Source of the DNA: Scyliorhinus canicula
Lineage: Eukaryota
Assembly: GCF_902713615.1 (NCBI RefSeq)
Contig: NC_052164.1
Coordinates: 95,403,898 to 95,467,897, forward strand
Direction: 5' to 3'
Length of the DNA: 64,000 nt
Position numbers and translations under genes: made by a program
Shown here: piece by piece, positions 1-64,000 of the stretch
Position numbering within the stretch: the first letter of the stretch is position 1
Layout of the letters: each line of letters starts with the position of its first letter
The notes under the pieces: model-generated
What the model saw: only the letters and a program-made list of their open reading frames with translations
What the model was told of the DNA's origin: nothing
Database searches by the model: none

Positions 1-2071
1 CCTCCATGCCTCCGAAATCCGACACTCCTCTGTTGAGAAGGAGTCCCAGGCAATCATTGAAGCGGTGCGGCACTGGAGGCATTACCTGGCTGGCAGGAGA
101 TTCACTCTCCTTACAGACCAACAGTCGGTAGCCTTCATGTTTAACAACACGCAGTGGGGCAAGATCAAAAGCGACAAAACCTTGCGGTGGAGAATCGAGC
201 TCTCCACCTATAATTACGAGATCTTGTATCGCCCCGGCAAGCTCAACGAACCCCCAGACGCCCTCTCCCGAGGTACATGTGCCAGCGCACAAGTGAACCA
301 TCTCCGTGCCTTGCACGAGAGCCTTTGCCATCCAGGGGTCACTCGGTTGTACCACCCGCAATCTGCCCTACTCTGTCGAGGAAGTACGGACAGTCACCAG
401 AGACTGCCAGGTCTGTGCGGAGTGCAAGCCGCACTTCTACCGGCCAGACCGCGCGCGCCTGATGAAAGCGTCCCGCCCCTTTGAACGCCTCAGCATAGAT
501 TTCAAAGGGCCCCTCCCCTCCACCGACCGCAACACCTCCATCCTTAGTGTGGTCGATGAATTCTCTAGGTTCCCCTTCGCCATCCCATGCCCGGATATGA
601 CGTCTGCCACTATCATCAAGGCCCTCAATTCCATATTCGCTCTGTTCGGTTTCCCCGACTATATCCACAGTGACAGGGGATCCTCGTTCATGAGTGATGA
701 GCTGCGTCAGTTCCTGCTCAGCAGGGGTATCGCCTCCAGCAGGACGACCAGCTACAACCCCCTGGGAAACGGGCAGGTAGAGAGGGAGAACGGGACGGTA
801 TGGAGGGCCGTCCAGCTGGCCCTACGGTCCAGGACCCTCCCAGCCACTCACTGGAAGCAGGTCCTCCCTGACGCGCTCCACTCCATTCGGTCACTGCTGT
901 GCACCGCAACTAACAATACATCCCATGAACGTGTTTTTGCCTTCCCTAGGAAGTCTACATCCAGGGTGTCGCTCCCGACTTGGCTCGCAGCTCCAGAGCC
1001 AGTCCTCCTTTGTAGGCATGTCAGGCACCACAAGGCAGAACCCCTGGTGGGCAAGGTACGCCTGCTCCACGCGAACCCCCAATATGCCTACGTGGAGTTC
1101 CCCGATGGCCGCCAGGATACAGTCTCACTCAGGGACCTGGCTCCCTCGGGTGCCGATCCCAAGCCCACACTCCTCCCTACCCACGCGCCACCCTCCTTTT
1201 CCCCGGCGCCCCCGAATTCAGCCCCACCAGGTCTATCCCTCGTTCCCCTGCCCACACTAGAGGACATGGAAGATTTTGGCTGCCTCCCGTAGTCATCCCG
1301 CCACTGGCCAGCACCGACACCGCCAGCACCAACACCGCCAGCACCAACACCGCCAGCACCAACACCGCCAGCACCAACACCGCCAGCACCAACAGCGCCA
1401 GCACCAACACCGCCAGCACCAACACCGCCAGCACCAACACCGCCAGCACCAACACCGCCAGCACCAACACCGCCAGCACCAACACCGCCAGCACCAACAG
1501 CGCCAGCACCAACACCGCCAGCACCAACAGCGCCAGCACCAACACCGCTAGCACCAACACCGCCAGCACCAACAGCGCCAGCACCAACACCGCCAGCACC
1601 AACACCGCCAGCACCAACACCGCCAGCACCAACACCGCCAGCACCAACACCGCCAGCACCAACACCGCCAGCACCAACACCGCCAGCACCAACACCGCCA
1701 GCACCAACATAGCCAGCACCAACAGCGCCAGCACCAACACCGCCAGCACCGACACCGCCAGCACCAACACCGCCAGCACCAACAGCGCCAGCACCAACAC
1801 CGCCAGCACCGACACCGCCAGCACCAACACCGCCAGCACCAACACCGCCAGCACCAACAGCGCCAGCACCAACACCGCCAGCACCAACAGCGCCAGCACC
1901 TACGCCGTCGACATCGACACCGCCAGCCCGACACCGCCAGCACCAACACCGCCAGCACCAACACCGCCAGCACCTACGACGTCAACGCCGACACCGCCTG
2001 TGCAGACGTCGCCATCACTGCTGCGTCGCTCGCAACGGAACGTCTGACCGCCGGTCCGACTCAACCTGTGA
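1..2071 (+). mobile_element. pol: Ty3/Gypsy LTR retrotransposon pol 3' part (RNase H end, integrase, Pro-rich C-terminus); frameshifted
   Basis: ORF 65-484 has the RNase H C-terminal motifs (FTLLTDQQS; YRPGKLNEPPDALSR). ORF 306-1292 has the HHCC remnant and DDE core (RLSIDFKGP, HSDRGSSF, NGQVERENG). The tail LRRSQRNV*PPVRLNL* ends near 2071. Confidence 0.93.
1307..1975 (+). repeat. 15-bp tandem repeat (CCAGCACCAACACCG)n, about 44 copies, inside the Gypsy pol C-terminus
   Basis: Directly visible periodicity; reads PAPTP in the pol frame. Confidence 0.97.
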
Positions 2072-2195
2072 TGGGCACAGGGTTTCCGATGGACTCTTGG
2101 TTCCTTCCCCCCCCCCCCCCCCTCCTCTGTAAATAGATCACGTTTATGTATTATAGTTTCACGTCACCCCCGCCGGACTTTTTACAGGGGGTGAA

Positions 2196-2438
2196 TGTGG
2201 TGATCTCTACCACTGTATATATGTGTGTGCTTGCATTAGGGGATGTATGGCCGTACCTGTATTACAGGTTTGCTGGTAAGCCCCTGCCGGCTAGCTCCGC
2301 CCACAGGGAGCAGTATAAATATTCATAAGTTTCCCTGAGATGCCATTCTACAGCTGCAGCCGAAGGAATAGCATCTCGCTGTAATAAAGCCTCTCTTGTA
2401 CCATATCGAGTCTTTTGTGTGCAATTGTTAGTGCCACA
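2196..2438 (+). mobile_element. 3' LTR of the Gypsy element (243 bp)
   Basis: Preceded by PPT-like AGGGGGTGAA. Ends TGTGG...CCACA. TATAAA near 2314 and AATAAA near 2383. Confidence 0.88.
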
Positions 2439-2561
2439 GGGGTGAAAACCACGCAGACACGGGGAGAATGTGCAAACTCCACACGGACAGTGAGCCGGGG
2501 CCGGGATCGAACCCGGGTCCTCGGCACTGTGAGGCAGCAGTGCTAACCACCGCGCTGCCCT
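2439..2561 (-). mobile_element. HE1-type tRNA-derived SINE 5' part, cut by the LTR element
   Basis: Matches the other SINE copies (B-box GGTTCGATCC on the minus strand) and starts mid-body exactly at the LTR end. Confidence 0.85.
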
Positions 2562-3237
2562 CCTGAGGGAAGAAGATTCTAATGGGATCCTGCTAAACTC
2601 TGTCTCTGCGAATAGTCACTAGTTTGCAACAACATGGTTTCCTGCTCTTGCTCGGTGTACGAGCACACCGCCTCCAGACTCGCGGAGAAAGCGGATAAGG
2701 TTCAGGTTAGAGTACCACACACCATCTGCAGCAAAGCCGAGGCCTCTTGGCACTCCAGCCACCCCACAAGGAAAGTGTTGAATACACAGAAGTCCTCAGT
2801 GCCGTCGCCTCCTGCGTTGGTTTGCAAACGTGATCCTGGTACAAACGCGGAAAGGTTCGACAGACAGCTATAACTTTGCAGCAAATCGTGCGTGCTTTCA
2901 AAATCATTGTTACCAGCTGCCAGTTCACAGTGGGTATGACAGATTCAGGATGCCTGCCAATGAGCAGAGTGGGAAGAGGCAGGGTCCGGTCGCGGTCATT
3001 GTTAGATGTTTCAATTGTGCCAGGAAAGGATCACATCGCTGGCATGTCGTTCCAGCCAATAATATAAAGTTGCCATTCCTGCCACAGGAGGGAACATTTT
3101 CAAACAGTCTCCAGCTTTCAGCTTTCAGCTCCAGGTAAAAAGGTTAAAGGCACATTAGCCTCAACAACGGCTTCTAAAGTACTAGAAAACTCTGGAAAGT
3201 ATTAATGATAGGCAGCATTGTCCATTTGGGAGACTAT

Positions 3238-3558
3238 CAGCTGGATTCTCCGATTTTGCTGCCACCCCCCGTAGGGATGCTCCGCCTGGTGGGGGGCTAG
3301 CAGCCGAGCAACGTAAAGTCCCCGGCTTTACCTGCAGAATCGGATGCAGAATGGCTGGGTCCGTGGCCTCGCATGTGCACAGCGCTGCCTGCCTCAGCCG
3401 CGCCCTACAATGGCCGATCGAGCGCGGACACAGCCTGCCAGATAATGCCCTCCGTAACCCCCTATGCCACTACCGGACCACCCCCCCCACCAGCCCCCCC
3501 AGCCCCGCCGAAGCCCCCCCTGCCAGCGGACTGCCCCTCCCCCCCCCAACTGTGGTGC
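3238..3558. mobile_element. GC-rich MITE fragment (GGATTCTCC terminal-inverted-repeat family)
   Basis: Starts CTGGATTCTCC, like the termini of the copies at 33.3, 36.9 and 54 kb. Confidence 0.55.
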
Positions 3559-3559
3559 C

Positions 3560-6378
3560 GCTGGATACAGTCCTCAGGCACCGCTGGATACAGTCCGCAG
3601 GCTGCGCTGGATACAGTCCGCAGGCTGCGCTGGATACAGTCCGCAGGCTGCGCTGGATACAGTCCGCAGGCTGCGCTGGATACAGTCCGCAGGCTGCGCT
3701 GGATACAGTCCGCAGACACCGCTGGATACAGTCCGCAGACACCGCTGGATACAGTCCGCAGTCTGCGCTGGATACAGTCCGCAGGCTGCGCTGGATACAG
3801 TCCGCAGGCTGCGCTGGATACAGTCCGCAGGCTGCGCTGGATACAGTCCGCAGGCTGCACTGGATACAGTCCGCAGGCTGCGCTGGATACAGTCCGCAGG
3901 CTGCGCTGGATACAGTCCGCAGGCTGCGCACGATACAGTCCGCAGGCACCGCTGGATACAGTCCGCAGGCTGCGCTGGATACAGTCCGCAGGCTGCGCTG
4001 GATACAGTCCTCAGGCTGCGCTGGATACAGTCCGCAGGCTGCGCTGGATACAGTCCGCAGGCTGAGCTGGATACAGTCCGCAGGCTGCACTGGATACAGT
4101 CCGCAGGCTGCACTGGATACAGTCCGCAGGCTGCGCTGGATACAGTCCGCAGGCTGCGCTGGATACAGTCCGCAGGCTGCGCTGGATACAGTCCGCAGGC
4201 GGCGCTGGATACAGTCCGCAGGCACCGCTGCATACAGTCCGCAGGCTGCGCTGGATACAGTCCGCAGGCTGCGCTGGATACAGTCCGCAGACACCGCTGG
4301 ATACATTCCGCAGGCTGCGCTGGATACAGTCCGCAGGCTGCGCTGGATACAGTCCGCAGGCTGCGCTGGATACAGTCCGCAGGCTGCGCTGTATACAGTC
4401 CGCAGGCTGCGCTGGATACAGTCCGCAGGCTGCGCAGGACACAGTCCGCAGGCTGCGCTGGATACAGTCCGCAGGCTGCGCTGGATACAGTCCGCAGACA
4501 CCGCTGGATACAGTCCGCAGGCTGCGCTGGATACAGTCCGCAGGCTGCGCTGGATACAGTCCGCAGGCTGCGCTGGATACAGTCCGCAGGCTGCGCTGGA
4601 TACAGTCCGCAGGCTGCGCTGGATACAGTCCGCAGGCTGCGCTGGATACAGTCCGCAGACACCGCTGGATACAGTCCGCAGGCTGCGCTGGATACAGTCC
4701 GCAGGCACCGCTGGATACAGTCCGCAGGCCGAGCTGGATACAGTCCGCAGGCTGCGCTGGATACAGTCGGCAGGCTGCGCTGGATACAGTCCGCAGGCTG
4801 CGCTGGACACAGTCCGCAGGCTGCGCTGGATACAGTCCGCAGGCTGCGCTGGATACAGTCCGCAGACACCGCTGGATACAGTCCGCAGGCTGCGCTGGAT
4901 ACAGTCCGCAGGCTGCGCTGGATACAGTCCGCAGGCTACGCTGGATACAGTCCGCTGGCTGCGCTGGATACAGTCCTCAGGCTGCGCTGGATACAGTCCG
5001 CAGGCTGCGCTGGATACAGTCCGTAGGCTGCGCTGGATACAGTCCGCAGGCTGCGCTGGATACAGTCCGCAGGCTGCGCTGGATACAGTCCTCAGGCAGC
5101 GCAGGATACAGTCCGCAGGCTGCGCTGGATACAGTCCGCAGGCTGCGCTGGATACAGTCCGCAGGCTGCGCTGGATACAGTCCGCAGGCTGCGCTGGATA
5201 CAGTCCGCAGGCTGCGCTGGATACAGTCCGTAGGCTGCGCTGGATACAGTCCGCAGGCTGCGCTGGATACAGTCCGCAGGTACCGCCGGATACAGTCCCC
5301 AGGCTGAGCTGGATACAGTCCTCAGGCAGCGCAGGATACAGTCCGCAGGCTGAGCTGGATACAGTCCGCAGGCTGCGCTGGATACAGTCCGCAGGCTGCG
5401 CTGGATACAGTCCGCAGGCTGCGCTGGATACAGTCCGCAGGCTGCGCTGGATACAGTCCGCAGGTACCGCTGGATACAGTCCGCAGGCTGCGCTGGATAC
5501 AGTCCGCAGGCACCGCTGCATACAGTCCGCAGGCTGCGCTGGATACAGTCCGCAGGCTGCGCTGGATACAGTCCGCAGGCTGCGCTGTATACAGTCCGCA
5601 GGCTGCGCTGGATACAGTCCGCAGGCACCGCTGGATACAGTCCGCAGGCTGCGCTGGATACAGTCCGCAGGCTGCGCTGGATACAGTCCGCAGGCTGCGC
5701 TGGATACAGTCCGCAGGCTGCGCTGGATACAGTCCGCAGGCTGCGCTGGATACAGTCCGCAGGCTGCGCTGGATACAGTCCGCAGGCTGCGCTGGATACA
5801 GTCCGCAGGCTGCGCTGGATACAGTCCGCAGGCTGCGCTGGATACAGTCCGCAGGCTGCGCAGGACACAGTCCGCAGGCTGCGCAGGATACAGTCCGCAG
5901 GCTGCGCTGGATACAGTCTGCAGGCTGCGCTGGATACAATCCGCTGGCTGCGCTGGATACAGTCCGCAGGCTGCGCTGGATACAGTCTGCAGGCTGCGCT
6001 GGATACAGTCCGCAGGCACCGCTGCATACAGTCCGCAGGCTGCGCTGGATACAGTCCGCAGGCTGCGCTGGATACAGTCCGCAGGCACCGCTGGATACAG
6101 TCCGCAGGCTGCGCTGGATACAGTCCGCAGGCTGCGCTGGATACAGTCCGCAGGCTGCGCTGGATACAGTCCGCAGTCTGCGCTGGATACAGTCCGCAGG
6201 CGGCGCTGGATACAGGCCGCAGGCTGCGCTGGATACAGTCCGCAGGCTGCGCTGGATACAGTCCGCAGGCTGCGCAGGATACAGTCCGCAGGCTGCGCTG
6301 GATACAGTCTGCAGACACCGCTGGATACAGTCCGCAGGCTGCGCTGGATACAGTCCGCAGGCTGCGCAGGATACAGGC
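3560..6378. repeat. 23-bp minisatellite (GCTGGATACAGTCCGCAGGCTGC)n, about 122 copies
   Basis: Direct periodicity. The 23-aa repeat in the ORF track equals 3 units of 23 nt. Confidence 0.98.
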
Positions 6379-6444
6379 CGCTTGCATTGCACTTACCAGT
6401 CTTTGATGTGGTTGATATTTGGGGTTGAGTCACTCATCCATGGA

Positions 6445-7300
6445 GGTAAAGGGGCAGGTGTTGCACTTTCTGTGGTTGCGAGGGAAGGTGCTGTGGGAAG
6501 GGGGTGGGAAGTTGAGTGTAATCACAGAATAACAGAATCGCAGAATATTACAGCACAGAGCAGAAGAGTCCCTTCGGCCCATCGAGTCTGCACCGACGTA
6601 TGAAAGGCCCATGACCTGCCCACCTAATGCCATTTGCCAGTAATGGAGGAATGGATCAGGGTGTCACAGATGGAGCGGTCCCTGCGGAATGTTGGCCGGG
6701 TGAGGGGGGGTGGGGGTGAGGGGACGATGTCTTTCGTGGTGCCATCATGCTGGAGTTGGCAAACATGGCCGAGGATGAGACTTTGAATGCAAAGGCTGGT
6801 GGGGGGTTCAGGGAAGAAGGGGAAGGGGTGAGGGCAGAAAATAGATCGAACCCGGTTGAGTGCCCTGTCAACCACAGCAGGGAGGGAAACCTGCCAGAAG
6901 CGCCAATAACCAAGGTGCGTTATCGGAACAGCTGCAATGGAGGCAGAGAAACTGGGAGAATGGAGGATTCTGGGTGTGCGGAGCTGTAGTCGAGGTAGCT
7001 GTGGGAATGGGTGGGTTTCTAGTGAATATTGGTGGTTTGTCGATGGCCGGAAATGGAGACAGGGAGATCAAGGGAGTGAAGGGTAGTATCAGGGATGGAC
7101 CATGTGAAGGTGAAGGAATGGTGGAAACTGGAGGCAAAATCGATACATTTTTCCAGGTCTGGAAAAGAGCATGAAATGGCACTGGTACAGGCATCGGTGT
7201 AATGGGAAAACAATTGTGATGGGGCCTGAGTAGGAATGTTCCACACAGCTGGCAAAAAGACTGGCATAACTGGGGCCCACGCGGGTACCGATAGCCACAC
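6445..7300 (-). mobile_element. Penelope-like element RT fragment, degenerate, with a SINE tail inserted at about 6522-6640
   Basis: Minus-strand translation NGVAIGTRVGPSYASLF resembles the PLE RT motif GVAMGTRMGPSYANLF. Flanking sequence is shared with the copy at 57.2-57.9 kb. Confidence 0.8.
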
Positions 7301-7304
7301 CATT

Positions 7305-7466
7305 AGCGGGATTCTCCGTCAGCAGGAGCCTCCGCTCCGTCGCCAGCGCAGCCACGCCCACGGGTTCTGCGACGGAGTGGGGGTGGCCACAATGGGAAAC
7401 CTCGCTGGCCGGCTGTGGGAACGAATCCGGCGCCAGATGTACGGGGCTAGCAGAAGGAGAATCTCG
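7305..7466. mobile_element. Short MITE (GGGATTCTCC...GGAGAATC)
   Basis: Inverted termini; internal similarity to 36925-37092. Confidence 0.6.
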
Positions 7467-7867
7467 TTCCTTTTACTTGCGAGTGATTCAAGTTAAAATG
7501 ATTAACGAGTGGCAGAACAAGTTCAGCCAGGAGAACTGGAACGGTGGTGGACGGGGATTATCTTGTCTTCTGCCAGTTCTCCAACAACATTGCTCAATTG
7601 CGTGCTGTCATGATTATGAATTAGATAAATTGGAATTTAGCAGCAGTTAATCTTTCCAGTGAAATATAAATAGGCGACACCTGTTCTGATTGCGTATCTG
7701 ATCGAGTGTCATGTTTCGGATTTCTTTGTTTGTGGCTGACGAGAGCTATTCAGTAACTGAGTCCAACCAGCAGAGGGCACGTAATTCATTGCAATCAAAT
7801 ATCAGCAGCCACTTCACTCTTGTCTGTGGCTGGTTGCTGTTGTGGAAAAATGCATCCCGACAATGAT

Positions 7868-8085
7868 ATAATAATCTTTATTGTCACAAGTAGGCTTACA
7901 TTAACACTGCAATGAAGTCACTGTGAAAATCCCCTAGTCGCCAAATTCCAGTGCGTGTTCAGGTGCACTGAGGGGCTGCGGCTGGTTTAGCTCAGTGGGC
8001 TAACCAGCTGGTTTGAAATGCAGAACAAGGCCAGCAGCACAGGTTCGATTCCCATACCAGCTGAGAATTCTGAATTCTCCCTTTC
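7868..8085. mobile_element. Fragments of a second tRNA-SINE family (minus-strand tail plus plus-strand head)
   Basis: Head GGCTGGTTTAGCTCAGTGG...GGTTCGATTCC and a tail matching the copy at 17457-17640. Confidence 0.7.
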
Positions 8086-8396
8086 ATAGAACATACAGTG
8101 CAGAAGGAGGCCATTCGGCCCATCAAGTCTGTACCAGCCCTCACTCCCACCCTATCCCCGTAACCCAATAACCCCTCCTAACCTTTTTTGGTCACTAAGG
8201 GCAATTTAGCATGGCCAATCCACCTAACCTGCACGTCTTTGGACTGTGGGAGGAAACTGGAGCAGCCGGAGGAAACTCACGCAGACACGGGGAGAAGGTG
8301 CAGACTCCACACAGACAGTGACCCAGCGGGGAATCGAACCTGGGGATTCTGGTGCTGTGAAGCCACAGTGCTAACCACTTGTGCTACCACTGCCCC
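8086..8396 (-). mobile_element. HE1-type SINE, full length, CR1-type tail
   Basis: tRNA-like A/B boxes on the minus strand; tail GGCCTCCTTCTGCACTGTATGTTCTATG. Confidence 0.9.
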
Positions 8397-8614
8397 TTAG
8401 CACCATCATCAGGGAAACTTTTAATTCACTCCGAAGTCTGGTTCAGGCTGAGAAACCCAGTGATAAAACGTATCAAGAATTGGTTAAGATGCTATCAGAC
8501 CATTATTTATCGAAAACATTAATAATCACAGAGAATTTCAGTTTCACCAAAGAAATCTAAAACGGATCTTCAGAGCAACTTCAAGAAACATAGCCGTATA
8601 TTTGGCGACGCAGG

Positions 8615-9140
8615 TTAAAAGCAAATTACTGCGGATGCTGGAATCTGAAACCAAAAAGAAAATGCTGGAAAATCTCAGCAGGTCTGGCAGCATCTGTAGG
8701 GAGAGAGAACGTTTCGAGTCCAGATGACCCTTTGTCAAAGCCAAAGATAGAGAAAGTGGGAAATATTTATACTGTGGAGCGAGAATGCAAGATGAGTCAT
8801 AGCCACAGAAACCCAGGGAAACCGGGTGCTAATGGCTACAGATACCAAGGAGAAAGAGTGTTAATGGCAGTCCCCAGAGAGAACAAATGGTGAGAGAGGC
8901 CAAACAGCAGGGAAACTAACATCAGAGGGTAAAGTGTGACAGATGGAGAAGTGGGGGGGGCGTGGGGGGGTGGCAGGGCGGCGGGGGGAGGGGGGAGCAA
9001 AGGGGGAGAAGGGGGAAGAAAAGATGGATAAGATGGGGGCAGGGTGAGCATATACAAAGAAAGACAAGAGAGAATGAAATGGTAAAAAACAGTTAAAATG
9101 AAATTTAGGCCAAGTGATTGAAAGAAAGGGTTTACACACG
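8615..9140 (-). mobile_element. Penelope-like element 3' terminal region with a degenerate hammerhead motif
   Basis: Terminus shared with 38.6-39.2 kb and 57.2 kb. Minus strand TTGACAAAGGGTCATCTGGACTCGAAACGTT at 8708-8740. Confidence 0.75.
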
Positions 9141-10013
9141 GCACTTAAGAAGATGGAGGCTATTATGGAAGCTCCACGATCAGCGAACGTAACACAGTTA
9201 AGATCATTCCTAGAGTGAATTAACTGCGATGGAAAATTTGTCCCTAATCTAGCAAACTGTTACATAGTTTGATGTTCATATAACAAGCATGGCAATGGAC
9301 ACCAGAATGCGAAGAAGCACATCAGTCAGTTAAACAAGCACTGAGGAAGTCGAAAGTGTTGGTACGTTTCAACCCAAAGATACCATTACCACTTGCCTCT
9401 AATACTATCTGCAAGGGAAGAAAGATCAATAGGTTTTGGGTTGTGTACCACAACAAGTCCTGAATCGAACTGCACTCAGTTGGAGAAGGAGGCACTGAGT
9501 ATTATTTCTGGTGTGAGAAAATTTCACCAATACATCTATGGTCATCATTACACATTGTTGACAAACCGCAGGCCCTTCATAACTATTTTTTGGCCATATA
9601 AATATATTTCTTCTTGGGCAACAGCTAGACAGCAACAATGGTCTTTAATATTATCTCACATTCCTACATCATACCATCAGTCAGGGAGCTATGCCAATGC
9701 TGATGCAATGTCACGTGTGGCTTTGCCTGCTGCTCCAATGCCACTCAATAGTGAAATAGCTACTATTGTGAGCAGGTAGAGTACATTCCAGTGACTGCAG
9801 CTCAGGTCCAATGACAGATCTGAAATGATCCCGTGATAGAAGGATATGGCAATGGCATTGAAGGGGAGGATAGCAGGAACACATGCCGGATATTTCCAGA
9901 AATCCCGAATCGACAATATAGGGCGGATGCCTATAGTGGGGATGAGGGTAATAATTCCTACAAACCTGGGACAATTACATGAAGGGCACCCAAATAGAGT
10001 TAAAACGAAGGAA

Positions 10014-11083
10014 CTGCAAAAACTTCCTATGAAAGGAGACAAGGACGTACCCACAACCGCCACGACAGACACTACTGGAAGACCTACTGGACGCAAGTAT
10101 CCTCGAGAAAGGGAACTGTAGCCTCATGTATGACCGTACTGGACGCAACAAGAATGAAATGGGAGGACGACCTGGGGATTGAGATAGGGTGGGGAATCTG
10201 GAGTGAAGCATTGGGTCAACTCCACCTCCACGTGCGCAAGGCTCAGCCTGACGCAACTAAAAGTGGTACATAGAGCCCACTTAACAAGAAACCGTATGAG
10301 TAGGTTCTTCCCGGAGGTGGAGGACAGATGTGAACGGTGCCAAAGAGGCCCGGCCAACCACGCCCACATGTTCTGGTCTTGCCCCAGACTTGTGGAGTAC
10401 TGGACAGCCTTCTTCGAGGCTATGTCCAAAGTGGTGGGGGTGAGGGTGGAGCCATGCCCGAAAGTGGCGGTCTTCGGGGTTTCAGACCAGCCAGATCTAT
10501 TCCTGGGGAGGAGGGCGGACGCCCTTGCCTTTGCCTCCCTGATCGCCCGCCATAGAATCCTGTTTGGCTGGCGGTCAGCAGCACCACCCAGAGCTGCAGA
10601 CTGGCTGTCCGACCTCTCGGAATCTCTCCAAATGGAGAAAATCAAATTCGCCATCCGAGGGTCGGACGACGGCTTCCACAGAACGTGGGAGCCATTCATG
10701 CAATTGTTCTGGGACCTGTTTGTGGCCAACGTACAAGAGGAAGAATAGTCGGGTGGCCAAGAATCAGGGGAAAATGGACGGGAATCGGGGGAATGTAGCC
10801 GGGGGGGGGGGGGGGGGGGGGGGGGCTGCGGGTTCGTTATGGGGGTTTGATGGCTAGCTAAGGCCCAAAACCAAACTGTAAATAAATGCCTATAAACATG
10901 TGCCTCGGCCATATTGGGGAATGTAAAATATGTAAGCCGGCTAAAGGTGGCGGCCACAGTTGTTATTACGAAGATGCTTACCTGTAAATATACATGTTAA
11001 TTTTTGCGTGTTTTTTTTTCTCTCTAATAATTTGTTATTTGTTCAATATAAAATATGAAAACTCAATAAAAAACATTTTTTAA
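10014..11083 (+). mobile_element. 5'-truncated L1-clade LINE (ORF2 C-terminal CCHC region and 3' UTR)
   Basis: CERCQRGPANHAHMFWSCP; AATAAA and A-tail; 12-bp TSD AAAACGAAGGAA at 10002-10013 and 11084-11095. Confidence 0.93.
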
Positions 11084-11312
11084 AAAACGAAGGAATTCGG
11101 TTGGAACCATTTTTGGTGGACAAGATAGAGGAAAAAGGACTGTGCCAGTCATGTGTGCGGCAAGGAGCACATTGCCATTGTCCCCATTGCATCCATTGGA
11201 GTGGCGTAACATGCCTTGGCAACGTCTTCACATTGACTTTGCTGGTCCCTACGAGGGGCACATGCCCGCGCACTCCAATGGTCCTAATACATTCATTGAA
11301 ATATTCATCGAA

Positions 11313-12508
11313 AATAGAAGGAGGAGGAGATCATCGGCCCTTCGAGCCTGCTCCACCATTCATTATAATCATGGCTGATCATCAAGTTCAATACCCTGAC
11401 CCCACCTTCCCCCCCATATCCCTCGATCCCTTTAGCCCCAAGAGCTATATTTAATTCCTTCTTGAAATTACACAATGTTTTGGCCTCAACTACTTTCTGT
11501 GTTCGTGAATTTCACAGATTCACCGCTCTCTGGGTGAAGAAATTTCTCCTCACCTCAGTCCTAAAAAGGTTTTACCTCTTATCCTCAAACGATGACCCCC
11601 TACTTCTGGACTCCCCCACAATCGAGAACATTCTTTCTGAATCTACCCTGTCTAGTCCTGTTAGAATTTTCTAAGTTTCTGTGAGATCACCTCTCACTCT
11701 TTAAACTCCAATGAATATATTCCAAACCGACTTAGTCTCTCCTCATATGCCAATCCGCCATCCCAAGAATCAGCTTGGTGTTATACCGTCAATTCACTGT
11801 GAGACTGTGAGAACGAGTGAACATTAGGCTTTAATATCCATGAACTCGCCTGCCAGAGTCGGCTGTATGAATGAGTGCCACCAGCAGGTGGCCGGACTAT
11901 ATATGGCCCCGGTGAGGGCGGAGCCCGAGGCAGAGCGCACCGGGGTTCCAGTACAGTACCTGGAAGTAGCCTGTATCATCACTTCCAGGTCATGGGTCAT
12001 ATCATTATACAGACAGTACAGAAAGCTCATGCATTAGGTGAAATACATTCACCACACCTGGTAAACCTTTGCTGCACTCCCTCCATAGCAAGGAAACCTT
12101 CCTCAGATAAGGACACCAAAACTACACACAATACTCCAGGTGTGGCCTCACCAAAGCCCTGTACAATTGCAGTAAAATACCTTTATTCTTCAAATCCTCT
12201 CTTTATGAAGGCCAACATATCAATTGCCTTCTTTACTGCCTGCTGTACCTGCGTGCTTACTTTCAGCAACTGATTCATGAGGACACCAAGGTCTCACTGA
12301 TTAGCCACCTCTTTCAATTTACACCCATTCAAATAATAATCTGTCATCCTATTTTTGCTACCGAAGCGGACAACCACACATTTATCCACATTATACAGCA
12401 TCTGCCATGCATGTGCCCACTCACTCAGCCTGTCCAAATCCCGCTGAAACATCTCCGCATCCTCCTCACAGCTCACCCTCCCACCCAACTTTGCATCATC
12501 AGCAAATG
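11313..12508 (-). mobile_element. CR1-clade LINE 3' fragment
   Basis: FADDAKLGGRV..QRDLDRLSEWAHAWQMLYNVDKC and a typical CR1 3' end. Confidence 0.9.
11779..12056 (-). mobile_element. Solo LTR inserted in the CR1
   Basis: TG...CA ends; 5-bp TSD CTTGG/CCTGG; CR1 sequence resumes on both sides. Confidence 0.8.
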
Positions 12509-14574
12509 AAGTCAACAAACCACAGAACAAACTATTGCGAATCTCGGCGAGATTTTCGCCAGATGTGGGAAACCAGAACAAATCGTGAGTGACAATGGTC
12601 CATAATTCGCGGCTTAGGAGTCCGAGGACAATTTAAAGATGAATGGGATCCAACACATAAAATCAGCACCTTACCACCCATTGATGAATGGTTTAGCTGA
12701 AGGGTTTGCCCGATCCTTGAAGCCTGCACTGAAAGCTTCCAAGAACCAAGGTTCATTACAAGGCCGCCTGAACGGTTTCTTGGTGACGTATCGCAACACC
12801 AGACATGCGATTACTCAGAATTCCCCAGCTTTACTGCCACTGAAGTGGAAACTGAGAAATACATTTGATTTACTCTTACCTCAGGGGACACCCCAGATAG
12901 TCGAACAGAATCAGCAGTCGTAAATCTTGAGAAGAGAAGGTAACTCTGAAAGACGCTTGTCTGAACAAGAAGAGCAAGTGTTGGCGCGCAGCAATACCAC
13001 TGGCGGGAAGTGGTTTCCTCAAACTGGCCCGATCTTCTGTGCAGTACACACTGAAGATGAGTTAGTGTGGAGAAGACATGGAGATCAGTTGTTATCTATA
13101 TGCATCGATGTGCCGGTACCGTGTATTCTAGAACTACCTCAAGACGAAACGCCATCCATGAAACCAGATCGCGTGACTGTGACTTCTGGTCAATGCACAG
13201 AAGCAGAGATTGCCAAAGAATCCCCTGTTGCTACTTGTCCTCCTTCTGCAAAAGAGACTGTAACGCCTTCCAGGGTACAGGCATCCTCTGAAGAACCTGA
13301 GAGTACCTCCATGGTTACGAAAACCCAAATCCCTGAAGCGCACAGGCAACCAGTGCAGAATAGATGCCCATCAGATTGACTTTCCTATTAACTGTATTAT
13401 TATGTGCAATGATTTAACGTCTTTCCCTTGAATATACGTTTCAATTACTTTGTAACAATACTATAGTTATTTGTTTGTGTTGGTCCTTAGAAGTAAAGAA
13501 GGAGGGATGTAATTATATATAGATTGTTGCTGTGTTACTGCATGGTGACATTAAGAATCTAGTCACTTGACGTTATCGGCTGCTCAGCAGGCTTTGTCCC
13601 AGTCTAGATTAGGCCTTTGTACCATTCACACCGGTCTGATAAACCTCTGTTGATTATTGCGTTCTTTTATCCTGCACGTGATATCCATAACAAAACAAGA
13701 CACACTTCAACAACATTTTAAAAAATGTTTGCAATTGAATGATAACGTTCTTACAGGTACAATATTAACAAAAGCTTAAGAACGAGAAAGAAGCCATTTA
13801 AATGCCGTCAAAATGAGTTTGATTGATTATGGGCAGGAGCTGCACTAGTCCTTAATAAATCACATGCGGCTCAGGGGTGGCAGGATGCCAATCTCTATAC
13901 CAACTGAATGATACACCAGGTTAATTTAAACATTTAAATCATGGCCCAACGTCATCAATGAGCAGTCATTTAAGAACTGAACAGGGCAGAGCTAAAGGCT
14001 ACCAAAGACAAACAGCTGATAAAAAAGATAACCTCATTAAACAATTCTGCAGATAGTGCATTCTGTTGCCTTACTAGGCTCTGGGGTAACAGTTCCACAA
14101 TAAATGGTTCTGATCTGCGAGAAGTTCTATGGTTGAATTTATTAAATAAAAACATGCTCAACTTTCACAAACAATTTCCAACCTCAAATTTGTTAGTGAT
14201 CCATGGTACAGCGTTTCAGTCATGTTTCACGAAGCACACGATGGTGTCTGCGAAGGTACCTGAAACACCAGTTTGTGGGGGTGTGCAGTTATTTTTGGAG
14301 TGAGGCAAATGAAACCACAATGAAAATAAATTGCATAGTTGGCACGTGCCAATTATTAATGACTATTTATCAAAGTAAAGAAAAAAACAAATGCACACAA
14401 ACAGGACTGCTGTACTCTCACATAATTAGGATGTATGAATTACTAAACACACACAGTTTATATAGAACGTAGCCCCTTGTTACAAAATATATACCTTCAC
14501 TCCCTGAACTCTGTAAGACTTCCCTGTTCCCCAAAACCACCCAAATTGAATAACCAGTTATAGTTTTTTGACTT

Positions 14575-15180
14575 AATTTATTATTGTCACATGTATTAAT
14601 ATACAGTGAAAAGTATTGTTTCTTGCATGCTGCACAAACAATGCATACTGTACATACGGAAGGAAGGAGAGATTGCAGAATATAATGTTACAGTTATAGC
14701 AAGGTGTAGAGAAAAGATCAACTTAATACGAGGTAGGTCCATTCAAAAGTCTGATGGCAATAGGGAAGAAGCTGTTCTTGAGTCGGTTGGTACGTGAACT
14801 CAAACTTTGGTATCTTTTTCCTGACGGAAGAAGGTGGAAGACAGTATGTCCGGGGTGTGTGGAGTCCTTAATTATGCTGACTGCCTTTCTGAGGCAGCGG
14901 GAATTATAGACAGAGTCAATGGATGGGAGGTTGGTTTGCGTGATTGACTGGGCTACATTCACGACCTTTTGTAGTCTCCTGCGGTGAATACAACCAGAAA
15001 GAATGCTTTCTATGGTGCATCTGTAGACGTTGGTGAAGGTCGTATCTGACATGCCAAATTTCCTTAGTCTTCCGAGAAAGTAGAGTCGTTGGTGGGCTTT
15101 CTTAACTATAGTGTCGGCATGGGGGGGACCAAGACAGATTGTTGGTAATCTGGACACCTAAAAACCTGAAGCTTTCGACC
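14575..15180 (-). mobile_element. Rex1/Babar LINE 3' fragment
   Basis: KKAHQRLYFLGRLRKFGMS...YRCTIESILSGCI...LLPSGKRY...RLKNSFFP. Confidence 0.88.
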
Positions 15181-15739
15181 CTTTCTACTTTGTTCGCATT
15201 GATCCCAATTCCCAGTTATCACACAATACTGGGATGATACTCAAATCTGGGAACCTTCTTTTTCCTGGTCCAGCAAAGATATTTTAAAACTGCTGTTACA
15301 AAGGTTTTCTGCATTGCCTTGGCTCCAAGACTTGGAAGCTTGTTTGCTGTAAACTTGGCCTTCAGACTTGATGGCTGGAAACTGTCCTCTTTCTGAGACT
15401 GCTGGATGGTAACTGCCTCTCTTGCTTCTCAGGGTCTGGACAATTATACCTTTGTTGTTCTTTGATTATTGTGTATTCTGTGTACTCGGCTGTCTGCCCC
15501 TATCAACTCCCTTGACTATACATCAGCATAAGTGCATCTCAGGGACCTTCCCAATCATCTATAATCTGTTTCTCCTCCATAAGTTATTCGCATTCTATTA
15601 TTATCTAAGCTGCCATTCTAAACTTGTTACCAAGAGAGACACATACCAATCGAGGGCCTTTTGACTACTGCTTACTGCTGACAGATGAAAGGAAAATATT
15701 TCATTATATAAAGCATTTGATGACCGCGGAACACCACAA

Positions 15740-16895
15740 AGGGGCGTGTCCTAGGCCTAACCATCTTTAGGTGCTTCATCAATGACCAACACTCGATCAT
15801 ACAATGTCAGAACTCAGGATGGTCACTGATAATTATACAGTGTTCAGTTACACTCTCGATTTCTCAGACACTGAAGCAGACTATGCCTGAATGCGGCAGG
15901 ATTTGTGCAATGTTCAGGCTTGGGCTGATACACGGTGATGTACCATCGATTGTACGCGAGGCGAGTGATTTACCAAAGTCTGGCTTTAATTGACTAGAAC
16001 ACAGCTCTGCGATCGTCTACAGTGGAAAGGGACGATCGTCAGGCGTCTGAGCACTTATACCTCGTTAATAGAGGTGTGGTTAACTCAGCCTCTCGGCCAA
16101 TCGGTCGAGAGGCACATGACCGACCAGGGCCAATGGTAAGCCGACGTTCTGGCCCAATGGCAGACGAGTATGCAGATCATATCACCACACACGGCAAGTA
16201 ACATTCACCCCACACAACTGCCAGAAAGGGACCATGTCTAACGAGAGGGGGTGGAACTGCTTCCTATTGACATTTAATGCCATTACCATCACTGAAACCC
16301 CACCATCAACATCCTGTCCCAATGACCAGAAATTTAAATAGGCCAACCATACTGTAGCTACAAGAGCAGGTCAGGGGTGGGTTATTCTGTGATGTGTAAC
16401 ACTCCTCCTGGATCCCTAAAACGTTTCTACAATCTACAATGCACAAGATTAGAATTGAATACTTCCCATTTTAACTGGATTAGTGCAGCTCCAACATCTC
16501 TCAAGAAACTTGACACTATCCAGGACAAAGCAGCCCACTTCATTCCCTCCGCTGCAACATACTGTTGCTGCAGTGTGTGCTATCTACAAGGTGCATTGCA
16601 GAAACTAGCCAAGGCTTTCTCAACTGCATCTTCCAAAACTGCAACCTCTATCCAAGGAAAGGGCATGGACAGGAGGGGCATGGGAACAGCATCACCATCC
16701 CACTTATAAACATCGCTGATCCTTCACGTGTTGAAATCCTGGAACACCCTCCCTAACAGCACTATGGGTGTGCTTACACCATACGATTTTCAGGGATTCA
16801 AGAAGGCAGCTCACCACCAACTTCTCAAATGGAATTAGGGATGGGCAATAAATGTTGGCCTAGCCAGTAACGCCCATATTCTAGGAATAAATAAA
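15740..16895 (+). mobile_element. Old CR1-like LINE 3' fragment
   Basis: Degenerate GxVLGxTIF..FIND RT motif; KKLDTIQDKAA; conserved 3' end AGGGATGGGCAATAAATG. Confidence 0.7.
15936..16189 (-). mobile_element. Solo LTR (254 bp)
   Basis: TG...CA ends and a perfect 5-bp TSD CACGG at 15931-15935 and 16190-16194. Confidence 0.88.
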
Positions 16896-17069
16896 TAAAT
16901 ACTTTTGAAGTCTCGGCACAGTTGAAATTTAAGAAACGTGGCTACCAATTTACATTCAGCAATGTCCCACAAACGACAATGAAATAATTGGCCTGATGAT
17001 GTTTTACGTGTTGTTTGAGGGATATATGTCAGCCAGGAAACTTTCAGGCACTCAATCCTAGTCACAGAG

Positions 17070-17980
17070 AACATTGGCTATGCCCCTGACTGTACTATCT
17101 GTGATTATGACTATATTTCTCTTCTCTCCCCATGACACTGTGGTCAGTTTGTTCATCCTCCCGACAGTCTCCCCTCTTTCCCACACAGGGAGCAAGAATC
17201 TTTAAACTGTTGGACAAGGACAATAGCTGAGGCTCCTACAATCCTACCTCTTGGATACCTCTATCTAACTCACTCATAGTCACACCACCACTGGCAAAAT
17301 TCAAGGTCGTTAATCTAAGGGGTGTGACTGTCTCTTGAAACACAGCGTCCAGGTAACTTTCCCACTCCCTGACGTGTTGCAGTGTCCAAAGTTCAGACTC
17401 CAGCTCATCAACTCTGAGCCAAAGTTCCTCGAGCAACCAACACTTGCTACAGGTGCAGGGGCTGGTTTAGCACACTGGGCTAAATCGCTGGCTTTTAAAG
17501 CAGACCAAGGCAGGCCAGCAGCAACGTTCAATTCCCGTACCAGCCTCCCCAAACAGGCGCTGGAATGTGGCGACTAGGGGCTTTTCACAGTAACTTCATT
17601 GAAGCCTACTCATGACAATAAGTGGTTTTCATTTCATTTCACTAGGAACCACAATGGGGTCTATCAGCTCCCACATCATGCAGGTGCAACACATCGCTTG
17701 GCACTGGATCTCTATTTTATTTAGGAAATTTAAAAAAAATTTCCATCTGGTTTTTAGTTTTGTAATCTGTAAAATATTTCTTCTTTTTACCTTTAATCTG
17801 AAAGCAATTTAGAATAAGTAGTGCAAATTAACAATTAATTACCAACCAATTAACTTACCGTTTTCCTGTGACATCAAACTCAGCCCACAGCCTGAGTAGA
17901 GGTGTCCCTCGCACGTCCGGCTGTCTCCACTCCCGGCCCAAGTAGAGGTGTCCCTCACACATTCGGCTGTCTCCGCTCCT
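17070..17980 (-). mobile_element. CR1 ORF1/5' region fragment
   Basis: LEELWLRVDELESELWTLQHVRE..SYLDAVFQETVTP, recalled as typical of the shark CR1 ORF1 coiled-coil region. Confidence 0.7.
17457..17640 (+). mobile_element. tRNA-derived SINE (second family), full length
   Basis: A-box TTTAGCACACTGG, B-box GTTCAATTCC, (TTTCA)n tail. Confidence 0.85.
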
Positions 17981-18734
17981 TCTTCTTTCGCCTAACTCCC
18001 TTTGTCACCAAACTCCAGCGACACTCTGATTCAACAAGTCAGCACTCGGTGCAGACAAGGCAGCAGTGAAGAAGCTCTCCTTTTATGGCCCCTAATTCAA
18101 GGCTTCGGAAAATGGATTCAACCAGCTGTCTCATTAACTAGCTTTAGATGAGAGCCTGTAAACTCCTGTCTTAAAGCCACAAATAAGCTTCACCCAGTCA
18201 ACAGAGCAACTTTTAGTTAATTGATGAATTACAGAACAAACTAGACTTTGGAATGAAATTAGTCCTTAAAGTAAATTATTCCTTAAACCTTACACATTGA
18301 GATGCCCTTTTTCACCAAACTCTGGGTACACTCTGATGCACAAGACAGCACTCTGATCTTTGCTTGCCAAGTGGTGTAAGCATTGAAATCCCATTCTGCT
18401 GCATCATCATTCGCTTCAAGGATTTTCCCAATCTGGGATTCATTTGAATGAAAATGCGGCACAAAGGAAATCTGACTTTTGGACAATTGAAATGACCTCA
18501 ACTCATATTCATTTCTGTTTCTCTTTCATTGTTGCTATCTGTAATTGTGAAACTCTCTCTTTTCTATCCCTGCGTATGTGTGAGTAAGGTTGCAAATACA
18601 CTCACCCCCCCCCACCCCCCCCCACCCCCCACCCCCAAGCCCCGCTGGGTTTCAGTGTGTAGTAAACTAGCCTTCCGAGTTCATCATAGAGAGCGTTTGC
18701 TGCACGTTACCTCTCAAATCGGGCCACACAAACT

Positions 18735-19432
18735 TGGATTGGATTTGTTTATTGTCACGTGTACCGAGGTACAGTGGAAAGTATTTTTCTGCCAGCAGCC
18801 CAACAGATCATTAAGTACATGGGAAGAAAGGGGAATTAAACAAAATTCAAGAAAATACAAGAAAATACATAATAGGGCAACACAAGATCTACAATGTAAC
18901 TACATAAGCATTGGCATCGGATGAAGCATACAGGGTGTAGTGTTAATCAGGTCAGTCAATAAGAGGGTCATTTAGGAGTCTGGTGACAGTGGGGAAGTAG
19001 CTGTTTTTGAGTCTGTTTGTGCATGTTCTCAGACTTCTGTATCTGCTGCCCGATGGAAGAAGTTGGAAAAGTGAGTAAGCCGGGTGGGAGGGATCCTTGA
19101 TTATGCTGCCCGCTTTCCCCCTGCAGCGGGAGGTGTAGATGGAGTCCATGGGGGGGAGGCAGGTTCATGTGATGGACTGGGCGGTATTCACGACTCTCTG
19201 AAGTTTCTTGCGGTCCTGGGCCGAGCAGTTGCCATACCAGGCTGTGATGCAGCCAGATTGGATGCTTTCTATGGTGCATCTGTAAAAGTTGGTAAGGGTT
19301 AATGTGGACATGCCGAATTTCCTTAGTTTCCTGAAGAAGTATAGGCGTTGTTGTGCTTTCATGGTGATAGCGTCGACGTGAGCGGACCAGGTCAGATTTT
19401 TGGTGATGTGCACCCCGAGGAATTTGAAACTG
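18735..19432 (-). mobile_element. Rex1/Babar LINE 3' fragment
   Basis: KAQQRLYFFRKLRKFGMS..YRCTIESI..CITAWYGNCS. Confidence 0.9.
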
Positions 19433-20217
19433 AGGGTGTGGGGGAAGATACCATAACCTACTTTTGAAATAATTCAAAAATACCTCTGCTTACTGAAAGG
19501 TACATAAAGAATCTCAGTTTGCCTCTCTCCTGTCCGGAACAAAAACTGGGTGCTCATGTCTGGAATGGACACACTACAAGAGAGACAATAGTTGACCAAA
19601 CAAGCAGAATATGAGCAAATGTTCAACCAGAGCCCAAATTGAAGAAACGAGCTGAATCTGATATCAAATGAACCAATGGAAGCCAAGAAGGAAGATTTAG
19701 TGAATCAAATGATCTGTGAGCTACAATTAATGACTGCAGAAAACTCCCTTCGCCATCATAAAAATTTGCCAAATTTTGATGGGCGAATGTGTGTGAAACA
19801 AGGAGATCGAAATAATGAAATGTTAGCCTTCCCTGTCACAGAACAACTGAAAGCTGAAGTTAGGGAGGTAGAAGTTTAATATTCAGTAAGGTCAAAGGCA
19901 GTGCGATAGTCCAGTTGCTGGTTGAGCTCTTGGAGACCACTCATCAACCAGAAGGGGCAGCTGAGGGGATAAATCCTGACACTGAACCCATTTCCTGAGC
20001 CAAATTCAAGCTGGAAAAAGAAGCCGCTGCTGGAGATTCAGGAGAGGGAAAGGGAGAGAGAGAGAGAGAAGCTCGGGAGCCTGAAAAGGAAGGAAAGAGA
20101 GAGAGAGAAAGGGAGAGAGGAGAATTCCAGCTCTGAAAATTGGAGATGAAGTCAGTAGCTCAAAGGGAGAGAGAGGTTAGACAGAAGAAAGCTGCTAGGG
20201 AAAGGCTCTCTCTACCT

Positions 20218-20582
20218 AGTTAGATTTAGATTTATTGTCACGTGTACCGGGGTATAGTGAAAAGTATTGGTCTGTGTACAGTCCAGGCAGATCGTTTCAT
20301 ACATGGAAAAAACATAGGACATATGATAAATACACAATGCAAATACACAGACATCGGGTGAAGCATACAGAGTGTAGTACTGCCCAGTAGAGGAGATGCG
20401 GAGAGAGATCAGTTCAGTCCATAAGAGGGTCAATTCAGGAGTCTGGTAACAGTGGGGAAGAAGCTGTATTTGAATCTGTTCATGCGTGTTCTCGGACCTG
20501 TTGGGAAGGGAGAATACACCGGGTGGGCGGAGTCTTTGATTATGCTGCCCGCTTTCCCGAGGGCAGCGGCAGTATAGACAGA
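20218..20582 (-). mobile_element. Rex1/Babar LINE 3' end
   Basis: Same 3' UTR as the 18735 copy. Confidence 0.8.
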
Positions 20583-20649
20583 GGTACCTGATACTGTCCA
20601 AACCTCCCTACCCTGGAATCAATCTCTGGAGCCCTTAACACACAAGAAC

Positions 20650-21220
20650 ACATTCCCAAATTTGAAGAGAGTCATTTGGAATCCTTTTATTCCACTTATG
20701 AGAAGTAGCAGGACAGCTAAAATGACCATCAAATACTGGTACCTTATTCATTCAAGGGCAGCCTGCTGGGGAGGGCCAAGAGGTTATTCAATTTTGACTC
20801 ATGTTGTGTCCACTAATCTTGAATAGAGTTGCCACCCCTTAGTGCCTACAAGTTCGTTATAGAGGCAGATTACCAGAAATTCCAGAATTCTGGTTTAAAA
20901 AAACACCCAGGTCTACCTAGAGTTTGAACGGCTAAAACAAATCAAAATCGATCAGTGGGCCCACTCTTTAAAAACACAGTGCACTTACAAGGGATTGGGC
21001 GACTTGATATTTCTGCAGGTTTTAGAAGCTGCTTAACCTCCAACATAAGAACCACTTGGAGGAGCAGAAAATCCTCACAGTCAGGGGTGGGGCCGTCACG
21101 GCACATAACGTCCAGCTACCCATCCTCAACCTTTGAGTTAACCAGGAAGAGAGATTACTGAGGGTGGCTTCGAAAATTGTACCACACAAACTGAAGGTTT
21201 GGATAAACACACCATCGTCT
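20650..21220 (+). mobile_element. Degenerate Gmr1-like Gypsy gag remnant
   Basis: PKFEESHLESF..EK and LSAYKFVIEADYQKFQN resemble the Gmr1/SCAN-type gag motif LxAYELVPEAYRQKFRN. Confidence 0.55.
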
Positions 21221-21228
21221 ATTTAGAA

Positions 21229-22162
21229 CAGTGTTCTTCAAAACTTTTTTTCCAAACATTTTTACCAACCGGCCAACCTTCAGGACCCAACCCGGCCGAC
21301 CTTCGCGACCCCACGCCGGCTGATCTTCGCGACCTACGCCGGCCAACCTTCACGACCCAACCCGGGCTGACCTTCGCGACACACGCCAGCCGATCTTCAC
21401 GACCCACGCCGGCCGACCTTCACGGACCCCACGCCGGCCAACCTTCGCGACCCACGCTGGCCGACCTTCGCAAACCCACGCCGGCCGACCTTCGCGACCC
21501 ACGCCAGCCAAACTGCGTGACCCACCATTTTCTCTTACCTTGTTTGCTGCTGACAAAAATGGAGGAAATGGTTTTGGTTCCCTTTGGCCCTCGTACACTC
21601 TCCTCCAATGGAACCTGTTGGATGAAGGTGAAGCCTTCTGGTGTCGGAAAGTATGGAGTCTCTATCTGTCCAAAGTTCTGCATTTTTTCCTGTAAATTTT
21701 ATCAAATAAACCCCCCCCACAAACTTGTAAAAAAAATAAAATGAATAAAATAAATGAATAAAACCCCCTGAACTTGTGTAAAAAAATAATTGAATAAAAT
21801 AAATGAGCAAAATAAAATTAAATGAATAAAATAAATGAATAAAAACCTCCAGAACTTGTGAAACAAAAATCTGCGACCATTTAAAAAAATAGCAGCCGCA
21901 CTGTGCATGTGTGCCCGATCATCGGCCACGCATGCGCATTGTTTTGCGCATGCGCGCCGATGATCGTGTGTGCAGTGCGGCCGAATTTTGTTTACATGTT
22001 TTGCGGCCATTTGAAGGCCGCTTTCAGCCGGTGTTATTGAAAACCGACTGCTGCGCGGGGATTTGCGCGGTCAGGAGTCCGCGAAGGACGGCTCTGCGAC
22101 CCTCCCGACACCCGCCCGTGACCCACCTGCGGGTCGCGCCCCCCGAGTTGTGAAGAACACTG
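21229..22162. mobile_element. Non-autonomous hAT DNA transposon with an internal 23-bp tandem array
   Basis: TIRs CAGTGTTCTTCA...TGAAGAACACTG; 8-bp TSD ATTTAGAA/ACTTAAAA (6/8); (CCGACCTTCGCGACCCACGCCGG)n at about 21280-21525. Confidence 0.85.
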
Positions 22163-22480
22163 ACTTAAAACATTATTCAAAAGCACCTCTGCCACACAGA
22201 CAGGACAGTAAGAGGATAAAGAAATTCAGTTTTGTTTCTCTCTCCTGTCCGTAACAACAGTCAGAACCTCAGTGTAATATTCTCTCCCAGAAATGACACC
22301 ATCCGACGGGGCAGCAACCCCTCAGTTCTGCTCCAAGGTGTCATTTTAGATTAGAATCTCAGGGCTCGAATTCTAAGGAACCAGAGCGGGCACACGCCTG
22401 ACCCAAACACCGCGTGAAGTTGCACGAGAAGACGTGGGACATGCATCACGATGTCATGATTAAATATTTCAGTCCTCGGG

Positions 22481-23180
22481 CATAGAACATAGAACAGTAA
22501 GGGGGGCCTCACGGTAGCATGGTGGTTAGCATCAATGCTTCACAGCTCCAGGGTCCCAAGTCGATTCCCGGCTGGGTCACTGTCTGTGTGGAGTCTGCAC
22601 GTCCTTCCCCGTGTGTGCGTGGGTTTCCTCCGGGTGCTCGGTTTCCTCCCCACAGTCCAAAGATGTGTGGGTTAGGTGGATTGGCCATGCTAAATTGCCC
22701 GTAGTGTAAGGTTAATGGGGGGATTGTTGGGTTACGGGTATACGGGTTACGTGGGTTGAGTAGGGGTGATCATTGCTCGGCACAACATCGAGGGCCGAAG
22801 GGCCTGTTCTGTGCTGCACTGTTCTATGTTCTATGTTCTAGTACAGCACAGAACAGGGCCTTCGGCCCTCGATGTTGTGACAGAGCAATGATCACCCTAC
22901 TCTACTCAAACCCACGTATCCACCATATATCCCGTAACCTAACAACCCCCCCCATTAACCTTATTTTTTTTAGGACACTAAGGGCAATTTTTCATGGCCA
23001 ATCCACCCAACCTGCACATCTTTGGGACTGTGGGAGGAAACCAGAGCACCCGGAGGAACCCACGCACCCACGGGGAGGCCGTGCAGACCTCCACACAGAC
23101 AGTGACCCAGCCGGGAATCGAACCTGGGACCCTGGCGCTGTGAAGCATTTATGCTAACCCCATGCTACACCTGCTGCCCA
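22481..23180. mobile_element. Nested inverted pair of HE1-type SINEs: a + copy at 22501-22840 inside the tail of a - copy
   Basis: The minus-copy tail (CATAGAA)n is split by a full plus copy. Confidence 0.85.
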
Positions 23181-23599
23181 CTCTCGCCAACAACCTGAAA
23201 CGGTAATCAATCTCAGTAAGCATGCAACAGGCCCTAATTTTAAATGGCCCATGCGCTTTACACTTGCCGGGCTCAGGCCAATCAGCATTCACGTTTTTTC
23301 ACCAATTTCCTGACCCGGGTTGGGATAAATGGTCCGGGATGAAATAAAATAAAGAAACTGTTTTGAGGACTGAGGTGTTATCTGTTCACTCTGTCAGTTG
23401 CTGACTCTGTGTGATGGAGAGAGGTTGAGCATTCTTTTGGTGCGATGCCATTGGAATAACACTGCAGATCCCAGAGAACGGCTAACAGCCTTCAGGATGT
23501 TGTTGGAATCGCCCGCCTGCACCGTCACCTTGTCAGCGGCCCACTTTTCTCCTCGCCCTCCCCGGCAGCACTCAGTCTTTCACAGTGCACCTTTCAAGC

Positions 23600-23760
23600 T
23601 GTCCCGCCGTTAATTGGTCAACCAACGTGTAATCGCGCTCCAGGGCCAATCGCGCTACGGGAAGCGCCGTTTCGTACCCCGCCTTCTCGTCCCGCCGAGT
23701 GTGCGTTGGCCCAAACAAACTCAGCCTCAAATCTCTATAAATGGGACTTAACGCCTTATG
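23600..23760 (+). promoter_or_regulatory. Candidate Pol II promoter of the IkappaB-zeta-like gene
   Basis: Non-repetitive CpG-rich patch with ATTGG 23613, CCAAT 23646 and TATAAAT 23736; possible weak donor GTAAAT at 23808. Confidence 0.5.
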
Positions 23761-24021
23761 AGGAAGCAGAGGAAGGCTGATACGGAGTCAAAGACTGACA
23801 ACTTCCAGTAAATTATTGGATTGGATTGGATTGGTTATCACCACGTGTACCGAGGCCCAGTGAAACGTATCGTCCTGCGATGCAGCTCAGACAGATCATT
23901 CCGTACATGAAAGAAAATCATAATAGGGCAAACATAAAATACACAATGTAAATACTGTTGCACAAATTCATCCACCACCCAACCACGTTTTGCAACAGCT
24001 TATATTTATATAGTGTCTTAT

Positions 24022-24356
24022 CATAGATTATCATAGACTTACAGTGCAGAAGGAGGCCATTTGGCCCATCGAGTCTGCACCGGCTCTTCGAAAGAGCACC
24101 CTACCCAAGGTCCACACCTCCACCCTACCCCATAACCCAGTAACCCCACCCAACACTAAGGGCAAATTTTCTCATGGCAATCCACCTAACCTGCACGTCT
24201 TTGGACTGTAGGAGGAAACCGGAGCACCCGGAGGAAACCACGCACACACGGGGAGGATGTGCAGACTCCGCACAGACAGTGACCCAAGCCGGAATCGAAC
24301 CTGGGACCCTGGAGCTGTGAAGCAAGTGTTGCTAACCACTATGCTACCGTGCTGCC
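24022..24356 (-). mobile_element. HE1-type SINE
   Basis: Full-length match to the other copies. Confidence 0.9.
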
Positions 24357-25159
24357 GTTATTATTTAATACCGTTATTATTTAAAATAATAAATTATAGA
24401 ATGCAACAGCTTATATTTATGTAGTGTCTTTAAAATAATAAATTATAGAATGCAACAGCTTATATTTATATAGTATTTTTAAATAATAAATTATAGAATG
24501 TAAAGTACCAGGCCATTCAGCCCAACTGGTCCAAGCCAATTTATGCTGTTCATAAGGCAGTACCGCTGTATAGTATCGCAGTGAGGACCCCTTTCCCTGA
24601 ATGAAGGGGTATAATCAGAAAAAAAGCAATATGAGGCTTTAATATAAAGACTGAGGTAGCTCCTTATTATGTCATCAAAAAGTTATCAAGTATTTCACAT
24701 AGTGTGTTAGTCTTTATTTGTTTTCGGGATGTGAGTGTCCTTATGAAGGTGGTGGTGAGCTGGGGGCTAAAACTGCTGCAATCTGTTGACTGTTTTGTAG
24801 TAGTTTAATACAACTGGATGATTTGCTCGACCATTGCAGAAGGCAGTTAAGAGTCAACCACATCGTTTTGAGTCTGAGGTGACATATAGGCCAGACCAGA
24901 TCAGGGTGGCAGATTTCATCAGCCTAAGGCCACTGTTGAATCAGGTGGGGTTTCTTTTTGTGACCTATCTGGTATTTTAATGATCATATTAATGAGAACT
25001 AGCACTCCATTCCAGATCTACTAATTCAATTTAAATTTTTTCAACTTGTATCTGGAGCACTAGTCCGTGCCACTGGACTACTGTTTCAGGAACGGTCCCA
25101 CGCGGCTGACAGTCGCTAATTTGAAGCACAAGTGAATCTTACAACGCAGGGCTTATGTA

Positions 25160-25400
25160 GTTTACTTCATGTATAAAGTCGCCACATAGCCCCAGTGATC
25201 AAGAGGCTGCTTCCCCCTTGGAGGGGTGAGGGGGGAGAGCGGAACTGGTGGTGATTTAACAGGAGGGTCACCCCACCTCAGGCGGAGAGGCAAGGTTGAG
25301 AAGGCGGGGCACTTCATCAATAACCTCAGCCAGAACGGGAATCGAACCTGCGCTGCTGGCCTCGCTCTGCGTCACCAACCAGACCGTCCAGCAAATGAAC
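25160..25400 (-). mobile_element. tRNA-derived SINE (third family)
   Basis: B-box GGTTCGATTCC on the minus strand near 25340; body unlike HE1. Confidence 0.6.
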
Positions 25401-25624
25401 ACATGTTCAGAATGTAATTCATTTCCACTGCTGCGCAAGGGAAGTTGTATGTAAATACTGAATATTCTTCTAAATGCTAAGTGTAGTACAACAAAAGCTC
25501 AGACTCTGTAAATGGATTTGTGATTCTCTAACAGTGAAAGACACAAAGGTAATAAGCCACAATCATTGTTCAGCCTAAATTTAACTTTGTTGCGTGAAAA
25601 TATTGAATGAGCCAGCAAGCTCTG

Positions 25625-26410
25625 TTGTTTCACAGTGCCAGGGTCACAGGTTCGATTCCCCGCTGGGTCACTGTCTGTGTGGAGTCTGCACGTTCTCCCC
25701 GTGTCTCCGTGGGTTTCCTCCGGACGCTTCGGTTTCCTCCCACAGCCCAAATATATGTGGTTTAGGTGGATTGGCCATGCTAAAATTGTCCAAAAAGGTT
25801 GGGTGGGGTCACTGGGTTGAGGGGCTAGGGTAGAGGCGTGGGCTGAATGGCCTCTTTCTGCACTGTAAATTCTGTATACACCTCCTGCTGCCTCAGGAAG
25901 GCAGGCAGCATCATCAGAGACCCCTTCTTCCAGGCCCTTCCATCAGGCAGAAAGTACAGAAGTCTGAAGACTCCGCACATCCAGACATAGGAACAGCTTC
26001 TTTCCCCACAGCTACTAGACTCCTCACAGACTCTCCCTCGGACTGACCTATTCCCTGTAGAACACTATTCACGATGCCCTATGCTGCTCTTGCTCATGTA
26101 TTTGCTGTTGTTTGGCCCCTTGTTCCGCACTGTAACCAATCACTGTTTGTCGATGTACCATTTGTCAATGTTCCCTGTTGATTATCCTTTTATGTCTATT
26201 ATGTACGTACTGTGTCGTTCCCTCGCCGCAAAAAAATACCTTTTCTCTGTACTTCCGGTACAGGTGACAATAAATCAATCAAAATCTCCCCCCTGTGTAC
26301 CTGAACACGCGCCGGGGGAATGTGGCGACGAGGGGATTTCCACAGTAACTTAATTGCAGTGTTAATAATGTAAGCCTACTTGTGACACTAATAAAGGATT
26401 ATCATTATTA
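25625..26410 (+). mobile_element. Cluster: HE1 SINE, Rex1/Babar 3' end, SINE tail
   Basis: Similarity to other copies in this window. Confidence 0.75.
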
Positions 26411-26558
26411 GAGGACCCAATTAGTTTGCAAAAAGCACCTGGGTAATAGGAATCTTCTTGCATCTGATTTTCAAAACCTGGCTTTTTTTTCTCTGTTTAA
26501 ACAGCTGGAAAATGGGTGAGGTGTTGGAATTCCAGTGAATAAAACTGCGTCATATGCA

Positions 26559-29500
26559 ATGCATGTCAATCGCTGGAGTCGAGCTGAGGACGGGTGCAGT
26601 AGTGATCAGGAAGTTGACGCAGGTATTGGTGTCAAAGATCCCGCCCATGGAAAAGGAGCTGTTTATATTCAGAGATATATATATATACACACACAGATAA
26701 AAGGAAAGCATTCATCAGCGTTGCCCAGATTCCCCCAGTAGGTGCAGTGAAGGTGGAAGTGCCCCAGGTTTCTGCCTGGGTGCCTGCATTGAAGGCACAG
26801 CATGCTGTACAAGGTGACCAGCCCGGACAGCCTGCACGACCAGAGCAGCAACGACAGTGGCATAGACGACTGCTACCGGAGGAGCCACCGCTCCCCCCTG
26901 GCCTGGGAGGGTCCCCTCTCCTGCCGGCGACTGCTCGCAGCCAAGTCCCTCCTCTCACCCCTTTTGCCTCCTGGGACCCAGTGAAACCACCGCGGAGGAG
27001 AGCCAGGCTGGTAAGAGTCCTTCCTTGTCAGGACGCAATGTTATAACCCCAGCTGTAATGCAAAAGGTGCCACCGCCAACTGCAATGTGTTGGAAGTGCT
27101 TCAGGTTCCTTGGGATGGACAGGTTGTATCATTGCCGAGTGAAAATTGCAAATGAGCCTGCCCTGAAATGAATTGATAAACGAGGATGAAGAAACCCGAC
27201 AGGAGGGCTGGCTTGGAAGCAACTTTACTGCTGTGCTGGCACAAAGAATAAAATGATGTGCACAATGGTTAACATTGTGGCTTCACAGCACCAGGGTCCC
27301 AGGTTCGATTCCCCGCTGGGACACTGTCTGTGCGGAGTCTGCACGTTCTCCCGTGTCTGTGTGGGTTTCCTCCGGGTGCTCCGGTTTCCTCCCACAGGCC
27401 AAAGACGTGCAAGTTACGTGGACTGGCCATGCTAAATTGCCCGTAGTGATCAAAAAGGTTAGGAGGGAGTTATTGGGTTACGGGGATAGGGTGAAAGTGA
27501 GGGCTCAAGTGGGCCGGTGCAGACTCGATGGGCCGAATGGCCTCCTTCTGCACTGTATGTTCTATGTTCTATAATAAACTGGGGACTGACCTGATCAAGT
27601 CAAACATAAGCAAAGTGTGTCAAGCCAGTGTGAATGCTGCTGGAGTTTTAGACATAATAGTTCATTGCTCCAGCCTGTGCCTCTTTATTTATTTAAAGAT
27701 GGTCTATGATCATGTTATAAATTATGATTCTGGGGGTTATTTGTATCGTCATCACCAGTGGGCACCTGCCTCCCAGGTGATTTTCTTTTTGCAATAGACG
27801 AATGGACTCTCTATACATCACAAAAAAACAGGTTATCTGATCATTTGTTTCACTGCTATCCCTGGGGCCATACTGTGCTCAAATAGGTTGTCATATTCCC
27901 GACATCACAGAATTGTCAAAGGGCAGAAGGGGGCCATTCGGCCCGTTGTGTCTGCACCAGCTCTCCCAATGAGCACTGTGGCTCAGTTGGCAGTCCCCTG
28001 CCTTTTCCCCTCGTTTCTATTCAAGTAATAATCAAATGCCCCCTTGAATGCCTCGATTACAAGGGTACAAAATGCATCAAAGATTGTAAAGGGTTTTTGG
28101 GAGATGTTGAAGTCATGAAAGGTGCCATATAAATGCAAGTCTCTTTTCCCCAAGTGCTGGAGCTCAGAGCTTCAGGCAGACTTTACTTTGAAACCGTGCG
28201 GGTGTATGTTTGCTTTGACGTGAGCGATAAATGGTAGGGGCGGGAGGAGGGAGGAATAACGAACAGGATTGAGATAATGCTGAAGTGGTAATCACAGAAC
28301 AAGTTGGAATAATGCAAGGTGCTGCGCTTTGTAAAATACTGAACTCAGAAAGTTTGGAAATAGCTCAAATTCTTGGAAATAGCGCCGCTTAATTGGATCA
28401 GATATGTCCTGGAGAATTTAAAACTCTGCTATCTTTCAAGAATCGAGATTTGAAATAAGATTACCCTCTTTTTGAATTTCCTTTTGTCTATTTCACAGTT
28501 GGGCAGAAATCTGTTCTTCGTCATCTGCTCACTGCTACATTATTTTACCACAGAAATCATTTTTGCAGATATAATTTCCAAATTAGTATTACATCAAATT
28601 ATAGGTGGTTATTTTGTTTAACTTCAGTGCACTTCAACAAGGTGCAAATGAATGAACAGCATTGCTTTTGCTGTCCGAAATTAATGGAGCACTAAAGTGC
28701 CAACATTCTCAATTTTGGTGTAGTTTATGGCTATTGGTTTCTCGTTGATATACTGACTGCTCATTTTAAGGGTGGACTTTTGCTGGTGAGAATTGTACCA
28801 AAATTCTTATGCTGGTTTTTAATCAAAACTTACTTTTCTTAGGCTCAAAGAATCGTATAGATACGCTGTACCAAAAAAAATACTTGGGGGTAAGAGTCCG
28901 CCAGCCAGTCGAGATCTCCTTCGCAATTATCGCATGGCAAGGTGACGATTCCAGAGATAGGCAGGTATGGAGGGATATGTCTATTGCACCTGTACAGGCA
29001 GTTCCTCTTCTTCAGAGAGAATAGATTTCAGAATTTTAAGTATTAAATCACCATGCAACAACTATTAGCAGGGTTGGGGAAAATTGCGATAATCAGATCC
29101 GATTCTCGGGGGGGGGGGGGGGGGGGGGGGGCGGGAACAAGGTTTCTCTGACCTAGTGGTAAGGTATTTAAAGTGGGAAATTTTCTTTAATATTTGTTGG
29201 AAAACAGGTTTGAAATTAGGTTTTTAAGGAACTTTCATTCTGTTTCTTACAGCTAGATGTGGCCTGGAAATCGAATAATCGTAAGTGGCTCAATCGTCAG
29301 TAGCTTTAAAATGTCCTGCTTCAACGTACCTGATATTGTGCCTAACTTGCTTATTGGTGGCTCTATTGCAGTGAGAAGACGTGTGGTCCGAGAGGACTGT
29401 CCATGGTCATCCTTACACCACCAAACGGAAAAACAGGTACGCACTGTTAGGCTGCCAGAATTCACAGCTTGGAAAAGACAGCAAGGCCAGCATTGATGGC

Positions 29501-32500
29501 CCATGCCTGGCCTTCCAGAGAAGATGCTGATGGGCGTGCTTCTGCTTGAGTGTCAAGATATAGCCGGGTGACTTCCTCGGCCACTTTAGAGGGAAGTTAG
29601 TTGACCGTGGCACTGGAGTCACCCATTGACCAGGTAAAGATGGCAGGTTTCCGTCCCAGTCAACCAGTGGGTTTTGGTGACAATTGACAGCTTCATGGTC
29701 CCTCTTTGCAATATCAGCACTAACGTTTAAATTCCGGATTTTTCTTAAGCTGAATTCAAGTGCTTAAATTCTCATGGTCGGATTTGATTTGCATTAATAG
29801 GTGCTATTTTAATGGAGTGCTAAGCCCAGTCAAAGTGTGAAAATGTTGCACAGTGCGGGTTTTCTGATTCGTGTTTCTAATATCAGCAGTAAATAGTAAA
29901 TCGAAGGCCCAGAGTGAGGCTCTGGGGACCCAGGTTCAAATCCTGCCGTTGCAGATGGTGAAATTGGAATTTAAAAGTGTAATGATGGCCATGAAATCAT
30001 TGCGGATTGTCGGAAAAAACCATCTGGTTCACTACTGTCCTTTCGGGAAGGAAATAGGGGCTTTTCACAGTAATTCATGAAGCCTACTTGTGACATAAGT
30101 TATTATTATAAATCTGCCGTCCTGACCTGGTCTGGCCGACATGTGACTCCAGACACACAGCAATGTGGTTGACTCTTGACTACCCCTAAAGAGCAAGTAG
30201 GAGTGGGCACTAGATGCTGGCACAGCCTGTGATGCCCACATCCCATGAACAAATTTTAAAAAAGTTACAGAGCTTGTATCAAGACTGACTTTGCTGCCGA
30301 TTTTAAGAATGTTAAGGACATCTTGAATCCGTGATTGATTGCGACAGCTTTCTGTGAATTGATGCAATCTAATGATAGCTTCCAATTTTGTTTTTCTTTT
30401 TTCCCCAGAAGAAAACAAGCACTTTTCCACCAAGGAATTTTGAAGAGCTTTTTGAAGACTTGGTGGAAGTTCTGGAGACAGATCTGAAGCAAGGTTCCTA
30501 CCAGACTGTACCGAGCATATCAGAAATGGATTTCCAGGTGGGTTACTGCACTGGCTGCCCAGTCAGTTTCCCAGCTTCAAACACTGGAAATCAAGAGCTG
30601 CAAACTCACCAAGGAAACTTCCACCACCTTCCGAGCCACTTCTCCAAGGCTGATTCAACCTTCCCTGATCTGGTGTCGATAAACCCCAAACCTCCTTCAC
30701 ATTTGGAACCGGAGGCTTGGAACTTTTCGCCCGGTCAGTTAACGGTCTTCACGGATGAACACTGCGGGAACACCTCCGATGAAGAGTGTCAGCCCCGCTA
30801 TGCTCAAAATATCACGGGACAATCTCTACCTTGTTCCCCTTCTACCGAGGCAGACTGGTTTAGCCAGGCTGAACTGAACATATTCAGAACGGTAAAGCTC
30901 CACACGTTGAAATCAAGCATCTGCCAGACACCTCTCAACAGCAACATTCTTCCAATGATTCAGCCTTGTCTTTCTTCCAATTTCAACTGCGATATGTAGA
31001 GGATAACCTTTGCACTGTATCTATGCCGGAAATACTCTCTGTGGACAAGAATGGCAACACGTAAGTGCCTGCATTAATTGTAGATTTAGATCCAACAAAT
31101 ACCCAAGAAGAGATTTCATGATAGATTTTTTATAGCACTTGAAAATGGCCATTTGCCTAATTTGCTCGGTGCCAGGTCTTTGATGAGCTCGCCAACTAGT
31201 ATTGACTTACGGACTACGTACACTGCATACGGCTTTAGTTTAGGCAGATACCATGGTCGGTGCAGGCTTGGAGGGCTGAAGGGCCTCTTCCTATGCTGTA
31301 TTGTTCTTTGTTCTTAGTCCCACCCCATGCTTTCTTCCCTGCAGAAAAAACAATGTCTTTGGTAAAGTGAGAGCAGCTGATCATTAGATGATGCAGCCTA
31401 GTGCAAAGAGTGATTTAACAAATACTAGAATATTCTGCATGTGCCTGCTTAGCTCTGGGTGTTGTAACTTTGCGGCTGCCATACAGTCAGTGCTAAATGA
31501 TTACAGCAACAAGTTTTCAGGGGCTGTCAAACCCCGTCATTGTTTCTGCATTCAGATTAAGGAAATGGCCAGCCGCTTTGGTCTATCGCCCTGCAATGAA
31601 TTTTGCTTTTTGCCAGTTACTCATTTGAGACCACACCTTGTGCAGCGTCTCTACCCATCAAAGGCATGGTCTCAATTCTTATCGTTTATTGCTGCACATA
31701 TGTTAGGATTTTTTGAAGGAGTCGATGGTTGGGCCCCTATCCGGCACATATTAGAAAATGACGCACTTCAGTAAAGGACCTCACCTCCCTTTTCACACTT
31801 TCCTAAATAAATGCATAATACCAGAGATAATCCATTGTTTTTTTTCTTGGTAAATTCAAATATTTTATTTGGGCTTTGAATGAATAGCACAGGCGAATAG
31901 AACTGTTTACTGTGCATTTTTCCAAGGAATATGTTGATTCAGAGCTTTACAAATGAGGTGTGCACCGCGCCATTCCTCGAAATGTAATCTGCTTCTGTGT
32001 ATCTGGACATTTGACCTTTAAACAGTAGAGATAAAACAATGCGATCAGCTCTGATTAACTTTGCCTACGAGTTATTCAGTTGAATCACCTGGAAGTGAAT
32101 CATCCAATAATTGGAGGCGTCTTGAGATGAGTTTAATGCTTTAGTTGCAAAGAGTGATTCAGATTGCAATTATCACTTGACTGAATTATTAAGCACACCG
32201 AATTTTAGCTGGAAGATTAGATTCATTCAGAGCTTTGAATTGTCTGCCTTATTTTTTGCTTCACTGCCTTGTTTAATTATCAATAACAGAGCACCCTGTT
32301 TTTTAAAAAATTTCGACAGGATGTTGCATAATGCTGTTATTCAGGGAAAGCGAGCCTTGGCGTATAGCTTAGCTTGCAGGATGGCCACGTGGGCAGAATT
32401 GATGCGAAGGACTCCAGAGGCCGAGTAAGTCATTAGAAGTCTTCAAAGGAAGTTCGTTTTTTTTTTGCACTTTATCCTTTTCAGAATTATTTTCTGCCCT

Positions 32501-35500
32501 TGTGTTAATGGAGGCTTTTAGATTACAAAAATGTTGCAAACAAAACAAAAATGTTCACAAACCCACGACAATCAGATTTGTTCTCAATTAAGTCATGAGT
32601 TTAGAATATTGTTATCCTTCGTAAAAGAACTGCAGTTACTCGTGTAGATTACATTGTTTATTACCTTGGTTATTTGTGTAGATGCCATCGGTTATTTCAT
32701 TCTCAGATTAAGACAAGCTATCTCTGTCTAAATCTGTCTGGAGTTTGCACATTCTCCCCGTGTCTGCATGGGTCTCACCACAAGCCAAAGATATGCAGGC
32801 TAGGTGGATTGGCCACGCTAAATTGCCCTTTAATTGGAAAAAAGAAAATTGGGTACTCTAAATTTATTTTAAAAAGGCTACCTCAATCATGCTGACAATC
32901 AATTGAAAATGTGTTGTATGTATTTCATAAAGCCAAATTAAAATTGTTTGCAAGAGAAAGTGAGAGAGTATATATATTTATGTTGACCAAAATAAAAACT
33001 TACATGATCCAAAACTTTAAAAAGATAAAGAGTTAACTTTTTTTGTTGCAAATGTGGTCACTTAATTGTAAAAATATTTTGTTAAGAAGATCCATCTAAG
33101 CGGTATTTTGGGCCATAACTTCAGGCATTTGGGGGGGCACCTGAAAGATGAGCACGGAAATGTCACTTGGAAATTCCCAGGTCAGAGTTTGCACCAAAAT
33201 TGACCAGAAGGGCTGTGGGTAATTGCACTGTGCTGGGAACCGTCTGACAAAGTAATTTAAATTGCCAACTTCCGATTGTTCCCCCAAGGTTACACCAGTA
33301 GGGTGCGATTCTCTGACCCCCCTGCCGGGTCGGGGAATCGCCAGGGGCTGGCGTCAATCCCGCCCCCGCCGTGTCCCGAATTCTCCGCCACCAGAGATTC
33401 GGCGGAGGCGGGAATAGTGCCGCGCCAGTCAGCGGACCCACCCCCCGGCGATTCTCCGGCCCGCGATGGGCCGAAGTCCCCCCGCTGTCAAGCCTCTCCC
33501 ACCGGTGGGAATCCAAACACGTACCTGACCAACGGGACTGCGGCCCGGGCGGGCTCCGGGGTTCTGGGGGGGGCGCGGGCTATCTGGCCCCAGGGGGTGC
33601 CCCCACGGTCGCCTGGCCCGCGATTGGGGCCCACCGATCGGCAGGCGGGCCTGTGCCGGGGGGGGCACTCTTTTTCCCCCCTTCCCCTGCGCACTGCGCC
33701 GGTATGACGTCAGCAGATGCTGACGCTCCGGCGCATGCGTGGAATTATGCCAGCCGGCAAAGTCCTTTCGGCCCTGGCAGGCGTGGCGCCAAAGGCCGTT
33801 CACGCCATCCGGCAGAGCGCCAACCACTCCGGTGCGGGCCTAGCTCCTCAGTGTGAGGGCTTGGCCCCTAAGGTGCGGCCCGACGCCGGAGTAGGGGAGA
33901 ATCCCGGCCATAGTTACTCAAAAATTTAGGAAAATAAAATCTCTTCCAACTTACAGCGCAGTACAGGCCCTCGGCCCTCGATGTTGCACCGACATGGAAA
34001 AAAAAAACTAAAGGCCATCTAACCTACACTATGCCCTTATCATCCATATGCTTATCCAATAAATTTTTAAATGCCCTCAATGTTGGCGAGTTCACTACTG
34101 TTGCAGGTAGGGCATTCCACGGCCTCACCACTCTTTGCGTAAAAAACCCACCTCTGACCTCTGTCCTATATCTATTACCCCTCAATTTAAGGCTATGTCC
34201 CCTCGTGCTAGCCACCTCCATCCGCGGGAGAAGGCTCTCGCTGTCCACCCTATCTAACCCTCTGATCATTTTGTATGCCTCTATTAAGTCACCTCTTAAC
34301 TTCTCTCTAACGAAAAAACCTCAAGTCCATCAGCCTTTCCTCATAAGATTTTCCCTCCATACCAGGCAACATCCTGGTAAATCTCCCCTGCACCGTTCCA
34401 AAGCTTCCACGTCCTTCTATAATGAGGCGACCAGAACTGTACGCAATACTCCTGCGTAACTATTTTAAATACCCCCAGGCCGCTCCCCATACAGGACCCC
34501 CTCTCCACATCAACCCACCCCTGCCCCCCCACAATGTGCCTGATTCCCCAAGGGACACCCCCAACCCCTGAATAACCACGGTATTCCCATCCCATTGATC
34601 TCACCCCCCCCCCCCCCAGCCTTAGGATTCGCAACCGCATGGGACCACCACTCCAACCCCATCCCAAACCCACGACTCTCATCCTCGAGCCGCCTCTGGC
34701 TGAATCCCCCCCCACCTCTCGAACTGACCCCACAACCCAACCCAAAATCACGAAAAAGTGGATTTTTTTTGTTTCCTGTGGAGGGAGTGAGTTGGAACTT
34801 TAAGGTAATGTGTTGCAATATTTACTGTTTTCTTTGCACAGACTGCGCTGCACTTGGCCGCAGAAAGGAATCAGCACCTAATGGTGAGTGACCTCATCTC
34901 ACTGGGCGCCCAAATCAACGGGAGAGACTATTTGGGGAAAACCCCAGTGCATCTATGCGCAGAAAATGGATTCCTCCGGGTTTTACACGTAAGTAAAACA
35001 GTTCAGTGCCACTTCAGGCCAGTCCTAATCATCTCAGATTGTGAGTAATTATCACGATGGTCGCCCCGCCAGTAATCTCATTAACCATCATTTCCAGGTA
35101 ATAGAGAAAACCTTGAAGAACGGAGCAGTTGTGCACATTGATGCCGTTGACAATAATGGTAGGTATCCCTTTGCAGGCTCGAAATAATCCTTGTTTCATT
35201 GTCATGTTAATTATTTATGCATTTTAAAGTTCCTCGTGCAATTTAGGATGTGCAGATGACGGGCGCAAACTGTAATGGCCTATGTAAGCCAATTCTAATG
35301 CTTCAAGACAAGGAGTTCATGGAGTTCATGTTGATGGGATCAGGATCACATATGCAGTTTATGAAAACTCTCGGCAGCACCCGGAGAATTCTTTCAACGA
35401 TTGGGTGGGATTTGTTTTTGGCCCTATCCGCCAGCCAATGACGGTCCCCCGTGGCGAGTCCACTGGGCAGCGGGAAGGGTGAGCCACACAAAACACTGTA

Positions 35501-38500
35501 GACCTCGGCGGGACCGGAGGCAAGTCCTGCCGGCAATGAATGACCATAAGACCATTAGACATAGGAGCAGAATTAGGCCACTCGGCCCATCGTGTCTGCT
35601 CCGCCATTCGTTCATGGCTGGCATTTTTCTCATCCCTATTCTCCTGCCCCATGACCCCTGATCCCCTTATTAATCAAGAACCTATCTATCTCTGAATGGT
35701 GAGCCATCTCTACTGGTGGAAAATATACCACCTGTTTGGGGGGGGGGGGGGGGGTGGGCGGGTGGAGGGGGGGGGGGGGATGGGGGGTGGGGGGGGTTGA
35801 GCAGAAATTCCCACCCATTGAGTTGGAAAATCTGATTGAACAATACCTCAAAAATGTGGTGGTTACGTTGAAGCTGGAACCGAATTGTGTTCAAACCTTT
35901 ATGACTGGTGCTGCTTAGAATGTACTTCTATTGTATGTGCATCCCAAGTTTAAACTTGCACAAGAACTTCATAAACGCCCCATTAACTTCAGAGACTTTC
36001 AGACGGGGTCTTGCATGCACCCTGCTTTTGTTTTTTGGAAATTCAGTTCTAACTCATGCTTTTGATATTCACAGCTCCCAGCAAATGTGAATACTAATCA
36101 TCTACCTTTTGTTGTAAAGTTCTGACGCCGTTACACTGTGCGGTGTTGGCTCATGCTGCTGCAGTGAAAGAATTTGGGAACTCCGAGATGAACGGTAGCA
36201 CAAAGAGGTTCCTCACGTTGAGGAAGGAGCAGTGCTGGATGGAATGAGAAGCTTGCTGAGGATGGGATCTTCCCTCTCCATGCAGGTGGGACGGTCACTC
36301 CGGTCCCGGACCCTGCGTGCTTTATTTCATTTGGGTTCTGTGGGAGAAATCTGTTGCCGAAAAATATTGGGGTCAGGATAAAATAGCTACTGGATAATTT
36401 TTAAGGTTCAGTCCTTTCTCAGGATTGTTGTAAGCAAGACTTTTGATGGGTGCCCTGCCTGTGATTTTTTTCTATTTCTCCTCGTTAGACCAAGTAGAGT
36501 AAAAACAAAGTATTTATATAATGAGTTCCACCATCAAGGAACACCCCAAAGCGCTTGAGAGGAATGATAACAGACATTTGGCACTGAGCTACATAAAGAA
36601 TGAATCAAAGGCATAGTCAGAGGGTTTGCTTTAAAGAAGCACGTGAAAAGAGGAGGGACAGGAGGAGAGGTTTAGGGTCAGGATCCTAGAGTTTGGGCCC
36701 TGATCAGCTGAGGACACAGCGGCCAATGACAGAGAAGTGGAATTGAGGGATATACAAGAGTCCAGAACTGGAGGAATAAGGAAATGCTACCCTCGGATTT
36801 AAAACTTATTAGCACCATGGTTTTCAGCCCATTATACCTCACGCCTATGTTAATTCACAGCAAAGCAATTCATGGAGGACACAAATGAACATAGTAATGT
36901 GTCACGTTTGGTTCAAAAACACCAGGGGCTGGATTCTCCAGCCCGCTGCGCCACATTTCTGCCTCGACCCGCCGGCGGGATTCTGCGCTACGCCGGCGCT
37001 CAATGGGGTTGCCCACCGTGGGGCAACCTTTCGCCATCGGGAAACCCCCGGGCGCCAGCAAACGGAGTATCCAGCGGCGGAGAATCCTGGCCCATGTCTG
37101 CAACATTCATTTGGAGACCTTGACTGGAGACTGTACTTCTGTCATATTGGGCAAGGGTTCGGTTTGACATTAATGCAAATCTAGGAATCCAGCCAGCACA
37201 CTGTCCAGCCTGGGGACACTGTTCCGTGGGCAAAGTGTTGGAGCTGTGTTGGTACCAATGCAACATCGGCCAACAGTTTGGAGAGAGAAGGGGAGGGAGA
37301 CAGGGGAAGATTGAGGAATCTCCCCAGATGTGTGACTCTTCCTGTTCTTTCATTAAAGGATCTGAATGGACAAAGTGCCATCGATTACGCTGAGCAAGTA
37401 AATGACACCGAAGTTCTGAACTTCCTTAATGGCTATTTTGATAGAATGAAAGCCGCACATCACGAGGTACGTTTATTCAGTAGAACCAATTGAGCAGGTG
37501 ATATATTTATGTTTTTCATTTTAGCGAGGTATATACTCGCTAAAGTAAAATTTCAATCATTTACATCGGATGTGAATCTCTGCTCTCGTCTGTGGTGGGA
37601 CCCGTTGTGAGTGAGAATGGAACGTTCAGCGTTCCAGCCAAAACTCCATTCACTTTCCATTGCTGGAAAATCACAGCCACCAACAAGGACGGACGATTTC
37701 AACCGTTTTGCACCAAAGCATTAGGGCAGCACGGTGACATAGTGGCTAGGACTGCTGCCTCACAGCGCCAGGGACCCGGGTTCGATTCCGGCCACTAAGG
37801 GACAATTTCACGTGGCCAATTCACCAACCTGCATATATTTGGACTGTGGGAGGAAACTGGAGTACCCAGAGGAAACCAATGCAGACACGCGAAGAACGTG
37901 CAAACTCCACACAGACAGTCGCCCGAGGCCGGACTCAAACATGGGTCCCTGGGGGCAGCACGGTGGCCTAGTTGTTAGCATAGCTGCCTCATGGCGCTGA
38001 GGTCCCAGGTTCAATCCCGGCTCTGAGTCACTATCCGCGTGGAGTTTTCACATTCTCCCCGTGTCCGCGTGGTTTTTGCCCCCACAACCCAAAAATGTGC
38101 TGAGTAGGGGGGATTGGCCACACTAAATTGCCCCTTAATTGGAAAAAATAATTGGGTAATCTAAATTTATTTAAAAAAAAGAAACATGGGTCCCTAGCGC
38201 TGTGAGGCAGCAGTGCTAAGTACTGTGCCGCCGTGCCACCTCACTCCTGAACTACCCCCTCTACAACCTCCTGCGGCAGTGCGCAATGCACGTAAATGAA
38301 TATTTTTCAGCAGTGTTCAGTTCTCACAGTGTCGCTGTGAAAGTTAGGCATTTTGTAATTCCTGCATTTAAGCACTTCTGTGTGACTGAGAACTTGCAGC
38401 TTCCACACACACCTGACTCTGCAGTAGACTGCATAAACCTTTTTTTTTCTTGGTTGTTACTCAATAGGAAATTCTCTTTACTTCTTAGCTATCTTGCATA

Positions 38501-39735
38501 ATGCCTAAGATTAAGTAGTGTGAAGCAGCAATTAGACAAAAGACACCAGTGATCTTTTCCGGCAAATGCAGGAGGTGCAACACCCTTTACCTGCTCCCGC
38601 CTCACCGTTCAAGGGCTCAACGATCGGTTCAGGTTAAGCAGCGTTTACCTCGCACTTCCTTCAATTTGGTCCATTGTTTTCGCTGCTCCCAGCTCCCAAT
38701 ATCGACTCCTCGACACTGGGGAGACTAACTGTAGACTGAGGTGACCTCTTCGTGGAACACTTTCCCTCAGCCCACAAGAATTTACACCAAACTTCCTGTT
38801 GTCTTCCATTTTAATTCAGCACCTTGCTCTCGTGCCCATACGTCCTGTTGTGACGCTCCAGTGACACCCAACACAAGCTGGAGGAGCAACATCTCATCTT
38901 CCGGTTGGGCACATTACAAGCCTCAGGACTCGATGCTGCACTCGGGAACTTTTGACCTCTCCCTTCTCTAAAAACCCCGCTTCTTAAATTTGTGTTATTC
39001 CATGCATGTATTGCCTCAATGCAAAACACCTCCCCCCTCCTTTCCCAAAGCCATCTGTCTTGTGTTCTTAAAGTTACTACTTTTGGTTGCAGTTTCTATA
39101 TTCTCCCACCTTTCCGCTCTGTCGAAGAGCCTACAGACTCGAAACGTCAACTCTGTTTCTCTCCTGAAGGACGTTGGCCGATCTGCTGAGTTTTCCTCGA
39201 GTCCTCTGTTATTGGCCGGAATTCTGCGGCAGTCGAGTCTCTCTGTTCCCGCCGGCAGCAACCCCTTGCCCTTATTTAGGCTCCAATTTTTTTTTTAATA
39301 GACGTCTTATCTTTTAAACCATGTCTTTGTATTCTATATATTAAAAAATGTAAATATACGTGTTGCAATCAGTGACATTATTAATATTCTCTTGCAATCC
39401 AAAAGGAATTTATCCCTTCCGGAGTACTCGATGTAATGGATCAAAATGCCAAGTTAAAAGAACTGGTTCCAGGGGGACAACTGCTTCCTTGTGACATTTT
39501 CCTGCACACCAGTGTAGGTAGGTCAAAACACAAAATGATTTTCTGGGGCTGCAAAATGCGTAACAAGACAATTTTTGTTTTACGACAACGTAAATCCTAG
39601 AGAGCACGCTTTAAATCATTGTCACCACCTTTGATGTTTGCAGCATGCATACTTACGCCCTCCAAAATATTAAAAGACAGTTCTGTTATTCTCTTCCAGG
39701 AGCTCAATAAGGGACACGACATCGGCTGTCAGTGA
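26559..39735 (+). CDS. Multi-exon IkappaB-zeta (NFKBIZ)-like atypical IkappaB with an OCA motif and about 4-5 ankyrin repeats, roughly 520-570 aa
   Basis: Phase-consistent GT-AG exons: 26505(ATG 26559)-26622, 28843-28964, 29253-29280, 29372-29436, 30409-31060, 32320-32424, 34842-34988, 35098-35158, 36120-36285, 37359-37466, possible 39406-39517, last exon from 39700. Segments LSFFQFQL..SVDKNGNTMLHNAVIQGKRALAYSLA, TALHLAAERNQHLMVSDLISLGAQIN..GKTPVHLCAENG and LTPLHCAVLAH..LLRMGS parallel IkappaB-zeta ankyrins 1-4. Needs 1-nt corrections near 30873, 32387 and 36232. Confidence 0.85.
27260..27572 (+). mobile_element. HE1-type SINE (intronic)
   Basis: Matches other copies; (TATGTTC)n tail. Confidence 0.88.
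28843..28964 (+). CDS. Exon encoding the OCA-type peptide KKYLGVRVRQPV[R]DLLRNYR
   Basis: TTAG acceptor and CAG|GTATGG donor; phase 1 in, phase 0 out. Motif resembles POU2AF1 YQGVRVKEPVKELL. Confidence 0.8.
33301..33909. mobile_element. GC-rich MITE, putative PIF/Harbinger type
   Basis: Termini GGGTGCGATTCTC...GAGAATCCCGGCC; internal similarity to 53958-54564. Confidence 0.75.
33950..34453 (-). mobile_element. CR1 LINE 3' end
   Basis: EYCVQFWSPHY..RGLDRVD..TRGHSLKL..FFTQRVVRPWNALP. Confidence 0.9.
34842..34988 (+). CDS. Ankyrin-repeat exon (intact, 49 codons)
   Basis: Pyrimidine tract plus CAG acceptor, GTAAGT donor; TALHLAA and GKTPVHLCA motifs. Confidence 0.93.
36925..37093. mobile_element. 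Short MITE
   Basis: TIRs GGGCTGGATTCTCC...GGAGAATCCTGGCCC. Confidence 0.75.
37723..38240. mobile_element. Nested SINE cluster; poly(A)-tailed + SINE at 37951-38181 with a 14-bp TSD
   Basis: TSD AAACATGGGTCCCT at 37937-37950 and 38182-38195. Confidence 0.88.
38555..39200 (+). mobile_element. Penelope-like element 3' end (GIY-YIG remnant and hammerhead motif)
   Basis: Degenerate FQVKQR..TSFNLV..GET..RL motifs; CTGTCGA-AGAGCCTACAGACTC-GAAACGTC at 39119-39148. Confidence 0.78.
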
Positions 39736-40389
39736 GACAGTCCACAAATTGACAAGTGAAGTCAAGACATTGTGAAGCCTGAGCTGAGGTTGAAAGCAAA
39801 GCATGTGCACTTACATATAACCGTTTGTATTTTCTATACACACATATATACGCACACACAAACCATTTGATGAATAAGTGCACGGACCTGCTGAAATCGA
39901 TTCCGCAAAAAACAATTTGCTATAATACAAATTTGGGCTGTTTATAAACCAATGTATTTTACTTTTATCTGCAAAGAAATGAGTACAAGATGTTCTTAGC
40001 TCCAGTGAGGCTCAGGCTACTTAAAAATGCAACAAGGGTTAAGTGTTGCAGACATTGCAACAGAGAAAGTGTAACGTTGCGAAAGAGTCGTAGAGCAAGC
40101 TAAAGTTGAAATCGTCTTGTCATTTTCAAGATTACTTGGACAAAAGCGAACAATCAGGTTTAAATGTGGTTACCCAGTGCAGAGGATCCATGCAAGCAGA
40201 TACATACAGATGCTTTGACGACCTCATGTTATTGCACATAGCCTGCCCAAATTAAATTATGAGCCAATGTTGAACTTAATGGTGATCAGCACTTGACACT
40301 TTCTTGTTGCTAATGCATTGGATTAGTCAGTTGCTTCAAACAACCACTAAATTGAAATAAGATGAAAGAAAATTAAGCTGCTTCCAAAA

Positions 40390-40756
40390 ATATTTTTGGA
40401 ATATACCACTGGGCAGCACGGTAGCATAGTGGTTAGCACAATTGCTTCGCAGCTCCTGGGTCCCAGGTTCGATTCCCGGCTTGGGTCACTGTCTGTGCGG
40501 AGTCTGCACGTTTTCCCTGTGTCTGCGTGGGTTTCCTCCGGGTGCTCCGGTTTCCTCCCACAGTCCAAAGATGTGTGGGTTAGGTGGATTGGCCATGCTA
40601 AATTACCCTTAGTGTCCAAAATTGCCCTTAGTGTTGGGTGGGGTTACTGGGTTATGGGGATAGGGTGGAGGTGTGCGGTTGGGAAGGGTGCTCTTTCCAA
40701 GAGCCGGTGCAGACTCGATGGGCCGAATGGCCCGCTTCTGCACTGAAAATTCTATA
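40390..40756 (+). mobile_element. HE1-type SINE in the putative 3' UTR
   Basis: Full-length match to other copies. Confidence 0.9.
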
Positions 40757-40851
40757 ACAGACTTTTACTAACCACTATAACAGACAAATTTCAACTTTAG
40801 TTACTGGTCTGTGACTGTTCATTATATGGAAGCCCATAGTTGCAATTAAGT

Positions 40852-40866
40852 GGTTTCTGTGAAACT
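40852..40866 (+). promoter_or_regulatory. Roquin-binding constitutive decay element (CDE) stem-loop
   Basis: GGTTTC-TGT-GAAACT fits UUC-YRY-GAA with a 5-6 bp stem, about 1.1 kb downstream of the stop codon. Confidence 0.6.
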
Positions 40867-41293
40867 TCCATTGTTGGCTACATGTTTAGCAAACTGCATT
40901 GTATATATTGTCTTACAGTAAAAGAGTGTTTCCTTTGTTCCCAGCCTACCTTTTTTACTGATTTTGTTTATAAAGTCTGCACTACATAATGCTGTTACTT
41001 GTTCCTTTCAGTAGTTTGGCCTACTTTTGGACTAAAAATTAACCTCTGGTGCTCATATAACACTGTGGATTTGGAGGGCAATGACTGGTTGCTAATTGGT
41101 TGTAATGAGAAAACGGCGTTCTGAGTGAGGATGAAACGTCCGTTGCAAGGCAATTAAGGGGTGGCTTGGACCGTCAAGTGTGGCTGACTATTTTTTATTT
41201 ATGTTTATTTCAAAACAGATAATAATCGTTTATGTGATGTGTCCTGGCCCCAGTTTCCTTCCTATGTGCATGAGTTATCGTAGTCCCTTCATT

Positions 41294-41531
41294 GTTTTTA
41301 AAATTTAGAGTAACTCTAAATTTAGAGTTATTTTTTTTCCAATTAAGGGGCAATTAGACGTGGCCAATCTGCCTACCCGCACATCTTTGGGTTGTGTGGG
41401 TGAAACCCACGCAGACATTGGGAGAATGAGCAAACTCCACACGGAGAGTGACCCAGGGCCGGGATCGAACCCGGATCCTTAGCGCCGTAGTCAACAGTGA
41501 TAACCACTGTGCCACCGTGTCAACCCGTTTG
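41294..41531 (-). mobile_element. Poly(A)-type SINE with TSD
   Basis: GTCCCTTCATT at 41283-41293 and 41532-41542. Confidence 0.8.
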
Positions 41532-41902
41532 GTCCCTTCATTTGATAAAGTACTTTCAAACATCCGTGCCCATTATCCTGAATCTCCACAGACAGCTTTT
41601 AAAACAGAGTGAGTTAACCCTGGAGGATGAGATTTTCTACATATTTAGGGCCTAGAAGTTAATCTGTTGGTGATTGCACTTGAGTGTTGAAATTTGGTAT
41701 AATTAATCAACTTCCGTACCATTGGCCAATATCCTACGATTGTTGTAACATTTTCAGAAGTTCAGAGAAAAAGGAGTCCGAGGACTGTAGTGTATTTTAA
41801 CTCACTGTCATTCCAACTTTTGACATCTGGGGACTTTGATGTAGTTCAGAGTATGGAGGGACAAACTGTTGCCGGCCTTGAGGACACTATTTGATCCTAC
41901 CG

Positions 41903-42227
41903 TGGGGCAGCACGGGTAGCACAAGTGGATAGCACTGTGGCTTCACAGCGCCAGGGTCCCAGGTTCGATTCCCGTTGGGTTACTGTCTGTGTGGAATCTG
42001 CACGTTCTCCCCGTGTCTGCGTGGGTTTCCTCCGGGTGCTCCGGTTTCCTCCCACAGTCCAAAAACATCCAGGTTAGGTGTATTGGCCATGCTAAATTGC
42101 ACTTAGTGTCCAAAAAGGTTAGGAGGGGTTATTAGGTTACGGGGATAGGGTGGAAGTGAGGGCTGAAGTGGGTCGGTGCAGACTCGATAGGCCGAATGGA
42201 CTCCTTCTGCACTGTATGTTCTATGTT
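41903..42227 (+). mobile_element. HE1-type SINE
   Basis: Full-length match to other copies. Confidence 0.9.
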
Positions 42228-42677
42228 GCTACATCAAAGTCTCTAACAGCAGTGTAGGACTACGTGGACCCCTGTGGTTCAGGGTAAAGATTCTCCACCA
42301 CATCCTCACAGGGTAATTAGGGATGGGCAACAAATCTCAGAGCTGTCAGTGACAACCCATGTCCTGGGAAATAATTTTTAAAAAATACTTCAGCTATTGT
42401 ACATCGGCACAAGTCTGTATAAATGGCCACAATGTTGCCTTTGCGATGCCACACATGGACATCGCTACACTGTTGCAGGAATTGTCACTGTACTGAGTAT
42501 GGAGTTGGTCAGGTCACATTGAGATAGTAAAAATGGGTATTTATCTCTACACCTGCCCAATAATATGCTTGAAGCATGACATCATCTGGCAACTAAATAA
42601 CTGGAGCAGGATTGTCTAGGCACAGGAAAGAAAACAAACTGATAATTTACCAAAAATAAATTTTATTGTGTCTTAAA

Positions 42678-43015
42678 CGGGCAGCACGGTAGCACAGTGG
42701 TCAGCACAGTTGCTTCGCAGCTCCATGGTCCCAGGTACGATTCCTGGCTTGGGTCACTGTCTGTGCGGAGTCTGCACGTCCTCCCCGTTTCTGCGTGGAT
42801 TGCCTCCGGGTGCTCCGGCTTCCTCCCACAGTCGAAAGATGTGCAGTTTAGGTGGATTGGCCGTGCTAAATTGCCCTTGGTGTCAAAAAAAAGGTTAGGT
42901 GGGGTTACTGGGTTACGGGGATAGGGTGGTGTTGTGGGCTTAAGTAGGGTGCTCTTTCCAAGGGCCGGTGCAGACTCGATGGGCCGATTGGCCTCCTTCG
43001 GCACTGTAAATTCTT
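42678..43015 (+). mobile_element. HE1-type SINE
   Basis: Full-length match to other copies. Confidence 0.9.
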
Positions 43016-44599
43016 TTTAAAAAAGCATTCTAAAACCAGGAATACTGTCGCAATATTTCCTTTGATTTAGTCAGCGAAGTTTTCCAACTTTATCATTCTG
43101 AAAGGAGTTCTGGATTCGTAATCTCTTCCTTCGTTAGAAACCAGCCTTTGTTGTCGGTGCGTGTCCTGTGACACAGCTTCCATTTGAATGGAATACGTCA
43201 CTGAGGCCGAGTTCAACAGGGGTGGTTGGACTATTTCAGGAACTAACCAAAACCCTGAATTCAATGAGCTCATTATTATCGCGGTGGAGGCATGAATCTT
43301 ATTAAACTTATCCCAACAGCAACAAAGATATTTGGACAAACCAGACCAAATCTTTCAGTAGCTGGGCCAACAGATCAATGGAGTTTTGCTCAGAAAAGGG
43401 AAGGAGAATTAGTGAAATTTTGATGCCTTTGTTTAGCCACCACCCATGTGGTGCAAGTAATAGGAGGTTTCCCAAAATTTCCATGGGACCATATCTTATT
43501 TTTTTTTGTCTGACCTTTGTAAGCATATGGGTTACATGCATGAGCATATTGACCCATAAATTCCATGAAGTCCTGCCGCATGCATATGTGCCCTAAAAGC
43601 GCACTGCGTTCAAACCTCCGAATGGGGTTTTTTGTTTACCTGTCGGGATATAAATGCTGTGCTGAAATGCATCAGTGTAAAGTGATGGGGCAGTGCTAAC
43701 TTTGCTTACTTGCCCCGATTGATAGGTCACTGTTTACGTCTGCTTATTTACACATTTTCAATTCTGTTCCGGCTGCAGTGTGGGAAGGCAGAAGACATAC
43801 AGGAGGTTGTTTAAAATATATGGAATGGGCAGAAAATCATGGAAAGATTTTGTTTTACAACCTTGTCATGACATTCTGCTGTTAATTCCATTAAAAGTAC
43901 TTCATGTGTAACAAATGGGTTTGAATCATGGAAGTGTCTCTTATATGGTGCAGCTAAAGGTCATATGTGAATTAGCAATTTTGTTTTATTCCAGTTTAAG
44001 AATCTCCCTCGTGCAATGTTGATCCTAGAAGCCTCTTAAGTAGTGAGTTTGATATGGTGAAATGAGTTCTGCATTTACTGTGAGAAATATGTAACTTGGC
44101 TATTTCAAATGCTTGAGATGACATATGCAAGACTCCTCTAAGCTGATGGTGAACTATCTCTCTGATAGGTATTGCAGAATGCAATGCAGATTGAAAACTT
44201 GATCTCTAGATCGCCTGGCAACTTTTGCTTTTGGACATTGAGTTTTTAAAATGAATGATATGTCCCTCCCTCCCTCCCTTCCCTCCGTCATTCCCTTCCC
44301 TCTCTCCCTATGTGCAAAAATATGGCAACAGAACAGTTGTAGTAAGTTTTAAAATATATTTTATTACCATAGTTGAAAATGTTGACATAGTTCTCATCCC
44401 AAATGTCATGCTGCAACCACTTAAGTTAAGCGTTAACTTAACGTGAATATGCTATCAAATTTTGTATTGTCCAACGTTATTTTTGTAAATAAATGTTTTT
44501 CATTGAACTTTTACAGACTGCTACAAATGTCTTATTGCAACATCGAAAACACAACATTTAAATACATGATCATTTTTAAAAAGTTTTGAAGCTACCAAA

Positions 44600-44786
44600 T
44601 TATTTTTTTTCCCAATTAAGGGACAATTTAGTGTGACCAATTCACCTAACCTGCACATCTTTTGGGTTGGGGGGTGGAACCGCACGCAGACACCGGAGAA
44701 TGTGCAAACTCCACACCGACAGTGACCCAGGGCCGAGATACGGACCCGGGTCCTCAGCGCCGTGAGGCAGCAGTGCTAACCACTGG
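44600..44786 (-). mobile_element. Poly(A)-type SINE
   Basis: Matches the copies at 41294 and 52181. Confidence 0.8.
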
Positions 44787-45286
44787 GTCTATACAATCAT
44801 CACAACTGAATAATATAATTGAATTAAACAACATATTTGGACAGACAAATGTTTAAAATAAGTCATTAATATACTAATGAACAACACAAACGAAAAATAA
44901 AATAAGTGTTACAAACACATTTAACATTAAGTCAGGCCAGATGAGCAGAACAATTTAAAAAGGAGCAGACATAAGGGGGTGAATGAGGTAGAGCTAGCAG
45001 TGTTGGATGGGAGGGGAGAGGGAACCTGATTCTTTCCCGAGTTGCCACTGGACCCTTCCCCACCCTTTTGACGTATCAGCCCGCTGCAAGATGTTGCCCT
45101 TCTCCGCTGCAGCTACAGTGATGCACTGCTGCGATGCACTCGCCGCCGTTAAATCTCTTTCAGCAACTCTGCTGCTGCATAAGACCCAATACTTTCTGCT
45201 CTGTTGTAACCGTTTGGGGCATTTGTGAAAGCTTTAAAAAAAGCACAATTACTTTTGCATCAGATTAACTGTCACCTTGACGACAT

Positions 45287-45902
45287 TGTTATGGGCCAGG
45301 GTTAGAGAACCCCAAAGTGTACCATGGAGTTCACCTGACCCACAACTTTTAATAGATTGTGGTATGGGGAGCACACGGCCCACTCTACAGGTGTGTAGAG
45401 CAGAAATGGAAAAAGTATTTTTTAAAGCAAACAATGTTTATTCTATAAACTCAATTTTACCTTTTTAAAATATACAGTGAACATCTTAGCAACCATTAAT
45501 TCAAATACAACCCCCAAAGAATACAACACTAAGTAATCCTTTAAGCTTTCCTTCAACATCCATAAGACTTAAAACCCTTTTACCAGAAGCACAACAGTTA
45601 AAGTCACTACTGTTATTAGTTTTAAATCACCAGGAATCGATTTACAGTCTTTAGATTTCAGAGAGAGATTCATACACCTCTGGCTGTGGCGGCAGCTATC
45701 CAGCTCTGAAAATGAAACTAAAACACGCCCTGCAGCAAACAGCCTAAAACAAAAGTAGAAAGCTGACAGACAGCTCAGCTCCACCCCCTCTCTGACATCA
45801 CTGCCGTAATAAACACTCATTTCTTAAAGGTACTCTCACTACAGATATTATATACACACCCATTTATAAACACCAATTTCTTAAAGGTACTCTCACATAA
45901 CA
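45287..45902 (-). mobile_element. Solo LTR (616 bp)
   Basis: Perfect terminal inverted repeat TGTTATG...CATAACA; 4-bp TSD ACAT/ATAT; AATAAA on the minus strand near 45437. Confidence 0.85.
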
Positions 45903-46896
45903 ATATGATCAGCTGGCTTTTCTTCTAACCGTGACTCAGTCCCAGATCTGCATCACCATTTATTATATTTCGGGGTTTGAGAGACCCAACAATCGGCAAG
46001 CCTGCTCCTCCTGCTCAGTGGGTTATGTCTGCCAGTCCCCCTCCAGTCATTGAGTCTGAACCTGGAGGCAGTCTGATCAAGATTGGATGGGGCTACTTCA
46101 TAGCATGACCAATGCTACTGCATTTGCCACCTCAAAGTTAGCAAAGAGACATCAATGTCTCTTATCAAGACTGATTTTGACACATCAAAAACTGAGTCGG
46201 CAGAACAATCGCTCCCCCCTTTCGTAATTTTACATTCAGAAACTAGGATTTTAAGTTTTAAAAATTACTTAATGAGTTAAGATATATAGACAACCTGTGT
46301 GGAGTTTGTACTTTCTCCCTGTGTTTGCATCCCACGGGATGGGTATGTGCATCGGGCCTGGATTGGGTGCTCTTTCGGGGGGGGGGGGGGTCAGTATATA
46401 CTCGATGGGCCAACTGTTCTCCTTCTGCACCTTATATGATTATATGAACCTGGCTGAATGCATTGAACCATTTGATATCTTCGGCATTGGCCAAGGCATG
46501 ACACCGATTGATGGCTGTTAGGCCAGCAGCAACCTGCTTACAAGCCATAGTTCAAAGTTTTCTTGGAGGTTAGATTTTCCTTGCCCTGGAATATTAACTC
46601 GCCTCGGTTCAACCTCATTCAAACAGGGTAGCCAACTCACCTGTGAAACTCTGAAGCTTCGAAATACCTTTATAATAGCAGAGAATCCTTCTGCTATCTC
46701 AGTGTTCACTTCAAAACTGTTCTTTCAAAGCATGTCCTCCGTGGGTATTCCTAATCTGACCCTGTCATACAGATGGCGTGGCTATGCACCTACATCACGC
46801 TGGGGACTACGGGGAACGTTTCGCCGCAGGCTCAAGTTTGTTCATCAGATCGGGCGTCGGTTTAGGATTATTAAGCGGCGGAAAGTGCGCAACAGA

Positions 46897-47082
46897 GGCC
46901 GGAATTCTCCGGCCGTTGGGATTCTCTTTTCCCGCCAACAGTGCATTCCCGCTCAGGGGATTCCTGATGTTAAGGGTTGGCGTCATTGGGAAACGCCATT
47001 GACAAGAGGCGGGCATAGAGGATGCAGCGGCAAGCGAATGGCGTGCCGCCGAGCAACATGCAACTGGGGGACCGGATAATCC
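46897..47082. mobile_element. Short MITE
   Basis: GGCCGGAATTCTCCGG...CCGGATAATCC. Confidence 0.6.
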
Positions 47083-48007
47083 ATATAATTGTTACAATTG
47101 CAGGCCATGCTTGTGGTAAAGTGAAGGAGACTGATAGAATACAATAAAGTCCAACAGCCATATGACACCTGAGTTTGCTTTCTAATGTCTTACTTTCAGC
47201 TAGTTAATAATTTACAATGTGGTTAAATCTGACACTTTTATTATTTATATACGCAATGTTGCTCTCTGTCTTACCAAATTCCAAAGAAACTGAGTGGAAT
47301 TTAATGCTCTTTCGCTTTGCTGAGATTTGTATGGGGGCAATTGGGGATGTCACTGTTTTCCCATCTCCACCCTGATTACACCAGACAGCCAACGGTCCAC
47401 TCACGGGCCTTATCCCGACACTGCTGGGGTTGCGGGGAGTTGGGGGGGGGGGGGGGGGGCACGCTGATGGCACTCACCATGTGGGTGGCACCACAAGGAA
47501 ATCTGTGCGGGGTTGCTTGCCAACTCCCGGGTGGAGGGGGGGGGGTCAGGTTCCCTTATTCCAGGGCATTCAGTACCTGATCGATGGATCAGCATTGGAG
47601 AAGGGAAGCCTGCGGAGGGCCAACCGTTCCCGTCCCTGCTATCAATCCACCTCCCTTTCCCTCCACTGCGACCCCCACCCCCGGGACCCCTCCCGCAACG
47701 CCAACCATTACTCACCTGTGCCTGTGGCCATTGCAAATCCTGGGCCTCAGGCGCGTATTGTGCACAGCAGCCACTGCCCCCCAGATACTTTGAGTTTCAT
47801 GATTCGAATGGATTATTTAATCATCCTGATTGATAACAATAAAGAGCAGAGTACTGTCGGTTTTATAGTTTCCTGCTTTATTTCTCCACACTTCCAATCA
47901 AGCATTTAGTTTGTTCATGTGTGCAATGTTAATTGTAGCATAATGTTCTGGTACAAAGTGATGTAAATCCAAAAAACAGCACCCAAACAAACCACCTGAG
48001 GGTGTCA

Positions 48008-48738
48008 CAGATCATAGATCATAGAATTTACAGTGCAGAAGGAGGCCATTTGGCCCATCGAGTCTGCACCAGCCCTTAGAAAGAGCACCCTACCTAAACC
48101 ACCCTATCCCCATAATCCCACCTGACCATTATTGGACACTCAGTGGCAATGTAGCATGGCCAATCCACCTCACCTGCACATCTTTGGACAGTGGGAAAAA
48201 ACCGGAGCACACGGAAAAAACCCACCCAGTCACGGGGAGAACGTGCAGACTCCGCACAGGCAGTGACCCAAGCCGGGAATCGAAACTGGGACCCTGGAGC
48301 TGTGAAGCAACTGCGCTAACCACTGTGCTACCGTACTGCCCTAAAGAGGCACCAAACTCTCCGGAAGCCTCAGATATGTATCTAAGCCCAAGGCAGAAGT
48401 CCCAATTATTGGGCCTGCACGGTTGCTTCACAGCTCCAGGGCCCCAGGTTTGACTCCCGGCTGGGCCACTGTCTGTGCGGAGTCTGCATGTTCTCCCCAT
48501 GTGTATATGGGTTTCCTCTGGGTGCTCCGGTTTCCTCCCACAGTCCAAAGATGTGCGGGTTAGGTGGATTGGTAATGCTACATTGCCCTTAGTGTCCGAA
48601 AAGTATTGAGTGGGGGTTACTAGGTTACGGGGATAGGGTAGATACATGGGCTTCAGTAGGGTGCTCTTTGTAAGGGCCAGTGCAGACTCAATGGGCCAAA
48701 TGGCCTCTTTCTGCACTGTAAATTCTATGATTCTGTGA
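48008..48738. mobile_element. Head-to-head HE1-type SINE pair (- 48008-48341; + 48410-48738)
   Basis: Both copies full length, about 70 bp apart. Confidence 0.88.
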
Positions 48739-50599
48739 TTCCCTTTTGAAAAGACATGGACATGATTCCAGAGCTGTACCAGCTGTACCAGCAGCTGGGC
48801 ATGACCAACAAGGAACAGGCCCAGCGGCAGGCGGATACGCAAAAGCAGAAGTACAATCAGAGATTGTTTATCTTAAAGCTCAATTAACGCAACCTGAAAT
48901 ACTGCCAGGCACAAGAGCAGACAAGAAAGGCGCTCACAGAGCTCATTGCCTTGAAAGGCTCTTTGATGAACCAATGCATGTTCTTGGAACAACACATGCT
49001 CTGTGGCATGTCTCTCGGAGGTGTGAGGTAGCCCATCATTGATCTTCTAGTCCTGCCACTGTCAATGGATTTCCTACTGAATGCCCCCCACCACTCCCCC
49101 CGCCCTTCACCCCCCCCCCCCCCCGGTGCTGGTAAACCCTCAGTAGGTGTCCACCCTTTGGCAGGACTAGAAGATTTCGCTGGTGAGAATAGCTGGAAAA
49201 CTCCCCCCCCCCCCCTCCCCATTGATTTCAACTTTAAAGAAAGCTGTATTGGAGCTATCAGCAATGACAAAGCTATACACTGATACGCAGCGTGAGAAGA
49301 TGACGGTGGGGGGGTGGGGGGGGGGGGGGGGGGGGCAATGGTAAACAAGAAAATAAAAATTTGAAACAGCATCTAATTATCCATCAGGATCAGATAGAAA
49401 AACAGTCCATTACCTTTCAGTGACATGACAAAAAAAAAATATCCTGATGACCAGAATGCAGAGCAGCAGAACATACCCAATGTGGCACTGGTAATTGCAA
49501 GAAAACTCAAGAGAAATACTTGAGCTTTGCAACAAAAAGAAAAACTTGTTGAAGGACCATCACATGCCACATGGATGCCTCAGGTCTGAGATTTTCCTTC
49601 GGGAAGGTTAGGGAAAGGGAGAATGTAATGCTATTCTGAAAGAACTGGCAAACCAGAATTTTAAAAAGATTCATTAATCCTGGAGGAGAACCACGAGAAA
49701 GTGACTGCAAGCTGAAGGAAACAGTTGCATATTTGGAGAGAACCCATATTACATTCCCAAAGAGGATTGTGAGAAATGGAAATCAGGAACACAGATGGCA
49801 AGTAAAGGTTAAAAGTTCTCACTAAAGAACAATTGGACAATTGGAAGTTGTGCAATTACAGAGGATCTATGTAGTCTGCCGAGGAAAAACCATCAGTGAA
49901 GACGATGCAACATTGGGCAGCAAAAGATATTTTGAGCTGATGTACATCATTGTAATCAGTAATCAGCCTTTCCCTCTCGAGCATAGACGCGCCTGCATTG
50001 CTCTGAATCTTTACCAGATGGTACAGGGTGTTAAAACTACCACTGTCGAGCCAGCCAGAAAAGCCCAGTCTCGAATGCTCAGACACTAAAGAGCATTCAA
50101 ACTTGGGTTTCACCTGCAATCGCTCTTTTCCCTTTGCAGAGCAGGTTTGTCCATTATCATTCCAGGATCTGTAAAGCCCCCAATTGTCAGACCAACCTAC
50201 CACCCATGAGATTACCACAATGCCTCCAGCGGAATGATCAGCTGCCCAACAAGACGCTGCCTCCAGCTGCGACGATGGTACAGCTGGTCGACACCGTACC
50301 CACTGCGCACACTGCAACCTCCAGCCAGCATTCCACAACCCACAAGGAAGGCTGGAACCTGGTGCCAGTCCCTCACCCTCACAGTGAGAGGTAAGCATGC
50401 CACTAAATATTCTCCTGACCGCAGGAACACTCTTCCAGGCATTCCGGATTGCTCACACCGAGATAGAAGAAGCAAAGGCAACTCCAAGGACATGAATACC
50501 AAATCTGTCCACTCCTCAAGAAATGATCAAGGACAATAGCAAAAATGGATCAATGCTGCAGCCAAACCAAGGAGGCATGGTCAACATTAAAGAAGAGAA

Positions 50600-50905
50600 T
50601 GAAACTGTTCTGACCCCCTCAGGAGCCAAGAACTGCGCTCCATTCAATTTCCCCTTACAGCTAAGTATGAATTGCCCCGGTAATTGGGGGCGAGGTTTCC
50701 CCTTACAAGGGGAACTATTCTGTATAAAAACCCTGACCTGGGAGCAGGTCAGGGAGGGTGGTCCTTCGAGGCGAGGTCTAGTAGTAGTCGTTTTGTCATT
50801 TCTGCGTATACCGTAATAAACCAACCATTCAGCTCTACCCTGCCATGTGTTTCTGTTGTCTCTCCCGTACAGAAGCCACACCCAATGGCATCCATGCCAA
50901 CGTCA
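50600..50905 (+). mobile_element. Solo LTR (306 bp)
   Basis: TGA...TCA ends, TATAAAA near 50723, AATAAA 50815-50820, 4-bp TSD AGAA on both sides. Confidence 0.8.
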
Positions 50906-52180
50906 AGAAGCTGAACAAACAGAGCCTGCCACTCTTCCAATAGAACAGTGAACGAGTTGTGGAAGGGCTATAAGGCCTTTAAACCGCCTGAACCTCTAAC
51001 TTCAACGACTTGAAGGGGGTGGGGGAGGGGGATGGGTAGTCAGAATGTTGTTGACGTTAATACTGTAATAGCCATAACGTTAGAATAGCTTTAGGTTTGT
51101 AACAAATAAAGTAATTGCATAAGATTTATAACAATGTTTGACATTGAAGGTTAAGACATAGGGCAGGTGCAGTTTAACAATATATAAAGATATGTACAAG
51201 ACTGATGTGGGACTGAGTTCAGTACACCCCACACAGTGATGTCCCCTCGCAACTTTCACTGCTCCAAGGAAAACAACCCCAGCCTCTCCACTCTCTCCTC
51301 ATAACTCAGACCCTGCAGCCCAGGCCGCATCCTGGTAAATTTCCCCTGCACCCTCGCCAGTGCAATCACATCCTTCCTATAATGTGGTGCCCAGAACTGC
51401 ACACAGTACTCCAGCTGTGGCTTAACCAGCATTTAATGCTGACCGCTAACCAATTCTCAACCCATACCAATATATTACCCTCAGCCCCATACACCCTTTA
51501 CTATGTGCACATAGTTACAAATAGTTAATGAGGACTTGCTGTTAACATACAACAGACTACAAAGACTTCTTTAACAGATACATTCTGCAACCAACACCAT
51601 TACGAAAATAATATCAACTGTTTTGGCTGTCATTTCATATCAGGACCTCATTAGAAGTCCAGACAATATAAACGTCATTGATATTTTCTCAGTCAGTGCA
51701 ATACAGTAACAAAACATTCAGAGGCTGGTCGCCTGGTATTCCTAATGGAAAAACATACCTGATCCTGAAGAGTTTGTTATTTGACACCCAGCTGAAATGA
51801 ATAGGTAATAAAGCTGATTGAATGTAATTGGGCAGATTGCAACTCAGTTTCTGGGAATAAAGGTTTGACTCAGAATAAGTAGAAAGTCAACTAAGCGGGT
51901 GTCTCTCCGAATGTGGGTGACCTGTTTAATGGCAGCTGCTTTTTGAGGGAACGGAGAAGATAGCAGGAACAAAGCAACATGACCTGGAGAGAAAACAACA
52001 CGGGCAAGATGGTGGTCCTACTTCATTGCTTATTGTTCGGCAGCCCACAAGGTACAGGGGCAATCTTTTAAAATGAAGGATCATTTGTTGCAATATGTGA
52101 CTGTACACATGTTTTAAAAAGACTGAAATGCAATTATTCTCGCTGTTAATATTCACTATTTCCAATCCAGGCAGATTCTT

Positions 52181-52406
52181 TTTTTTTTAAATTTAGAGTA
52201 CCCAATTCATTTTTTTGTTTTCAGGGAAATTTAGCGTGGCCAATCCACCTAGCTTGCACATCTTTTGGGTTGTGGGGGCGGAACCCACACAAACACGGGG
52301 AGAATGTACAAACTCCACATGGACAGTGACCCAGAGCCGGGATCGAACCTGGGGCCTCGGTGCCGTGAGGCAGCAGTGCTAACCCACTGCGCCACCGTGC
52401 TGCCCT
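52181..52406 (-). mobile_element. Poly(A)-tailed SINE with a 15-bp TSD
   Basis: TCCAGGCAGATTCTT at 52166-52180 and TCCAGTCAGATTCTT at 52407-52421. Confidence 0.88.
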
Positions 52407-53957
52407 TCCAGTCAGATTCTTAATTAGATATTGAAAGTCAAGTTTCCTGCACTACAATGAAATGCTTCTGTCAAGACGTAAGTGTTTAAGTGCTGTAAAG
52501 CACTTTGGGGTCGGTTGAAGTTGTGAAAGGTTCTATACAAATGCAGCCGCTCCCTTTTTAACTCTTTAGTTGCCTCAACAATATTTGAGTAGTAATCTTT
52601 ACCCACAAAATAAAAACTGACAACACAGAAACAGAATAATCTTTGACAGTAAAGGGTTTGGGGACATTCTTGGATTATGGTTCTCCGTCCATGCACGTTC
52701 TGAACAAACATGACATCGCGATCTTCATCCCGGATGTGTGATATTTTCAGAGAGAAAAGAACTGGACAGTTACGGGGAGAAAGCAGGGGAGCAGGACGAG
52801 GTGAGTGCTTTCGCAGAGAGTCAGCATGATTAAATATTATCCTTCTGTGCTGTAGGCATTCTATGATTCAGCCCTGATAAGTGTCTATTATTTGGTTATT
52901 CAGCAAAACTGTAGGAGTTGTATTTTTCTGAGAATGTGCTGGTTTGTGATAACAATTAAGTCAGCCAAATGTGACACACCTACACTGATCATATAATGCA
53001 TAATTAGATAATCAAGTTCTGAATTTATGTAAGCTAATTGACCGAGTGACGAAGTTTGTGTACACGACAGAAGATTGATGCTTAATCAGTCCCTTCGACT
53101 TCCGGCAACCTCAGCATTGGAGAGCACCATAATGTAAGGATCCAAAGAGACTGATAACTTTAAAAGGAAGTTCAGACTTCGGTGAATAGCTGAAAGAATG
53201 ACATTGCAGGGTTTCAAGTATTCAGACTGTAACAAACAAACTAAAAGCACCATGACTATACATTATTATTGCAGGGAACTCATACTTTAAACTACAGAAC
53301 AGAATTTTCCCTTTGTCTTTGTACCCAACCAAAAGTCCCACTCCATGGTTATATATTTCGCATTGTCCCTGAATTTGACATGCTCCCGGAACAGGCCCAA
53401 GCTGATTCTGACCTCCCAACGGTTTCTTTTCATTCTTTTCACCTAGAACAGCTAGCCGTTCATGGTGAAGGTTTTTCCCACAAGGTTCTCCCTCCAGCTC
53501 AAGCTAGGTGAATCCTCCAACCCAGTTTCAAATCATCGCAAATTTGGTCTTTTCAATCTGAGTGTCAGCATCCACCTTCATTCCTGTGTGATGGACCATA
53601 GAGACTTTCAGTCATGTGTTGTCTTCTCGCTCTGGATCCCAGCAGATTGCCGGTTTCTGTGCGTTTTTGGGGATATCTTCGAAAACCTTCCCCTCTCTAA
53701 GCCCTCTCCATGGCAATGTGAATCACATTGGCCTTGTATCCAGGCAGAAATGCTGATTACCTGTTCTTTTGACCCCAACTTTGGACCCAACTCTATTCTA
53801 TCATGGAAGTAAATAGACAGCTTAAAAGTAAGCTGTTTGCAATCCAACATTCTGAATACCTTCCTCGGACTTTCGAAACTAACAATCTTTTTTATTCAGC
53901 CAGGCTTTTATTTTCACAAAGTTCCAACATTCAATACAATTTAGAAGAAAGTATAGG

Positions 53958-54564
53958 GGGCAGGATTCTCCGACCCCGCAGTGGGTCAGAGAATCAGTGG
54001 GGGGGGGGGGCGCTAATCACGCGACGCTGCTCCGACACCGGTCTGCCGATTCTCCAGCAACCGGAGATTCTCCCCGTGCGATGGGTCGAGTTCAGCTGAG
54101 TCCTGCCGGCATAGTTCTCGTGTGGTCCTACCCGGTGGGACCTCAGCGTTCATGCTGCGGGGGGCGGCCTGGTGGGGGGAGGGGGATCCGACTCCGGGGG
54201 GGGGGGGGACCTCCACGGTGGCCTGGCCCGCAATCGGGGCTTACCGATTGGTGGGCGGGCTTATCCATATGGGGGCCTATGTGCCTCCACACCAGGCCCC
54301 TGTAAGCCTCTGCCACGTTGCGTCGGGGCCGGTGCAGAGACGGAAACCCGATCTCGCGCCGGCTGTGGCGCGCATGCGCGGACCTGCACCACCCGTGCTG
54401 ACGCCCGTATCGGCAGCCAGAGCAGCGTGAGGCTCTCCAGTGCCGTGCTGGCCCCCCGTACGGTGCAGGATTGCTGCTCCTAGTGGCCAGATGACGCCAT
54501 CGTAAAACGCTCCAGCGTTTACGATGACGTCAACACTTAGCCCCAGGATCGGAGAATCCCGCCC
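53958..54564. mobile_element. PIF/Harbinger-like MITE (607 bp)
   Basis: TIRs GGGCAGGATTCTCCGA...TCGGAGAATCCCGCCC; 3-bp TSD AGG, defined by the RPL18A codons it interrupts. Confidence 0.85.
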
Positions 54565-54974
54565 AGGGTCTCTTGGTGGTGAAACGGGGTGTCTGCTGTT
54601 GATCTGTGCGGCAGAGGGAAGTTGATCTTTGAATTGTGGAACTGCTTAAGAGCAGTCTGGCGACACTTGCTCAATGAATTTCCAAGACTTTCAGGATCTG
54701 AATTTAGTGAACATGAGCACTATGGTGTTCTACCATATCATGGGTAGCACTGGGTGACAGCACCAGCAGTGGTCAGATCCCTGTTCTCCCTGGATTATGG
54801 GTTCCACGGTGAGAATCGCAGCACAGCCACATACCAAAGTTCTTTACTTCTGTGGGTAACTTTTCAAAAACCAGTCCAGAATAGACAATTTCACCTGTGG
54901 ATTTCTTCAGTTTCTTCATTACTGAAACAAAGTACCAGAACCAAGAGTTGGCAATAATAAGATTTGGAGCAAAG

Positions 54975-56749
54975 TGGCGATTGAGCCCCTGGCCATGGCA
55001 TTGAGGGTCAGGGAACTGGAGGGGCCTGGTACGGGGCGGGGAGGAGCATCGAGTGTCGCTGTATGCGGACGACCTGTTGCTGTATGTGGCGGACCCGGTG
55101 GGAGGGATGCCGGAGGTGATGAGGATTCTTAGTGAATTTGGGGGTTTCTCGGGGTATAAGTTGAACCTGGGCAAGAGTGAGTTGTTTGTGGTGCATCTGG
55201 GGGATCAAGAGGAGGGGATTGGTAGACTCCCACTGAAGCAGGCAGGCAAGAGCTTCAGGTACCTAGGGGTCCAGGTGGCTGGGAGCTGGGGGGCCCTGCA
55301 CAAGCTCAACCTCACAAGGTTGGTGGAGCAGATGGAGGAGGCGTTTAAGAGGTGGGATATGTTACCGCTGGCGGGGAGGGTGCAGTCCGTTAAGATGACG
55401 GTGCTCCCGAGGTTTTTGTTCCTATCCACTGCCTCCCCATCCTTATCCCGAAGGCTTTTTTTAGGAGGGTCAACAGGAGTATCACGGGATTTGTGTGGGC
55501 GCATGGGACTCCGAGGGTGAGAAGAGTGCTCCTGGAACGAGGCAGGGATAGGGGGGGCTGGCGTTGCCCAACCTCTGTGGGTACTATTGGGCTGCCAACG
55601 CAGCGATGGTGCGTAAGTGGGTAATGGATGAGGAAGGGGCAGCATGGAAGAGGATGGAGGCGGCGTCATGTATGGCACGAGCCTGGAGGCGCTGGTAACG
55701 GCGCCGGCGCCGCTCCCTCCAACGAGGTATACCACGAGCCCGGTGGTGGCAGCTACCCTCAAATTTGGAGGCAATGGAGACGGCATAGGGGATAAGTGGG
55801 GGGCTCGATGGAGGCCCCGATACGGCGGAACCATCGGTTTGTCCCAGGGAGCATTGATGGCGAATTCCTGGCTGGCACAGGGCAGGGCTTAGGAGGTTGA
55901 GGGACCTGTTTGTGGAGGGGAGGTTAGCGAGCTTGGGGGAGTTAGAGGGGAAGTGTGGGCTCCCCCCGGGGAACATGTTTAAGTACATGCAGGTGAGGGC
56001 GTTTGCCAGGCAGCAGGTGGAGGGGTTCCCCTTGCTGCCCCCACAAGGGGTGCGGGATCGGTTGCTCTCGGGGGTGTGGGTTGGAGGAGGGAGGATTTTG
56101 GACATATACCGGGTGATGCAGGAGGTTGACGAGGCCTCGGTGCAGGAACTGAAGGGTAAATGGGAAGAGGAGCTGGGTGAGGAGATTGAGGAGGGGATGT
56201 GGGCGGATGCCCTGGAGAGAGTGAATTCCTCCTCTTCCTGTGCGAGGCTTAGCCTCATACAGTTCAAGGTGCTGCATAGGGCACACATGACTGGGACGAG
56301 GATGAGTAGGTTTTTCGGGGGCGAGGACAGGTGTGCTAGGTGCTCGGGGAGCCCAGCGAACCACGGCCATAGGTTTTGGGCGTGCCCAGCGCTGGGGGAG
56401 TTTTGGAAGGGGGTAGCAAGGATGGTGTCGAGGGTGGTGGGATCCAGGGTCGAGCCAGGCTGGGGACTCGCAATTTTTGGGGTTGCAGTGGAGCCGGGAG
56501 TGCAGGAGGCGAAAGAGGCCGGTGTTCTGGCCTTTGCGTCCCTAGTAGCCCGGCGGAGGATTCTTCTTCAGTGGAAGGATGCAAGGCCCCCAAGCGTGGA
56601 GGCCTGGATCAATGATATGGCGGGGTTCATTAAATTAGAGAAGGTGAAATTTGCCCTGAGGGGGATCAGTATAAGGGTTCTTTAGGCGGTGGCAGCCTTT
56701 CCTGGACTTCCTGGCGGAACGGTAGGAAAATAGGCCGGCAGCAGAAGCA

Positions 56750-56788
<39 letters not shown>

Positions 56789-57005
56789 TGGATCGGGGGG
56801 GGGGAGAGCTGTGTACATGGGTTTGTGGGATGTGGCGGGTGTTATCTCTTTCCCTTTTGTTGTTGGGTGTTTTTTTTTCTTTTGTTTGTAGTTGCTTTTG
56901 AAGTTGGGTGGGTATTGTTCTTGGGGTATTACCGCGGTTGTTTTGTTAATAGAGTTGAGTTGTTTATATTTTGTAAAAATTTCAATAAAAATTATTTAAA
57001 AAAAA
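54975..57005 (+). mobile_element. 5'-truncated L1-clade LINE (RT YADD motif to 3' end)
   Basis: [30 protein letters not shown]; C-terminal zinc-knuckle region; AATAAA and A-tail; 16-bp TSD AAGATTTGGAGCAAAG at 54959-54974 and 57006-57021. Confidence 0.95.
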
Positions 57006-57204
57006 AAGATTTGGAGCAAAGATGCGCATCCGATACAGCGCGGGGCTGGGCTCTTTAGTTCAGGGCTGGCGCCGCCCAATCACCTTGTACTCCTTAAGGA
57101 TGCCCAAAGTCTTCACGTCACCTCAGATTCACCTGCTAGAAACTAAAAATCTAACCACTATAAACACCGCTGCTGTTGCTTTGTCCCCAAATGTGAAAAT
57201 CTTG

Positions 57205-57877
57205 CATGAAAGCAGAATACTGCAGATGCTGCAAATCTGAAATGAAAACGGAAAATGCTGGAAAATCCCAGTTAATGCTTTGAGTTCCTGTGACTCTACA
57301 GAGCTATGGATGAGGTGAAATGTGATGGGTTTTACACTGTTTATGAGCGGGTAGAGGAAGTGGCACAAACAGCACGCCAGGTGTAGGTGGCAGCTAAGGA
57401 GTAACTTTGCAAATATTTCATGGAACACAAGACAAAGGTGTTAATGGTAGTGGTAAAAGATTAAAGAAGGTGTTGACATAAGGGTAAGATAGCGTCCATA
57501 GCAGAACAAGAGTCAGTGCTCAGCCATGGTTATGCTTGTGGGCTGAGTAAAGATGTTCTGCAAAGGGGTCACCCATTCTGCACTTAGTCTCCCCGTTATA
57601 GAAGAGATTGCATTGGGAGCAGCGAATACAGTCGACCAATGTGAAGGAGGTCCAAGTGAAATGCTAATTCACCTGAAAAGAGTGTTTAGGGCCTTGGGAG
57701 GTGAGAAGGGAGGCGGTAAAGGGGCAGGTGTTGCACCTTCTGCGATTGCATGGGAAGGTGTGTGAAAAGGTGACAAGGAATTAGGCGTGATGGAGGAGTG
57801 GTCCAGAGTGTTATGGAGGGTATGTCCCTACGGAATGCTGACAAGGGAGGTGACGGAAGATGTGTTTGGTGATGGTG
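57205..57877 (-). mobile_element. Degenerate Penelope-like element, host site of the ERV
   Basis: Terminus and GIY-YIG-region similarity to the 6.4 and 8.6 kb copies. Confidence 0.7.
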
Positions 57878-58696
57878 TGAATGCGTCTCTAATTCACTTA
57901 TCTATCAGTCCGGAAGAAACAGTCTCGAACACGCTCGTACTCAGAATATTCTTTATTGGGCAGCCCTCTAGGTATTCCAAAGAAACACCTGTGGGAGAGT
58001 GCCAAAGTTTTGCCCAAAGCATCCTATCTTTATATGGTTTTTTAAGGGGCTGTCCCTTACATTCACTTGAGCTTACCTCCAGTACAGATTACAGCCTGTT
58101 TTTACCAAATGTTTATAATCATAGAATCATAGAATTTACAGTGCAGAAGGAGGCCATTCAGCCCATCGAGTCTGCACCGGCTCTTGGAAAGAGCACCCTA
58201 CCCAAGGTCAACAACTCCACCCTATCCCCATAACCCAGTAACCCCACCCAACACTAAGGGCAATTTTGGACACTAAGGGCAATTTATCATGGCCAATTCA
58301 CCTAACCTGCACATCTTTGGACTGTGGGAGGAAACCGGAGCACCCGGAGGAAACCCACGCACACACGAGGAGGATGTGCAGACTCCGTTTAGTACATGAT
58401 TAATTTGTTATTGTCATATTTTCAATACATAATTTTACAGACATTGAGGTTATCTATTGGCACAGGAGCGTATAGCAATTTTAGCAAAACACCAGGTGTC
58501 CAGCCATGATTTATCAATGGCTCTTACATTTCATATTCCATCATCCAGCCATCTTCCTTGTTTCTCAAGGCTATTTGGCTTACAGTCATGAATCGGCTCA
58601 CGAATTCAATAATAACTCCCTCCTCAGTAACTTTCCACTAATGTGTCCCATTAAGTTTGGATTGTTCTAGCTATTAACCCTTGCTTCACATTCTCA
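57878..58696 (-). mobile_element. ERV 3' LTR with an HE1 SINE inserted at about 58117-58388
   Basis: Minus strand: purine-rich PPT, then TGAGAA...TTCA; TATA near 58032; AATAAA near 57955. Confidence 0.75.
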
Positions 58697-58731
58697 TTCC
58701 CCCCTGTGATCATTCCATGATCACACAGCCC

Positions 58732-60362
58732 TCAGGGACTTATCCTTGAGAGTCTGAAGAATTCCTCCGGGAAATCATCCTTTGGTCCAATGTCCTCATA
58801 CACATTTCCGGCATCTACTAAATCGTGCTTGTCTAACTGGGAAAGCCGCTGCAGCATCTGTGGCATCACAGAGGCGCCTAAATGATTACAAAAGCATTTA
58901 ACACAGGTTATAATGATACATAGCAAAAGGCAAATAGCGATAAAGATAATAAATCCATGAAACAGATAGGTGGTCCAGGAACTAGACCACAGTCCTCCCC
59001 ACCAGTCGTCCGAGGAGAACTGGCGGAGTCTCTTTACCCCATCCCTAATGTGGTCCACTAGGTGAGTAATGTTCTCCGAGCTATCAGGGATATAAGTACA
59101 GCATTCAGAACCCACTACAGCACATGCACCTCCCTCGCTGGCGAAGAGGTAGTCTCGAGCCATGCGGTTCTGTAAGGCAACCGTCCAAACAGCTACTAAC
59201 TCTGCGCTGAGCTCACTGAGTCCTTCCGCGGTATCATTAGCCACCTGCTCCAATATATTCCGGAACTTTAATACTGCCGAACTGTGGCCAAAGGACAGTA
59301 GCTATCACCTCCCAAGGTACAAGGGACCTAGTGGTTCGGGCATGGGGATGTTTGGCTAGATCTGTATAATGGGTGATGCCAGGGACTACAAAGCCCATAT
59401 AGCAAGAACCTGACCAATTTTCCAGCAACCAGGGATATGCTTTATGTCCGCATATAAAAGAGGTATCATTGTATGAGGTCAAGTTCCCCTTGGCGTCCGT
59501 CATCATGATTCTAGTCAGATCCCCCCTCCAGGGGCCGCCACTTGTATGGTTTTCTGTTGCTGACCAATTAAAGGTGAACAAGCCTTTTTGTGTAAGATTA
59601 GTTATGGGCGGTTGCCAAATCAAGGCTGGTACCTACCGGGTGGGTCCCATTGGCATGATCCTTTTTAAAACATATACTACCTTTTGGAAATTTAGCATAC
59701 TTGGGAAGGATCAGGTAGGGCGGCTGACGGGTTACAGTAAATTTTGGCCACCACCATCCTTTAAATCTGCTCATATTGAACCCGGCCGATCGCCAATCTA
59801 TCATATCTTGTGTATCATTATCAGGGTCGGTACGATTACATCGCAGAGCCCATTCTGCGACCTCCTCGATCAAATAGGAAAGAGGGACCAAAGGAATACC
59901 CCCATGGGCATGGCTGGGAACATGCGTACATACCCAACAAGAGGAGACATTCAATTTCTTTGCATAAGTATAAGACATAAAAGGAATGAATTCACAGTCA
60001 CATGGTGTGTTGCCCGCTTCCTCCTGGTAGGCGGGTGAGTATGAATAGTCTTATACTCAGGAACTCGTGGCTTGCCTTTCCCTCGTACACCGATAGTCCC
60101 ACCGGCAAGCGTAGCGATCGCAGGTCAGGGATCCGCGGGTAGTCAGGAACCGAGGCTTCTGCTCGTCTTGATGAATAATGGTGGTACAAGTATCCACCGG
60201 AGTTGCCGTCCATAAGATCTCATCTGTGGTGCTGTTGGCACAGCTAAAGGTGTCCTCACGACAAAGGTGCAGAATTCGTCTGCCGGGTCTACATCGCCGG
60301 TCGCTAGTAAATGTAAACTGGATGGCGCTGGCGAGGATCACTAGTAAAAAGAGCAGCTTCAT
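58732..60362 (-). pseudogene. env: ERV gamma-type envelope (frameshifted)
   Basis: Signal peptide MKLLFLLVILAS; SU CWVC motif; RTTR cleavage site; immunosuppressive domain LQNRMARDYL; CX6CC (CAVVGSECC); hydrophobic TM. Confidence 0.92.
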
Positions 60363-60419
60363 CGTGGGGTCCTGCTCCTATTCCGAGTAAGGTCGTATGT
60401 ACCTAAACTTAAAACGAGA

Positions 60420-62105
60420 GTTAATAATCACGAAAACTTCACTAGCTTACAGTGGTGGGTGTGAATCCACGCATTGCATCCTTTAACTTTGACTGCCGTG
60501 GGGGTGGTTAGGAGAACTTGGAACGGTCCTTCCCAACGTGGTTCCAACCCCTTCCGTGTTCAATTGCAGATCATCACATGATCTCCTGGTTGTACAATAT
60601 CAGAGCTAGTTAAAGGTGGCACTTCCTCTTGTGCGGCATGTACTCCTAAGTGGAGACTCTTTAATACTTTAGTCAAGGCTAGTATGTAATTAGCCATTTC
60701 TGTAGTCATGTGGTGGAACTGAATGTCTCGGGATGTATGACAGTCCCAGGGGGTGCGAAGGGGTCTTCCGTACAAGATTTCAGCGGGGCACAATCAAGTC
60801 TTTTCTGCTGGGGTGGCTCTTATTTGAAAGAGTGCAATAGGTAATAGTTTCAGCCAAGTGGCTCCAGTCTCTGCTTGTAATTTAAAAAGCTTAGTCTTTA
60901 AAGTTTGGTTAGCTCTTTCCACTATCTCAGCTGCTTGGGGCTGGTAGGCGTAGTGTAACTGCTGTTTAATTCCTAGTTGAGTGCAGAATTCTTTATTAAT
61001 CTGTCCCAGAAAGTGAGGTCCATTATCAGAGCTTAAACGATAGGGAATTCCAAATCTTGGTACAATTTCATGCATAAGAACTTTTACTACAGTTGAAGCC
61101 TTATTATCTACAGTAGGATAGGCCTCTATCCATTTTCTAAACACATCAACAATCACTAATACATGCTTATAACACTGGCATCTTTCCAACTCAATGTAGT
61201 CCAGTTGCAGGGTCTCAAAGGGACCCTCGGGCAATGGTGTTTTTCCCTGCTCACAGGGCACTGCCTTACCAGGGTTATACTGCTGGCATATCAAGCAGTG
61301 ACTGCTAATTCGTTGGGCTATCTCCTGCAGTCTGGGATGCCACCAGGTTTTTAACAATATATCACCTGTAGCGCGAGCACCACCGTGAGTTGCAAAGTGT
61401 ACTCAATAGGTCACCCAGGCTGCCAAAGCAACGGGTATACATGTCTGCCCTGCTGGGGTGACCCACAGCTTATATTCTTTATCATTTGTACATCCCAATT
61501 CTTCCCATAACTTTTTATCGCTAGCAGGAACGTCCTCCTGTAGCTGGATTACATCAGTAATGGTCGGCATAGGTTTTTCAGAGGGAGACTTGTCTTTTGA
61601 GCTTTTAGTCTGGCTCATCATTTTGGGCACTACCATGGCTTTTGAATGGGAGGCTTCTTTTGCTTGGTGGTCTGCCTGCCTATTTCCTTCATCTACTGGA
61701 GTTTTTTCTTTCGTATGGGCAGTACACTTTATCACTGCTACCTTTTCTGGGAGCAAAAGAGCTTGGAGTAATTGGGTTACTAGCTGCTGATGGGAAATTG
61801 GGGTGCCAGCGGATGTTAAGAATCCTTTGATCTTCCATAATTGACCAAAATCATGTACGATTCCAAAGGCATACCTGGAGTCTGTATAAATATTTACTTT
61901 TTGCCTGCTCCTAGTGCGCATGCGCGTATTAGTGCGAACAATTCTGCTTGTTGTGCAGAAAACGGTGTTTTGAATGCTGCTGATTCTACTGTCTCCCCAC
62001 CCTGATTGATTATAGCATATCCTGATAACTGCTCCCCCCTTTCACCGATGGAAGCACTTCCATCTGTGAACATGGTTAGGTCTGGGTCGTTAAGAGGGTG
62101 AAAAT
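60420..62105 (-). pseudogene. pol: ERV pol 3' half: RNase H and integrase (gamma/epsilon-like)
   Basis: FTDGS..SAQQAEL; NIYTDSRYAFG; LQLDYI..SSDNGPHF..VERANQTLK; [19 protein letters not shown]. Confidence 0.92.

Positions 62106-64000: not shown

Follow-up and report, generated by a model that had tools for sequence, protein, structure and literature searches.

NFKBIZ-type genes encode seven ankyrin repeats and a GVRVKNSVKELL-type OCA peptide, and have neighbours of the CEP97/NXPE3/ZPLD1 type. NFKBID (IkappaB-delta / IkappaBNS) and BCL3 are not known to carry an OCA peptide. That IkappaB-zeta, the NFKBIZ product, links NF-kappaB to POU/Oct factors was demonstrated only recently; the protein is described as a nuclear atypical IkappaB acting as a dual NF-kappaB/POU coactivator (Alpsoy et al. 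2024, cited in PMC11393961; structure 9bor, PMC11293385). Its hallmarks are a cap helix and an extended repeat 4 (Zhu et al. 2024; PMC11293385). Surveys of the IkappaB family, such as the 2023 salmonid census, omit the zgc:113279 family, to which the gene described here belongs.

We analysed a 64,000-nucleotide stretch of the catshark Scyliorhinus canicula genome (the window) and resolved a plus-strand gene of 12 coding exons (CDS 26802-39710, Table 1). In its product of about 596 aa, an IkappaB-zeta-type ankyrin domain follows an N-terminal half that is disordered and bears an OCA peptide and an acidic helix. GT-AG borders were found at 11 of 11 introns, all 22 splice dinucleotides being intact, and shark orthologues matched the window on every exon in tblastn searches, far beyond chance (best E 7e-115). 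An earlier note on this DNA had proposed an IkappaB-zeta paralogue at 26505-39775, a span that brackets the CDS well. The peptide strings it quoted were all recovered on the plus strand where it had placed them, namely FFQFQL..DKNGNT at 30972-31060, MLHNAVIQGKRALAY from 32321 onward, NQHLMVSDLISLGAQIN within exon 34842-34988 and LTPLHCAVLAH..LLRMG within exon 36120-36285. Its estimate of 11-12 phase-compatible exons held as far as the 12 exons and their canonical GT/AG borders go; the phases are compatible only once eight frame-breaking indels are bridged. Overall, we consider it likely that the region is the catshark orthologue of a jawed-vertebrate OCA-ankyrin family unseen in mammals and an ancient sister of NFKBIZ, with indels that are most likely assembly errors and a proposed role as a nuclear p50/p52-POU adaptor.

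Table 1. Coding exons of the catshark gene and candidate regulatory elements (window positions).
Feature	Position	Strand	Content
Coding exon 1	26802..27010	+	ATG, MLYKVTSPDSLHDQSSNDSGIDD..., DSGIDD degron-like motif; extra G at 26910 breaks the frame
Coding exon 2	28843..28964	+	OCA peptide at 28881-28939, YLGVRVRQPV / RDLLRNYRMA; 1-nt deletion at 28910 and 2-nt deletion at 28940, jointly frame-restoring
Coding exon 3	29253..29280	+	LDVAWKSNN; followed by a 91-nt intron
Coding exon 4	29372..29436	+	Basic patch LRRRVVRE-TVHGHPYTTKR, candidate NLS; extra G at 29395, 1-nt deletion in A-run 29429-29433
Coding exon 5	30409..31060	+	Acidic helix NFEELFEDLVEVLETDLKQ (30436-30492; FEELFEDLVEVLETDL at 30439-30486), ~150-aa disordered region and, ahead of ankyrin repeat 1, cap helix FFQFQLRYVEDNL (30972-31010); 1-nt deletion at 30880-81
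Coding exon 6	32320..32424	+	Ankyrin repeat 1, MLHNAVIQGKRALAYSLACRMA-VGRIDAKDSRGR; 1-nt deletion at 32387-88
Coding exon 7	34842..34988	+	Ankyrin repeats 2-3, frame intact; Pfam Ank 6e-9
Coding exon 8	35098..35158	+	VIEKTLKNGAVVHIDAVDNN
Coding exon 9	36120..36285	+	Extended ankyrin repeat 4, LTPLHCAVLAH...LLRMGSSLSMQ; 1-nt deletion at 36233-34
Coding exon 10	37359..37466	+	Fifth and last ankyrin repeat, DLNGQSAIDYAEQVNDTEVLNFL...
Coding exon 11	39406..39517	+	C-terminal tail, EFIPSGVLDVMDQ...LPCDIFLHTSV
Coding exon 12	39700..39710	+	(G)AQ, then TAA stop; C-terminus identical to that of S. torazame
kappaB-like site GGGGATTTCC	26332..26341	+	~470 bp upstream of ATG; possible promoter element, weak as a single site
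CDE-like hairpin GTTTC-TGT-GAAAC	40852..40866	+	UGU triloop, 1.1 kb past the stop codon

Other exon structures were rejected. A possible donor site at 28941 and a degenerate stretch at 37124-37300 that resembles a sixth ankyrin repeat were both ruled out by comparison with the orthologues. A 50-nt intron as the cause of the frame change at 30880 would be too short, and the orthologues are uninterrupted there.

The closest protein is that of S. torazame (P0014, an XP entry), which is 92.6% identical to the conceptual catshark protein over 591 aa. In the tree the two form a 100/100 sister pair inside the shark clade, and the family as a whole, from chimaera to birds, tracks the species tree. With the large exon as query, shark proteins were matched at E 5e-42 and 2e-38, and the ESM Atlas returned no match for this disordered exon; the ankyrin exons alone were unusable as queries, the results being swamped by designed and giant ankyrin proteins. 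For the orthologous proteins of Hemiscyllium, Chiloscyllium, Rhincodon, Carcharodon and Heterodontus, NCBI uses the name ‘uncharacterized protein zgc:113279’, which confirms the zebrafish gene that the earlier note had suggested. Other names of the family across databases are LOC428250, ‘NF-kappa-B inhibitor zeta-like’ and ‘OCA domain-containing protein’. To call the gene hidden was thus an overstatement, as the family already stands in RefSeq and in UniProt (‘OCA domain-containing protein’). The gene is an IkappaB-zeta relative already catalogued for other sharks, birds and fish, yet unstudied: in literature searches, none of the names zgc:113279, LOC428250, ‘NFKBIZ-like’ or ‘OCA domain-containing’ led to a paper on the family.

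The family represents a second, older gene with the two-handed layout of IkappaB-zeta and a shorter ankyrin domain, present in sharks, fish, amphibians, reptiles and birds. Among the approximately 200 distinct relatives listed none was mammalian, and the family is apparently missing from mammals. Its members share five ankyrin repeats, the OCA variant GVRV[RK]xPV[RK][DE]LL, an acidic LxxLVEVLExDL helix and a RRRV..HPY..K basic patch, and the window protein carries the OCA variant, the acidic helix and the five repeats. E165 and L171 are invariant in the family; Y86, G88, V89, R90, V91, P94, V95, L99 and R103 are nearly so.

The ankyrin domain matches IkappaB-zeta chain 9bor_A in a single stretch with an E value of 7e-46. 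An AlphaFold model, with pLDDT >90 across residues 330-560, superposes on this solved structure with an rmsd of 1.9 A at 38% identity, and the top Swiss-Prot fold matches are IkappaB-zeta of three mammals. IkappaB-zeta, to which the earlier note had likened the ankyrin region, is the best match in both sequence and fold. IkappaB-delta, with a domain of the same class, is the next-best fold match at 28% identity, and a bird NFKBID (P0139) is 34% identical. BCL3 also has an ankyrin domain of this class, but with seven repeats (PMC11293385), and was absent from the best 30 fold matches.

Like IkappaB-zeta, the catshark protein has an N-terminal OCA peptide, a long disordered middle and a cap helix before ankyrin repeat 1, and its repeat 4 is lengthened by about 28 residues; cap helix and extended repeat 4 are both kept across the zgc:113279 family. 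Unlike IkappaB-zeta, the family has five repeats rather than seven, followed by a tail of about 40 aa. The 9bor_A alignment accordingly ends at chain residue 227, i.e. at repeat 5, and the model shows five helix pairs and then a disordered tail, where an NFKBIZ protein would end at repeat 7. Pro-Val in the OCA peptide replaces the Ser-Val of IkappaB-zeta, and the acidic helix and basic patch are the family's own. In the family, the residue corresponding to mouse D451 remains Asp. As for the residues contacting the p50 NLS (human numbering), the catshark keeps D441 and has Asn for D443, Asp for E477, Ser for H478 and Lys for R514; across the family H478 is replaced by Ser/Thr/Ala and D443 by Asn, and the loss of these two contacts weighs against the main reading.

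The presence of an OCA peptide on an IkappaB-zeta-like protein, also claimed earlier, holds as well. Its motif is near-invariant across the family, its only PDB matches are OCA-B 1cqt_I and OCA-T1 9pfp_B, and it aligns residue for residue with OCA-B (YQGVRVKEPVKELLRRKR) and OCA-T1. A mutational scan of OCA-T1 identified K19 (Arg tolerated), L25, L26 and R30 as critical (PMC12755459), and the catshark GVRVR-QPVRDLL-RNYR keeps a basic residue, Leu-Leu and Arg at positions 19, 25-26 and 30, respectively (OCA-T1 numbering). In contrast to the zgc:113279 family, OCA-B, OCA-T1 and OCA-T2 (POU2AF1-3) are much shorter proteins that lack an ankyrin domain. In human, the three OCA genes lie at 11q23.1, and IFT46 and ARCN1 at 11q23.3. 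That the POU2AF genes and the OCA-ankyrin family share a common origin is conjectural.

IkappaB-zeta being the closest characterised protein by sequence and fold, the gene might simply be the shark NFKBIZ orthologue, with no separate paralogue. The NCBI name ‘NF-kappa-B inhibitor zeta’ on the S. torazame and Heptranchias proteins (P0014, P0006) agrees with this, as does the fact that no second, true NFKBIZ was found from any shark, the database searches with full-length shark, ankyrin-domain and long bird isoform queries being filled by the zgc:113279 family or by generic ankyrin proteins. Nevertheless, we regard plain orthology as very improbable, given five repeats instead of seven and family-specific features common to shark, bird, reptile, amphibian and fish members outside the NFKBIZ locus. 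The chicken member adjoins IFT46 (Pfam IFT46_B_C, 9e-15) and an ARCN1-like 510-aa Adap_comp_sub gene, in a locus that resembles human 11q23.3 and not that of NFKBIZ. Synteny, named as a check in the earlier note, is informative for this chicken gene; the flanks in the shark window hold retroelements only. No IFT46 was detected in the window, nor at a distance of up to 10 kb from the pipefish, tarpon and alligator genes. Identity to mammalian IkappaB-zeta is 38%, whereas the S. torazame protein and its ostrich (Struthio) counterpart in the family share 50%. Furthermore, nfkbiz is an entry of its own in the salmonid census, with a primer that encodes the repeat-7 motif NLENEQ, and teleosts also carry zgc:113279; the Atlas likewise has the 619-aa cluster of the family apart from those named ‘NF-kappa-B inhibitor zeta’ (765 and 651 aa). 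The family-specific features, the 38% identity, the chicken locus and the salmonid nfkbiz support the divergent paralogue proposed earlier, and the paralogy to NFKBIZ would presumably extend to sharks.

The 1.8-kb CDS is broken by eight indels of 1-2 nt (+1 at 26910, -1 at 28910, -2 at 28940, +1 at 29395, -1 in the A-run 29429-33, and -1 at 30880, 32387 and 36233). Such a number could mark a unitary (unprocessed) pseudogene, that is, a zgc:113279 orthologue inactivated in the catshark by genuine frameshift mutations. The searched databases contain no protein from this species, neither transcript nor protein of it appearing among the protein-search results. In addition, derived residues are slightly commoner in the window copy than in S. 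torazame (18 vs 10), its branch is slightly longer and a few otherwise invariant residues are altered (FLYG to FLNG, AEEV to AEQV). All eight indels, however, are explicable as length changes in short single-base runs, the 596 codons of the window copy contain no nonsense codon and every splice site is intact. The terminal branch barely exceeds that of the sister (0.044 vs 0.031), with no accelerated protein divergence. Taken together, the derived-residue counts and terminal branches allow no more than about 0.6% of additional neutral change. With the usual indel:substitution ratio of 1:8-10, this predicts about one indel, so the neutral divergence is far too small for eight. We therefore think inactivation improbable and assembly errors, most likely of the homopolymer type, the probable cause of all eight indels. 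It follows that the animal itself probably carries an intact gene, and that a pseudogene label is unwarranted without read-level evidence.

Based on its architecture, the intact catshark protein would be a nuclear adaptor and a candidate dual POU/NF-kappaB cofactor. With the cap helix lending stability, ankyrin repeats 1-3 may clasp p50 or p52 at the NLS segment. The OCA peptide would bind a POU factor (Oct1, Oct2 or POU2F3) that occupies an octamer site, and the conserved acidic helix could recruit the transcription machinery. The absence of repeats 6-7 may make it easier for this protein than for IkappaB-zeta to settle on DNA-bound NF-kappaB, and the five-repeat family offers a natural test of the role of these repeats. 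It may also explain part of the inducible control of immune genes in non-mammalian models such as chicken, zebrafish and shark. Much more tentatively, and we would not favour it at present, the family could be a fourth, never-studied nuclear IkappaB: an NFKBIZ ohnologue at a locus marked by IFT46 and ARCN1 (human 11q23.3-like) that persists from chimaeras to birds, has been lost in mammals and bridges p50/p52 and POU factors with only five repeats. The mammalian 11q23 OCA genes might then go back to that ancestral locus too, as relatives or as remnants.

Candidate regulatory elements lie on either side of the gene. The CDE motif TTCYRYGAA is not enriched in the window (6 found vs 4.05 expected), and the hairpin at 40852-66 could act as a Roquin-type decay element only with a 3′ UTR that extends so far. 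For the kappaB-like motif the window has 18 matches where chance predicts 11.2, so that the upstream site could be a chance match; the kappaB, octamer and CDE counts all come close to chance.

The window contains no N runs, and its plus strand carries short open stretches at 26.8-39.7 kb. Their translations match the peptide strings that the earlier note had read from the sequence. The gene model was based on tblastn of shark proteins against the window together with by-eye reading of each junction, and comprises 12 coding exons with a summed length of 1786 nt and GT-AG boundaries in 11 of 11 introns. The conceptual protein has 596 aa and is closest to the S. torazame protein (92.6% identity), which points to a catshark near S. 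torazame as the source; the two proteins have an identical C-terminus (..TSVGAQ followed by the stop codon). Unlike these two, lamniform and orectolobiform sharks end in ..EELNKRLNHGCQ, owing to a different splice phase of the penultimate exon. The Mustelus asterias RefSeq model (P0015) has a 30-aa insertion at residues about 129–158 that is absent from all other sharks; it appears to be a retained small intron equivalent to window 29281-29371, and is probably an annotation artefact. Exon 1 encodes a DSGIDD motif (26856-26876) that is similar to the beta-TrCP degron DSGxxS found in classical IkappaBs; most sharks keep the DSGIDD motif, and the bird equivalent is DSGLTE.

Searching 1.84 billion representative proteins with the largest exon (30409-30996) returned two proteins from sharks (E 5e-42, E 2e-38) and one from a ray (5e-7). 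In the source databases the Heptranchias protein is called 'NF-kappa-B inhibitor zeta', those of Hemiscyllium and Chiloscyllium 'uncharacterized protein zgc:113279' and that of Narcine 'NF-kappa-B inhibitor zeta-like'; UniProt labels family members 'OCA domain-containing protein'. The full-length search added relatives in cartilaginous fishes (Rhincodon, Carcharodon, Cetorhinus, Mustelus, Heterodontus, Scyliorhinus torazame, rays and chimaera), in ray-finned fishes (bichir, sturgeon, gar and teleosts) and in coelacanth and tetrapods (turtles, alligator, many birds including chicken LOC428250, caecilians, frog and newt); a further search added lizards and lungfish. No mammalian member was found among the ~200 distinct relatives listed in the protein searches. 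RefSeq and UniProt already list this gene from sister species, and the window holds one more member of this zgc:113279 family. A literature search found no paper naming the family. Four turtle and bird gene models (P0195, P0196, P0165 and P0204; 1076–1354 aa) fuse the gene to a long Pfam-less stretch, probably through read-through into a neighbouring gene or repeat.

The family tree, rooted with one NFKBID sequence, mirrors the species tree, with cartilaginous fishes, ray-finned fishes, then lobe-finned fishes and tetrapods. This agreement indicates that the members form a single, old orthologous group. In chicken, IFT46 (identified by Pfam IFT46_B_C) precedes the family member by 4.6 kb, and the next gene along has a 510-aa product whose Adap_comp_sub and Clat_adaptor_s domains fit ARCN1. 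In human, IFT46 and ARCN1 adjoin at 11q23.3, whereas NFKBIZ is at 3q12.3. Teleosts also possess zgc:113279. A census of salmonid IkappaB genes reports nfkbiz (534 aa), with a qPCR primer encoding the repeat-7 motif NLENEQ, and makes no mention of the zgc:113279 family (PMC10299181). In the Atlas, the 'NF-kappa-B inhibitor zeta' clusters are separate from the cluster of this family. Taken together, the tree, the chicken synteny, the salmonid nfkbiz and the Atlas clusters support the previously proposed reading of the gene as a paralogue of NFKBIZ rather than its orthologue.

Relative to its orthologues, the window gene contains eight frame-breaking indels (see table), and correcting them yields a CDS of 1791 nt, or 597 codons. 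These breaks could mean that the gene is a real pseudogene, which we regard as unlikely, since nonsense substitutions are absent and all splice dinucleotides (22 of 22) are intact. Polarisation of derived residues with seven outgroup sharks assigned 18 to the window and 10 to S. torazame, with 16 ambiguous; the corresponding terminal branches in the ML tree are 0.044 and 0.031. The window's excess of change allows roughly ten neutral nucleotide changes. One indel is usually seen per 8–10 substitutions, and such an excess would thus predict about one indel, not eight. In addition, each of the eight is explicable as a length change in a short single-base run. As decay is not apparent in nonsense mutations, splice sites or divergence, and the indels can be read as run-length changes, we favour assembly error as the quite probable source of all eight.

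We modelled the protein with AlphaFold2 using the S. torazame orthologue as target and a 38-sequence family alignment. The N-terminal half is disordered, except for a short helix over the OCA peptide (residues 95–105) and a second helix over the acidic motif (residues 156–172), and is followed by a confident ankyrin domain (residues 330–560, pLDDT >90), in which a cap helix precedes five helix pairs and pair four is much extended. The top Foldseek match was 9bor_A, the IkappaB-zeta chain of the IkappaB-zeta:p50 crystal structure (216 aligned columns, rmsd 1.9 A, 38% identity). Among Swiss-Prot folds, mouse, bovine and human IkappaB-zeta ranked as the top three, followed by IkappaB-delta. By sequence, 9bor_A alone among natural chains gave a single long alignment, spanning chain residues 12–227, i.e. 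repeats 1 to 5. In IkappaB-zeta the cap helix (residues 417–429) is required for folding and p50 binding, repeat 4 has a 28-residue extension, and repeats 1–3 recognise the NLS segment of p50 (Zhu et al. 2024, PMC11293385). The zgc:113279 family retains both the cap helix, with the Phe and Gln of FFQFQ invariant, and the repeat 4 extension. At the p50-NLS contact positions, D441 (mouse D451) is kept, with Asp for E477, Lys for R514, Asn for D443 and Ser for H478. Repeats 6 and 7 of IkappaB-zeta are absent, and the 'short-ankyrin' label of the earlier note is therefore correct.

The OCA peptide YLGVRVRQPVRDLLRNYR is almost unchanged throughout the family. Its PDB matches were confined to two peptides, OCA-B in 1cqt and OCA-T1 in 9pfp, both aligned exactly on the OCA motif; the short query makes for weak E-values. 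In a deep mutational scan of OCA-T1, the essential residues were K19 (where Arg is tolerated), L25, L26 and R30 (PMC12755459), and the peptide encoded here has a permitted residue at all four positions.

By analogy with IkappaB-zeta (PMC11393961), the protein may act as a nuclear adaptor. Its ankyrin domain would bind p50 or p52, and its OCA peptide would engage an octamer-bound POU factor; the acidic helix could provide an activation or docking element, and the RRRV..HPY..K patch probably serves as a nuclear localisation signal. A kappaB-like site upstream and a CDE-like hairpin downstream would fit inducible, short-lived expression, though both motifs occur near chance: 18 kappaB-like matches were found in the window versus 11 expected, and the CDE 9-mer is not enriched across it.

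Indels, putative regulatory motifs and repeats in the window
Feature	Position	Strand	Remarks
Single-base insertions (n=2)	26910, 29395	+	versus orthologues
Single-base deletions (n=5)	28910, 29429-33, 30880-81, 32387-88, 36233-34	+	versus orthologues
Two-base deletion (n=1)	28940	+	versus orthologues
KappaB-like site GGGGATTTCC	26332-26341		motif match about 470 bp upstream of ATG
CDE-like hairpin GTTTC-TGT-GAAAC	40852-40866		putative 3′ UTR element, 1.1 kb past stop codon
Tandem array, 15-nt unit GCCAGCACCAACACC	1307-1974		about 45 copies
Tandem array, 23-nt unit CGCTGGATACAGTCCGCAGGCTG	3559-6381		2.8 kb, about 123 copies, 93% match
Short interspersed element copies	27257-27571, 32712-32858, 37743-38123, 40396-40746	+	recurring translation ..GSIPG.GHC.CGVCTFSP..
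Short interspersed element copies	2265-2615, 44524-44775, 52224-52451	-	same recurring translation
Endogenous-retrovirus-like remnant	58735-62041	-	RNase H, integrase (rve and H2C2 zinc finger), envelope TM-like piece (TLV_coat)

The 15-nt array closely follows a retroelement integrase ORF (297-1289, Pfam rve 9e-18), and the 23-nt array is GC-rich with several frames open. The ORF pieces of the retrovirus-like remnant are spread over several frames. Several copies of the short interspersed element lie within introns of the zgc:113279 gene.
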